A stretch of DNA of 64,000 nt from Fonticula alba ATCC 38817 (taxonomy: Eukaryota; Protista; Nucleariida): assembly GCA_000388065.2 (NCBI GenBank), contig KB932208.1, one strand, 5' to 3'. Numbering within the stretch: the stretch's first letter is position 1; every line of letters starts with the position of its first letter. Made by a program: the position numbers and the translations under genes. The notes under the pieces are model-generated. The model saw only the letters and a program-made list of their open reading frames with translations, ran no database searches and had not been told where the DNA came from. Of this stretch, positions 1 through 64,000 are shown piece by piece.

Positions 1-1271
1 TGCAGCCGGGCCACACCCTCCGAGTCGAGGTCCCTCCCCGACAGGCGGGTCACCTGCTCGGTGTACAGCGCCGGCCCATGCGCGTCGAAGGTGGTCTGCT
101 CCAGCCGCACCAGGGGGCTCGGCCCGGCCTGCGACACCGACCCCGTCACCAGGACCTCCCGCAGCCCGGGCAGCCGATCCACACGCACGCGCGGCACCAC
201 CAGATCCACATACTCCGGCAGGTGGGCCGCCAGGGCCTGGGACACCTCGCGACGAGGCGCCGACAGCAGCAACGCCATGTGGTCCAGGGCCAGGGCCGGG
301 GCCACGGTGCACAGCGCCCGTAGGCGGGCCATGCTCAGCCGGCCCCCGGGCTCCGAGGCCCGGCCCATGGCCTGCGGCAGGTGCAGCTCCAGCAGGGCCG
401 CCACCTGCCCCCGGTCCAAGCCCACCAGCCGCCCCAGCAGCGGGTTCGGAATGGGCGGATCCCGCTGCGCCAGCGTCGCCAGGTCCTCGAATGCCGGGTC
501 CCCGGGCCGGACCTCGGGCCGCGCCTGGTCCGACGGCCGCCCCGGCCGGCCGATGGCAAACCTCGGCCCATACCGCGCCAATAGCACGCGCACCGACGCG
601 CGATCCATGCCCAGCAGTCGGCCCATGGTGGCCACCTCGACCGCCGGCTGTGACAGCCCCGCCAGGCGCAGGAACAGCCGGAAGTCCGCCACGCTGTCGA
701 ACCCCTGCGGCAGGGGCTCCCGGCCCTCGGCGATGGCCCGGCACAGACGCTCCCCGCGCCCGGGGGCCACCGCTCGCGGCGGCTCATCCCGGCTCCCGGC
801 CCGCCGGGCGGCCCCCCCCATGCCGGGGGAAGGCCCGTCAGGGGTGGACAAAGTGGCCCCGGCATTGGCCACAGCGAGCCCGGCGCGAGGACCGGTCCGA
901 CCATCGGCCGGAGCCTCGCCGGCAGCGATGGGAGCAGCTACCGAGCCGGGATGCGGGCCCGGCCGCCGGTCGGCCGGCAGACCCCCTCCCCGAGTCACAC
1001 CCGGCAGATGGCCGGCAACATCGTCCAAAGAGCGGGGAGTCGCGCCCGCCGAAGGGGGCTCTCGGTCGGCCGGGGCATCCCCCCGGCCGGCAGTGCTACC
1101 CGGGCGTTCGGCCGCCCCATCCCCGCCACATCGATCCGCCACGCTCCGACGGCGTCGCTGGTCTTCGCCGTCCCGCCGACCGGCAGCGCCCTGGTCGGGC
1201 TCCGGCCGGCGACGCCCGGCCAGCTGGGACCACCGATCGCCAGATGGCCCGGGCACCCGGCCCGTTGACAT
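1..1271 (-). CDS. Hypothetical protein with three tandem helix-turn-helix-like repeats (3'-partial, runs off window edge)
   Basis: Manual translation from ATG 1271 (in-frame ATGs also at 1295 and 1328) stays open to position 1. It is absent from the ORF track, presumably because no stop lies in the window. Repeats: VATMGRLLGMDRASVRVLLARY, NPLLGRLVGLDRGQVAALLELH, LDHMALLLSAPRREVSQALAAH. C/G-ending codons as in neighbouring genes. Confidence 0.65.
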   Translation of the reverse strand, partial: MSTGRVPGPSGDRWSQLAGRRRPEPDQGAAGRRDGEDQRRRRSVADRCGGDGAAERPGSTAGRGDAPADREPPSAGATPRSLDDVAGHLPGVTRGGGLPADRRPGPHPGSVAAPIAAGEAPADGRTGPRAGLAVANAGATLSTPDGPSPGMGGAARRAGSRDEPPRAVAPGRGERLCRAIAEGREPLPQGFDSVADFRLFLRLAGLSQPAVEVATMGRLLGMDRASVRVLLARYGPRFAIGRPGRPSDQARPEVRPGDPAFEDLATLAQRDPPIPNPLLGRLVGLDRGQVAALLELHLPQAMGRASEPGGRLSMARLRALCTVAPALALDHMALLLSAPRREVSQALAAHLPEYVDLVVPRVRVDRLPGLREVLVTGSVSQAGPSPLVRLEQTTFDAHGPALYTEQVTRLSGRDLDSEGVARL

Positions 1272-2041
1272 GGCACGGCTGCCTACCACCAACATGCGAC
1301 CAAAGGCCACGCGGGTGCATGTCAGCATTGACAGGGATGCGCGTCCAGGACCGAGGGGGGCACGTTCAAAAGGCCGGGGGGACGGGCAGGCAGGGAAAGG
1401 AGAAAGGAGGCAGGCACCGGACAGAGAGAGAGAGAGAGAGAGGGCGCGGAAAGGAAGGGGCAAGCTACATGCCAAGTCCCGAAGGGGCAGCCATGCCGCG
1501 TCCCGCGCGCTGATAAGTCCCCCCTGCCTTCTTTGCCGCCTCCCGGCCCCGGCCAGAGCCCATAACCACGTAAGCGGTCCGAGGGCCCGGCCGCGGCCCC
1601 ATGCACCGATCGCCCGATCGCTCGTCCCGCTGTCCCCCCGCCCCCCGATTCGGGGGCGCACACACGTGTACACACACACACGCACACACGCAAGGCGCCA
1701 GTCCCCCAGGCTGGCTGGCAAAGAACCGGGGCCGGTCCGGGCTGTGCGTGGGCACCTCGTCCAATCTGAGCACCAAGGCTTCAGCCGCTGTCCCCCGTCC
1801 CCCCCGCCCCCGGACCTCCTATCCCGTCCAACGCCTCGACACTGACACGACGGCCAAAAAAGGCGGCAGGCGCGGCACATTTGTATTTCTGGCGTCCCAG
1901 CCACGGCGCGGCACCAGCGCTCCCGGCGCCCATGGCCGCTTGGTTGACGCCATCAGGAGACGGCCACCAGGGGGGGGAGGGGGGGCTCGCTCTACGCGAT
2001 GGCACCCGCCCCCCGCCCGCGGCAACATGTGTGGGGGTCCT

Positions 2042-4578
2042 TCAATTTCCGGGCGTCAGGGATTTGAGCCACGCCTTGGCCGCCGCATGGATGTCCTTGG
2101 TGTGTTCCCGGTTTCGGGCGTACACGCGCAGGCGATACTCGATAAAGGGGCCGTCCAGGTCGGGCAGCGGCGTGTCGCGGGGCAGCAGCAGCAGCTCTTC
2201 ACCCCGGCAAGAGAGGAGGCAGTCAAGGGGAGGAAAGAAAAGAAAAGAAGGAAGCGGCGAGGCCTCCCCGTGTTAGATGATGCACAGCGGGAGAGGGGCC
2301 CAGCCGAACGCGCGCACATGTGCCCGTTTTTAAGCACGTACTGTCCGGCTTGTCCTTGGAGAAGAAGAGCACCTTGACCATCGGGTCGTTCTCCTTGTCA
2401 CCGTGGTGGATGGATGCCAAATCCACATGGAAATCGTCCCTCTTTCATGGCGCACACCGGGAGGGTGAGACGTCTTTCCGGCCGGATGCATGGCGGAGGG
2501 CAGAAAGAAGGGGAAGGACAGCGAAAAAAAAAAAAGACAAAAGAAAACACACGACCGGGGCAAGCAGGTCGCGCGTCAGCCCGCCCCCACCGGCGAACAT
2601 ACCCGGAGCTTCTCGGTGCTGTCCTTCTCAAGGATCTGGTTCTTGAGCCCATCCTCCTTGGCCGCGCGGGTCTGATACAGTTTCCGTGTTGTGAATCCCA
2701 TCGGCGCACCGGGAGACCGACCTTCAGGTCAGCAACAGCGCCCGGGCCATGAGGCGGAAGGGGCCCGCTCCGATCCCCCCACACCCCCCCCCCCCCACCC
2801 CCCCCCCCCTTGCACATGCGGCGTACGCACCAGATCCCGGTACAGGGTCCTGTTGTAGAACACCTTCTCGAAGGCCAACTGATAGAGGTCGCGCTTGCGG
2901 ATGCGCTCCACCAGGCCCCGGGCCTGGGCCATGCTCTTGAAGTGCTCGGACTCGCTGTTCTTGTCGCACGGCTCCGGGTCGCCACACATGCACCGCCAGC
3001 CGTGGGCCGCCGACGCGGCAATCTGGTCCAGGATGCCGTCGGTCAAGTGCACATACATGGCCGGGTTGTGGACCATGCTTGAAATGCGCAGGGCCCCGTC
3101 GGCCTTCAGTAGCGCATCCACCACCATCAGGTTGATGGCCTCGGCTGCATGTGCCATCGCGGGGGGACCGAAGTCCAGAGGTACACGGGAGTACACAGAA
3201 GCATGGAGAAGCAGAAAAAAAACCCCAGAAGCACGCAGAGACAGACAAACACACAGATACACACATACATGACGGCGGCAGCGGGTTAGAGATGCAACAG
3301 CCACACGGCAAAGCAGAAGCCATGGCCCATATGACGCACAGACGCGATGCGTGTACACATGCTTGAACAGGTTGAAGCGCGTCTGGAACATCAGCCGCAG
3401 GTTGGGGAACTCCTTCTCCGGGAAGGCGATCTGCCCCTCGACAATGCGCGCGCTGTTCACCAGGCGCATGGGGTTGTACGCGGTCTGGGCCCCGGCATTG
3501 TAGGTGTCCCGGCGGAAGTAATCAAACCGGTCCACATCGATGCCGGTGTCGTCATTGGCCACGATCTGGAAGAGGAAGCGCACTTCCGGCGAGGCATACC
3601 GCTTCAGGCTGGCCGGCACGTCGGCCTGAGCGCGCAGGCCCTTCCCACTGTCGATGACGGCCTTCACCAGGCCCGGGCTGAAGGGGATGTCGCCATTCTG
3701 CTTGGACTTGAGCCACATCAAGCCATCGGCATCCTCCTGAAGACCCAGGTACCGCAGCAGATCGTCGAGCATGTCCACCGACCCTTTCTCATGCGTCCAG
3801 TGGTCGCCCTTCGGCGCGTCGCTGGGTCATCCCATTGTCCCCGGTCATCCCGCGCCCCGCGCGCGCGCGAGCATCCACCGCCCACAGCATGGTGTTAGTA
3901 TGCCCCGGCAGAAGGAAGCATCCCCCCCCCCCCCGCCCCCTGGCCCCATGTGGCCGAGTGCAAGCGCCCACACACACACACACACACACACGTACACAGC
4001 CCGGAGCATGAAGTTCCCATCAAACAGGTGGCTAAAGGGCCCGTGCCCCAGATCATGGCACAGCCCGGCGATGATCAGGCTGGTGCGTACTGCCAGGAAG
4101 TCCAGCCCGGCGAAGGCCCCCGGCTGCGTGGCCCACAGCCGATCCACCAGCGTCCGGGTCAGATGGCCCACCCCGAGCGAATGCTCGAAGCGCGTGTGCG
4201 CCGCGCTCGGGAACACGTACGACGTGATGCCCAGCTGCTTCAGGCCCCGCAGCCGCTGGAAGTGCGGCGTGTCCACGATCTGGAAGAAGTACTGCCCCCG
4301 GTCGGTCGGCACGACGGGACCAAAGGCCCAAGCAAGGGCACGAAGGAAATACATGACCACCATCAGCACCGGGCCCAAGAGGAAGGTGGCACATCCGCCC
4401 GCCCGCGTGGAGGCGCAGCAGGGGAGAAGAGGAAAAGGACACATGGGGCGAGCGAGCGAGCGAGAGAGAAAGGCAGTACCTCTTCCAGGGCGTAGTCGTT
4501 GTGGATGCTGTCGTTCAGAGTGCGCAGCTCATGGTTGATGGACACCCCGGGAGGGAGGGGCTCGGACTTGGAGACCAT
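2042..4578 (-). CDS. SAMHD1: SAMHD1-like HD-domain dNTP triphosphohydrolase, copy 1 (no SAM domain), 7 exons
   Basis: Exons approx. 4578-4480, 4291-3996, 3821-3340, 3144-2831, 2671-2603, 2441-2342, 2196-2042, with consistent phases. Motifs [75 protein letters not shown] and EYRLRVY match the SAMHD1 HD family. Confidence 0.93.
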
Positions 4579-5465
4579 GGCCGAGGGTGTGCGTGGAGAG
4601 AAGGGATGTGCGTGTGAATGTGTGCACGCGCACGGGAAAGACCGAAAGAAAGAGGCAAGATGGAGTGAAATCCGATGCCAGGCCACGCCCGGGGCCCCAG
4701 CGTCATTTATATGCCGCCCTTGCCCCGGGCCATCAGGCGGACCGAGGCCGGCGCCCGGGCGATCGAGCGACGGGCCGCCCCCGGGGCCTCGCCGGGCAGA
4801 TCGCTGGCCCCGCCCCGCCCCGTCCCGCCCCCCAGTCGCGTCCATCGCCCTCGCGACTCATGCGGCCTGGTGTGTGCTGCTCGGGTTTCGTGCCTCCGGC
4901 CGGCCCCCCGCTCCGTTCTCGGCAAAGAGCAAACACCCGGGGCGCGCCAGGCGTGTGTCTGGCGCCATTGGCCCCCCCCCCCCCCCCCGCCGCCGTCGTC
5001 CGACCAGCCAATGTGCGTTCGGCCGGTAGACACACAACAAACGCCGGTAGGCCCCCGCCCCGAGGCACGTGCATCAACGCCCGCCGAGCCCAGTATATTT
5101 ACTGCCCAGGAGGAGCCGACCGCATGATGCCAGCGCACGGAGGGACCATCCAAGGCAGGCACACACATCCAGCCCCCTGCCGACCCCTGCGGGGGAAAAC
5201 AAACAGAGCATTTTCGCGACGCGGGGTCGTGGCCCCCGTATCATGAGCCGACGTCGTCGGTCACATGCACCCATGAGCGCCGGACCCCCCGATTGGCACC
5301 GGCATCAAGCACCAGGCCCACGGGTCGGCCATGCTCAGAGGGGCCATGCTGAGAGCCCGCCAGGCGAGAGGCATTAATTCAGAACAGGGAGCGTGTCCGC
5401 GGCGCCTGCCTGCGGGGGGTGTGCGCCCGCGCCGGGGCACCCCGCGGTCGGCCGCCGCGCGTGGC

Positions 5466-7963
5466 CTACCGGCGAGGCGCCGCCCCTTGGGCCCGGGTTC
5501 TCTGGTGCTCGAACCACTCCCTCGTCGCCTGGTGGATGCGGGCCTTGTCCTGCTTGTTGCGCACATACACGCGCACTCGGTACTCCCCGAAGGGTCCCTT
5601 GAAATCCGACGCGACACTGCCGGACCTGTCCAGCAGCCCTTTGCGCGGGGGGGGGCCGGCCATTCGGTCGATGGTTCGGTCGATGGTTGAATGTTGATCG
5701 AGTCGATGGTCCAGCCAGTTGTACAGTCACCCAAGCGGCCAATCGTTCGGTCAGTTGTCTAGCCAGTTGCTTGGCCAATCAGCCGCTCGCTTGGCCATTG
5801 CACAGTACGATGCACCTCCCCCCTCCACAGCCAGAGGGCCGCCCACGGCCAAAAGGCGGTCACCCGCACGCCCCCATCCCCTCGGCCGCGGAGGACGCAC
5901 TGTCCGGGTCTTCCTTGCCGAAGAACAGCACCTTCCGCATGGGGTCCTCCGCCCTGGCCCCATGGTGAATGGTGGCCAGCTGCACATGCATGTGGTCCTG
6001 CGCGAGCGGCACCCCCCGTCGAGGCAGGCCCGGTTAGCCGGGCACACAATGCGGCCACCGTGGCCCGTCACCTGCAGCGTTTCCCCGCCCTCCTCGCCCG
6101 CCCGGCCCGCCGCGTGTGTCACACCTACCATCGCCGGGTCCGCTGTGCTCTGGAGGATTTCGCTCTTGAGTGCCTCCTCGCCAATGGCCGCCAGGTGGGC
6201 GCTCTGCACCCGGCCAGCCATCGGCCACCGGCCGCCGTCCAGGTCAGTGAAATGCCCGACCGCCGCCTGCGAAGAGCCCGCCGCCCGCCCTGCCCCCCAC
6301 ACCCACGCACATGCGCGGGCATGTGCAACACGCGCACCAGGCTCCCATGCAGCGCATGGTCATAGAACACCTCCTCGAAGGCCAGCTTGTAGAGGTCGCG
6401 CGTGCGGATGCGCTCGACCAGGGCCCGGGCCCGGGCCATGCCCTTGGCATGCCGCGACTCGCGGTTGTCCGCGCAATTGTCCCGGGCGTCGCACTGGCAC
6501 CGCCACCGGCGCGTGCCCGACGCCGCAATCTCATCCAGAATCCCATCATTCAAGTGCATGTACGCCGCCGGGTCATGGATCATGCTGGAAATGCCCAGCG
6601 CCCCGTCGGCCTCCAGCAGCGCGTCCACCGCCATCAGGTTGACGATCTCCGCTGCAATGGTCCCCGGGCCCTTGCGACGCATTAGTGCCCGGAGCCTCCT
6701 GCCGGTGGATCGTGCATCTCCCGCCCCCGCCCCCCGCCCCCGCCTTGGCCTGGACCCTGACGACACGCACACACCCGGTGCGTGTACACCTGCCTGAACA
6801 GGCTGAAGCGCGTCTGAAACAGCAGCCGCAAGTTGAAGAACTCCTTCTCCGGGAAGGCGATCTGCCCCTGGACAATGCGCGCGCTGTTCACCAGGCGCAT
6901 GGCCACGTAGCTCACCTGCGACCCGGCGTTGTAGGAGTCCCGGCGGAGGTAGTCAAACCGGTCGACATCCACCCCGGTATCGTCGTTGGCCACGATCTGG
7001 AAGATGAACCGCACCTCGGGCCTGGTGTATGGGGCCAGGCTGCCCGGGGCAGGGGCCAGCCCCCCGGGGCCGCCGGCGATGATGGCCTTCACCAGCTCCG
7101 GATGGAAGGCTGCCGGCGCGGCCCGGCCAAAGGTCACCACCCCCTGGGCATTCGGCTCCAGACGCAGGAACCCGAGCAAATGGTCGAACATATCGACCGA
7201 GCCCTTTTCGTGCCTCCACGCCGGCGCCCGGGGGCGGCCATCGGCCTGGTGCCGGGCGCTGTGCCGGCCATGTGCCCACATCGGGCCCGGCGCCCGCCCG
7301 ATCTCGTGCATGGGGTCAGCTTGGTTGCCTCGGGCATGGCGGATGATGGGCCGCGCCCGGAGGATGCCCCGAACGCACGCGGCCCGGGGGAGGAAGTTCC
7401 CATCAAACAGGTGGCTAAAGGGCCCGTGCCCCAGGTCATGGCACAGCCCGGCGATGATCAGGCTGTTGCGCACCACCGGGAAGTCCAGCCCGGCGAAGGC
7501 CTCCGGCTGCGTGGCCCACAGCCGATCCACCAGCGTCCGGGTCAGGTGGCCCACCCCGAGCGAATGCTCGAAGCGCGTGTGCGCCGCGCTCGGGAACACG
7601 TACGACGTCACGCCCAGCTGCTTCAGGCCCCGCAGCCGCTGGAAGTGCGGCGTGTCCACGATCTGGAAGAAGTACTGCCGCCGGTCGGTGGCCCGCGGCC
7701 GCCCCCCCCCCCGGCCACCGCCGTGAGGGTACACCCGCGCGTCAGTGTACGCCTCCCTAAACACCCATGCGGCTGGGCTAGCGCGTGTTACACCCCCCCC
7801 CCCCCCATCGGCCACCGGTCCGAGGTACCTCCTCCAGCAGATAATCCCCATGGATGCTGTCATTCAGGTTCCGGAGTTTGTAGCGTGGCTGCCGCCCGGC
7901 GCGGTCGCCGTCAGGAGCCTCCACTCGCACGGCCGCCGGCCCTGGCATGCCCTCAGCCGTCAT
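5466..7963 (-). CDS. SAMHD1: SAMHD1-like HD-domain dNTP triphosphohydrolase, copy 2 (no SAM domain), 7 exons
   Basis: Same intron positions and phases as copy 1 (exons approx. 7963/7948-7829, 7674-7379, 7258-6771, 6651-6338, ~6200-6129, ~5998-5901, ~5638-5466). Motifs [68 protein letters not shown]. Confidence 0.93.
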
Positions 7964-9515
7964 GGTGTTTGTACTTGGTGCTGTGCCTGCCGCGCGTCAA
8001 TGGTGTGGCGCGCCGGTGTGTCAGAGGGATGGGCGGGTGTTTGAGCGTGAATGCGTTCGCGAGACAGGGGCCAGGCAGGGGAGGAGGAAGGCCGATTTTT
8101 CTGGGCCACTCACATCCCAGCAGGGCCTCCTCGCTCAAGTATCCCGCGCCGCGCGCCCCTCCCCCTGGGCCCCTCCCCCCGGCGTGTGTGTGTGTGTGTG
8201 TGCGTGGCGCCCGGCCGCCCCTCGCCGCACGCTGGCCGCCGAGAGTGCCCCACGCCAGGGGGCTCCCGGCGCCCCAGCCGAGGCTCGCCTCTCGGCTGAC
8301 AACCGCCCGGGCGCCCTGCCGTGGGTTGTCATCGCGGGGCGGAGTGGGGAAAGCAAATAGCTAAGCCCCCGACATGGGGCCGGACGCCCCCCCTCCCCCG
8401 TCCCTTCCCCCTCGGCGTGCTACCTTCGTGCTTGCACGGCCGCCGGCAGAGCCGCCCATCGCCGCACGGCATGGGCCATGCTTCTCGGCAGGATGCAGCG
8501 ACACCACGCAAAGGGGGCACCCGAGCCGGCCCGGCGATCGGGCCGACCCTCTCTGGCCCGCAGCGGCGCCGGCCACCAGCCAGCCATCAATTGTGGGGTG
8601 ACACATTGTCCGATTTCCCCCCCCGGCGGTCGACGACGCTCGTCGGGTGGGCGAAAGGCACGGGGATCAGGCGCGGCGGCCCCGTGGACGCTCACGTGCC
8701 ACCGGCGGGTTAAGACCGGGCGCGGCCGTAAACCCACCCTGCCCTTGGTTGGCTTGTTGCAGCCGCCGCCGCCGCCGCCACCGGAGAACGCCCGGCCGTG
8801 TTTACCACACTTTGTCAGAGGTATTCAACATTCCCCCCCGCCCAGCGGCGGGTCCCGCCGCAAGGCGCGGCGCGCGAGGCTGCCGAGGCCGGGGCCCCGG
8901 GCCGTCGGTCGGGCCATGCCGGTCGGGCTTGGGCCGGGCGTGCTCGATCGCCCGGAGAAGGGCCCCTGTCCCCTCGCGCCCCCCCCCCCCCCCCGATCGG
9001 GGCTTCGATCGGCGCCAGATCGCGCAGCGCCGATCTCCCTCGCGGCACGCCCCTCCCTCCGGCCACCCGGCACGGCCCGGGCCTCCTGCTACCGCCCAAG
9101 TGGCTGCGACAGGGCCCCACAGCAGGCAACGAGCCCTCGCGCGCCGGCCACATCTGCCGGATGTCCCCGGAGACGGCATCGCATTGGGAAGGGCATATCG
9201 CCCCGGCCACCGATCGGCCGGCCTGCGGGTCGCCCTCATCTGCGGGGCTGACCGTCTCTGCTGCCCCGGGGCCCCCCTTCCCCCTGCCAGGCGGCCCCGG
9301 GCGGCTCCTCTCGGCCCCGGTCATGCCTCCCGCCCGGGGCAGCGCATGCGAGGGGCGTGTTCTTTTTGGGTGCCCAGCCCGACCCCCACCGCCTGCTCCT
9401 CCCCCCCGCAGATGGCACCGCCCTCCTCCCCTCCTCTCCCCCCCCCCCGCCCCCGCCCCCTGTTTGTGCCCCGTCCCACCTGTCGGGGCCCATTCGCTCA
9501 CCCCCCGCCCCCCCC

Positions 9516-12500
9516 ATGGTCGGCCGCCACCCTCGTCCCAGGGCCCCGCTCCTGGGCATCCTGCTCTTGCTGCTGCTGCTGCTGCTGCTCCGGCCCGGCA
9601 CATCGGGCGCCCTCGCCCGACGCGGTGTCTCCCCCCCGGGCCCGGCGCCGGTGTCCCTGGCGATGGCCGACGCCCCGGGACCGGCCAGCCCCACGGCCGA
9701 CCCGCCAGCATGCCACCCCACCTGTGCCCAGTGCTTCGGGCCCACCGGGCAGGACTGCCTCCGGTGCCCGGACGGGCGGGCCCTCCACCAGGGGGCCTGC
9801 CTGCCGGCCTGCCCGGCCGGCTTCTTCCCCACCCCCTCCACCGAGGGCACCCTCTGCCGGAGCTGCCACACATCGTGCGCCGGCTGCATCGCCTCGGACG
9901 CCGGGGCCTGCACCGCCTGCCAGCCGGGGCTGGTGCTGCTCGAGGGCCGGTGCCAGCCCGGGGCCTGCCCGGCCGGCACCTTCCCCGACCCGACGTCCGA
10001 CAGCGCCCCCTGCCGCGCCTGCCACCGGTCGTGCTCCACCTGCACCGGGCCGGATGCCGGGCACTGCCTCTCCTGCCCCGGGCATGCGGTGCTCACCGGC
10101 GATGGGGCCTGCCGGCCGGCCTGCCCGGCCGGGCACTACCTCTCCCCCGATCGGGTGCCCTCCTGCCGGGCATGCCATGCCACGTGCGCGGCCTGCCGGC
10201 ACGGCCAGGCGGCCGACTGCACCGCCTGCCCGGCCGGCCGCCAGCTGTCCCTCGGCCGGTGCGTGTCCCCCTGCGGCCCGGGGGCCACCCTCCACCAGGA
10301 GGCCTGTGTCGCCTGCCATGCCTCCTGCACCGAGTGCTCCGGCCCCGGGCAGGGCCACTGCCTGGCCTGCTCGGCGGGCCTCTGGCTTGGGCCCGATGGC
10401 CGGTGCCTGGGCCAATGCCCGGCCGGGTGGTTCCCCGAGCCGGCCCCCGGCCGCCGGTGCCTCGCCTGCCCGGCCCCCTGCGACCAGTGCGTCAGCTCCA
10501 CCGAGTGCACCGTCTGCCGGGCGGGCTGGCAGCTGGACCCGGGGTCCAGCACCTGCCGGCCGGCCGCCGGGGCCTGTCCCCAGGGCCGGTACCCGGCCGC
10601 CGGCAAGTGCCTCCCCTGTCACCACTCATGTCGCGCCTGTTCCGGCCCCTCGGAAGCCGAGTGCCTCCTGTGCCCGGCGCACCGGGTGCACTGGCCCGGC
10701 GCCGGGACCTGCCCGCTGGTCTGCCCGGCCGCCGAGTATCTGGAGTCCGGCGACCCGCCGGACCCGACCGGCCGCCGGTGCGCCCCCTGTGCCCGCGGCT
10801 GCCGGGCCTGCGCCGGCCCCTCGCCCAGCGCCTGCTCCCAATGCCAGGCCCCCTTCCTGCAGGTCGGCGACCAGTGTCTGGCCTCCTGCCCGGCCGGCTT
10901 CATCCAAGTCCCGGACCTGACCCAGCCGGATGTGGCCTCCTGCCGGGCCTGCCCGGCCCCCTGCACCGCCTGTGTGGCGGTCCTCCAGCAGGCCGGCGAC
11001 CCGGCCTGCCTGGCATGCTCCCCGGGATATGCCCTGGTGCCGGCCGCCCCGGGCGGCCCGGGGTCCTGTGTCTCCTGCCCGGCCCGGTGCCTGGAATGCT
11101 CGGACCCGGCCCGGTGCCACCGGTGCGAGGCCGGCTTCCAGCCGGACCCCTCCTCCGGGGCCTGCCTGCCGTCCTGCCCCCCGGGGACCTGGTTCCACCC
11201 GACGGCCCGGGCCTGCCAGCCCTGCGCCGGCCCCTGCGCCCGGTGCCTCGACGCCCCGGACCACTGCACCGCCTGCACCCCGGGCACCTACCTCTCGCAG
11301 GGCACCTGCGCCGGCTGCCATGCCTCCTGCTCCGAGTGCCAGGGCGAGGCCGCCTGCACGGCCTGCGCCCCGGGGCTCGTCTTCCCCGGCCCCCCCGGGC
11401 AGTCCCTCTGCACGGATGCCTGCCCGGCCGGGCAATTCGCCGACCTCCCGGCCGGCCGGTGTTCGCCCTGCGTCGGCCCCTGCGCCGAGTGCCTCGGCGC
11501 CGCGGACCGCTGCACCGCCTGCCTGCCCGGGGCCTTCCCGGCCGGCGGCACTTGCGCCGCCTGCCACGGCTCCTGCGCCACCTGCCCCGGGCCCGAGGCA
11601 TGCGCCACCTGCGCCGAGGGGCACCTCTTCGCCGGGGCCCCCGGGCAGTCCCTCTGCCTGGCGGCCTGCCCGGCCGGCACCTTCCCCGACTCGGCCGCCG
11701 GCCGGTGCACCCCCTGCCATGCCACCTGCGCCGCATGCACCGGCGCCGCGCGGCAGTGCACCGCCTGCGCGCCGGGCTTCCGCCCGGAGGGGCCTTGGTC
11801 CGAGGCCGGCCGGTGCGTGGCCTGCCCGGATGGGTGTGCCGGCTGCGACGCGGCCGGCCGGTGCACCGCCTGCGCGCCCGGGCTCCAGCTGACCCCGGCC
11901 GGGCAGTGCGCCTCCGACTGCCCGGCCGGGCACTACCCCCAGGCCGACGCCTGCCTGCCCTGCCACGAGTCCTGCGCCTCCTGCTCCGGGGCCCGGGCAT
12001 GCGGCACCTGCCAGCCGGGGCTCGTCTTCGCCAGCCCCGATGGCCTGCCCTCGCTGTGTGTCTTCTCCTGCCCGGAGGGGCACTTTGCCGACCCCCAGTC
12101 CGGGCGGTGCGCCGCCTGCCATGCCTCCTGCGCGGCCTGCACCACCGCCGCCGGCCAGTGCACCGCCTGCGCGCCGGCCTTCCGCCCGGAGGGGGCCTGG
12201 TCCACCGCCGGCCGGTGCGTGGCCTGCCCGGCCGGGTGCGCCGCCTGCGACCCGGCCGGCCGGTGCACCGCCTGCACCGGGGCCCTGCTCCTGACCCCGG
12301 GCGGGGCCTGTGAGTCGTCCTGCCCGGCCGGGCAGTTCGCCGCCTCCGGCCGCTGCCACCCCTGCCGGGCCCCCTGCGTCCAGTGCATCGACACGGCCGA
12401 CCACTGCATCACCTGCATCCGCGGGACCTTCCTCCGGGAGGCGGTCTGCACCGCGTGCGATGCCTCCTGCGCGGCCTGCTCCACGGCCCAGGCCTGCAGC

Positions 12501-15500
12501 ACCTGCGCCGAGGGGCACCTCTTCGCCGGGGCCCCCGGGCAGTCCCTCTGCCTGGCGGCCTGCCCGGCCGGCACCTTCCCCGACCCGGCCGCCGGCCGGT
12601 GCGCCCCCTGCCATGCCTCGTGCGCGGCCTGCACCACCGCCGCCGACCAGTGCACCGCCTGTGCGCCGGCCTTCCGCCCGGAGGGGGCCTGGTCCGAGGC
12701 CGGCCGGTGCGTGGCCTGCCCGACCGCCTGCTCGGCATGCGACCCGGCCGGCCGGTGCACCGCCTGCACCGGGGCCCTGCTGCTGGCCCCGGACGGCACC
12801 TGCGCCTCGGCCTGCCCGGCGCACACCTGGCCCGACACCGGGGCCCGCGTGTGCCGGCCCTGCCAGGCCCCATGCTCCCGGTGCACCGGGCCCCGGGCCT
12901 GTGTCTCCTGCCTGCCCGGCACCTACCTCGACCGGGACGCCTGCCTGCCATGCGACGCCTCGTGCGCCGCCTGCCCCGGGCCCGCGGCATGCGACACCTG
13001 CGCCCGGGGGCTGCTCTTCGCCGGCGAGCCCGGCCACTCGCTCTGCCTGGCGGCCTGCCCGGCCGGCACCTTCCCGGCCGTCGACCGGTGCGCCGCCTGC
13101 CATGCCACCTGCGCCGCATGCACCGGCGCCGCGCGGCAGTGCACCGCCTGCGCTCCGCGCCACCGGCCCGAGGGGGACTGGCCGGCCGGCGGGGCCGGCG
13201 GCCGGTGCGTCCCCTGCCCGGCCGCCTGCACCGCCTGCGACCCGGCCGGCCGGTGCACCGCCTGCGCGCCCGGGCTCCAGCTGACCCCGGCCGGGCAGTG
13301 CGCCTCCGGCTGCCCGGCCGGGCACTACCCCCAGGCCGACGCCTGCCTGCCCTGCCAGGCCCCCTGTGCCGAGTGCACCGGGCCCGGGCACTGTCTCTCC
13401 TGCCCCCCGGGGGCCTTCCTCCAGCTGGACACATGCGCCGAGTGCGATGCCTCCTGCGCGGCCTGCTCCGACGGCCGGTCCTGCGATGTCTGCCGGCCGG
13501 GGCACTTTTTCGCCCGGCCCGCCGGCCTGCCCGGCCTGTGCCTGGACGCCTGCCCGGCCGGCTCGCTGCCGCTGGCCGGCCACTGCACCCCCTGCCATGC
13601 CTCGTGCGCGGCCTGCGCCACCGCCGCCGACCGGTGCACCCGCTGTGCGCCGGCCTTCCGCCCGGAGGGGGCCTGGTCCGAGGCCGGCCGGTGCGTGGCC
13701 TGCCCGGCCGGGTGCGCCGCCTGCGACCCGGCCGGCCGGTGCACCGCCTGCACCGGGGCCCTGCTCCTGGCCCCGGACGGCACCTGCGCCTCGGCCTGCC
13801 CGGCCGCCACCTTCCCCCACGACCGGGCCGTCTGCCTGCCCTGCGACCCGTCCTGCTCCCGGTGCACCGACGACCAGGCCTGCCTCGAGTGCGCCCCGGG
13901 GCTGGTCTTCCTCTCGCCCGACCCCGGGGCCCGGTCTCTCTGTGTGGGCACCTGCCCGGCGGGGTTCCTGCCCGAGGGCCCCCGGTGCCTGGCCTGCGTG
14001 GCCCCCTGTGCCCGGTGCACCGAGGCCCCGGACCGCTGCACGGCCTGCCTGCCGGGGCTCCGCCTGGCCGAGCCGGCCGAGCTGGCCGCCCAGCCGGCCG
14101 CCCAGTGTGTCCCCTGCCCGGCCGAGTGTGCCGGCTGCCTGCCGGACGGCCGGTGCACCGCCTGCCCGGATGCCCCGGGCCCCGGGGCCCGGCCGGTCTT
14201 GTCGCCCTTCGGCCGATGCCTGGCCCACTGCCCGGCCGGCTGGTATGCCGACCCGGAGGCCGGCCGCTGCCGGCCCTGCAACGGCTCGTGCGCCACCTGC
14301 TCCGGGCCCTCGGCCTGCGACACCTGCCAGCCGGGGCTGGTGTTCCTGGCCCCGGGCGCCCGGCCGGCCGAGGCCCCTGACCCGGCCCCCCCCGGGCCCG
14401 GGGGCACCCTTTGCACGGACGTCTGCCCGGCCGGCCAGGTCCCCGGCCGGACGCCCGACCCGGCGGCCAGCCCGCAGTGCGTCCCCTGCGCCGGGGCCTG
14501 CGCGACGTGCGTCCACACCCCGGACCAGTGCGTGGCCTGTGCCCCCGGGCACCGGCCGCACACGCCCCACGACCTGCCCGGCGCCTGTGTCCCCTGCCCG
14601 ACCGGCTGCCACGACTGCCTGGACAATGGCCGGTGCTTGGCCTGCCTGCCGGGCTCCGGCCTGGTGTTGACCCCGGCCGGGCGATGTGCCGCCGCCTGCC
14701 CGGACGGCTGGTTCGCCTCCGGCCACGGGCACTGCCTCCGGTGCGCCGACGAATGTGCCACCTGCACCGGGCCGCTGCCGGCCCACTGCACGGCCTGCCG
14801 CCCGGGCGCCAGCCTCCTGCCGGCCCCCGGCCCCGGCCACTGTGCCACCCCCTGCCCGGCCGGCCACTTCCGTGATGACACCTCCCCCGAGTGCCGGGCC
14901 TGCCACCGGGACTGTGCCTCCTGCACCGGGCCCACCTCGGGCCACTGCGTCGAGTGCTCGGCCCCCGGCCTCCTCCAGCTGGATGGCCACTGTGTGGACG
15001 CCTGCCCCGACAGCTTCTTCCCCCAGGCCGGCCGCCGGTGCGTCCGGTGCCATGGGGCCTGCCACGCCTGTGCCGGGCCCGGCCCGGGGGACTGTCTCTC
15101 CTGCCCGGCCGGCCTGGTGGCCCTGAGCCTGGTGGCCGCCGGCCGGCCGCGCGCTTGCGGCAGCTTCTGCCCGGCCGGCTCGGCTCTCGACCCGGAGGCC
15201 GTGGCCTGCCGCGCCTGCCCGGCCGACTGCCCGCAGTGCGACGCCGCCGGCGTCTGCCAGGCGTGCGGCCCCGGGTGGCTGCTTGCCGCCGGTGCCCCGG
15301 CCTCCGCCGGCATCTCCGCCCCCCTGGCGGGCCCGGGCCCGGGGCCGGGCCCGCCGCAACCCGCATGCATCCGCGGGCCCGACTGTCCGGCCGGCGCCGC
15401 GCCGCACGGGACCCGGTGTCTTGCCTGCGCCGCCGGGTGTGCCACCTGCGCCGGGCCCGAGGCCGACCAGTGCCTCACCTGTGCCCCGGGCTTCGACACG

Positions 15501-16787
15501 CCCTTCGAGGGGGCCTGCCTGGCCGCCTGCCCCCAGGCCGGGTACTTCCCGCATCCGCGCACCGGCCAGTGCGTCGGCTGCCATGCCTCCTGCCTCGCCT
15601 GCACATCCATCCAGGAGGACGCCTGCACCGCCTGTCCCCCGGACCATGCTCTCTGGCAGGGCACCTGCCTGGCCGCCTGTCCGGCCGGCACCTTCCGCCA
15701 GGCCCCCGACTCTCCGGACGCCTCGGGCTCTTCGGGCCACCAGGACGCCCCGGGCTCTTCGGGCCACCAGGACGCCCCGGGCTCTTCGGGCCACCAGGAC
15801 GCCCCGGGCTCTTCGGGCCACCAGGACGCCTCGGGCTCTTCTGACCACCAAGGCGCCCCGGCCCCCCCCGGCATGCAGGACGCCCCGGTCCCCTCCGGCT
15901 ACCGGTGCATCCCCTGTGACTCGGAGTGTGCCGGGTGCGAGGGCCCGGGCCCGGGCCACTGCACAGGCTGCCCGGCCGGGCGCCTGCTCGGGCCCGATGG
16001 CCATTGCCTCGACGAGTGCCCGACCGGCTTCGGGCCCTGCCATTCGGACGGCCGGTGCATCCGCTGCCCGGCCGGCTGCGCTCGCTGCCAGCCGGCCCCG
16101 GACCAATGCCAGTCGGGCGTCTGCCTGGCCTGCCAGCCCGGGCTCTTCCTCGGCCTCGACAGCCAGTGCCACGACGCCTGCCCGGTGGGGGAGTTCCCGC
16201 CGGCCAGCGTGCCGGGCCAGTGCTTCCAGTGCGCCAAGGCGTGCGCCTCCTGCGCCTCCTCGGCCGAGGCGTGCACCTCCTGCGCCGATGCCGACCACTG
16301 GCTGGTCCTCGGCACCGGCGAGTGCACCCGGGCGGCGTGCCCGGAAATGGGCTTCGCCACTTTCCACGACCCGGCCATCGGCCGCGTGTGCATCCCCTGC
16401 CATGTGGCCGGGTGCGAGTTTTGTTCCCTGCCTCCGGCTGCCGACCCGGGCTGCCGGCGTCTGGCCGACCGGGGCATCACCTGTCCGGACCTTGACCGCT
16501 GTGACCGCTGCGCCTCCGGGCGAAGCATCCTCCCCGGGGGCCAGGCCGCCGACCAGTGTGTGCTCGCCTGCCCCGGGGGCTTCTTCAGCTCCTCCACCCC
16601 GGGCAGCGGCGCCCTCCGGTGCATGAACTGTGCCCCGGGCTGCAACCACTGCCAGGGGCCGCTGCCGGTCGACTGCCTCGACGAACGGCCCGAGCCCTCT
16701 TCTCGGCCGCTCGGTGCGTCGCGCCTCCCCCGTGTCTGTGTTCCCCCGCCCGGGGGCGCGACCTCCGCGTATCTCCCTTGCCTCATG

Positions 16788-16820
<33 letters not shown>

Positions 16821-16876
16821 CTCTCCGAGCACAAATGACGAGCTAACAGACCCCCACACTCGTCCACCCACCCACC

Positions 16877-16932
<56 letters not shown>

Positions 16933-18850
16933 GATAAGCCCTTGGTCTCGGCATCGGCATCGGCTCCGCCCTGCTCATCCTGCTGATCATCGGCGTCATC
17001 GTGCTGGTCATCGTCCGGCGTCACCGGGCTCCACACTTGCTACTGCCCAAGGTGCGCCGGTCTCCCCCTGCCTCGCCCTTTTCGCGCGCCTGCAGCCGCC
17101 AGCCCAGCCCATGCGCATGAGGGATGCCCACCCTGGTTCACTGACGCTCTCTGCCCGATGCCACAGACCACTGCCCCGGATTACGGTACGCCGTCGTCTC
17201 GGCTTCTGTTTGAGCCTTTCGCCCGGTCCACGCCGCTGCTTTGCCTTGCTCAGTCTTCGGGTCTCTTGCTCTCCTGCCCCCTTTCTCTCTCTCACACACA
17301 CACACACACGCACCCACACTCTGTCTCCCGCCCTCCGCCCCTTCCCCCTTCCAAAACCCAGACGCGACGGTCCTTAATACCTTGCCGGAGCTCAGCATGC
17401 CCGGCGCGGCCCTCGTCTCCGCCGACTACGACTTCATCCCCATCGAGGAGGGCAAGCTCGGCGAGGGGGCCCAGGCGTCGGTTTACTCGGCCCGCGTGGT
17501 CGGCGACGGCCTGATCTCTCGACTCCGCTGCCCGGCCATCGTGGCCATCAAGCGCAGCAAGGGTACGCTCCTCCTCCTCCTCCTCCTCACCGGGCAATGC
17601 CTCCCCCCGTCCCTCCCCCCGTGACGCCATCCGCTGACCGGCGCCCGTCCCTGTGCCAGAATCCATCCAGGACGACCTTCGCGACTTCCTCTTCCAAAAT
17701 GAGATCTCCCTCATGTGGTCCGTGTCATCCCCATAACCGCCTGCCGCCGTTCTCTGGCCCTCTCCGACCGCATGCGCCCGCCCGGGTGCTCTCCCTCGCG
17801 GCCCCACACCCACACATGTGCACCAGTGCTTACACATAGGTCGCCCCTCGCCTGTGACTCGCATCCCCTCGCCCCGGCCTCCCGCGCCCGGCACAGGCTC
17901 GCCCGCGGCCAGCCCAACATCGTCCAGATCTTCGGGTACTCCGAGCGCCCGCAGGCCCTGATCATGGAGAAGTTCGACTCCTGCCTACAGACGCTGCTCT
18001 TCTCCGGCGTGGCCCTCGCCATGGACGAGTCCCTGGATCTCATGGCCGACGTGGGTGCGTGGTCGCTCCCATGCCTGGCCCCCCCTCCCGCTCCTCCCCC
18101 TCCCGCGCGCGCGCCCCCTCGCCACGTGTCCCNNNNNNNNNNNNNNNNNNNNNNNNNNNNNNNNNNNNNNNNNNNNNNNNNNNNNNNNNNNNNNNNNNNN
18201 NNNNNNNNNNNNNNNNNNNNNNNNNNNNNNNNNNNNNNNNNNNNNNNNNNNNNNNNNNNNNNNNNNNNNNNNNNNNNNNNNNNNNNNNNNNNNNNNNNNN
18301 NNNNNNNNNNNNNNNNNNNNNNNNNNNNNNCCCTGTGTTGGTGGGAGAGTGCGCGTGCGAGGGGGGACAACTCCAATGCCCTGGTACGTATGCACACCCC
18401 AGCCACCGTACTGTCGCTGGCCTGTCCTTGTCTGCTGGCCTCCCCCCCCCCCCCTCCCCTCCTCCCCCGTCCAGGCACTCACCCCTTCTCTCCGCCTCCG
18501 GCCGGTGCAGAGCCTGCGCGCCTTCGAGACCCAGCAGCCCATCCTCCCGGCACTCTACCTCCAGTCGGATGTCTACTCCACGGCCGTGCTCCTGTGGGTG
18601 ATCCTCGCCCGGCGCGCCCCGTCCCATGGTGCGTGTCCAGCACCTGTCTTCCTGCCCCGGGCGCTCGCCCTCCTCTCCCACCTTCGGGCTGGGCGTCTCC
18701 CCATCTGGCCGCACTCACATGGCCTGCTCGGTGCATGTTGGCCCACTCACCCACTCACCCACTCACCCACACCTCTACACCTCCACACCTCTACATACAC
18801 TCACCCACTCACCCACTCACCCACTCACCCACTCACCCACTCACCCACAC

Positions 18851-18917
<67 letters not shown>

Positions 18918-19177
18918 AGCACCGGAAGAAGATTTCCCGCGATACACAGGCCGGCTGCCGCCCCGCCCCAGGGCCGGTCTTCGACCGTTGGACCGCCCCA
19001 GACGACCGAGCCGCTGCCGACCGGGTCCTGGGCCTGGTGGAGCGGGCCTGGGCCGCGGATCCAACGCACCGACCCACGGCCGGCGCCCTGCACCGGGTCC
19101 TGGTGGACATCCGCGCCGGCATGGCCGGGCCTGCCCCGGCCCAGGCCGAGAGCGGCCCACCCCCCGGCCCCGGGTGA
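9516..19177 (+). CDS. Giant single-pass receptor kinase (TKL-like): signal peptide, ~2,400-aa furin-like Cys-rich repeat ectodomain, TM helix, kinase domain
   Basis: ATG 9516 followed by hydrophobic LLGILLLLLLLLLL. Exon 1 (9516-16713) is made of CHxSCxxCxGP...C..C repeats. Exon 16939-17051 encodes TM LGLGIGIGSALLILLIIGVIVLVIVRRHR. Kinase exons: GEGAQASVY, VAIK, NEISLM, PNIVQIFGY, SDVYSTAVLLW, LVERAWAADPTHRPTA; stop 19175-19177. The HRD/DFG/APE region is not visible (gap 18133-18330). Confidence 0.9.
15717..15851 (+). repeat. In-frame 27-bp minisatellite, 5 copies, encoding D(A)(S/P)GSS(G/D)HQ
   Basis: Unit gacgcc(c/t)cgggctcttcgggccaccag repeated head-to-tail within the kinase ectodomain ORF; the last copy is degenerate. 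Confidence 0.95.
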
Positions 19178-19299
19178 GCCCTTAGCCATGGCCTTTTCCT
19201 CGGGCGCTCCCGGGGAGGCGAGATGCCTTTGCACTCGCCTCCCGAAGGAGAGCAAAAAAACAAACAAACAATAAAGACACATGCCTTGCCAGTGAGCGC

Positions 19300-19348
<49 letters not shown>

Positions 19349-19618
19349 GAGAGAGGGCGAGGGAAAGAGAGAGAGAGACAACGGCAGAGCAGGCCAAAGG
19401 CCGAGACGGCAACGGGTATAGTCGACGGGCGAGACGGGGGGGGGGGAGACTGAGCGAAGGGGGCCAAAAGGGAGAAGGTCGCGTAACGGCGCGCGGTCCG
19501 CTCGGCTTTCGCCCTGCGCCCCGGCCCGCCCCGCCCGCAGACGGGTGGGCGTTTGTCCCTTCCCGCGGCTGCCTGCGCGCGGAAGGAAAATCGGGCCCGG
19601 GGCAAAAAGATGAGGAAT

Positions 19619-19689
19619 TGCGTCGACCGGGAATCGAACCCGGGTCTACCGCGTGGCAGGCGGCAATTCTACCACTAAACCATCGACGC
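19619..19689 (-). tRNA. tRNA-Gly (GCC)
   Basis: Reverse complement GCGTCGATGGTTTAGTGGTAGAATTGCCGCCTGCCACGCGGTAGACCCGGGTTCGATTCCCGGTCGACGCA folds as a 71-nt cloverleaf: anticodon loop CT-GCC-AC, T-loop TTCGATT, downstream T5 at 19604-19608. Confidence 0.96.
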
Positions 19690-19717
19690 TTATTCCACGG
19701 CTGACACGCGCCCGGGG

Positions 19718-19725
19718 AATATATA
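19718..19725 (-). promoter_or_regulatory. TATA-like element about 30 nt upstream of tRNA-Gly
   Basis: TATATATT at -36 to -29 in a very GC-rich background. Confidence 0.55.
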
Positions 19726-20147
19726 CCCTCTCCGAGCTGACTTTCCCGTGCGCGGAGCACCCAGTGGCGGTGCCGTGTGATCAGCCCCAGGTCAGCTCCC
19801 GGGAAAGCGCATCACGAGCACGGCCATGTGCTCTTCCAGGCGCACGGGGCGCGAAAGCCCCACAAGCCGGCCATGCCCCCCCCCCCCCAGCCTCGCCGGG
19901 ACGGCATGGCTGCCCCGAAGAACAGGAAGTCCCGTCCTGAGGCCGAGAAGTGCGGGCGGCCGTGCGTGCGCCTCCCAAAAGCCGAGGCAAGACCACAGGG
20001 CTCGCAATGACGCCCGATGTTCGGCTCCCCCTCCTCGCCGCCGGCCGGGGCCGACTCCCGGGCCCCTCGCGACTCCGGCCTCATGCCGTCCCGCCCCCTC
20101 CCCCAGGAGAGGGTGAGGGCCAGGAACTGCATGGCCAAGGCGCTGCG

Positions 20148-20154
20148 CTTTAAA
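20148..20154 (+). promoter_or_regulatory. TATA-like element about 30 nt upstream of tRNA-Phe
   Basis: TTTAAAT at -33 to -27 in a very GC-rich background. Confidence 0.5.
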
Positions 20155-20180
20155 TCCCCCAGGGGAGTCCCTTCCCTCAC

Positions 20181-20253
20181 GCCTCGATAGCTCAGTTGGG
20201 AGAGCGTGTGACTGAAGATCACAAGGTCACCAGTTCAATCCTGGTTCGAGGCA
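20181..20253 (+). tRNA. tRNA-Phe (GAA)
   Basis: GCCTCGATAGCTCAGTTGGGAGAGCGTGTGACTGAAGATCACAAGGTCACCAGTTCAATCCTGGTTCGAGGCA: 73-nt cloverleaf, anticodon loop CT-GAA-GA, TTTT at 20261-20264. Confidence 0.97.
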
Positions 20254-20852
20254 ACTTCCCTTTTGCCCGCCGACGCCGCCCCACAGAGGGACGGGGGCTG
20301 CGCCGGAGAAAAAAAAAACACCACGCCCAAGGGGGGGAAAGAGAGCATTTTGCCGCACAAAGGGGGGGGTGTATGCGCAGAGACAAAAGGGAAGGGGGGG
20401 GGGGAGAACACAAGGGCACACATGGGCGAACATCGCTGTCGCCATGGGGAGGGAGGGAGCCGCCGCGACGCGTCTTTTGCCGGGGACGCGCGGGGCCACG
20501 GGGAGGGAGGGGGAAGCACAGAGAAGAGATGCACAAGGACAAGGGAGGGGGGCGAACACGGGGAAGCAGACACCCCGTCGGGATGGACGCACGCCCACGC
20601 GCATTCTCGAGAACTGCAGAGCGAGGGGCATGGGAGCGCAGAGAGCGGACAGCGAGGGGGGAGGGGCCCGATGCGCCCGGCGCGACGCCGCCCGCACCAC
20701 CCCTTCCGTACCTGGCCCCCTGGCCCGCGCGAGGGGGAGGAGGGTCGAGGGACAGGAGGGGGAGGGGGGGGGGGGCGAAGGGGAGCAAACGGCAAAAGCA
20801 TGCCCCCTTCTTCTCCCGGGCGCGCCCGCGCGTCTGAGCCGGTCGTCCCGCA

Positions 20853-23800
20853 TCAGGCCGAAACGACGTCGTCCGTGCGCTGGCGCTTGTGCCGGCGAAC
20901 CGGCCACAAGTCGTCGTCGTCCTCGTCATCGCTGCTGGACGCGGGCCGCACCAGTCCGACGCCCGGCGCCGGCGGCGCATCCCCGCCAGCCAGATCCGGC
21001 AGCAGGGGGCCCAGGCCCGCCTCGGGGGTGCTGGCCGCCGCCGCCGCCGCCTCGGGCGCCATCGCTGCCACACTGTCATCATCATCATCGTCATCATCAT
21101 CGCCGCCGTCATTGTCGTTGTCGTCGTCGTCGTCGTCGTTGTTGTCGTCGTCGTCGTCGTCGTTGCCATCACCATCATCGTCGTCGTCATCGTCATCACC
21201 GATATCCTCATCCAGCCCGTGCTGCCCGGGCGGCGAGTCGTCCTGCAGCGAAGAGAAGTAGTCCGCGTCCGAGGTCCCATGGCCCAGGCCGTCCACCGGC
21301 AAGAGCCCCTCCTCATGCAGGGACTCGATGGTCACGGCCGACGAGGAGCTACACGCACATACACAAAGTCAGTCACAGGGGAGCTCCCCCACCGCCGGTC
21401 GTCGATGGCCGTGGCCCACCCTCGCCGTCTCTCCTGCCCCCCCTCCCCCCCCCCCCTGGCACCAACACAAAAAGGCAAACACACAAATGGCCCGCCTCCG
21501 CGCGGAGCACGCACCCGACACCGGGGAAGCTCGAGCCATTGCTCCCCAGCAGGCCCCCGGTCACGGCCAGATGCCCACGGCGAACCTTGGAGTCGAAGTC
21601 CGCCAGCAGCTTGGCCAAGATCTGACACTGGTCCAACAGCAGGCCAATCGGCCCGCGCAGGTTGTACGTATGCCGCCGGCGCCGATGCGAGACCGGCGAC
21701 AGCGTCCCCGCGCGGATTATTTCCACACGCTGGCGCGGCGGCTCGGCCACCGCCTCGTCATCGGCCACCAAGGCCGGGGAGGAGCCCCTGGCACTGGAGG
21801 CCGGGGCCGAGGACGCCGGCGACGAGGCCACCGGCGAGGTGGACCCCGACACCGACTCGTCCATCGCCTCCTCGTCGGCCTCCTCGGCCTCGGTGGCCGA
21901 CGACGCTGCCACCGATGCCACCAGCGCATCCAGCAGCGGGCCTGGCAGGTGCGCCCGGCCGCCGGCAGCAGGGCCCCCACTCGGCCCGGCCTCGGATGCC
22001 GCCTCGGCCTCGGCCTCGCCCTCGCCCTCGGCCTCCAGTGCCAGGGGCTCCTCGCCGGTCAGGTCGCCCGGCTGCAGGAACCCACAGTACGAGCGCCACT
22101 CGGCCTCAATGGCCTCGATGGCCGGCGCCAGCGTCTCGCCCAGCAGGGCAAAGCTCCGCGCCAAATTCACCGTCGACAGCTCCAAGACCGCGCCATCCGA
22201 CGGGAAGTCCCCGCCGCCGGGGCCCGGGTCGAAGGCCAACGGCCGGCCGCCGGCCGCCGGCTGCACCAGCGACACCGCCCGCTGCAGGACCCCGGTGGCC
22301 CCGGTGGCCGCCCCGGTGATGGCCACCACAAAGTCCAAGGCCGCCGAGTGGACAATATTGTCCCGCATCATGTGCCGGCGCAGGAGCTGCAGCAATGACA
22401 TGATCACCGGCGTCGGGGGGGTGGCCGGCAAGAGGCCGGCGGCCCCGGGGCCCGCCGCCGGCGCGCCCCCCGGGCTGCCGGGGCTGCCACCGGCGCCCGA
22501 CGACAGCGAGGAAGATGGCGAAGAAGACCGCGAGGGGGAGGACGAGGAGGTTCCCGGAGACGAAGAGCCCGACGAGCAGGACGGCGACCCGGGCAGGGAC
22601 GACGAGTCGCCGGCCGCCGACCCCGGCGACCGGCCCGCCACCGCCTGCTCCTCCGGCTCCGGCGACGCCGGCCGCACCAGCGGATCATCCTCATCATGGT
22701 CGGCACCGGCGTCCGGGCCGTGGGCGGCCCGGCGCTGCTCGGCCGCCAGCCGCCGCTCGGCCGCCATGGTCACCAACGCCGGCGGGGCCACCGGCAACAA
22801 CAAATGCCGGATGAAGGAGTCACTGCGCATGCTGATCACCGCTCGCAGGAGCCGCACCACGCTCAGCACCAAGTGCGGGCTGGACGCTCGCAGGAGCATC
22901 GTCAGCGCCGCCTCCGGGCAGGCCAGGACCTCCGGCGTGCCCGACGGGCCATCGGCCCCGGCTGCCGGGTGCAAAATCCCCCGGCCCAGCACCACATGCG
23001 TGGCATACGGATGCTGCTGCACCAGGTACGTCATCAGGTCCAGCAGCACCTGCAGCAGGTGGTTGGCGTCCGGCAATGGCGGCGGCGGCCCGGCCGGATC
23101 GACGTCCAGCGCCTCGCCCGGGGGCTGGTCCACCGTGGCCGTCGCCGGCCGATGCTCGCCCAGCAGGGCGTCATCCTCGTCGCCGCCGTCGCCGCCATCG
23201 CCGCCGGCCGCACGCCGGGCCGGCACGCGCAGCAGGGCCTCCTTCGGCCCGAGGCAATCCACCGCCGCGAAGTCCACCAAGCTCGGCAGGGGCAAAATCG
23301 AATCCGCATAGGCCGACGCCGGCCGGACAATGCACCCCGCCGGCCGGTTGGCCCCGGCGCTGACGACGCCCCGCCGGCGCAGGGCCCGCCGCAGGGCCGC
23401 CGGGTGCTCCACCCCGCGCGCCGGCTCGGCCCCATACCGGGCAAAGGCCGCCGCCGCCGCAAAGCGCAACGGCAGCATCAACTTCTGGGCAAACCCCCCG
23501 CGGAAGAAGATGTCCAGCAGCTCGTCGTGGTCCACCTGCTCTTCGTCCTCGCGCGAGGCCGCCCCCAGCGTGGACATCACCGAGGAGGGATTGTTCAGCA
23601 GGACCTTCAAAATCTCCTGCAGCTGCAGGCGCATGCCGAAGTCCGGCTCGCAGTGCAGCCGGTCCAGCAGCACATCCAGCAGGGTGCTGTGCGCCGAGCC
23701 ACGCGGGCGAATCTGCCGCAGGAGCTCCTGGTCGCTGACCTCCGCCTCGAAGTGCGACACGGAGTTGGCCTCGCGAAGCTCGACTAACCCGCGAGCCCAC

Positions 23801-26800
23801 ACACATGCGCGGGCGCGCGCGCGGGAACACACAGAGGACGAAGCCCGGAAAGAGAAGCCAGGACAATCGGGGGGGGGGGGGGCAGGTCAGTCGGGGCTCC
23901 AGCGCGTGCCGGCCAAAAGGGAAGAGGGAGGCCATGGTGAAGGGCACAGACACATGGCCCCCCGCCAAAAAAAGGAAAAAGAAAAAAAAAGCCCCGGCCG
24001 CGCCCACTCATGCACGCACAGACCATGTGGGCCCGGATCAGCCCCGGGCGGTAGTCCAGCACCGAGGCCAGGATTTCCAGCGTATCGCGGCGCACGCGCT
24101 CCTCCCGATCCCACAGGGCCCGGGGGAAAACCGCAAAAATGCGCCGACTCTCCAGCATCGAGCCGTAGAATTCATCGCGGGCGCTCTCCTCGAAGTTCTT
24201 CATGTTGCTGCTGAGCTCCCGCAGCAGGGACACCCCCTGGCGGGCCTGGCTGCTGGGCATGCCGCACTGGATCGGCAGCCCGGCATACTCCGGCACCTCG
24301 ACACCGCCCTGCGTCAGGGTGATCAAATCAAAGAGGGCCCCCATGTAGGCCGGGTTGTTGACCAGGCTGAAGGTGATCCGCCGCTGGTTGGTGAAGGCCA
24401 CGCCGAACAGCTGCCGCGACACGAAGTCGTCGCTGCCCGGCGGGATGGCCGGCGGCTCGCGGATCTCCAGGCGCGGCATCTCCAGCAGCTCCGGCGCCAG
24501 GGGATAGGCCCCGGAGGCGGGCAGCACCACCGGCATGATGGCACTCGCCAGGTACTGCAGCTGGAAGGCCTGGTGGATGAGCTTCTCCATGTCCGGGATG
24601 TCATCCAGGGGCACCGGCTGCAGGAAGCGCCCCGGCGACTGGAGGAACTCCCGGTACGTGGTCGCCGGCCCGGTGGGCAGGTAGCTCGACGCGCCGGAGT
24701 GCGATGGGCTGTCGGCCGGGGGGGGGACCGGCGCCAGGACCGGGCCGTCTGATCGCGCACGCATGCACACCACCGGCGTTCGTGGGCGAGAGCAGAGGCG
24801 GAGGGGAGCACCAGCGACAGAGGAGCAGTGGAGAAAAAAAAAAGAGAGAGAAACCGGCACGGAGGAGCAGAAGGCCGGTGGGTCAGTCACATGCAAAAGA
24901 AAGGGGCCAGCCTGGCCGAGGGAAAAAAGAAAAAGGCCCCCGCCCCCGCGGACGCCCCCGGCGACAATGCGCGCGCGCACACTCAAGGATGCCGATGGTG
25001 GCAAGCAGGTTGTCGCCGATGATCTGCTCCAAGATGGCCGAGTCGTTCAGGAAAAACAGGCACCGGACAATGGTATACAGCGCCTGGAGGACATTCGTGG
25101 CGCCGATGTCCTCGGCAAATTCGAAGGTCTGGAAGAGGCTCGGGAAGAAGGTGGCGCTCTGAGGCCGGCATACAGCGAGGGCACAGTGAGAGACCATGGC
25201 ACGGCCAGGGTGTGTGTCAGAGCCGACAGCGCGCGAAGCAGCAGAAGAGCCGAGAAAGAGCGACACCCATGGCCAGCCAGCCAGCCAGCCAGCCGCCGAA
25301 CCAGCCCCAGGGGAGAGGGGACAGCAAAGAAAAGAGCAGGACCCGCCCCAAGCCGCGGCTCCAGGGGTGCGGGAAAAAAGAAAAAGAAAAAAAGGACGGA
25401 GGGAGAAGGCCAGCCCCCACGTACATGCTTGTGCAGTGCCTGGATGAGCGACTCGCGCGGGGTCATCAGCGAACCGAAGTGGTTGGACTTCACCTGCTCG
25501 ACAATCAGATGCGCCGACAGGAAGCGCGCAACCCGGCCGGCCGTGGAGAAGTCCAACTCCAGCGCCGAGGTGTAGGTGGCCGCGCGCAATTGCTCCTGCT
25601 CCTGGCACAACTGGCCCCGGACCAGATTCAGCAAGTCCCAGATCTCGGCGAAATCCTGCGGCGACTGGAAGGACAGGGCCACATCGCGATCGACCCCGTC
25701 GTCCTCCGGCGGCAGGTCGAAGATCCACGAGTAGTCATCCGGCCCCGGGTCATCCGCCGACAGGGAAGGCATGCTGATGGAGGCGCCCCCGAGGCCGGGG
25801 TCGGCCGGCCGCGCCGGCGGCAGGAAGTGGTTCCCCACCGCCCCGGCCGGCGGCTCGCGCCAGATGATCAGCGAATTTTGCTGATGCGAGTAGTCCGTAT
25901 TCGGGGAGATGACCGACCGCAGGAGGATCTCATCCCCGGTGGCCGGGCAGATGGCCATCCCGGTGCCGGGCGACGGGTCCGACGACCCCAGCGCCGGGGA
26001 CCCGCCCCCGGTGGCCGGCCGCGGCCGGGTCACCTGGATGTAGTGCCCGCCGGCCGGGGCCGGCGGAATCGAGCCCCCGGCCGCCGCCCCGGGCCCGGCC
26101 GCCGAGCATGAGTACACCCCGATGCCGTGCGCCATCCAGTCCGGCCCGCGCAGCTTGTACACCTTCACCCGGCGACAGGGGGCCGCCGGGGCCACACCGG
26201 CAGCGCCGGTGGCGCCGGTGGTGGCCGCGGCGCCGGTGGCGCCGGTGGCGGCCTTGGCCGCGGCCTCGGCCCCGCTGTCCTCCTCATCACTGGCAGCCGA
26301 GGGGCTGCTGCTGCCGCTGCTGCTGCTGCCGGGATCGGCACCGGGGCCAGGCTCGGCGCTGCCACTATCCGGGTCGCTGCTGGCGCTGGCCGACTCGCTG
26401 CCATCGGCCGGGTGCATGTCGAGATCCTCATCGGCCCCGGCCGTCGGGGTCATGGCCATCGGGCTGCTGGAGGAAGAGCCTACGGGCGGGAGGGTGGCCA
26501 TGCGGGGTTAGACAGGGGCCAAGGGGATCCGGAGGGGACCGGACGGGGGGAAAGCCACAGCAGCAAGAGGGGGGCGCGGAGGGACAAAAAAAGCCGCAGG
26601 GAAAGGGCCCAAGCGCACCGGCACTGCCAGGTGTAGTGGCCTCCTCGTCGGTGGAGCAGGCCCCGCCGCCGGAAGCCGACAGCAGGGCACCGAGGGCGGC
26701 CCCGGCTCCGGCGGCCCCGGCGGCGTCCTCATCCGAGTGGTGCATCTCCTCGTCGGTGTCGGCCCCGCCGGGCAGCCCGTCCAGCACCTCGTCAATGAGG

Positions 26801-27219
26801 GCCAGCGTCGAGGCGGCGTCGGCCCCGCCGGCGGTCGGCTGCTCGGCCAGCATGAGTGCCTCGGCACCGGCCTCCGGCGACAGGTGCAGGAGGGCCCCGG
26901 CGCCCTGCTTCAGCAGAGACAGGCTGACGGCCGCCGAGGGGGTGGCCACGTGCACGTGCGGCTTGCCGGCCGGCGAACCGGAGGGCACCTGCGGCGGTGG
27001 CGAGGCGCTGGTGCTGCTTGCCTCGGGGGTTTGCGGCGAGGCGGCCGTCGAGGCCCGGAGAGGGCTGGCCGGGTCGTCGGTGGCGGTGGCGGCGACGGCG
27101 GCGGATGTCCCGGTCACGGCAAGGCCGGCCGGCGGGGCGGGGGAAGGGATGTTGGGGGAAAGAGAGGACGTCTCGCCTGGCCCGGTGGACTCGGCGGGGG
27201 TGCTCATGGGATGGAACAT
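20853..27219 (-). CDS. PPP4R3: Protein phosphatase 4 regulatory subunit 3 (SMEK/Psy2 family), EVH1-like + SMK-1 + ARM region, acidic tail
   Basis: EVH1-like RRVKVYKL..DW..HGIG, SVISPNTDYSHQQNSLIIW, DVALSFQSPQDFAEIWDLL. SMK-1 region YREFL...LIHQAFQLQYL and FTNQRRI. Exons approx. 27219-26620, 26480-25425, 25159-24982, ~24748-24023, ~23790-21514, 21349-20853; the phase-compatible junctions I checked link the upstream and final acidic exon (poly-D, RRHKRQR). Start could lie further upstream in or beyond the gap. Confidence 0.88.
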
Positions 27220-28416
27220 CAACTTAGTCACTGCCGGAGAAAGGGGAGGACCAGCGCACCCGGACCGAGGAGGGAGAGGCAGGGGGGGNNNNNNNNNNNN
27301 NNNNNNNNNNNNNNNNNNNNNNNNNNNNNNNNNNNNNNNNNNNNNNNNNNNNNNNNNNNNNNNNNNNNNNNNNNNNNNNNNNNNNNNNNNNNNNNNNNNN
27401 NNNNNNNNNNNNNNNNNNNNNNNNNNNNNNNNNNNNNNNNNNNNNNNNNNNNNNNNNNNNNNNNNNNNNNNNNNNNNNNNNNNNNNNNNNNNNNNNNNNN
27501 NNNNNNNNNNNNNNNNNNNNNNNNNNNNNNNNNNNNNNNNNNNNNNNNNNNNNNNNNNNNNNNNNNNNNNNNNNNNNNNNNNNNNNNNNNNNNNNNNNNN
27601 NNNNNNNNNNNNNNNNNNNNNNNNNNNNNNNNNNNNNNNNNNNNNNNNNNNNNNNNNNNNNNNNNNNNNNNNNNNNNNNNNNNNNNNNNNNNNNNNNNNN
27701 NNNNNNNNNNNNNNNNNNNNNGGGGGTGTCAATAGTGGCCACAGGGCGCGCGGGGAGGCGAGAAAAAGAAAGAGAGAGAGAGAGAGAGAGAGTGACCGAG
27801 GGTCGAGGGGCGCACAGCGAGGCTCCGGAAGTTTCTGAGAGCAGGGGCGCAGCTGGCTAGCGGGGACTCGGCTGCATGGGCAAGTGGCTGTCGGGTGCGG
27901 GGGCGAGGGTGGGAGAGGGAGAAAAACAGGCGTGGGTGTGGGGGTGTGGGCGTGGGTGCGTGTGGGTGCGCGTGTGGGTGTGTATGGGTGTGTGCGGGGG
28001 GGAGAGGAAGGAGGCAGAGGGGGAGAGGGGAAATTCTTCTCTCCAAGGGTTGGGCTGAGTGGGGCCTGGGGCGCATCTAGCGGGGGGTGCGGCGCTTTTT
28101 TCTCCCGCGCTCCTGGCCGCGGGGGAGGCCCGGGCCGGGAGGCGAACGGCGTCCGGACCCCGCGCGCCCCCGCCCCCGCCCCCGCCCCCGCCCCAGACCC
28201 CGAACACGGACAGCGCGGGGAAGGGCGCGCTCCCGCGCAGCCGGGAAACACGCGCCTGCCCCGGGGGAAGAACGGGCGCGCAACCGCCGACCCATCATCA
28301 GTTGGCTCCCGCCTGCTGCCGCCTGCCGGTGTGTCCCCCCCCCCCCCGGGCCACATGAGTGATTGTCCGTTTCACCCCCCGGGGGGCTAGCGGTGCCGGC
28401 GGCAGCAGTCGGGGAC

Positions 28417-28420
<4 letters not shown>

Positions 28421-28486
<66 letters not shown>
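28421..28486. repeat. Poly-G homopolymer (66 nt)
   Basis: Uninterrupted G run in intergenic DNA. Confidence 0.9.
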
Positions 28487-28488
<2 letters not shown>

Positions 28489-30067
28489 GCGCCGGCAAGC
28501 CGCCCGGCGGCCGCCGGGGCGGACACATCGACGCCTGCTGACCACCCTCGCCCGGCGGCGGCGGCAGCACGCCGGTGCCTCTGCAGGGGCCACCCGGCGG
28601 TGGCAGAGCCCCCCACGCAGTGACACCCGCCAGCTGCCATGGGAGAGACGCTCCCGCGCCCCCCCCCCTCCCCCGGGGGGGGGACGTGGCCGTTTTTACC
28701 GGCGAGCGCGGGCAAAAATGAGCCGGCCCGGGCCCCGGAGCTGGCCCGGCCGGGGGCTGGAGCCTGCCGATGATCGTCGGCACCGTTCCCACCGGCACCC
28801 AGCCCGCCGCGCCCCCCTGGCCCCCCCGGCCGCCGGTGCTCTCTCTCCCCCTCTCGCTCTCTCGCCCTCTCGCCCTCTCGCCCTCTCGCCCTCTCGCTCT
28901 CACGCACTCGGCCCCCACACACATACCCAGGGCGCACCAGAGCACCCTGGGCGAGTTGAGCCGCTACCAGGAAACGACCCGGGCCGACCGGGCCCCGGCA
29001 CGCCAGGCGGCCCGACGTCCGGGCCGTGTGTGCGCGCGCTCGCAGAGAAATTCACCCCGCCACGATGTTGGTTGGTATTTGCCGATATGGGGAGCCGAAA
29101 ATGGCGCGCGCGCGGCCGCCGGCGCGTGAAGGCCCCGCCCGGGCTCCTCGGGAGCGCCCGAATGCGCCCACAACCCGTGGCGGCCCGCTGGCGCACGTTT
29201 TCCGTGGCGCGCCCGCGCAGGGCGGGCCCCGGTGGAGGCCGCGGCGGACGGCCAAGAGCGCCCTGCCCATGCCCCGGCCCACGCACGCGCGTACGCACGC
29301 GCGTACGCACGCACGTACGCACGCACGCACGCACACACCCACCGGCCGCACACTGGCGCCCCCCCCCCCGTCGGCGGCGGGCCGGGCCCAGCCCGAGAGA
29401 GAGAGAGACGCGCCGGCGCGGCTTTGCGCCCCCAGGCAGCCCCTCCCACAGCGCGACCGGCCGGCCGCGCCGATGGACAGCAAGCCGGGGGGCCACCACC
29501 CGGAAGGAAGAAAAAAGACCCATTCAATATCCCCACTTGATATACCTCGCCCGGGGGAAGGGCGGCCCGCGCATAGCCCCACCCCCCGATCATCACGCGG
29601 GGCCGGAAAACAAACAATACACCCTCCCATACCCGCCGGGGCGGGCGGTTCCCGCGCGTCCGTTCCCCGCGCGCGCGCGCGCGCCCCACCCCGTGTATGT
29701 GCGGCACGCACGACACCCAACGCCCTTGACCCACGCCGCAAGGCCCAGGGACGTGTGTGTGTGCATCGCGGGCGCGCCGCCCGTCCTGCCGCCCGGCCCG
29801 CCGCCCTGCACTCTGCCCCCAGGGCGCATGCGCGGGGGGGGGGGGGGGGGACGCCGGCTCCGTTGGCGCGCCACGTCGGGCGGGGCGCACGTGTGCCTCG
29901 GCACGTGCGCAGGCATGACCGCAGGGGGCGGAGGCTCGCCGCCATTTCGGCCAGCCGCACGGGACCCCCCGGCCCCATGACCAAAACACCCCCCCGCCAC
30001 CTACGCGCACAAAGCAGCATCCGCCCGCCACACAGCACAGACAAGCAGGTCCATTTGCCCCCGCGCC

Positions 30068-32400
30068 TCACGGGTAGACATGGGCCAGGGCCTCCGCCAG
30101 CCGGCGCCCGAGGACCGTGTGCTCCGGCCGGGCACCGGCCACCGGGCCGGCCGCCGCGCGCAAGAGCTCCGCCACCGGATGCCAGTGCCACGCCCGCCCG
30201 GGGCGGCCGTTCTCCGGCGCCACGCCATGCCCCTGCTGCAGGGCCCCCAGCCGCAGGACCGCCTGCCAGGCGCCCGGCCAGCTGGCCTCCGCCCCGGGGA
30301 GGATGCCCCGGGCCAGCGACTCGACCAGGTCCTCGGCTAGGCGTCCCTGCTCCAGGCCGACGGCCACGCCAGCCAGGACCCCGGCCAGGGCGACGGCTGC
30401 CTCCGCCGCCTCCGCCGCCGCCTCCGCCGGGCCAAGCCTCAGCAGGTCCCGGGCGCCGGCGACCAGCGCGCCCGCCTCGACGCGCAGCAGGCGCCGATCC
30501 CGCACGGACACCGCCTCGGACCCCAGGGCGAAGGTCGTGAAGCCCCCGGCCCCCGGGCCCGGCCCGGCCGCCAGGACACACAGCCGCCAGCCCGCAACCG
30601 AGGCCGCCAGAGGCGGGGCCCCCCGCGTGGAACCGGCCGCCCGGACGCACTTCAGCGCCGACGCATGCCCCGGCTCGTGCTGCTGCCCCAGCAGGGCCGT
30701 CTCGATCTGCCGCAAGGTCCGCCGTCAGCCCGGGCCAGAAGGTGCCCCGGCCGTTGGCCCCGGCCGGGGGAGGAAAGAAAAAGAAAAAAAAAAAAAGAAA
30801 AAGAACGACCAGCAAACCAACACCACCGGAAGCACGCACCTCGATCAGCAGCAGCACGGCCCGCACGCCGGACCCGTCAGACCCCCATCGCAGACTGCCC
30901 AGCGCCGCTGGCACATCATCGGCCGCCGGCCGGAGGGCCGCCCGCAGGCACGCCCACGCCAGCAGCCGGGCCAGCGACAGGAGCAGCCAGCCCGGCCCGG
31001 CGCCCCGTCCCACCGGCCCCGGCTGGCCGAGCCCCGCCGCCAGCAGCAGCCCAGCGCCCTCCAGCAGCCGCGCCGCCACCGGCGCATCGCCCAGCGGCGC
31101 CCCGGCAAAGCGCCCAGCCAGGCCCCCGGTCAACAGCGACCGGTCGGCCTCGGCCTCCAGGCACGCCAGCAGTGGTCCCAGCGGGCCGAGCTTGGCCCCG
31201 GCCATGGCGGCCGCCTTGCCGGGCTTGCCGCCGGCCGCCAGCCAGACGTCGACCGACTCCGGGGTCGGGATCGCCGGCGGGCCGCCACCGGCCCCGGCGC
31301 ACACATGCCCCAGCAGAGCCACCCCGGAGGCGGCCAACACCGCCACACCCGAGACCATGTCCCCCGGAGCCGACCGGCCGCCGCCCGGCCGCCGGACCCG
31401 GCCAAAGCCAAATGGCGCCATCAGCCGCAGCAGGGTCAGATGCCGGCCAGCCAGCGAATCCCGCCGGGTGCCCGGCTCCGGCGCCCCCTGCAGGGCCAGC
31501 TCCCCGAGCTGCACGCACGCCAGCATGTGCGCCGCCGCCTCCTGGATGTTCCCCAAGCTGGCGTACTCTGTCGGCGCGCGGGGCACAGCATGTCAGCCAA
31601 AGTGCCCGGCGAAGGAGGCCAAGGGAAAGGACCACGAGCACAGGCGAACAGGTGCCCACCCTTCACGGCGCGGGCGAGACAGAAAAAAAGCAGAGGAAGA
31701 AGAGGGAGAAGGCAGGGGGGAAGCAAGCGGCGATGGCGCACCACGCGCAACCGAAAGCAGGGCCCCGGCCGACTTGTCCAGCCGGCCGCGCCGCTGCTCG
31801 GCACAGGCGGTCCCCAGCACCGTCGGCAGGTGCTCGGTCACCAGCGTCGACACGCGCACCAGCTCGCGCGTGGTGGCTGCCACATTGCGGCCCGGCGCCG
31901 GGGCGCCCGTCGGCCCGGGGCCAAATTGCAGGAAGGCGTCCAGCCGCGCCGGGCTGGCCAGCCACTTTTGCTCGGCGCCCTGGTGGCCGGCCGAGGCCAG
32001 GTGGTTGCGGAAGGTCCCGGCCGTCTTGAAGCGCAGCCCCGCCTCGGCCGCGCCGCGCCCCGACCCGGCCGAGCACATGAAGCACACCAGGTCCCCGACC
32101 GGCGGCCGGTGCACCGCCGGCGGCAGGACCAGCGCCAGCTCCGGCGCCCGGGCGTCCGGACGCTCGACGTCACTCGCGCGGAAGGCTGTCCCAACGACCG
32201 TAAGTCACAATGCCCGGCGTGTGGGCCTTCCATCCAGCCACCGGCCAAGAGGCAAAAGGGGAGGATGCCCCACAGGGAGCAGCCCGGCCCCGGGGCTGGT
32301 GTGGGGCCAACAAAAATGCAAGAACAAGGGGCGCACCGCTGTCGGCCAGGCGCCAGAGCCCCGGCTCGGCCACCGGCAGAGGAACCACATACGGCTCCAT
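30068..32400 (-). CDS. Hypothetical protein with N-terminal U1/jazz-type C2H2 zinc finger and Ala/Gly/Leu-rich helical body
   Basis: Exons approx. 32400-32337, 32185-~31746, 31569-30840, ~30708-30068. Motif CFMC-x12-LRFKTAGTFRNHLASAGH (CxxC..F-x8-H-x5-H). No other family recognised. Confidence 0.65.
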
Positions 32401-32413
32401 GTGTGCGTGTGCC

Positions 32414-32415
<2 letters not shown>

Positions 32416-32485
<70 letters not shown>

Positions 32486-32486
32486 T
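32416..32486. repeat. (GCGT)n tetranucleotide microsatellite
   Basis: Perfect run lying just upstream of the ATG at 32400 (reads ACGC on the sense strand). Confidence 0.9.
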
Positions 32487-33001
32487 GTACGTGTGTACGT
32501 GTGTATGTCGACTGCGGCACTGACCAACAAACACCCGGAGAAGGGAGGAGGGAAGGGGCGAAATGCGACAGTGGAATGAAAGCAGAGGGCAAGAGGGAAT
32601 GTCGCCTGCGTGGCCACCACTGCATGCCCAGGGAGATCTCCCTCTTGAGTGTGCCCCGTCCCCCCTCCCTCCCTCCACGCCCATTGCTCCGGGGGGGGCG
32701 CCGGGAAACACACAGCGTGGGGCCGATCGCCCGGAGCGTTGGCACATGCGCACACGCGCGCCACGCCGATCTGCCCCGCACCCTTCTTCTCCGCCCCCGC
32801 CCCAGCGCGCGCGCGGGGGCACACGCAGAGGGAAGCGGCACACAGGCGTGCCCTCACTCGCCCGTCCGAATGCGCGGAACGGGGGTATGCCCGGGGAATG
32901 TGGTGCTTTCGGGAGGATCTATTGGGGGCCAAGCAAGAGGAGGGACACGAACATGGGGGGGGGGGGGGGGGGGGGACAGGGATAGCCGGGGCGCCTTGGC
33001 A

Positions 33002-34205
33002 CTACTTCGAGGGCGCAGCGGCACCGGCGGCCGGCGCGCTGTCCGCTCGCCCGTACCGGCCGCTCCCGCGCTTGCGCTTCACGGGCACTGCCTCGCGCGG
33101 TGCCGTGACCCGGGTCAGGAGCTGAGGCAGGGNNNNNNNNNNGCCTCGCGCGGTGCCGTGACCCGGGTCAGGAGCTGAGGCAGGGGGGGGGGGGGTTCAG
33201 AGTTCAGGTTGCTGTGTGTGGGGACGCGAGGATGGGCACACGAGGCGACAGGCGCCGGCAGGGGCCTCGGGTAGCGACCTCCGACAGGAGGACACACATA
33301 CACACACACAGTCACACAGTCACACAGTCACACACACACACACGCACACGCACACGCACACGCACACGCACACACACAGTCACACACAGTCACACACAGT
33401 CACACACACACACACAGACACGCAGGCAGGACGCACCTTGTCCAGGTTCACGCCCGGCACCGTGAAGGCCAGCTTGGCCAGCGCCTGACTGCTACCGCCG
33501 CCACCCGTCTTGCCCTGCTTGGCCCGGCGCTTCTGGATGACATGCCGCGAGCGCTTGCGCGTGGCCAGGCGCTCCGTGCGCAGACCGTTCAAAAACTCCG
33601 ACGTGTCCTTCTCCTCGTCGGACACCGCCCCATCCTCCAGATAGGCTGACGGGAAGTTGAGCCGGTCAATGCGCTCCTGGCGCAGGGCTTCCCGCGCGGC
33701 CTCGAGTGCCTCGGCCGTGGTGGCCGTCGTGGCGACCTTGGCGACCTTGCCAGCCTCGGCGGCCTCCGTGGCGGGGATCCTGGCCTCTGCGCGACCCCAC
33801 CGGCGAGGGGGGGGGGGGGGGGGCCCGGGGCAGGAGGAGCCGAAGGCAGCCCCAGCGGGTAGGGAAGTAGGGAGCCAAGAGGAGGGTCAGNNNNNNNNNN
33901 NNNNNNNNNNNNNNNNNNNNNNNNNNNNNNNNNNNNNNNNNNNNNNNNNNNGGGGGGGGGGGGGGCACCGAGACAGAAGCAGCCGAATTCAGCCCCAGCG
34001 GCGGTCAGTGATGCGGGGCGATTTGGCGCGATGCCAAGGCAAGCTCTCTCCCCTGCAGAAAAAAGCACCCGGAAGAGACCGCCCCCCCAAAAAAAACACC
34101 CCCCCAGAACGTACTGTTCTTCCGAGCACTGCTGGGAGCAGGGCTGGCGCCGCCGATCTGCAGCTGCCTCAGGGCCAAAGCCTGCTGGATGAGCTTATTC
34201 GACAT
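33002..34205 (-). CDS. Small basic hypothetical protein (~190 aa, K/R-rich, probably nuclear or nucleolar)
   Basis: Exons approx. 34205-34112 (MSNKLIQQALALRQLQ...), 33786-33437 (...QERIDRLNFPSAYLE...TRKRSRHVIQKRRAKQGK...NLDK) and ~33122-33002 (LLTRV...VKRKRGSGRY...SK*), with compatible phases. A gap in intron 1 could hide another exon. Confidence 0.65.
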
Positions 34206-34330
34206 ACTGGGAAACTTGGCGAAGGGAGGACAGGAGGCAGGGGGAGATGGAAGCGCGGAGGGGGACGGGGTCGGCGAAAGGGAACTGCAGTGTGTGCGTG
34301 TGTATGAGGGGGGGATGGGGAGGAGTGTGT

Positions 34331-34332
<2 letters not shown>

Positions 34333-34413
<81 letters not shown>
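34333..34413. repeat. Poly-G homopolymer (81 nt) between divergent genes
   Basis: Uninterrupted G run between ATG 34205 (-) and ATG 34856 (+). Confidence 0.9.
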
Positions 34414-34414
<1 letters not shown>

Positions 34415-34855
34415 ACTCTTGGCCACCGGTGCGCGCGCGCACACACACACATATGCAGCCGGGTGGCTTTTCTCCGCCCCCGATGGGCCGATCGTTGGCA
34501 CTCAGCGCCACGTGCCATGCCCCTGGCCGACAGCCGGGCGGCTTTTCCAATCGGCCGGGAGATCTCCACTCGGGGTGCGCCAGGGCGGGGCCATCACCAC
34601 ACCGCCAGGGAGCCTGCCGATTGGGCGTGGTGCCTGCCGCTCGCTTTTGCTCGTTTCCTCCCTCGGGACGACGTATGTCGGGATGCACGCCGCCGGGCCG
34701 GCGGGGCTCCCAGGCACCCGCCTCCACCTCCCCCTCTCCCTTCCGGTCATAGGGTCCCCCTCGCTTCGCCGGTTTGTCGCCCCCCTTCCGCCCCTGTTTG
34801 TTTCTCTCTCTCTCTCTCTCTCCCTCTCTCCATCCCCCTTCTCCTGCCGATTACC

Positions 34856-35829
34856 ATGGCCAAGGACACCTCCTCATCGCCGGCGAAAGCCGACCGGAAG
34901 TCGCGCGACCGCTCGTCCAAGCGGGCCGAGAAGGCCAAGGACGTCATGGCTGCGGATGAAAGCAAGTCCTCGCGTCGGGCGCTGCGTGATTCCGAGGCGG
35001 TGGCCCTAGAAGCGAGGGCGTCCGAGTCCAAGAGTTCCAGCAAGAAGGACAAGAAGAAGTCCGATGACAAGAAGAAGTCCGATGACAAGAAGGACAAGAA
35101 GTCCGATAAGAAGGACAAGAAGTCCGACAAGGAGAAGTCCGACGCCAAGAAGGACAAGAAGAAGTCCGATGACAAGGAGAAGTCCCACGACAAGAAGGAC
35201 AAGAAGTCCGACGCCAAGAAGGACAAGAAGGCCACGAAGGAGGAAGAGCCCAAGAAGCGCAAGCGCTCCGATGAGGACTCCACCCCGGCCCCGGCCCCGG
35301 CCCCGGCTCCGGCCCCGGCCCCGGCCCTCGACCGGAGCATGCTCGTCGGCATGTCGGCCGCCGAGAAGCGCAAGCTCCTGTGGGCCAACCGCAAGCCCGC
35401 CGCCGGTGCCGCCAGCGCCGCCGCCGCCGCCAGCAGCCCCGCCACCCCCGTACGTCGCGTGTCCGCTCGCGCCCTCTTCCTCTCTTCCGCTTGCTCCCCC
35501 CCCCCCCTCCATCTCCATTGGTCTGCGCGGGTGCCCATCCGAGCATGTCCCGCCTCGCACACTTACCACCGTCTCCTCCCCCGCATTTGCCCTCCGATCA
35601 GAAGAATGCCTGGAACTCCGCGCACCTGGGCACCGGCGAGCGCACCGCCAAGTTCCTCAAACTCATGGGCGCCGGTGATGCGGCCGCCAAGAAGGCCGCC
35701 GAGGGGGGCGGCGGCTCGCGCCGCAGCGCCGCCCACCAGGCCGACATTCTCCGCGACCTCGAGGACCAATACGAAGCCGGTCGGAAGTTCACCTACTCCG
35801 GGTCAAAGTCCCTCGGCCTCGGCAACTGA
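34856..35829 (+). CDS. Lys/Asp-rich protein with C-terminal SMAP (RSRC2-like) domain, 2 exons
   Basis: Exons 34856-35449 and 35602-35829. KKDKKSD tandem repeats (35040-35230), then EKRKLLW...AWNSAHLG...TAKFLKLMG...ILRDLEDQYEAGR...SLGLG, matching the RSRC2/small acidic protein C-terminal pattern. Confidence 0.85.
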
Positions 35830-36034
35830 GCAGGGCGCCCCTCTCCCCCCCCCTCCCCCCTCCCCCCTCCCGCCCCGGGGCAGCCCCCCTCGGACGTGCC
35901 CTACTGTTGACCGAAAAAAATAAAACACCCCCTGCTGCGCACGCGCCCTGGGGGCGTCCATTCCTTGAGCGTGTATTTCGGCTCCCCTCTGGGCTCGCTC
36001 TGCTCGGGCCTTTCAGCGCGGCCGGCCCCTCACC

Positions 36035-39000
36035 TTAGAGCTTTGTCCTGCCGGCCACCGTGCCGGTGGCGAAATAGTGCATCGCCCGGTAGATGTCCCC
36101 GTCGAATCTGGCACACCATCGAAGGGGTCACCCGCCCACACCCGGTCAGTCCTCAGACAGACTCATGCGTTGTTTTTTGTCCCCCCCCCCCTCTCGACCG
36201 TCCCTCGGACCGTGGCCGCTCCCCCCTCGCCCCGGGTATTGCCAGGAAAAAAAAAAGGCCCAAACCGACCGGGCCCCCGGCCCGTGGGCATCCGCGCACC
36301 GGCCAATGCAGCTGCCCAGCTCCTCATCCGAGTAGTCCCAGGCATCGGCCAGGGTCAGCAAATCCGGGGCCACATCCTCGGCCAGGGTCGCCAGGGCAAT
36401 CGGCGCCTCGGCCAGCAGCGCCCCCCAGGCCAGGGTATTCTCAACCTGCAGGGCCTCTGTCCAGGCGGCCGACTCGCCAAGGTCCCGGCTGTCCAGCTGC
36501 GCGGCCGGGGCCCGGTCATGCTGCGGCCAGTGGCAGTAGAAGATGTCACGCAGCCGGCACAGCCGCTGTGCCATCACCCACAGGGACGCCTCCTTGCCGG
36601 TGTCGACCGCCGGGACCCCGAGTGCGGCGTAGCGCTCCAGCAGCGCCTCGATGGCCCGCTGCATGGTGCCCAGCAGGAGGTAGTTGGCGTGGCCGCGGGC
36701 GGCGGCCACCCCGAAGATCCCGGCCTTGGATAGGGCCTCGGAGACTGGTTCAAGTGCCGGTCGGCGCATTTCCCCTTGGTCAATCACAGCGCGCACGGTG
36801 GTGGCCGGCGGTGGCATCGGAAGGGCGACAGAGGGCCGGCGAAGGCCAGAAAGAGAGAGAGAAAGAGAGGCAGGAAGAAGGGGAGAAAGGAAATGCACAA
36901 TGCACATCGCGGAGCGCCCGGCACACGTACAACCCATGCCGGCCAGGAGGTGGTCACGGACCACGTGCGCCAGGCGCAGCGTCTGCCGGTGACACATCCA
37001 GCCCATGGCGGCCACCTGGTGCTTGCCGCGCTTGACGTCCGCCCGCAAGGCCGCCTCGGTGACCGGGGCCCCGGGCGCCGGCAGCCGGGCAAACATGCGC
37101 CCCTCGTCGGCCTCGGCCAGGGTCTGCCGCAGGCTTCGGGCATCGATGTGCAGGTAGTCCACCACCGACCGGCCGCCCTGGGCAACGCGGCCAACCTCCT
37201 GCACCAGGAAGCGCGCCGCCTGCAAATCGAGGACCACATTATCACCCTGGACGGCGCGTGCGAGGCGGGCACACCGGCATCAGTCGTCGGCCTGCCTGGC
37301 TATGCGCCGGCGATCGCGGGGCACGCCGGGGCGGGCAGTGGATCGGCCGCATGCGCGAGGACCCCCCCCCCCCACACACACACACCCTGTCGCCTGGACA
37401 TCGGCACGACCGCGAGAGCATCGGAGGGCGCAAGAGCAACAAAAGGCACACAAACACACATACACACACACACACACACGTTGGCGCCGAGAAGGGGCCC
37501 CCATGCAAGCACATGCCCCCCCCCCTCCCTCCTCCCCCGCCGCTGATCGCCGGATGCCTGCCCCCGCCCATCGCCGTGGTGGCGCACCTCGAAGACAAGC
37601 GCCGCGCTGGCCTCCTGGCTGAGGCGCGTCAGGCCGCTGTAGTCGGCGAAGCCGTGGCCGCCGCAGTGCCGCTGACACACGCGCACCCCCTCCAGGGCCA
37701 GCCGAGTGCCGGCCGACTTCAGCAGGCACGAGTTCACATGGACCAGGTGCCCCAGGCGCACGGTCTGCTGTTCGGGATCGCCATCCGCACCGGGCCCCGG
37801 CTCCATGCCCGGGCGGCCGCCAAACTGCTGGCCCACCCACTGCTCGGCCATCAGGCGCGACTCGACCGACCCCATGAAAAGGGCATAGGCGGTGGCCATC
37901 GTCTCGGCCAGGACCTGCCGCTGCAGCGGGTAGTCCGCGATGGCGTTCTCCCGGCGTCCGGGGCCATGGGCCGTCTGCCGGCGGACTGGCACGCCCCCCC
38001 CCCCCCCCCAGGCCCGGGTAAATAGTTGTAGCCGCGCATGCACATGCACATGTGGGCCCGCACTTGAAGGGTCAGTCATCGTCCGGGACACATTGCGACG
38101 GCGGCCCTCCCGCCGGCCGGGCGTGCGGCGCTCTGCCGGCGCAAAAGACGACACAAAGATGGGCAGGGAAAGTGGCGCCCTCGCGGCTGGCCTCGCGGCC
38201 CCATGGCCGCCTGGCCCAGCGGCCCCCGGGCCCGGGGGTTGACGCACCGGTGGAAAACCGCACCGCAATGGTGACCGCCTTCGACAGGTGGAAGGTGCTC
38301 AGGGCAATCAGCCCCGACCGGGCCAGGGTCATGGCCAGCGCCTCCAGCCGGGCGCTGTTGCCACGCCGGCCAAAGGCCCCGGTGCTCGGGTCCACCTGGC
38401 CGCTGGTCGGCAGAAGCGCCCCGTGCGGCACGCGCACATTGTCTGCCCACGCGCCGGCATGGTCAGCACCCTGGGGGCAGGTGGCCGCGCGAAGGGCAGC
38501 CACGGCGGGCGGGGGTGGAGAGAAAAGAAAGGCCAACGCAGCAGAAGGCCGAGCGCAGGTAGCCGCCCCTGTCCCTCGCCCGCTCTGCGCGGCGCCGGCC
38601 CCGCCGCCCCCCGCGGTCGCGCACCTAGCGCCATATACCCGTTGTCCGTGTCATTGAGGCCGGCCTTCGGGCCCAGATCGCCCACGCGGAACCCCGGCAA
38701 CGGGCGCCGGGTGACCGGGTCCCGGAAGTGCACCAGGAACAGCTGCGGGCCGCGGTCGACCAGGCCGACGTCCGGCAGGCGCCGGTCGGCCCCGGCCGGC
38801 GGGGCCTCCGCCCCCGGGGCAAACAGCCGCGCCACCAGGATACAGTGCGTGGCCGTGCTCCCGAGCCCACTGCCAGGGGCGTGGCCCCGCGCATGCAATG
38901 GGCGTGTGTGCGTGTGCGTGTGCGTGTGTGTGTGTGAGTTTCCGCGCATGCGCGCGCGCGGCCCAGTGCGCCGGGCCGGGACGCGTGCCCGCGCCCGGGC

Positions 39001-40271
39001 CCCCGGCCGGCAACAGTCCCCCCTCCCCCCCCCCCTGCCCCCCCGCGATCGCGGCGAAATGCCCCGACACCGCAAGAACAGGCCCAAGCCGGCGACAGGG
39101 ACTCTCGGCACACACACGGCCCCGGGCCCACGCACCCAGGCCACCACTTGGTCGCCGTGGCGGTCGGCGTGTGGAGAATGAACTCGCCGGACTGCCGGTC
39201 GAAGATGGCCGTGGTCTCCATCCCCCGGACGGCGGTCCCATGGCCGAGCTCCGTCTGGGCCAGGGCCCCGGCCACCCGCGGCATGCCGGCCTTGCGCAGG
39301 GCCCGCAGCAGGCCCCCCATGGAGGTCTGCGCCTCGCGCAGTTCGCCCAGCGTGGCGGCCCCGGGGAGGGCCGGGCTGCGGGCCCCGGGCCCGGGCCCGG
39401 CCGGCAGCGAGGCGGTGTGCCGGGTCCCGGCCACGGCAGCCAGCAGCCGGTACTCGGCCGCCAGGCGAGCGCGCTCCTGCTCGTCGTCGGCCCGGAGCCC
39501 GGCCAGGAGGCGCTCGCGCTCGGCCGGCGCGCACAGCAAGCCGCACGTCTCCAAGAACAGCAGCATGTGCATCTGCACCGAGGAGGAGCTGCCCAGCAGC
39601 AGCCGCGCATACGACGCATCCTCCAGCGTGCAGAAGCCATATGCCCGGACGACGCTCATCAGCCGGCGCTGGATGAGGAAGTGCAAGTCCACCATGTCCC
39701 GGCGGCCGCCCGGCAGCCCGGCCTCGGCCAGGTGCTCGAGCCGAAAGCGCGACTTGAGGAAGGCCCGGATCAGCGGGTCGGCCATGACCACCCGGCGCAG
39801 GCGCCGGCGATGCTCGCTGGCCGGCAGCAGGTCCGCCAGGAAGCGCGACCCGGCCTCCAGGTCGCCGGCGTCGGCCGGGCCGCTGGGCGCCACCCGGGCC
39901 AGCATCCCGGTCTCCGGGCCCAGCGCCGCGGCCGGGTCGAAGGGCACCCCGGTCAGCGGCCGCGCCACCGTGCCCAAGTGCCCGGCCATCGGCGGCCGGC
40001 TCCGGCGCCAAAGCTCCGCCCGCATGCCATCCATGTAGAGGGTGAGGTCGGCGCTGCGGAAGCGCCCCCGGCGCCGGGCCGCGTGCATGTCCTCCCGCGG
40101 GTCGGTCCCATACGAGGGGGACACCTTGAGCATGGCCGACAGGGCCTCGGTCTGCAGGCGCAGGGCCTGGTCATTGGCGCGCACCCGGCTCCCATTGGGG
40201 ACCGGTGCGCGGACCACCTCCGGCAGTTGGGTGCCCGGCGTGTGCGCCTCGGCCGTCTTGCTCACGGTCAT
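36035..40271 (-). CDS. ACOX: Peroxisomal acyl-CoA oxidase
   Basis: Motifs AQTELGHGTAVRGMETTAIFD..EFILHTP...KWWPG, GDLGPKAG..DNGY, AVTIAVRFS, DYPLQRQ, CGGHGF, catalytic FE|GDNVV across an intron, and last exon RFDGDIY...GRTKL* (stop 36035-36037). Confidence 0.92.
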
Positions 40272-40276
40272 GGCTT

Positions 40277-40292
40277 TGGGCGGGGGGCTGTC

Positions 40293-40330
<38 letters not shown>
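40277..40330. repeat. (TG)n/(CA)n microsatellite just upstream of the ACOX start codon
   Basis: Long TG run on +, ending shortly before ATG 40271 on -. Confidence 0.85.
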
Positions 40331-40352
<22 letters not shown>

Positions 40353-41619
40353 TGTGCGTGTGCTTGTGCGTGTGCTTGTTTACGGCGCTGGGCAAGAGGA
40401 AGCTCAGACAGAGGAGGCGAGGGGCGGACAGAGAGAGAGAGAGAGAGCGAGAGAGAAAGAACGGAGGCAACCGGCAGGTTCCCTAGCGTGGTGTGTCTGC
40501 CGTGTGGCCTGGCCCACGTTCCACCAGGCAGCCCGCCCATCAAGGGACGTTTCGCCCGGGACCGGGGGGAGGGAGGCAAGATCCGCAAGACACAGCCGAC
40601 ACACATCCCCCCCCCCCCGGGTGCACGTCGGGGGCCAGCGCCCTTTGGGAGTTGCGCCCCCGTTGACACCCAAGAACCCGCGACACTACTCGGGGCGGGC
40701 CGCGCTCCTGGCCTTGTCCTGCGACCCCAGCCAGGGCGCCTGGCTTGCGGTCCCACAGACGTGTAGGAAGACCGGGCGCGGGGGAGGCCCTCGCCAGGAG
40801 AGGGGGGCTGGGCGCCTGGTTCTCGCGTCGCCAGGGTTGCCCACAATCTGCTCGCTGTCCGGCCCACAATGCGGCGCCTCCCGCACGGAATTCCCCCCGG
40901 CCCGACATTTGACGCATCGACGCGCCCCCCGGCCCGGACGTCCGAGGCCTTAATTGTGCCCCATTCAGTTACACCCGGCTGTGCCCGCCGGCCGGCCGGG
41001 GCCTTGTGCTGTCGGATCGCGGGCGCGCCTGCACGAGGCGATCCCATGGAACCGTGATACCCCCTCACGTGCCACACTCCAGAACCCGCCCGGCCCAGCC
41101 GGCCGACTGACACACCCGGGGCACACACACTCGCACCACACAGATGCCCCGGGCGGTGTGAAAGGGACACCCCCTTGTTCCGTGTGTGCGTATGTGCGTG
41201 TGTGTGTGTGTGTGTGGGCGGGCGGGCGGCCGGCCGGCGGGCGGGCGGGCGTGTCCCGACGGCAGGTGGCCCAGGGCAGACGACAGAGCCCCCATCGGGG
41301 GATAGCGCCCGCCGGGCCGCCCCCTGCGCGGGGCTTTTCCGGTCCCCGGCTCGGCTAACCCGAGGGGATGACCCGCGCAGCTGGGGGGCATGAGGCGATG
41401 CCGCGACGACTCCCAGTCACCGCATCCCCCCTTAGCCAGCGGGGAGGATACGCTGGTCAGCCTCCCCCAGGGGGGGGGGGGGGGGGGCCGGCGCTCGGGT
41501 GAAGGGCACCCCCGGTGGCTGCCGCGCCGCTCCGGACCCTCCACAGTCACCTGGCCCTTCCACACGCCCTCTCCCTCGCCCCCCCTCCCCCCCCACCCCC
41601 TTGTCGCCCTTCCGCCACC

Positions 41620-43694
41620 ATGCTCTCCCGCTCCGCCACCAGCATTGCCGCCGCCGCCGTGCGCGCTGCCGGCCGCCCGGCCGCCAGCCGTGCCCTCGGC
41701 ACCTCGGCCTGGGCCAACCTGAACCTCGTCGCGCCGGACAGCGTGCAGGAGCCCCTGTCGCTCTTCCACCTGACCGAGTCCGAGCAGATGATCCGCGACT
41801 CGACTCGGCGCTTCGCCCAGGACGTCATCAAGCCCCTGGTGTCGGAGATGGACGAGCAGTCGACCCTGAGCCCGACGGTTCTGTCGGGCCTCTTCGAGCT
41901 TGGCGTGCGTCCACCGCCACCCGCCGTGCCCCGGCCCGCCCGGCGATCGGCCGCCCGCTGGTGTTCTTCTTCTTTTTTTCTTCTCTCTCTCTCTGACCCC
42001 CACTGTCATNNNNNNNNNNNNNNNNNNNNNNNNNNNNNNNNNNNNNNNNNNNNNNNNNNNNNNNNNNNNNNNNNNNNNNNNNNNNNNNNNNNNNNNNNNN
42101 NNNNNNNNNNNNNNNNNNNNNNNNNNNNNNNNNNNNNNNNNNNNNNNNNNNNNNNNNNNNNNNNNNNNNNNNNNNNNNNNNNNNNNNNNNNNNNNNNNNN
42201 NNNNNNNNNNNNNNNNNNNNNNNNNNNNNNNNNNNNNNNNNNNNNNNNNNNNNNNNNNNNNNNNNNNNNNNNNNNNNNNNNNNNNNNNNNNNNNNNNNNN
42301 NNNNNNNNNNNNNNNNNNNNNNNNNNNNNNNNNNNNNNNNNNNNNNNNNNNNNNNNNNNNNNNNNNNNNNNNNNNNNNNNNNNNNNNNNNNNNNNNNNNN
42401 NNNNNNNNNNNNNNNNNNNNNNNNNNNNNNNNNNNNNNNNNNNNNNNNNNNNNNNNNNNNNNNNNNNNNNNNNNNNNNNNNNNNNNNNNNNNNNNNNNNN
42501 NNNNNNNNNNNNNNNNNNNNNNNNNNNNNNNNNNNNNNNNNNNNNNNNNNNNNNNNNNNNNNNNNNNNNNNNNNNNNNNNNNNNNNNNNNNNNNNNNNNN
42601 NNNNNNNNNNNNNNNNNNNNNNNNNNNNNNNNNNNNNNNNNNNNNNNNNNNNNNNNNNNNNNNNNNNNNNNNNNNNNNNNNNNNNNNNNNNNNNNNNNNN
42701 NNNNNNNNNNNNNNNNNNNNNNNNNNNNNNNNNNNNNNNNNNNNNNNNNNNCCCCCCGCGCGCGACCCTGTTGCCGAGCCTTCCCGTGGGCTCCCTCCCC
42801 TCCGCTGGCCCCTCGGCCCTCTCCTCCTCCCCTCACACATATCCACGCTGCTCCCTTCCGCCCCCCCCCCCCTTGCCGGCCTGCAGAGCTGGCTCGGATC
42901 GACCCGGCCGTCTCGGTCGTTTGCGATGTCCAGGTACGCCCCTCGCACAGGCACATGCACGCGCGCGCCGGCACCGGCGGCCTCCCGCTCACCTCGCGCG
43001 CCCTCGCGGCCCCGGCGGCCACAGAACACCCTGGTCAACACGGTCTTCCGTAAGTACGCCTCCGAGGACCTGCAGAAGCGCTACCTGCCCCGGCTGGCCA
43101 CCAAGGCCGTCGGCAGCTTCTGCCTGTCGGAGGCCGGCTCCGGCTCGGATGCCTTCGCCCTGCGCACGCGTGCCGTTCCGCAGGACCCGGCCGCCGCGCC
43201 GACCGCCACCAGCTACAGCCTGTCCGGCACCAAGATGTGGATCACCAACGCCGGCGAGGCGGACGTCTTCCTGGTCTTCGCCAACATCAACCCCGAGCTG
43301 GGCTACCGCGGCATCACCTGCTTCGTGGTGGAGCGCGACATGCCGGGCGTGTCGGTCGGCCCGAAGGAGAAGAAGCTCGGCATCCGTGCCTCCTCCACCT
43401 GCCCGGTCATCCTGGAGAATGTCGTGGTACGTGGCCGCGCCCTGGAGGGCGTCTGTCTTCCGTCTCCCCTGCATCCTCCCATGTGTCCTTCCCCCCTCCC
43501 CTTGCGCGCCTCACTGCCCGGCCCTGGTCTCACTGTCCCTGTTGCCCTTTGGCCGTGTCCCCTCGCCGTGTTCTTTTCCTGTGCTCCTTCGCTGCGAACC
43601 TCTCTTGTCTTCCCCCCCCCCCTGCTCCTCTTCACTTGCCCCTCTCCACTTGCCCCCCTCTTCACTCGCCCCTCTTCACTTCCCCCCCCCCCGC

Positions 43695-43733
<39 letters not shown>

Positions 43734-44239
43734 CCTTCCAGGTCCCCCCCGAGAACATCCTCGGCGAGGTCGGCCGCGGGTATAAGATCGCCATCGAGAT
43801 CCTCAACGAGGGCCGCGTCGGCATCGGCGCCCAGATGCTCGGCCTGGCCCAGGGCGCCCTGGATGCCACCATGCCCTACCTGTACGAGCGCAAGCAGTTT
43901 GGCCAGTTCATCGGCGACATGCCCCTCATGCAGGCGCAGTACGCCCAGGCGGCCGTCGAGATCGAGGGCGCCCGCCTGATGGTGTACAACGCGGCCCGCC
44001 TGTGCGAGCGTGGTGCCCCCTTCGTCAAGGAGGCCGCCATCGCCAAGCTCCAGGCCTCCCGCGTGGCCGAGAGCGTGGCCTCCAAGTGCGTGGAGATGGC
44101 CGGCGGCGTTGGCTTCACCCGGGACTTCCCGCTGGAGAAGTTCTACCGCGACGCCAAGATCGGCGCCATCTACGAGGGGACCTCCAACATCCAGCTCACC
44201 ACCATCGCCAAGATCCTGGCCGCCGAGTACAAGCAGTAA
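41620..44239 (+). CDS. ACADSB: Mitochondrial short/branched-chain acyl-CoA dehydrogenase
   Basis: R/A/S-rich presequence [19 protein letters not shown]; [29 protein letters not shown]; [15 protein letters not shown]; GTKMWITN; [10 protein letters not shown]; [12 protein letters not shown]; [14 protein letters not shown]. One or more exons are lost in gap 42010-42751. Confidence 0.93.
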
Positions 44240-45049
44240 AGGCGCTCCCTCGACACCGGCCCCTGCCGGCTGCCCGCTCGGCCGCCGCCCTGGGAAGAAG
44301 AGCACGGCACGGCACGGCCCCCCCCCCCTCCCTCGCCCCGCTTGGATCCGGCCCTCCATCGCCGTGGTCCGCCCGAGCATCCATGCGCAGGCGTGCTCCC
44401 CCCCCCCCCCCCCTCTCCCTCTCTCTCTCGTGCTCCCCGGCCCCCCGCCTCTGAAAGACCATCCTCGGGCCAGGGTCGGAGGGAAGACCGCGGCCGCGCG
44501 GGCATGCTCACGCGCACCGCAACAACAAAAAATAAAACACCGCACACCGCGCCTCCCTCTTTCTCCCATTGCGGCGCGCACATAGGAAGATTAAAAAAAA
44601 AACAGGCATATCCGCGCCGGGCCCTTCACGCCGGCCTTTGCCCAGCCCCCGGCGCACGGCCGGAGGCGCATCCGTGGGCACCTCCTCCACGAGGCGCGCC
44701 CATCAGGCGCGGGCCAGGGATGATGGGAGAGATTGCGGGCCCGGGGCAACGTGGCGGCCGGGCGCCCGAGGGGCGTCCACGACAGCAGGCCCGACGCTAG
44801 AGCGTCCCCCCCCCCCTCGCGGGGCGGCCAGCCCAGGGGGGTGGGCTGCGTGGGAGAGGGGGAATCTCAAGCCAGTTCTTCGGCCGGCTCGGCCGAGCCC
44901 CGAACCCTGGACTGCCGGTACTCCCCTCCATCCTGCTCCCCCCCCTCCCTCCCCCCTCCCCCTCCTGCTCCCTTTGCCCGGCGTTTCTCCTCGCCCCCGT
45001 CACGCTCCCAACGCCTCCCCCCCCCCCTGCCCGCCCACCCCGCGCTGGC

Positions 45050-48000
45050 ATGCTTCGCTCCGCCCGCGCCGTCGGTGCCGCCGCGCTCCGGCACCTTGCG
45101 ACTCCCCCCTCGCGGGCGGGTGTCGCCCTGTCGGACCCGCTCGGCTTGCTCCGGCGTCCGGGGCTCCTGCCAGCCGCGGGGCAGATCGTCCGGGCCCGGC
45201 ACTCGTGGGCCGGGGCGCCGCCCTCGCGCGGGCCCCCCCCGCCCTCGACCGACGATGACAAGCAGATCCTCAAGCGCCGGCTGAAGTACCAGCAGCACGC
45301 GGCCACGGTCGCCGGGCCGACGCCGTTGCGGCAGCAGCCACAGCAGCCGCAGCACCGGCCGCACCACCCGCACTCGCACTCGCAGCATCAGCAGCGCGGG
45401 TCGCCTTCGCGTGGTGGCCGCAACGCCAATGCCGGTGGTGGTGGCGGCGGCGGCGGCGGCGGCCATGGCGGCGGCTACGCCGACCGGCGCGGTGAGCGGG
45501 GCCCTCGCGCTGATCGCGGAGGCCGCACCGCCCATGGCGGCCCTCGCACCCGCGAGGATCGCGGCCATCATGGCCAGCGCAATGGCCGGCCCGGCAGGAC
45601 CGCCGACCGTCCGGCGGATATCCCCCCCCACGGCCGGGACACCATCCCCTCCGGCCCGACGCCGGATTGGGTCAACCGCCTCCCCACGCCGAACATCCCC
45701 ACCACCCTCATCACGCCGGACCTGCTGGCCCGGATGGGCACGCGGGCGGCCGGCACCGCGGCCATGGCCTCTCTTGCCACGGTGGCTCCCCGGTTCGGGG
45801 GGTCATCTCGGCCGGGCTCGGGCTCGGGCTCGGGCTCGGACGTGGGCCCGCGCGCGCGGCCCCGCTCCCCGGGCCCTCCTGCTCGCGGTCCCGGCCCCCG
45901 CGCCTCGGGCCCTGCCGCTCGCAGCCCGGCCCCCGGCCCGGTCATCTACGAGCCGGAGTTCCCGGAGTTCATCACCCGCGGCAAGCTGTCGCCCACCGAC
46001 CGCCTGCGCATGGTCCCCGACTTGCGTACCATGGTGCCGGACTTCGCCGCGACCACCCTCTCGCCCGTGCTCATCAAGGTCCTCCGCCAGCGGGGCATTT
46101 CCATCCCCTCCAAGCCGCAGTCCACGTCGCTGCTGGCCGCCCTCTAGTGCGCCCGCCCCCCCCCCCCTGCCCCCCTGCCGACCCCCTCCTCGCGGGCCGG
46201 CCCGCCGGCCCCGGCCCGGCCACATGCGCTGACCTCCCTCCTCCCGCCTGTCCCCCCCCCCCTCGTGCAGCGGCTTCGACGTGGCCATCGGGTCCACCCT
46301 CGGCAGTGGCAAGTCCCTGACGCTGGTGCTGCTGATGGTGCAGAAGATGATCGCCGCGCGTGTCCTTTCCCTGCCGTCGGCCGTGCGCCGGACCCTGGAA
46401 GCGGACCTGGCCGGGCCCGAGGCCGAGCTCCTGGCCCAGACGTCGGCCGTGGAGCTGGAGCACCAGAAGCGCGTCCGGTTCTTCCGGGAGCTGGAGCGCC
46501 TGGGCGCCGCCCCGCCGCCCGGGGCCCCGGGCCCCGGCGCCGCCGGCTTCCCGGAAATTTGCCACCTCCCCCTGCGGCAGATTTGCGTTGTCCCCTCGCA
46601 GCAGCTCCTGGCCCAGCTGACCCGGTGGACGTGCGATCTGTGGTTCGCGGCCGACGCGGCGCTCATGGCGGCCGTGCGCAGCCGCTGCCCGGACTTCGAC
46701 CTGGCCGGGTTCCTGGCCCGCGCGGCCAGCACCCCCGCCTCGGTGTCCGCCTGCGAGGCCGACGGTCTGATTCCCCCGATGCCGGGCAGCGCGTCGGCCG
46801 GGGAAATGCGCTTCTGGGTGCAGGCCCTGGCCCGGGGGGTCGGCGGCCCGGGCGGGCCATCTGCCCCGGGGCCGAGCCCGGCCCCGGCCTCCTCCCTGTC
46901 CATGCTGGATGAGCGCGACGCCTTCCCCGAGACCGCCAGCGCCGGCCAGTGGGTCGAGCTCTCGGACGATGAGGGCACCCTCACCGATGAGGACCCGGAG
47001 TCGGGGCTGGCCATGGCCGACGGCCACAGCGATGGCGATGGCGATGCCGATGCCGATGCCAATGGCGATGGCTTGCCCGGGCCCTGGCCCAGCCTCGATG
47101 ATGCGCGGGCGTCCAACCCGATCCCGGCCCCGGGGTCGGCTCCGGCGGCCACCCCGGCCGCGGCCACCCTCCTGGACCCGGATGCCTTCATCGCCGGCGG
47201 CCTGGCCCCGGCCATCGGGGCGCCCTTCACCCTGCTGGTCACGCCGACCATGCTGCAGGACCTCCTTGATCGGGATGAGCTGCCGCTGGGCCGTGTCCAG
47301 CTGCTGGCCGTGGACGAGGCCGACGCCGTGGTCCGCCCCGTGGGCCGGTATTCCACCAAGCGCACCAACAGCAAGCACCACCTCCATCCGCCCAAGGGGG
47401 CTCTGGCGCTGAAGGCCATCCGGCCCCTGGTGGACTTCCGCTGCCAGACCGTTGTCACCAGTGCCACCTTCAACAACCCCACGCGCTATGACTTGCGGTG
47501 CGTTCGCGCCCCTCCCCGAGGTGGGCCTTGTCTGATGTCTTGCTCTCCTCCCTCCCTCCTCTAACCTGAACCTCGCCCTCCCCCCCGTCCCCGGTGTACC
47601 GCCGTACGCACACGCACGCACGCACAGCGGGATGGGCTGGCTCGCGCGCCCCCTCTACCAGTCGGACCTCGGCCCCAACCGGTCCTACCTGCAGGAGGGC
47701 ATCGTCCAGTACTTCGTGCCCATTGAGGACCTCATGCGCTCGGACCCGACCCTGGACGAGATTGATCGCATCCTCCTCCAGGGCGCCGGCGGGGAGGCCG
47801 ACGCCACGGGCCCGGTCCAGGAGGACTTCGACGAGGAGGTCATTTCCCCCGAGCAAATGGCCATCCTCCTGAAGAAGGACCCCTCCCTGATGTACACCCC
47901 GCCGCCGGGCACGCCCGACGACCCGCAGCAGCAGCCGCAGCAGCAGCAGCAAGACCCCACCGGGCACGCGGGCCACCCCCAGGAGGACGCCTGGTCCACC

Positions 48001-48645
48001 GACAGCGACGAGGACGCCTGGTCCACCGATGGGTGGGGCAGCGACCTCGACCTCGACGACTTCCCCCGCGAGGATGTCGACGCTCTGCTGGACATCAGCC
48101 GGACCTTCCCGCCGGAACGCCTGCGCGAGCTGGCCGTCATCGGCCGGTCCATCAGCTCCTACCAGCCCACCTCGGCCATCCTGTGTGTCGGCGAGCAAAT
48201 CAGCGTCCCGCGCTTGGTCGACACGCTGACCCTGCTGAACCGCATCCATGGGCTCGGCTTGCCGGTGGTGCACAATCTGGATGAGCTGCTGCTCCACTCG
48301 CGGCCGATGCTCTTCCAGCCGGAGCTTCTGACCCGGCACCGGACCCCGATGGACCAGCTGGCCGGGCGGATTGACCGCGCGGCCGGCGACCCGGCCTCCG
48401 GGGCCCCGGGCCCGGACGCCGAGTTGGACCTGGACCCGGCCGACATCGGGTCCATGGATGCCCATACGCTGGATCGCTTTGCCCGGCGGGCGTCGCAGCT
48501 GAATCGCCCATTCCCCGGGCCCGGGCTCTTTGTGGCGCGGAATTCCACCGTCCGCGGCCTGGACACCCGCGGCCTGAGCCATGTTTTCATTTACGACCTG
48601 GACACGTCCAGTGCGTCGGCCCGAATGGCCTTCCCTCCTTTTGCG

Positions 48646-48691
<46 letters not shown>

Positions 48692-49073
48692 GCCCCCTCC
48701 CCCCGGTGCCATGTGCCTGCTAACACCAAACCCATCGGCGCACGCCCACACACCAGCCAACCATCACGCGCAGTACCTCCACTCGATTGGTCGCCTGTGT
48801 CGGCGCCCGGGCGAAACCGGCGTCAGTGTCCTGTACTATGGCACCCCGGATGCGGCGTATGTTGACCGCCTGCGCAAGGACCTCTCCCTGGCCGAGGCAG
48901 ATGGCGCGCTGGACGCCCTTGGCCCGGCCGCCGGTGCCGGCCCCGGCCAGGAGGATGAGGATCAGCAGCAGCAGCAGCAGCAGCCCCAGCTGCCCGAGTG
49001 GGTGCTCAAGCGGGAGTTGGAGCTGCAGAAGCGGCGCGAGAGTGTTCGCCGCCGCCGGGCTCTATTTGCTTAG
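45050..49073 (+). CDS. Probable mitochondrial DEAD-box RNA helicase with large insertions
   Basis: Presequence-like MLRSARAVGAAALRHLA; Q-motif LSPVLIKVLRQRGISIPSKPQ; motif I GSTLGSGKS; Ia VPSQQLLAQ; II VDEAD; III SAT; V VRGLD; degenerate VI YLHSIGRLCR. Introns at about 46147-46270, 47497-47626 and 48611-48773. Confidence 0.85.
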
Positions 49074-49583
49074 CATCGCCATGCTGCCTGGGTCCGTCTC
49101 CCTCTCCTTCGCTGCACGCCTACCCCCCCATAGATAGAATAGATAGACGCACGCGGACTCGCGCACGAGAAGCAACGCGCCGCTCACTGAGCAGGCATGG
49201 GTCCCGGGGGGATGGGACGCCGAAAGAAAGAGCGGCCGGGGGGAGCGACGACGGAGGAGGGACAGCCAGCCCAGCGGCTGTGTGGGCTGCCGCCGACGGC
49301 GGGGGCGCACGCACACACAAACACAGGCACGCTCCTGCAGGCGGTGCACTTGCTGCGGCACCGGAGAGAGAGAGAGAAAGGCCGGCAGAGGGGGAGAGAG
49401 GGGACCATTTCCTGCGCCCTGGCGAGAAGAGCCCCCCGCGAGGGGGGGACTTGACAGAGAACGGATATACACACGGAAAGGCATAGTACATTTGGAAGTA
49501 CACATCTATAGAAAAAGGGGGGGGGGCATTGGCATGCGCACACACCAGCACACGGGCGGTGCGCACACGCGAAACTCTGAGAA

Positions 49584-49617
<34 letters not shown>

Positions 49618-50113
49618 GATGTGGGACCGGTGCCGGTGCCCAAGCAAGCATGGGGCCCCACCCAAAGGGCACGCCGGCCACATGGGGGGAGAGACGGGGC
49701 ACGGGAGAACACAAGGCCCTGCCACGAGGGAGGAAGAAGAGGAAAAGCGAAAGAAGCCTAGGAAAGGGCGCGCCCCGGCGCAGGCGGATCCACGGGAAGA
49801 CCCGCCGTGCCGCGACGACGGCGGCATACACCGCAAAAGGGCAACACCAGACATCCATGCGCACGCCCCTCCGGCAGGGGGGTAAAGAGAGGCACAGACC
49901 GGAAGGGCGGGCACCGGGCATCCGGGGCGCCTCGACAGCGCCCCATGCGCATCAGCGCACCACGACGAGCACGCGCAACCACGGACGATAGGGGGGCGTG
50001 GCCGGGAGGGAGGAAGAGAGAGAGAGAGAGAGGAGAAAGAAGACCGGCCCCCGGGGAGGAGAGGACCCCCTCGTCCCAGGGCGCCAGGCCGCGCCTCGCC
50101 CCTTGGCTCCCCT

Positions 50114-53100
50114 TTACGCGAAGAAGTACTGCGAGTCGCGAACCGCCGACACATCGAAGGTACCACGGTCCGGCACCGGGCGGATGTACAGCTTCCGGTA
50201 ATTCGACAGGACCGACGTCACCAGGACATTGTTCACCCGGGACAGATCCAGATCCAGGTCCGACACCACCATGTTGTCGTGCAGCGGCAGATCCCGCACA
50301 ACCTCGCGCGAACGGCGTGACCGCTCCCGGCGCTGCGCCTGGCGCATGGTGTTCATGGCCCGGAAGTCCGCGTGGCGCTCCAGACGCTGGGCATCCTCCA
50401 CCTCGGACGCCGAGTACAGCGGGTGCGGAATGCGCGCAAACGAGTCGGCCAGCGTCCGGACCGGATGCACCGACAGCACCTGGGCCAGATCCGCCTCGCC
50501 AGGGGCCAGCACCGAGGACACATCCACCCCGGCGTGGAAGTTCCACAGCTGGTTGCTTGGGTCGGACGACTTGCCCGACACGCCGGCCTGCGTGCGGCCC
50601 TCCTCCGAGAGGGAGCCGCCGGCCTCGTCCGAAGTCATGGCCCCGGAGGCCGACGGGTCCACCAGGTCATCCTCATCCGGGCCGAGCTCGCCCTCCATCA
50701 TGAGGTCCGAGTCCCCGACCACGGACATCTCACTGCCGACGGCCCCGCCGAAGCCGGACGCCGCCACCGAGGCCTCCTCGTCGTGATCGCCGAAGGCGCG
50801 CACCGCGTTGCGCACGTGCGCCGGCGGGTAGCTGCTGTGCACGATGTGCGACGAGTACCGGCTCAGCAGCTCCGAGCGCAAGTTCTCCATGATCGGCTGC
50901 GAGTGCAGCTTCACGAACTGATCACGAATGACATGGTTCAGCGCGTCCACATCCGACGGGTGTGTCCAGTACGAGTCGTGCACCGAGGCGAACTGGATCG
51001 GCTTCTCGAGCTGTCGCCGTGAAAGAGAGCCGCGAGGCGCCGAGGTGCCGCGGGCGGGAGATGAAGAGGGAAGGAAGTGTAAGTCATTGCGGTGAGTGGC
51101 TGTGCAAAGGGAAAAGCGACATCATGCAGGTGTGTATGCCCCCCCCCCCCCCCCCCCCCCGGCACCTCGGCGCCTCGCTCCAGACGTACATCACGCGCGC
51201 ACGAAAGCGCCGTCATCAGCATATGCGTCGAATCCAGCGAATGGATGAAGTTCGGCGGGAAGGCCGCACGCTGGCGCCGGACATTCACGAGCGCCTGGGC
51301 GCCGGGGTCCATCACCTGAACCGTTTGGATGGTGGTGCGGATCTGCACGCGCGCCGGTCCAACGACGATGGCCATCGCACGTCATGCCCCGCCGCCGGGG
51401 GGAAACAAAAAAGACACCGCACAGGAGGGGGAGAAAGGGCCAACAAGCAATCGGTCAGTGAGGGGCCGCGCGCGCGCGCGCACACACACACACACACACA
51501 CAGACACAACGGGACCAAGACCCCAAAAAGCAAGCAGCGAGGAGAGCGTGCCGAGAGGGAGGCAAAAGAAACAAGCCCCCCCCCCCCCCCCCCCCCGCCC
51601 AGGGGACGGGGAGGGGAAAAAAGAAGGAACAAGGGAAACCAGCACAAACCCACGCACCGTCCGAAGGCCACCCTTGCGGTAGGGCTGCACAATGGGCAGA
51701 CCCAGCGGCGTGGTCCAGATGACCTCGCTGGTCCCGTCGGCCGGGCGCAGCTGGTTCAGCAGCGGCCCCGAGCCGGCCACCCCGCGCAGGGTCTCCTCAT
51801 GGCGATCCATGACCGTGCGCAGGACCTGCTCGCGCATGCGCGACCGCGACACCTCCTCCGCCGCATCCGACAGCCAGTTCTGGATCTCACGCGCGCCCTG
51901 GAACATTTGCTGCAGCGAATCGAACACCTTTCGCGTCAGGTACCAAGACACCCGGTAGAAGTCCCGCTCCGGGACCATGCTCTCCTCGCGCAGGCGGTTC
52001 TCAATTTGCAACCGCGCGCCGATGAAAGTCACACCATAGACATTGGTCATGACCGTCTGCTTGACCACCTTGCGGGACACCCGGCCAGACATCATGGACG
52101 CAATTTCCCGCAAGTTGGCCGGCGTGCTGGGATCCTCCAAATCCTTGCGGATCAAATCCTCCACCACATTGGCCACAGCCAGGTAGACATCCTGCGGGGT
52201 GTCGCTGCCGACCAGGTTCACCGACATGGCACCGGCCACATCGCCACCCAGCGCCGCGTAATGCTGCAGCCCATTGCAACTGCCATCCTGGTGCACCGGC
52301 AGCCGGCACTCATACTCCTCCGGCCGGTCCAGGGCCATGGCATTGGCATACTCGATGGTGGTGGCCAGCACCTGCCACGGGTCTTCGGTGTCCTGCCACC
52401 AGGTGTGCTTCAGCGGATCGGCCGCCGTGGCGATCAGCCTGTCCCGCATGCCGTCCACAATTTCCACACGCTCCGAAAAGGCAATCTTATCATGGCCCAG
52501 GACATTCGACAAATGCACCTTCAGCCAGAAGAGGCCCCGCTCGCCCAAGGGCCGAGCCTCATCAAAGAGCAACAACCCGCGATTCAGATCGTTGCCCAGA
52601 TGATTCAGATGCGGCGGCACCGGGTACGCCCGGCCACGGAAGTCCAACGTATGCGGGAAGTACAACGGACCCGAGGCATAGGCGCGCGCCACTTCCAGCG
52701 TGTAATTCGTCGAACACCGCAAGGCATGACGCTCGCGATTGATCTTGATGGCCTGCCGCGTGTCGGCCGTCAATTGCCGGCGCATCATCGCCGACAGGGA
52801 CGTCATGTCGGCCGGCATCTCCGGCAGGGGGATGTCTTTCCGGTCCGGGATGGCCGCCACCCCGCCGCCATTGTTCCACACGGCCGATGCCACATCCAAC
52901 ACGCGGGTGTTGATGCGCCAGCGGGTTTGGCCCAGGACATCCAACGCCGCCAGGACCTCCGTCAATTGCCCGGCATACGAAGCCGCGCGGAGCATTTGGA
53001 ATTGCAAGCGCGACCCGCGAATGCGCATGCACGGCCGGTCCTGCGTCAAGTACCCGCCGGAGTTGTACGTCAGCCATGGCCGCGGCGGGACCAACATCGG

Positions 53101-55482
53101 CAGCAGCCGCCCCGGCAGCAGGGTATTCAGGGCCTTGGCCTGGGAAAGGATCTCACTCAATTGCGCATGCGGCCGAATGACTCCCACTCGCCGGCCCGCC
53201 ACAAAGGCATACGTATGGTACCAGGCCGGCACCGTTTCGAAGACCGTGCTCCCATCCGGCCGAGTCACCGGCACATCGATGTAGGCATTGGACAGGAGCA
53301 AGTGCAGCAGGACACTGCCCACACGCGCGCGCACCACCCCCGGCCACACGGGACGCCAATTGCCGAAGTTCGACCGGAGATTGTGCTCATGGCTGCTCAT
53401 CAGCCGCCGGAGGCTGGTGTTGAACATGCGCGAAGACCCGAGGATTTGCCGGATGCGCTGGTCCGACAAATTCAAATGCGCACGATGGCGCTTCAGCTTC
53501 AGGCCATTGTACGTGCTTTCCAGCGCACTGCCAATGGCCAGCATCAAGTGCGTCGACCGCATGCCCAGCGACGGCCCCGCGCCATAGTGACTGATGAACT
53601 CATTGAGCAGGGTGTCCACCGTCAGCTCCGGCTTCAGGAGGCTCAGGAAGGGCACATGCGACTCGGAGGCCGCCCCGGCCGATGCACCCTCCCCCTCGCG
53701 GATGGACTGGATTTCCCGCTCCAATGCCGGCACCAGGGCCGCCCGCCAGCCGGCCATGATGGTGTCCAGCTGCTGGCTCCGGGGCAGGGCATTCTCATGG
53801 CGTCGATCATGCCGGGCCAGCATGGCCGACATCATCTCCACCTGCTCCTGCCGACGCTCGGCCGAGTGCATGGTATCCAGCACCGGGCGCAGGTTCCGCC
53901 GCATCTGCTCGATGGAGGGGGTGCTGAATTCCGACAGGCGAATCCGCTCCAGCAGCGGATCATTCGACTGGGAGGACTCGGCACCGAGCCACTCATTGTT
54001 CCCCAGCGAGTCGGCCGGCAGCGAAGACGAGGAGGAGGACCCGGGGGACAGGTCCATTCCGGCGGAAGACCGATCCATGGACCCCCCCCCCGGGCCCGAG
54101 GCCACCACCCGATGGCTCAGGCGCTGGAAGTCCGGCATCGGCTGTTTGTCACCGCCCCCGAAGGCCGGGCCCAGGTCCGAAGACAGGACATCCAGATCGT
54201 CAAACAGGCCGGAGCCCCCGATCCCGGGGTATTCCCGGATGTGCCGCGTGTCGGTCACCATGTCACTGCAGGCGGCGAAGGACTCATACGCCGCCTGGAT
54301 TTGGCGGGATTCCTCCTCGGAAAAGCGGCTGGACTCCCAGAACCCCCGGACCGGTAGCTGGCAATCGAACATCGTGGCAAACAGCCGATGAAGATAGTCC
54401 TCCACGGCCCCGGGCTCGGCGGCGAAGGCGGCCTTGGCCAAATTCACGAACGTAGCCGGCGTAGGCTCGACATTGGTGTGGCGCATGAGGTGGATCACGT
54501 CGAAGGCGTTGGCGATGCCTCCACGCTCCACATGGGCCTCAATCATGGAGTGGAAGATTCTCGGCGTGAACTCGTACTGCATGGATCGCAGCCGGTTGAA
54601 CAGGAAAAAGGCTCGCACCATCATGCCAGTGCGCAAGCAGGCGTCCATCATGGCCAGTGTCTCCTCGGCGCTGGCCGCACGGAAGTGAGTCAGAGGGGGA
54701 GGGGAGGGGGAGGGGAGGGGGAGGGGAGGGAGAGCAGGGGAGCAAGGAGAGCAAGGAGAGCAAGGAGAGCAAGGAGAGCAGGGGAGCAAGGAGAGGAGGG
54801 GGGCAAGGAGAGCAGAGAGAGCAGAGAGAGCAGAGAGAGCAGAGAGAGCAGAGAGAGCAGAGAGAGCAGAGAGACAAGAGAGAGCAGAGAGAGCAGAGAG
54901 AGCAGAGAGAGCAGAGAGAGCAGAGAGAGCAGAGAGAGCAGAGGGAGCAGAGGGACAGAGAAGACAGGAGAAAAACATATGTCAGTCGTCGCAACAGGAC
55001 CCGAGAAAGGCCAAAGATCGATATGGGGGAAAAAAAGAACCCGCAAGACGGGACACCTACTTGATGGACATGTTTTCGAGTGTGCGCTCGGAATTCCGAT
55101 CAAACTGCAGGCCGTCCCCCATGGCGATGGGCTCGTCGTTGACCGACAGCGGTGCATACGCCGCGGCGGGGAACGGCGACGAGTTGGCCGCCGCAGTGGC
55201 GGTCGCCTGCTGGTGATGGAAATGATGGTGGTCCTTGTTCGAGTGCGACCCGAGCATGCGCGCCTCCGACAGCATTTGGTTGTATGCATCGTGCGAGGTG
55301 GGCCCGGCCGAGTCGAACCCCGTCGACGCATAGAAGGGGTGGGGCACATGCGCCGGCGAAGCGCCCGACGACTGTGCCCGCAACACCAGGCGACTGGCCA
55401 CTAGCGGCCGGTAGTCCGCGGCGAGACGCGCCACGAGGGCCGTGCCTGGCGACTGCCCCGCATTCCGGAAGATGTGAAGCAT
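50114..55482 (-). CDS. POLRMT: Mitochondrial single-subunit (T7-like) RNA polymerase with N-terminal PPR-like repeats, 4 exons
   Basis: Motifs LDFRGRAYP, PVHQDGSCNGLQHY, RKVVKQTVMTNVYG, IWTTPLGLPIVQPY, AFPPNFIHSLDSTHM, FASVHDSYWTH and C-terminal YFFA*. Exon 1 (55482-~55060) has a presequence-like start; PPR-like helices at about 54400-54640. Confidence 0.96.
54730..54950. repeat. Intronic 9-bp minisatellite (GAGCAAGGA / GAGCAGAGA units) in mtRNAP intron 1
   Basis: Two related 9-mer arrays separated by a short G-rich spacer; reads (TCTCTGCTC)n on the sense strand. Confidence 0.9.
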
Positions 55483-57567
55483 CGCGAGCGCGGGCTAAAA
55501 GGGGAGGCGAGGAGGAGAAGAAGCAGAAGCAGAAGAAGACCCGTGGGACCAGGACAAGGGGCAGGACAAGCAGGAGGTCAGGGGCCATCCATGCCCGCGC
55601 GCGGAGAGAAGCCAACGCAGAAAAAGAAACACACCTAAGCACACGAGAGGCGAAGAGTAGTCACCGGGAAACGCAAAGGGAGGATGATGGTGGCTGCGTG
55701 GCGGCGGGAGGGGGAGGGGGGGGGGAGGAAGAGACGGGGAGAGATGGGGAGACGGGGAGAAGATGAAGGAGGGGGCGGGGGCCTACTCTCCGGCCGAGGA
55801 AAAGGTGCACAAGCAGAGGGGGGAAGAGGAAGGGAGGAACGTGAGGATACTCTTGGCGCGGCTCCCGGCCGGCGGCGGGATTGGCTCTGCCCACCCGCCG
55901 AAAAAGCTCCCCCACCACCCCCACCGCCGCGCCCCATGCGCCAAGGAGATCCGGCCCACTCGCCGTCAACCAGGTGAGTGGGATATACCCATAACACCCG
56001 CCCACACACGCACACGCACACGCACACGCGCGCGCACACACACACACGCACGCGCACACCCCCGCACAGGGCTACCGCAAACCGCGCCAAGATCCCCGGC
56101 GCAGCCGGCATACGCGTGGGTCCAGAGGCCGGGACGGCGCCAGTCAGAAGCCCGCTGGCAGATGCCACGTGCGGAACCATCCCGGTCCCCGCGCGCCTTG
56201 CCCGGCGGCTAAGCACGGCCGCCGACAGCGGCGGGAAAAAGCGGCCGCGTGGGGTCCCGGCCCCCCCCCCCCCCCCTCAGCCCCCTCCGTCCAGTGCGAG
56301 CCCAGGGACGCCAGGATGCGCGGCCCCAGGCCCACCAGCCCCGCCTCCCGGCCCCGCCACTCCCGCAGGGAAGACACTCGCCGAAAACTCACCCACACCA
56401 GGTATTGACGACCCCCCCAATCGGCTCGATCATGTAAGTGGGCCCGGCGCGCGCACACGCCCCCCAGCTCAGCCACATGGCGGCTGCCCCAGGTCCCCCC
56501 CTCTGACACGGGCGGCCGAGCCCGCCGGGGAACCCCCCGCCGCCTCTGCCCCTCGCCGCACACAGGAGACCATGCCAGGTTTATGCCATGCCACGACCGC
56601 CGCCAGGCTCAGGGAACGAGGAAAGAGGCCGCCTCCCGCCGCCGAAGTGGCCGCCGGGGGGCACCGAGCCCGGCCCCAGCCGGAACGGATGAACCCTTGG
56701 CTAGGGTATCGGGTATCATGTGCACGAGTGCCAACGATGGTGTGGAGCGCCATCGGGCGTCCGTCGGACCCTCCTGCCGCCGTGCGTGCGGCCCGCCTCC
56801 CCCCCCCCCCCCCCCCTGCCCCCAACCGGCCGATTGTGGCCGATGCCCCCGCCCGGGCCCCCGGCACGCCGCGAGGCCAGTCCCAACGCACGCACGCGTG
56901 CCCCCGCCGCCCCCACCGTCCCCACCGCCCCCACCGCCCCCCGCACCTCGCGCGTGCCCCTCCGCTCCTCGACCGCGGACAGCCCCACCCGCCCCCGGGT
57001 GCCTCTTCCCCACGAGCACCCGCGCCGGCCGGGGAGCGGCTGCCCGGCCCAACCCACACCCGCAGACGAGATCCCGGCCCCGGGGCCAGTGCCCCGGCGA
57101 ATGCGCCGCCAGCCAAAGAGCCGCAGCGCCGGGGCATGGCGCCGCCCACGCGCCGCAGCCACACCTCGCCGCGGACCGCCGCTCCCTCCCCCTCCTCCTC
57201 CCCCTNNNNNNNNNNNNNNNNNNNNNNNNNNNNNNNNNNNNNNNNNNNNNNNNNNNNNNNNNNNNNNNNNNNNNNNNNNNNNNNNNNNNNNNNNNNNNNN
57301 NNNNNNNNNNNNNNNNNNNNNNNNNNNNNNNNNNNNNNNNNNNNNNNNNNNNNNNNNNNNNNNNNNNNNNNNNNNNNNNNNNNNNNNNNNNNNNNNNNNN
57401 NNNNNNNNNNNNNNNNNNNNNNNNNNNNNNNNNNNNNNNNNNNNNNCCCCCCGCCACCCGTGCCCCGATGCCCCGCATGCTCTGTCTGTCCATTGACCGG
57501 AAGCCCGCCCTCTTTTCCCCCCATCCCCTGTCCCCGGTGCCGCCGGGCCCCGGCGGTCGTCCCGCAG

Positions 57568-58188
57568 AATGTGGCGTATGCCCTCTTCTCACATGGCCGG
57601 TCAGCCCTGGCCCCGCTGGTCCGGCTAACCGGCCTCCCCAGCCGCAAGCTGGCGGCCTGTCTATTTGTCCTGGTGCACCATGGGATTGTGGCGGCCGATG
57701 ACAATGACCCGGACGCCGCGGCCGCCCTGGCCGCCGGGCGCATCATCACCTACTATACCCTGCTGCCGGAGCGCCTGCTGGTGCGCCTGGCCCTGCCGCG
57801 CTTCATGGAGGTGGCTGAGCGTCTCTTCCTGGCCGAGGGCCTGGCCGCGGTGTGGGCCCTGGTTCGCCACGGGCGCCTGTCATACAATGATCTGGTGGCC
57901 GAGGTGCTCGGGACCGACGCCGATGCCGAGGTTCCGCTTCCCGGTGCGCCAGAGCGCCCGACCCCGACCTGTGCGTCCCCGCTCCTCGTCGCCCGCCTCG
58001 CGTTGATTGCGCGTGCCTCGCTGCCACCCCCCCTGTCGGGCCATGACTGCCGGGCCACGGCACACTCACACGGCGCCCGATACTGACACACGGACCTGGA
58101 CTTGCACTTGCATCCGCGCAAACGCCTGTTCATACACGCGGGCGCGCGCGCACACACACGCACACACACACACACGCACGCACGCACA

Positions 58189-58245
<57 letters not shown>

Positions 58246-58724
58246 GCGCACACACACACACACACACACACACCATCAGTCACTCGGCTGATGTTCGACG
58301 AGACCCTGGACCGGCTGCTGGCTGGCCGCTGGGTCGTCCCCTTCACCCTGCCATCGGCCGCCGGCCCCACGCCGGAGCTCATCATCACTCGGGCCACCGG
58401 CATGGACGTGGCCGAGGCCCTGGCTAATGCCGACTCCTTGCCGACCAATCGCCTGAAGCGCGACCGGGCCACCTTGGACGAGGCCCTTGTGGCGGCCAAC
58501 CGCCGGGCCGAGTACTCGGCCCAGGGTGCCGCCAGCCTGGCTCGGCCGCTGACCGTGGCCGATCTCCGGTCCAACCCAGCGCGCGGCCTGTCCGGCGTGG
58601 ATGCCGAGCGCCGCGCGCGCGAAGAGAACTCCGGCGCTGGGGGTTCCCTCGCGGCTGCCTCGACCTCGGCCAACGAGGACAAGCTGGTGCGTGTGTCTGC
58701 GTGTCGCCCGCCGGGGCCGGAGGG

Positions 58725-58763
<39 letters not shown>

Positions 58764-60285
58764 GAGTTGCCCTGTCGGCCTTCACCCGCGCCCTGACCAT
58801 TGAGCATATCCCCCTGCCGGGCCGACGCCGCCGACGTCGCCGACGCCGCCGCCGCCGCCGGCGCGCATGCACACATGCGGGTGGCAGATTTTTCTTTCTC
58901 TCAACACCGATCGCTTCATGATGCATCTCCGGCATGAGGCCCTCATTGAGGCGGCCCGCCAGCGTGTGGCCCCGGCCGCCGGGGCTCTCCTCCAGACCAT
59001 CCTGTCGCTGGTGGAACCGGAGATGGCTGCTCGCTGCTCGGACCCGGTCACTCGCATCAAGAGCCGTGCGCATGGGGCTCTGTCTCCTTTGCCTTCCTCG
59101 CCACTCTTTCCCCTTCATTGCTTGTCTCCTCCCTGCTTCTTCCTCCCTTTCGTCCGCTCACTCGTCCCTCTCTCTCTCTCTCCTTTTACCCCACCCCCAC
59201 ATGGAACCTGCCGCTTGGAACCCCGTGTACCACCCAGCCGTCGTCACCCGTAACATGCTGGAACTCGCCATGCAACAGGGCGGCGCCAACAAGCATGGCA
59301 GCTTCATCAAATCCGAGGCCGGCCACGACCCGGCCGCCGACCTGGACACGCTGCTGGCCCTGCTGGCGCATCCGAACCCCATGCGCTTCCTCCGACGCCG
59401 AGGGGACCTCGGCGGCGGCACGTATTGGGTGGACATTCGTGCCGCGGTGGCCGGTCTCCAGCTGGCCGAGATCACGGCCATCCTGCGGGAACGCCTGGGC
59501 GACGCGTCGGCCCGGATCTTCCGCCTGCTGCTGGACAAGCACTACTTGGAACAGAAGGAGGTGCGTGCCTCGAAGGACAATGCTCGCTCCCCTCCCTCCC
59601 TCCCTCTCTGCCTCTGACCCCCCCCCCCCCCGGCGGACATGGCTCCGCTCTTGCTTTGCTGCCCCATGCCGGAACATGGCCAATCCCCTGGACATGCACA
59701 GATCGCCCAGACGGTGCTCATCCCATCGGCCGATGCGCGAGCCATCCTCTTCCAAATGATGGTCGAGGGCTTCATCTCGGTGCAGGTGCGCGCCCGGCCC
59801 TCGGTCCCCCCCCCCCTGCTTTTGATTTCTCGCCGCCCAGTCCCCTGTCCAGCACCCTCCTCCGCGCCGGCGGGTGGGTGTCTATGTCTGTGCAAGCACC
59901 TAACCTCCCCCCGCCCCCCCCCCCCTCCCCTGTCCTTGCACACATCACGCCACCGCAGGAGGTCCCTCGCACGCCGGATCGCGCCGTGGCCCGGTCACTC
60001 TTCCTGTTCTCGGCGTCGCTGCCCGAAGCCGTGGAACACACCTTCGACATGGCCACGCACATTGTCCTGCGCACGCGCCTGCGCCTGCGCTACGAGCTCG
60101 AAGTCAATGGCGTGGCCGTCATCGACCAGTGGGGCGAGCGCCTGCCGGCGGCCATCTCCCGACGGAAGGAGTTCCGCGACCGGCGCCGAGTCCGCTGGCG
60201 TGCCGAGTCCGCCGTCCAGAGCTCCATCGGGTCCTGGCTCCTGCTGGCTGGCTGGCATGTTGTGCTCAACCAGCGCCATGCATAG
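57568..60285 (+). CDS. POLR3C: RNA polymerase III subunit C3 (RPC62/RPC82); 5' exon not resolved, probably in or near gap 57206-57446
   Basis: NVAYALFSHGRSALAPLVRLTGLPSRKLAACLFVLVHHGIV (first winged helix), LNTDRFMMHLRHEALI, RIFRLLLDKHYLEQKE, AILFQMMVEGFISVQ|EVPRTPDRAVARSLFLF match RPC62 family patterns; AATAAA at ~60750. Confidence 0.88.
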
Positions 60286-60313
60286 AGAAAGGGAGCGCGC
60301 GAGTGAGTGAGCG

Positions 60314-60344
<31 letters not shown>

Positions 60345-62904
60345 AAGAAAGAGGACGCATGTGAGAGGGCGCCAGGACGATCCCGCTGTGCGCTCGCCCT
60401 GCCCGCTCCCCCCCCCCCCCCTCCCCTCCTATCTCTGTCTCTCTTTCTCTCACGTCCTCTTTCCATCCTCCTTTGCGTCTGCCTTGCTGGCGGGTGCGGA
60501 CAGGGAGGGTGGGGGGCGGCCATGCTCCGGTACACATGTGCGGAGCGAGGGAACTGCCTGTGGCATGTTTCTCCCCCTCTCCGTGTGTGTGTGTGTGCCT
60601 CCCCCCGCCTGCCTCGTCCATGCGCCAGGCGCGCGTGCGCATCTACTTTCACGCTTCGCCACAAGCAAAGGGCACGGCCGGTAATATATGTATATACATG
60701 TGCCTGTGTGTGTGTGTGTCCCGTACACATGTGCGCATGTGAGCCGGCGGAATAAATACATACACTCACGGAGAAGCATGCGAGGGGAATCGGCGGGGCG
60801 GCAGAGGGGCAACAAGAGCGGGGGCAGCGCGAGAGCGCGAGAAATAACAACCGCCACAGCCGAAGATGGGGCACATGTCAGCCCAGGCAGGCAGGCAGGC
60901 AGGCAGTGTAATGCCCTCTTGGCGGGATGGGGGGGAAAAAAAAAACACCGGCAGCACCCGCGCCCTTGGCGGGGGGGGGGGGGGGGGAAGAACGCGCAGG
61001 CGGGGGAAACAAGAACGAGCCCAGCCAACGATAGCATGCAAGAATGGCCGGGCGTGGTGAGGCGCGCGCGCGCACGGCGACCATCCACCGGGCGCGCCCG
61101 GGTTAAGGATCCGTGACCATTGACGATGCACGTGCGCCGCCCGGGGATCGCAAAGTCCCGCCCGCCCGTGTGCCGGCACCCACGGCGGGGGGGGGGGAGG
61201 GGGGGCCGGGCCACGGGCCGCCGCCCCCTCTCGGCGCGAGACCACACGCCGGGCCGCGCCACCCCGTGCGAACCCCCATGCGCGCCTCCGGTGGGGAGCC
61301 TCCCGGCCCATGGGTCTTGGCGAGAAATGGCTGCAGACCGGCAGCAGGCCGGAGGGAGGGGGCCCATTGAGACGAGGGCCGCGGCGGCGGCGGCGGCGCC
61401 CGCGGCCGGGCGAGACCGCCGGACGCGGCATCGAGCGCGTGCGCCCGTCCGCGGCCCATGCGAAGCGGGGTCGCCGGAAGGCCGGTGCAAGGGGGATGCC
61501 CGCAGCCGCACCGGGCCGCGGCACCCAGGGGGGCAGAGCCAGCCCGAGCCCAAGGCCCGAGGGGGAGGGGGCGCCGGGCGCAGGAGGCAGGCCGGGTCCC
61601 TCCTTCCCTTGCGGTGTTGCTGACGAGGGCGGCCAGGCGAATCACATCAACCAGAACCCGAGGCCGGGCGAGAGACACGGCCGCGACCATGGGAGGCTCA
61701 GATGACGGGCCCCCGGGGCGCGGGGGGCGCCGGAGCCAGGCCCGCCCGCAAGGCCCGAAGGCGGGGGGGGGGGACTCGGGATTCCCCCCCTTTGGAGGCT
61801 GGTCGCCTGGCGACCTGGGCCTAAGGGCAGACCCAGGACCGCTCACGCCCGGGCGTGCCCGTGAGCGGGCGCCGGTTGCCGCCCTCGTCCGGGCGCCGGT
61901 CCGGGGCGGGGGACGCCATGTCCTCGGGCTCTCGCCCGGCCTGTCTCTCGCCCGCCCCCACCCCCCCGCCTCGGGACTGGCCGCCGCCGGACAAGGGCAA
62001 GGGGAGGAGGGGGGGGGCCGCGAGCGGGGAGTTCCCGGCCCGGGCGACACAACCACCGGCGAGGCCTCATTAAGGGGCTCGCGAGAAATGACCCGCCTGA
62101 GAAAGCCCACCGGCGGCCGCCCCCGCCCGGCCTCCCCAGCCCGAGAGCGCTGGAGGTTCACGCCGGGGGGGGGGGGGGTGCGTGGGCGCACGCCCGGGCC
62201 CGCACGCCCGGGCCCGCCGCACGTGCCACATCCCCGGCTCTCCCCCTGTGCGTGGTGATATGATGTGCCCCGGGCCTGGGTGTCCCCACCCCTCCCCCCG
62301 CCTGTCCCTGTTGGCCTGCCCGTGTCTCCCCGGGCGGCAACCCCAGGCAGCCCGGCCCCTGCGCGCGCCAGTGTGGCGGGCGTCCGGTAGTTTCGAGGCC
62401 GAGACCGGGCGCCGGCCCCCGGGGCAGGCGGCAGGGGCGTCCTCGGCCAGGGGGGCCAGGCCGCACCCCCACCGCCCGCCTTCGCCCGGGCGCCCTGCCG
62501 AGAGACCAAGGGTGGCCGGCATGTCCGCCGACGGCCCGGCGCGCGCGCGCACACACACACACACAAACACACAAACACGACGCGCGCGCCGGGACAAGAA
62601 GAGAAGCCGCACCCCCGGCGGAGGAGCCCGGCAGAACAGGCAGCAGCCGGCCGGTGTGCTTCTCTGCCCCCGGGGGATGGGCCGGTGTCGCGGCCGGGGT
62701 CATTAAATAATAATCAAACTATATGGGCGCGTTATATTTTCCCCCCCGTGCACCGAGGTGTGCATGCTCGTCCTATATTCCGCCGGCCGCCGGCCGGACG
62801 ATGGCCGCCGGCAGCGTGAAGGTCCCGCCCGCCCGCCCCTCGCGGCTGCCGCGGCAGCTGGTCCGGGGGGAATGCCCCCAAGAACGCAGGGGGCGGGGGG
62901 CGCC

Positions 62905-62906
62905 GC

Positions 62907-62949
<43 letters not shown>

Positions 62950-63040
62950 TTGCCAGCGGCAGCAGCAGGCGCCGCGGTGGTCGCGCGCCCCAGGCCGGCC
63001 GCCGCGACAATAACAACAACAACAACAACAACAACAATAA

Positions 63041-63090
<50 letters not shown>
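62905..63090. repeat. Compound (CAA)n...(CAA)n(CAG)n trinucleotide microsatellite
   Basis: Two CAA arrays separated by a GC-rich spacer; the second grades into CAG. Confidence 0.9.
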
Positions 63091-63092
<2 letters not shown>

Positions 63093-64000
63093 GCCGCCCG
63101 CCTCAAGCCCAGAGTGGGGCAGGAAGGGACCAACGTGAGCGGCGGAGGCCGACGCCGGCCCGCAACAAGAATGCAGCGCCCGGGCGGGGCTCGGTCCACT
63201 CGCCGGGAGGTCACGGCTCCAGGCCGGTGCCGGCGGCGTCTCTCCCGCCACAACCCCCCTCGCCCCCCCCCCCCCCGCTCGGGCCCGGTCCCCGGCGACC
63301 GCGCGCGCGCGCCCTCTGCGAGGTTCACGCTCTTGGCCGCGGGCGCGCGTCCTGGGCGTTGATCGCCCCCCGCCCCAGCCCGCCCCGCCCCGGGCTCACA
63401 CGATGGGGTGTTCGTCATTGCCTCTCGCGCGCGCGCGCACGCCCGCGCCCGCGGAGAAATGTTGCTCCCTCGGTCTGGGGGCGCCGGCGGCGCCGCCAGG
63501 GGGGGGGGGCCGCCGGTCCTTGCCCGTGCCTGTAGGCGCGCACGCCGCGGCGGGCCAGGGGGGGGCGGGGGCCCGCCAGCCTGACCTTTGGGTTCCCCCC
63601 CCCCGGGGTGCGAGGTGCGGCCGAGGGGGGCGTCACCGGGGGGAGAGCGCGCGCCCGCGAGCACTTCCTGCACACCTGCTCGATAGGGCCAGGCGCTTGC
63701 CAATTCGCGCGCGGCGGCTCCGCCCCCCCCCCCCGCGAGGCCTGCCATCTTGGGCATCAGCGTGGGTGCACACCTTCCCGGCAGGGGACGGCCGGCCGGT
63801 GTGGCGAGGAAGGAGGCGCAGGGCGCGCGCGCCGGCGATGTTTGACATGCCCGCCGCGCCGTGTGAATGACCGCCGCCCCCGGCCGGGCTCCAAAATCCC
63901 AGCCCCGGCGATTGACCGCCGCCCACTCGCCCCGGGGGCTCGGGAGTCGCCGGTTGCCGGGCCCCCTCCAACCGGCGGGCAAATTTCCCCCCCCCCCCCC

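Follow-up and report, generated by a model that had tools for sequence, protein, structure and literature searches.

A cysteine-rich insertion in tandem SAMHD1-type genes of Fonticula alba as a candidate metal site

Two neighbouring genes of Fonticula alba encode relatives of SAMHD1, and the two products share three cysteines and a histidine in a loop that is short in most homologues. What is this element, and could it give the enzyme a metal site or a redox switch? SAMHD1 enzymes control dNTP pools, and the diversification of their regulation outside vertebrates is of interest: the first fungal SAMHD1 structure (2025) showed a simpler regulation there, without the redox cysteines (PMC12042053). 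We analysed the pair in a window of 64,000 nucleotides, the whole stretch of DNA under study, starting from an initial annotation that had described the element as a candidate zinc or redox module.

Tandem genes for SAM-less SAMHD1-type enzymes

The motif is encoded by the minus strand in both copies, at 2942-2998(-) in copy 1 and 6449-6505(-) in copy 2, and its translations are exactly those of the initial annotation. Plus-strand reading of the same two segments gave unrelated peptides; the genes are on the minus strand. The features used below are the following.

2042..4578, minus strand: annotated span of the copy 1 gene, H696_04690 (KCV68396.1, P0003, 504 aa), encoding a homologue of SAMHD1-type HD-domain dNTPases that lacks the SAM domain
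2831..3144, minus strand: motif exon (exon 4) of copy 1, in which full codons 3142-2831 correspond to residues 294-397 and the translation matches P0003
2948..3013, minus strand: copy 1 insert of ~22 residues, S337-S358, a modelled coil between helices 330-336 and 359-375
2942..2998, minus strand: copy 1 motif, W342-H360 (19 residues), from translation
2992-2990, 2986-2984, 2968-2966 and 2944-2942, minus strand: copy 1 candidate ligands C344, C346, C352 and H360, from translation
2891..2893, minus strand: copy 1 R377, equivalent by alignment to human AL1 R451 and Rhizophagus R320, 17 residues after H360
5860..7963, minus strand: copy 2 gene as annotated, from the gene call (542-aa product)
6338..6651, minus strand: motif exon (exon 4) of copy 2, with full codons at 6649-6338 and splice sites read from the sequence
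6449..6505, minus strand: copy 2 motif, WRCQCDARDNCADNRESRH, from translation
6499-6497, 6493-6491 and 6475-6473 (Cys) and 6451-6449 (His), minus strand: copy 2 candidate ligands, from translation

Exons 1-4 of copy 1, read from the sequence with GT/AG boundaries, agree with the annotated protein; exon 4 has an AG acceptor and a GTGCGT donor. Copy 2, whose annotated protein was absent from the word-search results, was analysed exon by exon. Its true 3' exon probably lies further downstream than annotated, at ~5640-5469, where a homologue of the last exon can be read. The genome also encodes a third paralogue, P0004.

Pfam HD matches, together with fold matches to the SAMHD1 of Rhizophagus and of human, identify both tandem genes as SAMHD1-type HD-domain genes. 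The AlphaFold2 (AF2) model of P0003 has an overall pLDDT of 91.4, and its best Foldseek matches are 9mr6 and human SAMHD1 tetramers (E 1e-30, TM 0.75-0.90). The N-terminal SAM domain is absent, as Pfam gave HD alone and residue 19 of P0003 already aligns with human K116. In the alignment, the HD metal ligands and catalytic residues (human H167, H206, D207, D311, H210, H215, H233, R164, Y315, D319 and R366) are all kept in P0003 and P0004, and those located in exon 2 are also kept in copy 2. At allosteric site 1, copy 1 retains human D137, Q142, R145, R451 and N119 as D40, Q45, R48, R377 and N22, with human K116 replaced by R19; human K455 corresponds to Q381 in copy 1 and to a lysine in copy 2. 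The position of R451 is an arginine in 111 of 112 homologues, and the Rhizophagus equivalent, R320, touches the GTP triphosphate (PMC12042053). Allosteric site 2 of copy 1 has P266 and H286 at the positions of human R352 and R372, and the same residue or a conservative replacement at the others (R333, K354, N358, H376, K377, K523); AL2 is poorly conserved beyond vertebrates and plants (PMC12042053). The tandem genes thus encode putative SAM-less SAMHD1-type dNTP triphosphohydrolases in which all catalytic residues and the core of allosteric site 1 are intact.

Among the systems compared, the SAMHD1 of Rhizophagus irregularis (PDB 9MR6; PMC12042053) is also SAM-less and has the same fold (TM 0.78-0.90 to 9mr6), the catalytic His/Asp set, the AL1 D-x4-Q-x2-R pattern with the R451-equivalent arginine, and no C341/C350/C522 triad. 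Copy 1 differs from it in having Q for K455 and, in AL2, P for R352 and H for R372, and the 22-residue Cys3-His insert of Fonticula is found where 9mr6 has a 13-residue loop.

Extent and distribution of the insertion

Compared with canonical SAMHD1, the element is a genuine insertion, as had been suggested: the loop at this site has 13 residues in ~100 of 120 homologues and 35 in the tandem copies, i.e., 22 more. The chain of 9mr6 aligns to copy 1 on either side, with a gap of ~20 residues. The short loop that the initial annotation gave for human SAMHD1 (ILYSTDPKLKD) was seen in the Pongo and Chlorocebus entries. We rejected the reading of the insert as an unannotated mini-intron. The frame is gapless in both copies; identity between them is 67% over the motif segment, whereas true introns are 23-52% identical with many gaps; and copy 2 lacks an in-frame equivalent of a 39-nt GT...AG pair present in copy 1.

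A word search with P0003 residues 318-388 returned 13 candidates, among which its own cluster alone scored. This search was too insensitive to prove absence, and we therefore ran an exhaustive profile search over 1.84 billion representatives, in which only Fonticula proteins matched the insert across its length. In metagenome contigs, a profile of the two motif exons gave 118 pattern matches, of which tblastn confirmed none. The claim that the insert is specific to this lineage therefore stands for the public data available so far. Other lineages, among them green algae, fishes and molluscs, have independently acquired inserts of 6-100 residues at this loop site. A common origin with the green-algal inserts ("PGWRAC...RH") was rejected, since an IQ-TREE phylogeny computed with the loop columns removed placed the Fonticula pair with early-diverging fungi and a long way from the algal clade. 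An earlier FastTree tree had placed Fonticula next to algal sequences with a support of just 0.195.

The insert has apparently gone undescribed, as the initial annotation had supposed: we found no paper naming both SAMHD1 and Fonticula and no description of the insert. A Pfam scan of the insert alone, in all three paralogues and at E up to 10, gave no match, whether to a zinc-finger or to an Fe-S family. In a PDB sequence search, the insert returned a single type of match, the CCCH finger of ZAP, at non-significant E values of 0.6-1.3. What is new is the Cys3-His loop variant; the enzyme family itself is already known.

Cysteine clustering, conservation and predicted structure

The candidate ligands are identically spaced in the two copies (C344-x-C346-x5-C352-x7-H360), nine of the 19 motif positions (W, R, C, C, C, N, E, S, H) are the same, and there is no indel, which bears out the earlier description. 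The motif exons, of 104 full codons each, align without gaps at 63% amino-acid identity. The cysteines are clustered non-randomly. Copy 1 has four in 504 residues, of which three are inside the 22-residue insert (P ~3e-4; ~2.6e-3 for any 9-residue window), and three of the four seen in exons 1-4 of copy 2 are in the motif. Outside the insert, cysteine makes up 0.2% of copy 1, against a mean of 1.9% in the homologues. All four candidate ligands are among the nine conserved positions (P ~0.03, a weak, post hoc value from two closely related sequences). Between the copies, the motif exon has a dS of 0.52 and the 19-residue motif a dN/dS of ~0.8: the three cysteines and the histidine are retained in an insert whose other positions evolve at a nearly neutral rate. 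Recent gene conversion was rejected as the source of the common residues, given this exon dS and given that no other part of the exon has diverged as much as the motif segment.

The proposal that the module is common to both SAMHD1 paralogues is right for the two tandem copies and fails for the third paralogue. P0004 has a homologous, longer insert with two cysteines (Cys1 and Cys3) and a histidine at other spacings, and AF2 predicts it to be disordered (pLDDT 47-64). The insert can therefore occur without the full C3H set, and the module is dispensable for the function of the family. In copy 1 the insert (337-358) is modelled as a coil with a pLDDT of 84-86, against 66-76 for other variable loops of the same model. 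Part of the contrast with P0004, modelled from the same alignment, may come from depth, as copy 1 has two sequences in the insert columns and P0004 has one. The score of the copy 1 loop is compatible with the geometry of a Cys3-His site but not diagnostic of it.

In the AF2 model the insert caps the N-terminus of helix 359-375, with H360 at that end and R377 just past the C-terminal end. The initial annotation had placed the module next to the allosteric GTP site. This placement was not supported: the AL1 arginine is at the far end of the helix, 17 residues on from H360 and, by helix geometry, roughly 25 Å away, and the insert is therefore not adjacent to the GTP site.

Could the insert be a tolerated loop expansion with no function, in which the common Cys and His are left over from shared ancestry and were not kept by selection? 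The independent insertions in other lineages show that this site is a hot spot, the overall dN/dS of the insert is ~0.8, the P0004 version is divergent and predicted disordered, and conservation (P ~0.03) rests on two sequences. Against this, three of the four cysteines fall within one 22-residue segment, and codons of C346, S358 and H360 differ synonymously between the copies with the residue kept, i.e., time has elapsed under constraint at the Cys and His codons. It is also unusual for a 22-residue coil to reach a pLDDT of 84-86 when the alignment has almost no depth there. We regard a functionless expansion as fairly unlikely.

Metal binding, thiol chemistry and the allosteric helix

The reading we favour, tentatively and at a little short of even confidence, is that the insert forms a Cys3-His metal site, with zinc as the most likely metal. 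The short surface loop before the AL1-arginine helix gained an insertion in the Fonticula lineage. In the tandem pair this has become a compact 22-residue element with its histidine at the helix N-terminus, where a small metal-chelating Cys3-His knuckle, most likely holding Zn2+, would fix the shape of the loop and cap the AL1 helix. Because such a site would be built of thiolates, it could make the enzyme sensitive to oxidants, and give a redox handle of its own to a protein that lacks the vertebrate C341/C350/C522 triad. The N-terminus of copy 1 lacks signal peptide-like features, so its product is likely to reside in a reducing compartment and structural disulfides are therefore unlikely. 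The insert may also be coupled to allostery or tetramerisation.

The same cysteines might instead act without metal. They would be reduced at rest and, under oxidative stress, form a reversible disulfide or sulfenate that distorts the loop and the helix cap and so alters oligomerisation or activity; in function this would parallel the human switch. In human SAMHD1, oligomerisation and activity are proposed to depend on the oxidation state of C341, C350 and C522, which sets a precedent in this family for regulation through disulfides (Mauney et al. 2017, as cited in PMC12042053). Both cases involve three cysteines in a SAMHD1 enzyme, but those of Fonticula are at other positions, contiguous in one inserted loop and accompanied by a histidine, which points to metal binding. 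All three triad positions are non-Cys in Fonticula (V259, A264 and S448 in copy 1; V, T and N in P0004), including that of C350, which is a cysteine in 104 of 112 homologues. The clustering within an otherwise Cys-poor protein would suit a thiol switch, and the two cysteines of P0004 would suffice for one disulfide. Thiol chemistry leaves the retention of His360 and the need for three cysteines unexplained, however, and it is in metal sites that a Cys3-His set within 17 residues is more usually seen. Disulfides between cysteines two residues apart (CxC) are strained. On balance a metal-free switch seems unlikely to us.

A Cys3-His metal site in this insert would resemble known modules without belonging to them. 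The ZAP CCCH finger (PDB 6l1w, 3u9g) shares a "C-G-x-P-x-P-C" stretch and the composition of three Cys and one His. It differs in having a histidine where Fonticula has a serine and in its spacing (C-x7-8-C-x5-C-x3-H), as Cys1 of the insert is one residue before Cys2 and the His seven after Cys3; the C-x-C-x5-C-x7-H spacing and the lack of a Pfam match at E up to 10 argue against membership of zf-CCCH. The SWIM zinc finger, whose signature CxCxnCxH was reportedly defined by Makarova, Aravind and Koonin in 2002, has the same order of CxC, Cys and His. Its last pair is C-x-H where the insert has C-x7-H, and it too was unmatched in Pfam at E up to 10.

The ligand order also recalls the [2Fe-2S] motif of CDGSH (mitoNEET-type) proteins, and on this reading the insert would bind a labile, redox-active cluster. 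The CDGSH domain has 3Cys-1His ligation, was initially taken for a zinc finger and has the consensus C-X-C-X2-(S/T)-X3-P-X-C-D-G-(S/A/T)-H (PMC5859297). In copy 1, a C-x-C pair, prolines immediately before Cys3, a "C-D" and a terminal His fall within a Cys1-to-His span of 16 residues (15 in CDGSH), and P0004 reads "C-D-G-S-K" at its second Cys. Yet we consider such a cluster highly improbable, as the spacing is x5/x7 and not x8/x3, "DG(S/A/T)H" is absent from the tandem copies, the "CDGS" of P0004 comes with neither CxC nor the ligand His (replaced by Lys), zf-CDGSH was unmatched in Pfam at E up to 10, no CDGSH chain was returned by the PDB sequence search, and a 22-residue loop is too small for the dimeric CDGSH fold.

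A bolder form of the metal-site reading, which we judge very unlikely, would make the insert a redox- or iron-responsive centre, either a Zn-thiolate switch or a labile 3Cys-1His [2Fe-2S] cluster. It would couple oxidative or metal status to the assembly or activity of the dNTPase tetramer through the AL1-arginine helix, and would have evolved independently to replace the vertebrate C341/C350/C522 switch, in a lineage that has lost even the near-universal Cys350.

If the insert is merely a decorated loop, it still marks this site as the main insertion hot spot of the family. Should it prove to bind metal, the family would have its first structural or regulatory metal site that is separate from the catalytic and allosteric centres. 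Control of dNTP catabolism by redox state or metal would then have evolved a second time, by a different route, and the insert would offer a compact natural module for studying how signals are transmitted through the AL1 helix.

Two tandem SAMHD1-type genes

By protein identity to GenBank entries, the window is DNA of Fonticula alba and not of human origin; its G+C content is 60-80%. Its minus strand holds two tandem intron-containing genes with a common exon layout:

Features of the tandem genes (exons by minus-strand reading, motif peptides by translation)
4578-4480 (-), copy 1 exon 1
4291-3996 (-), copy 1 exon 2
3821-3340 (-), copy 1 exon 3
3144-2831 (-), copy 1 exon 4 (motif exon)
down to ~2042 (-), copy 1 remaining exons
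2942-2998 (-), copy 1 motif peptide
7963-5860 (-), copy 2 gene as annotated, 542-aa product
6651-6338 (-), copy 2 motif exon
6449-6505 (-), copy 2 motif peptide, WRCQCDARDNCADNRESRH

The minus strand of 2942-2998 and 6449-6505 gave exactly the C-x-C-x5-C-x7-H peptides reported by the initial annotation; plus-strand reading gave peptides unrelated to the motif. The exon boundaries read for copy 1 reproduced the annotated protein H696_04690 (P0003, 504 aa), which we used as the copy 1 sequence wherever full length was needed. Copy 2 was handled exon by exon. Its annotated model (542 aa, end 5860) runs past a GTGCGT donor at ~5903, where copy 1 splices, and a homologue of the last exon of copy 1 lies at ~5640-5469 (-) (E 4e-13, with 43% identity over P0003 residues 452-498). 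The annotation probably misplaces the 3' end of copy 2 (region 5466-5905 (-)). The two motif exons have 104 full codons each and align without gaps.

By sequence and model, the tandem genes encode SAMHD1-type dNTPase homologues devoid of the SAM domain: Pfam matched the HD domain only, and most non-vertebrate members are likewise SAM-less (PMC12042053). The AF2 model of P0003 (pLDDT 91.4, pTM 0.91) resembles the tetramers of Rhizophagus irregularis SAMHD1 (9mr6) and human SAMHD1 (E ~1e-30, TM 0.75-0.90). Primate SAMHD1 protein entries (Pongo, Chlorocebus) served for residue numbering only. In the alignment to human numbering all catalytic residues are kept, as are D137, Q142, R145 and R451 of allosteric site 1 (AL1; D40, Q45, R48 and R377). 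At the K455 position copy 1 has Q and copy 2 has K, and allosteric site 2 is partly altered (R352 to P, R372 to H).

Elsewhere in the window, a giant ORF at 9357-16838 (+) (2493 aa within the window, annotated product 2707 aa) carries cysteine-rich repeats matching Pfam VSP and Furin-like_2. The divergent genes for tRNA-Gly(GCC) and tRNA-Phe(GAA), at 19619-19689 (-) and 20181-20253 (+), are separated by ~500 bp. Assembly gaps (N runs) occupy 18133-18330, 27289-27721, 33891-33951, 42010-42751 and 57206-57446; an apparent AT-rich island at 42-44 kb was rejected, since its G+C trough is a gap of Ns.

An insert restricted to Fonticula

Among 120 homologues, the distance between the anchors 'Y..LTD' and 'RDLY....' was 40 residues in ~100, 62 in copy 1 and 79 in P0004 (H696_00980, a third Fonticula paralogue on another contig). 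The 9mr6 sequence aligns on either side of the motif, with ~6 residues facing 26 query residues. All 1.84 billion cluster representatives were searched with a profile built from both motif exons; matches across the insert were confined to the cluster of the query itself (E 1e-59) and P0004 (E 1e-8). Nearly all other hits consisted of two stretches flanking the insert, with a 13-residue loop 'IE.S..P.L..[AS][RQ]'. Representatives were clustered at 50% identity, and near relatives might therefore be concealed within the cluster of the query; a search at 90% clustering found none. Neither an insert-restricted word search nor a metagenome-contig scan revealed further carriers. The proposed lineage-specific insertion relative to canonical SAMHD1 is thus borne out in these searches.

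The insert of P0004 has 39 residues at the same loop (residues 323-363). By eye it has in common 'AASA..RC', 'C-D' and a His just ahead of the helix; it lacks the second Cys and has other spacings (C329-x11-C341-x21-H363). Its order is 'RC', then 'C-D-G-S-K' (one residue away from the CDGSH signature), then the pre-helix His.

The loop is, judging from the alignment, an insertion hot spot in SAMHD1 homologues. Inserts of other lineages at this site are unrelated: 10-13 additional residues occur in green algae (Stichococcus, Prototheca, Dunaliella and metagenomic kin), and some fish paralogues read 'HPCSCSNEF'. The algal carriers (homologues P0132, P0138, P0270, P0144, P0129, P0275 and P0283, outside the window) include inserts reading 'PGWRAC..DDRH' or 'PGWQC..DDSH' directly ahead of the helix, a W-basic-C...H convergence that might stem from a common structural solution. 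With the loop columns left out, a maximum-likelihood tree (IQ-TREE, 51 homologues) placed the Fonticula pair among early-diverging fungi, far from the algal clade, so the algal inserts are independent. Given this placement and the sisterhood of P0003 and P0004 (FastTree support 0.977), the Fonticula insert probably arose once, ahead of the Fonticula-specific duplications. The P0003 branch in the IQ-TREE analysis is much longer than that of P0004, pointing to faster evolution of the tandem-pair lineage; ω between the tandem copies was ~0.45 in both exons measured.

Chance, constraint and redox chemistry

Only four of the 504 residues of P0003 are Cys: C111 in the HD motif, and C344, C346 and C352 in the insert. 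The probability of finding at least three of the four inside a given 22-residue segment is ~3e-4, and that of such clustering in any 9-residue window ~2.6e-3. Exons 1-4 of copy 2 have the same Cys pattern. Outside the insert, Cys content in copy 1 is 0.2%, against a homologue mean of 1.9%.

Between copies, dS is 0.52 and ω 0.45 over the motif exon; for the 19-mer, dN is 0.42 and dS 0.53 (ω ~0.8). Although 10 of the 19 residues differ, the three Cys and the His have all been retained, with synonymous codon differences at C346 (TGT/TGC), S358 (TCC/TCG) and H360 (CAC/CAT). The hypergeometric probability that the four ligands all fall within the nine conserved positions is ~0.03, a weak and post hoc figure. 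The motif segment is 67% identical and gap-free, whereas introns are 23-52% identical with many gaps, so the segment is coding; the same comparison rules out recent gene conversion homogenising it. Exon 2, the site of the HD motif, has 95% nucleotide identity between copies (3998-4291 (-) vs 7381-7674 (-); dS 0.08, with 0.52 in exon 4) and its flanking introns only 31-52%, a pattern suggestive of gene conversion over a short tract, or of unusually strong constraint on this exon alone.

The copy 1 insert (337-358) is modelled as coil with pLDDT 84-86, against 66-76 in other variable loops of the model. That of P0004 is modelled as disordered (pLDDT 47-64, below 50 over residues 328-341), a contrast obtained from the same alignment but qualified by the depth of the insert columns, two sequences for copy 1 and one for P0004. 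A functionless expansion of this insertion-prone loop, to which the disorder in P0004 would be congenial and the retained Cys/His set less so, seems doubtful.

The redox-switch cysteines of human SAMHD1 are C341, C350 and C522 (PMC12042053); at these sites copy 1 has V259, A264 and S448, and P0004 has V, T and N. Of 112 homologues, 104 carry Cys where human SAMHD1 has C350. This Cys is lost in all Fonticula paralogues (P0003 A264, in copy 1 exon 3; P0004 T250) and elsewhere in the sample only in Glomeromycota and two further sequences. With the human switch cysteines missing, these proteins have no plausible thiol-based element for regulation other than the insert cluster. That it works as a metal-free thiol switch is unlikely.

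A putative metal-binding knuckle

The insert matched no Pfam family up to an E-value of 10, and no paper naming SAMHD1 together with Fonticula was found in the literature searched, in line with the initial claim that no description is known. The sole PDB sequence matches were to a CCCH finger of ZAP ('ICGQPQPCERLH', E 0.6-1.3), which has C-G-x-P-x-P-C in common with the insert but a His three residues past the last Cys, a position occupied by Ser in Fonticula. The SWIM signature is CxCxnCxH, and the insert fails on the last spacing. The CDGSH [2Fe-2S] consensus is C-X-C-X2-(S/T)-X3-P-X-C-D-G-(S/A/T)-H (PMC5859297). A CDGSH-like Fe-S site is very improbable: P0004 reads 'CDGSK', and ligand order and 3Cys-1His composition agree, but the spacings do not and no profile matched. 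With no Pfam match and mismatched ZAP, CDGSH and SWIM spacings, the insert falls outside every described metal-binding family.

In the AF2 model, helix 359-375 has His360 at its N-terminal end and R377 (human R451) just beyond its C-terminal end. The equivalent Rhizophagus residue, R320, contacts the GTP triphosphate (PMC12042053). The 17 residues from H360 to R377 would span roughly 25 Å along the helix, which sets the insert apart from the GTP. The initial interpretation holds in part: the Fonticula-specific Cys3-His insert stands, its location next to the allosteric GTP site does not. The insert is instead modelled as capping the AL1 helix. Composition, retention and modelled order lead us to favour, tentatively, a small metal-binding knuckle formed by the Cys3-His insert, in which the metal would most likely be Zn.
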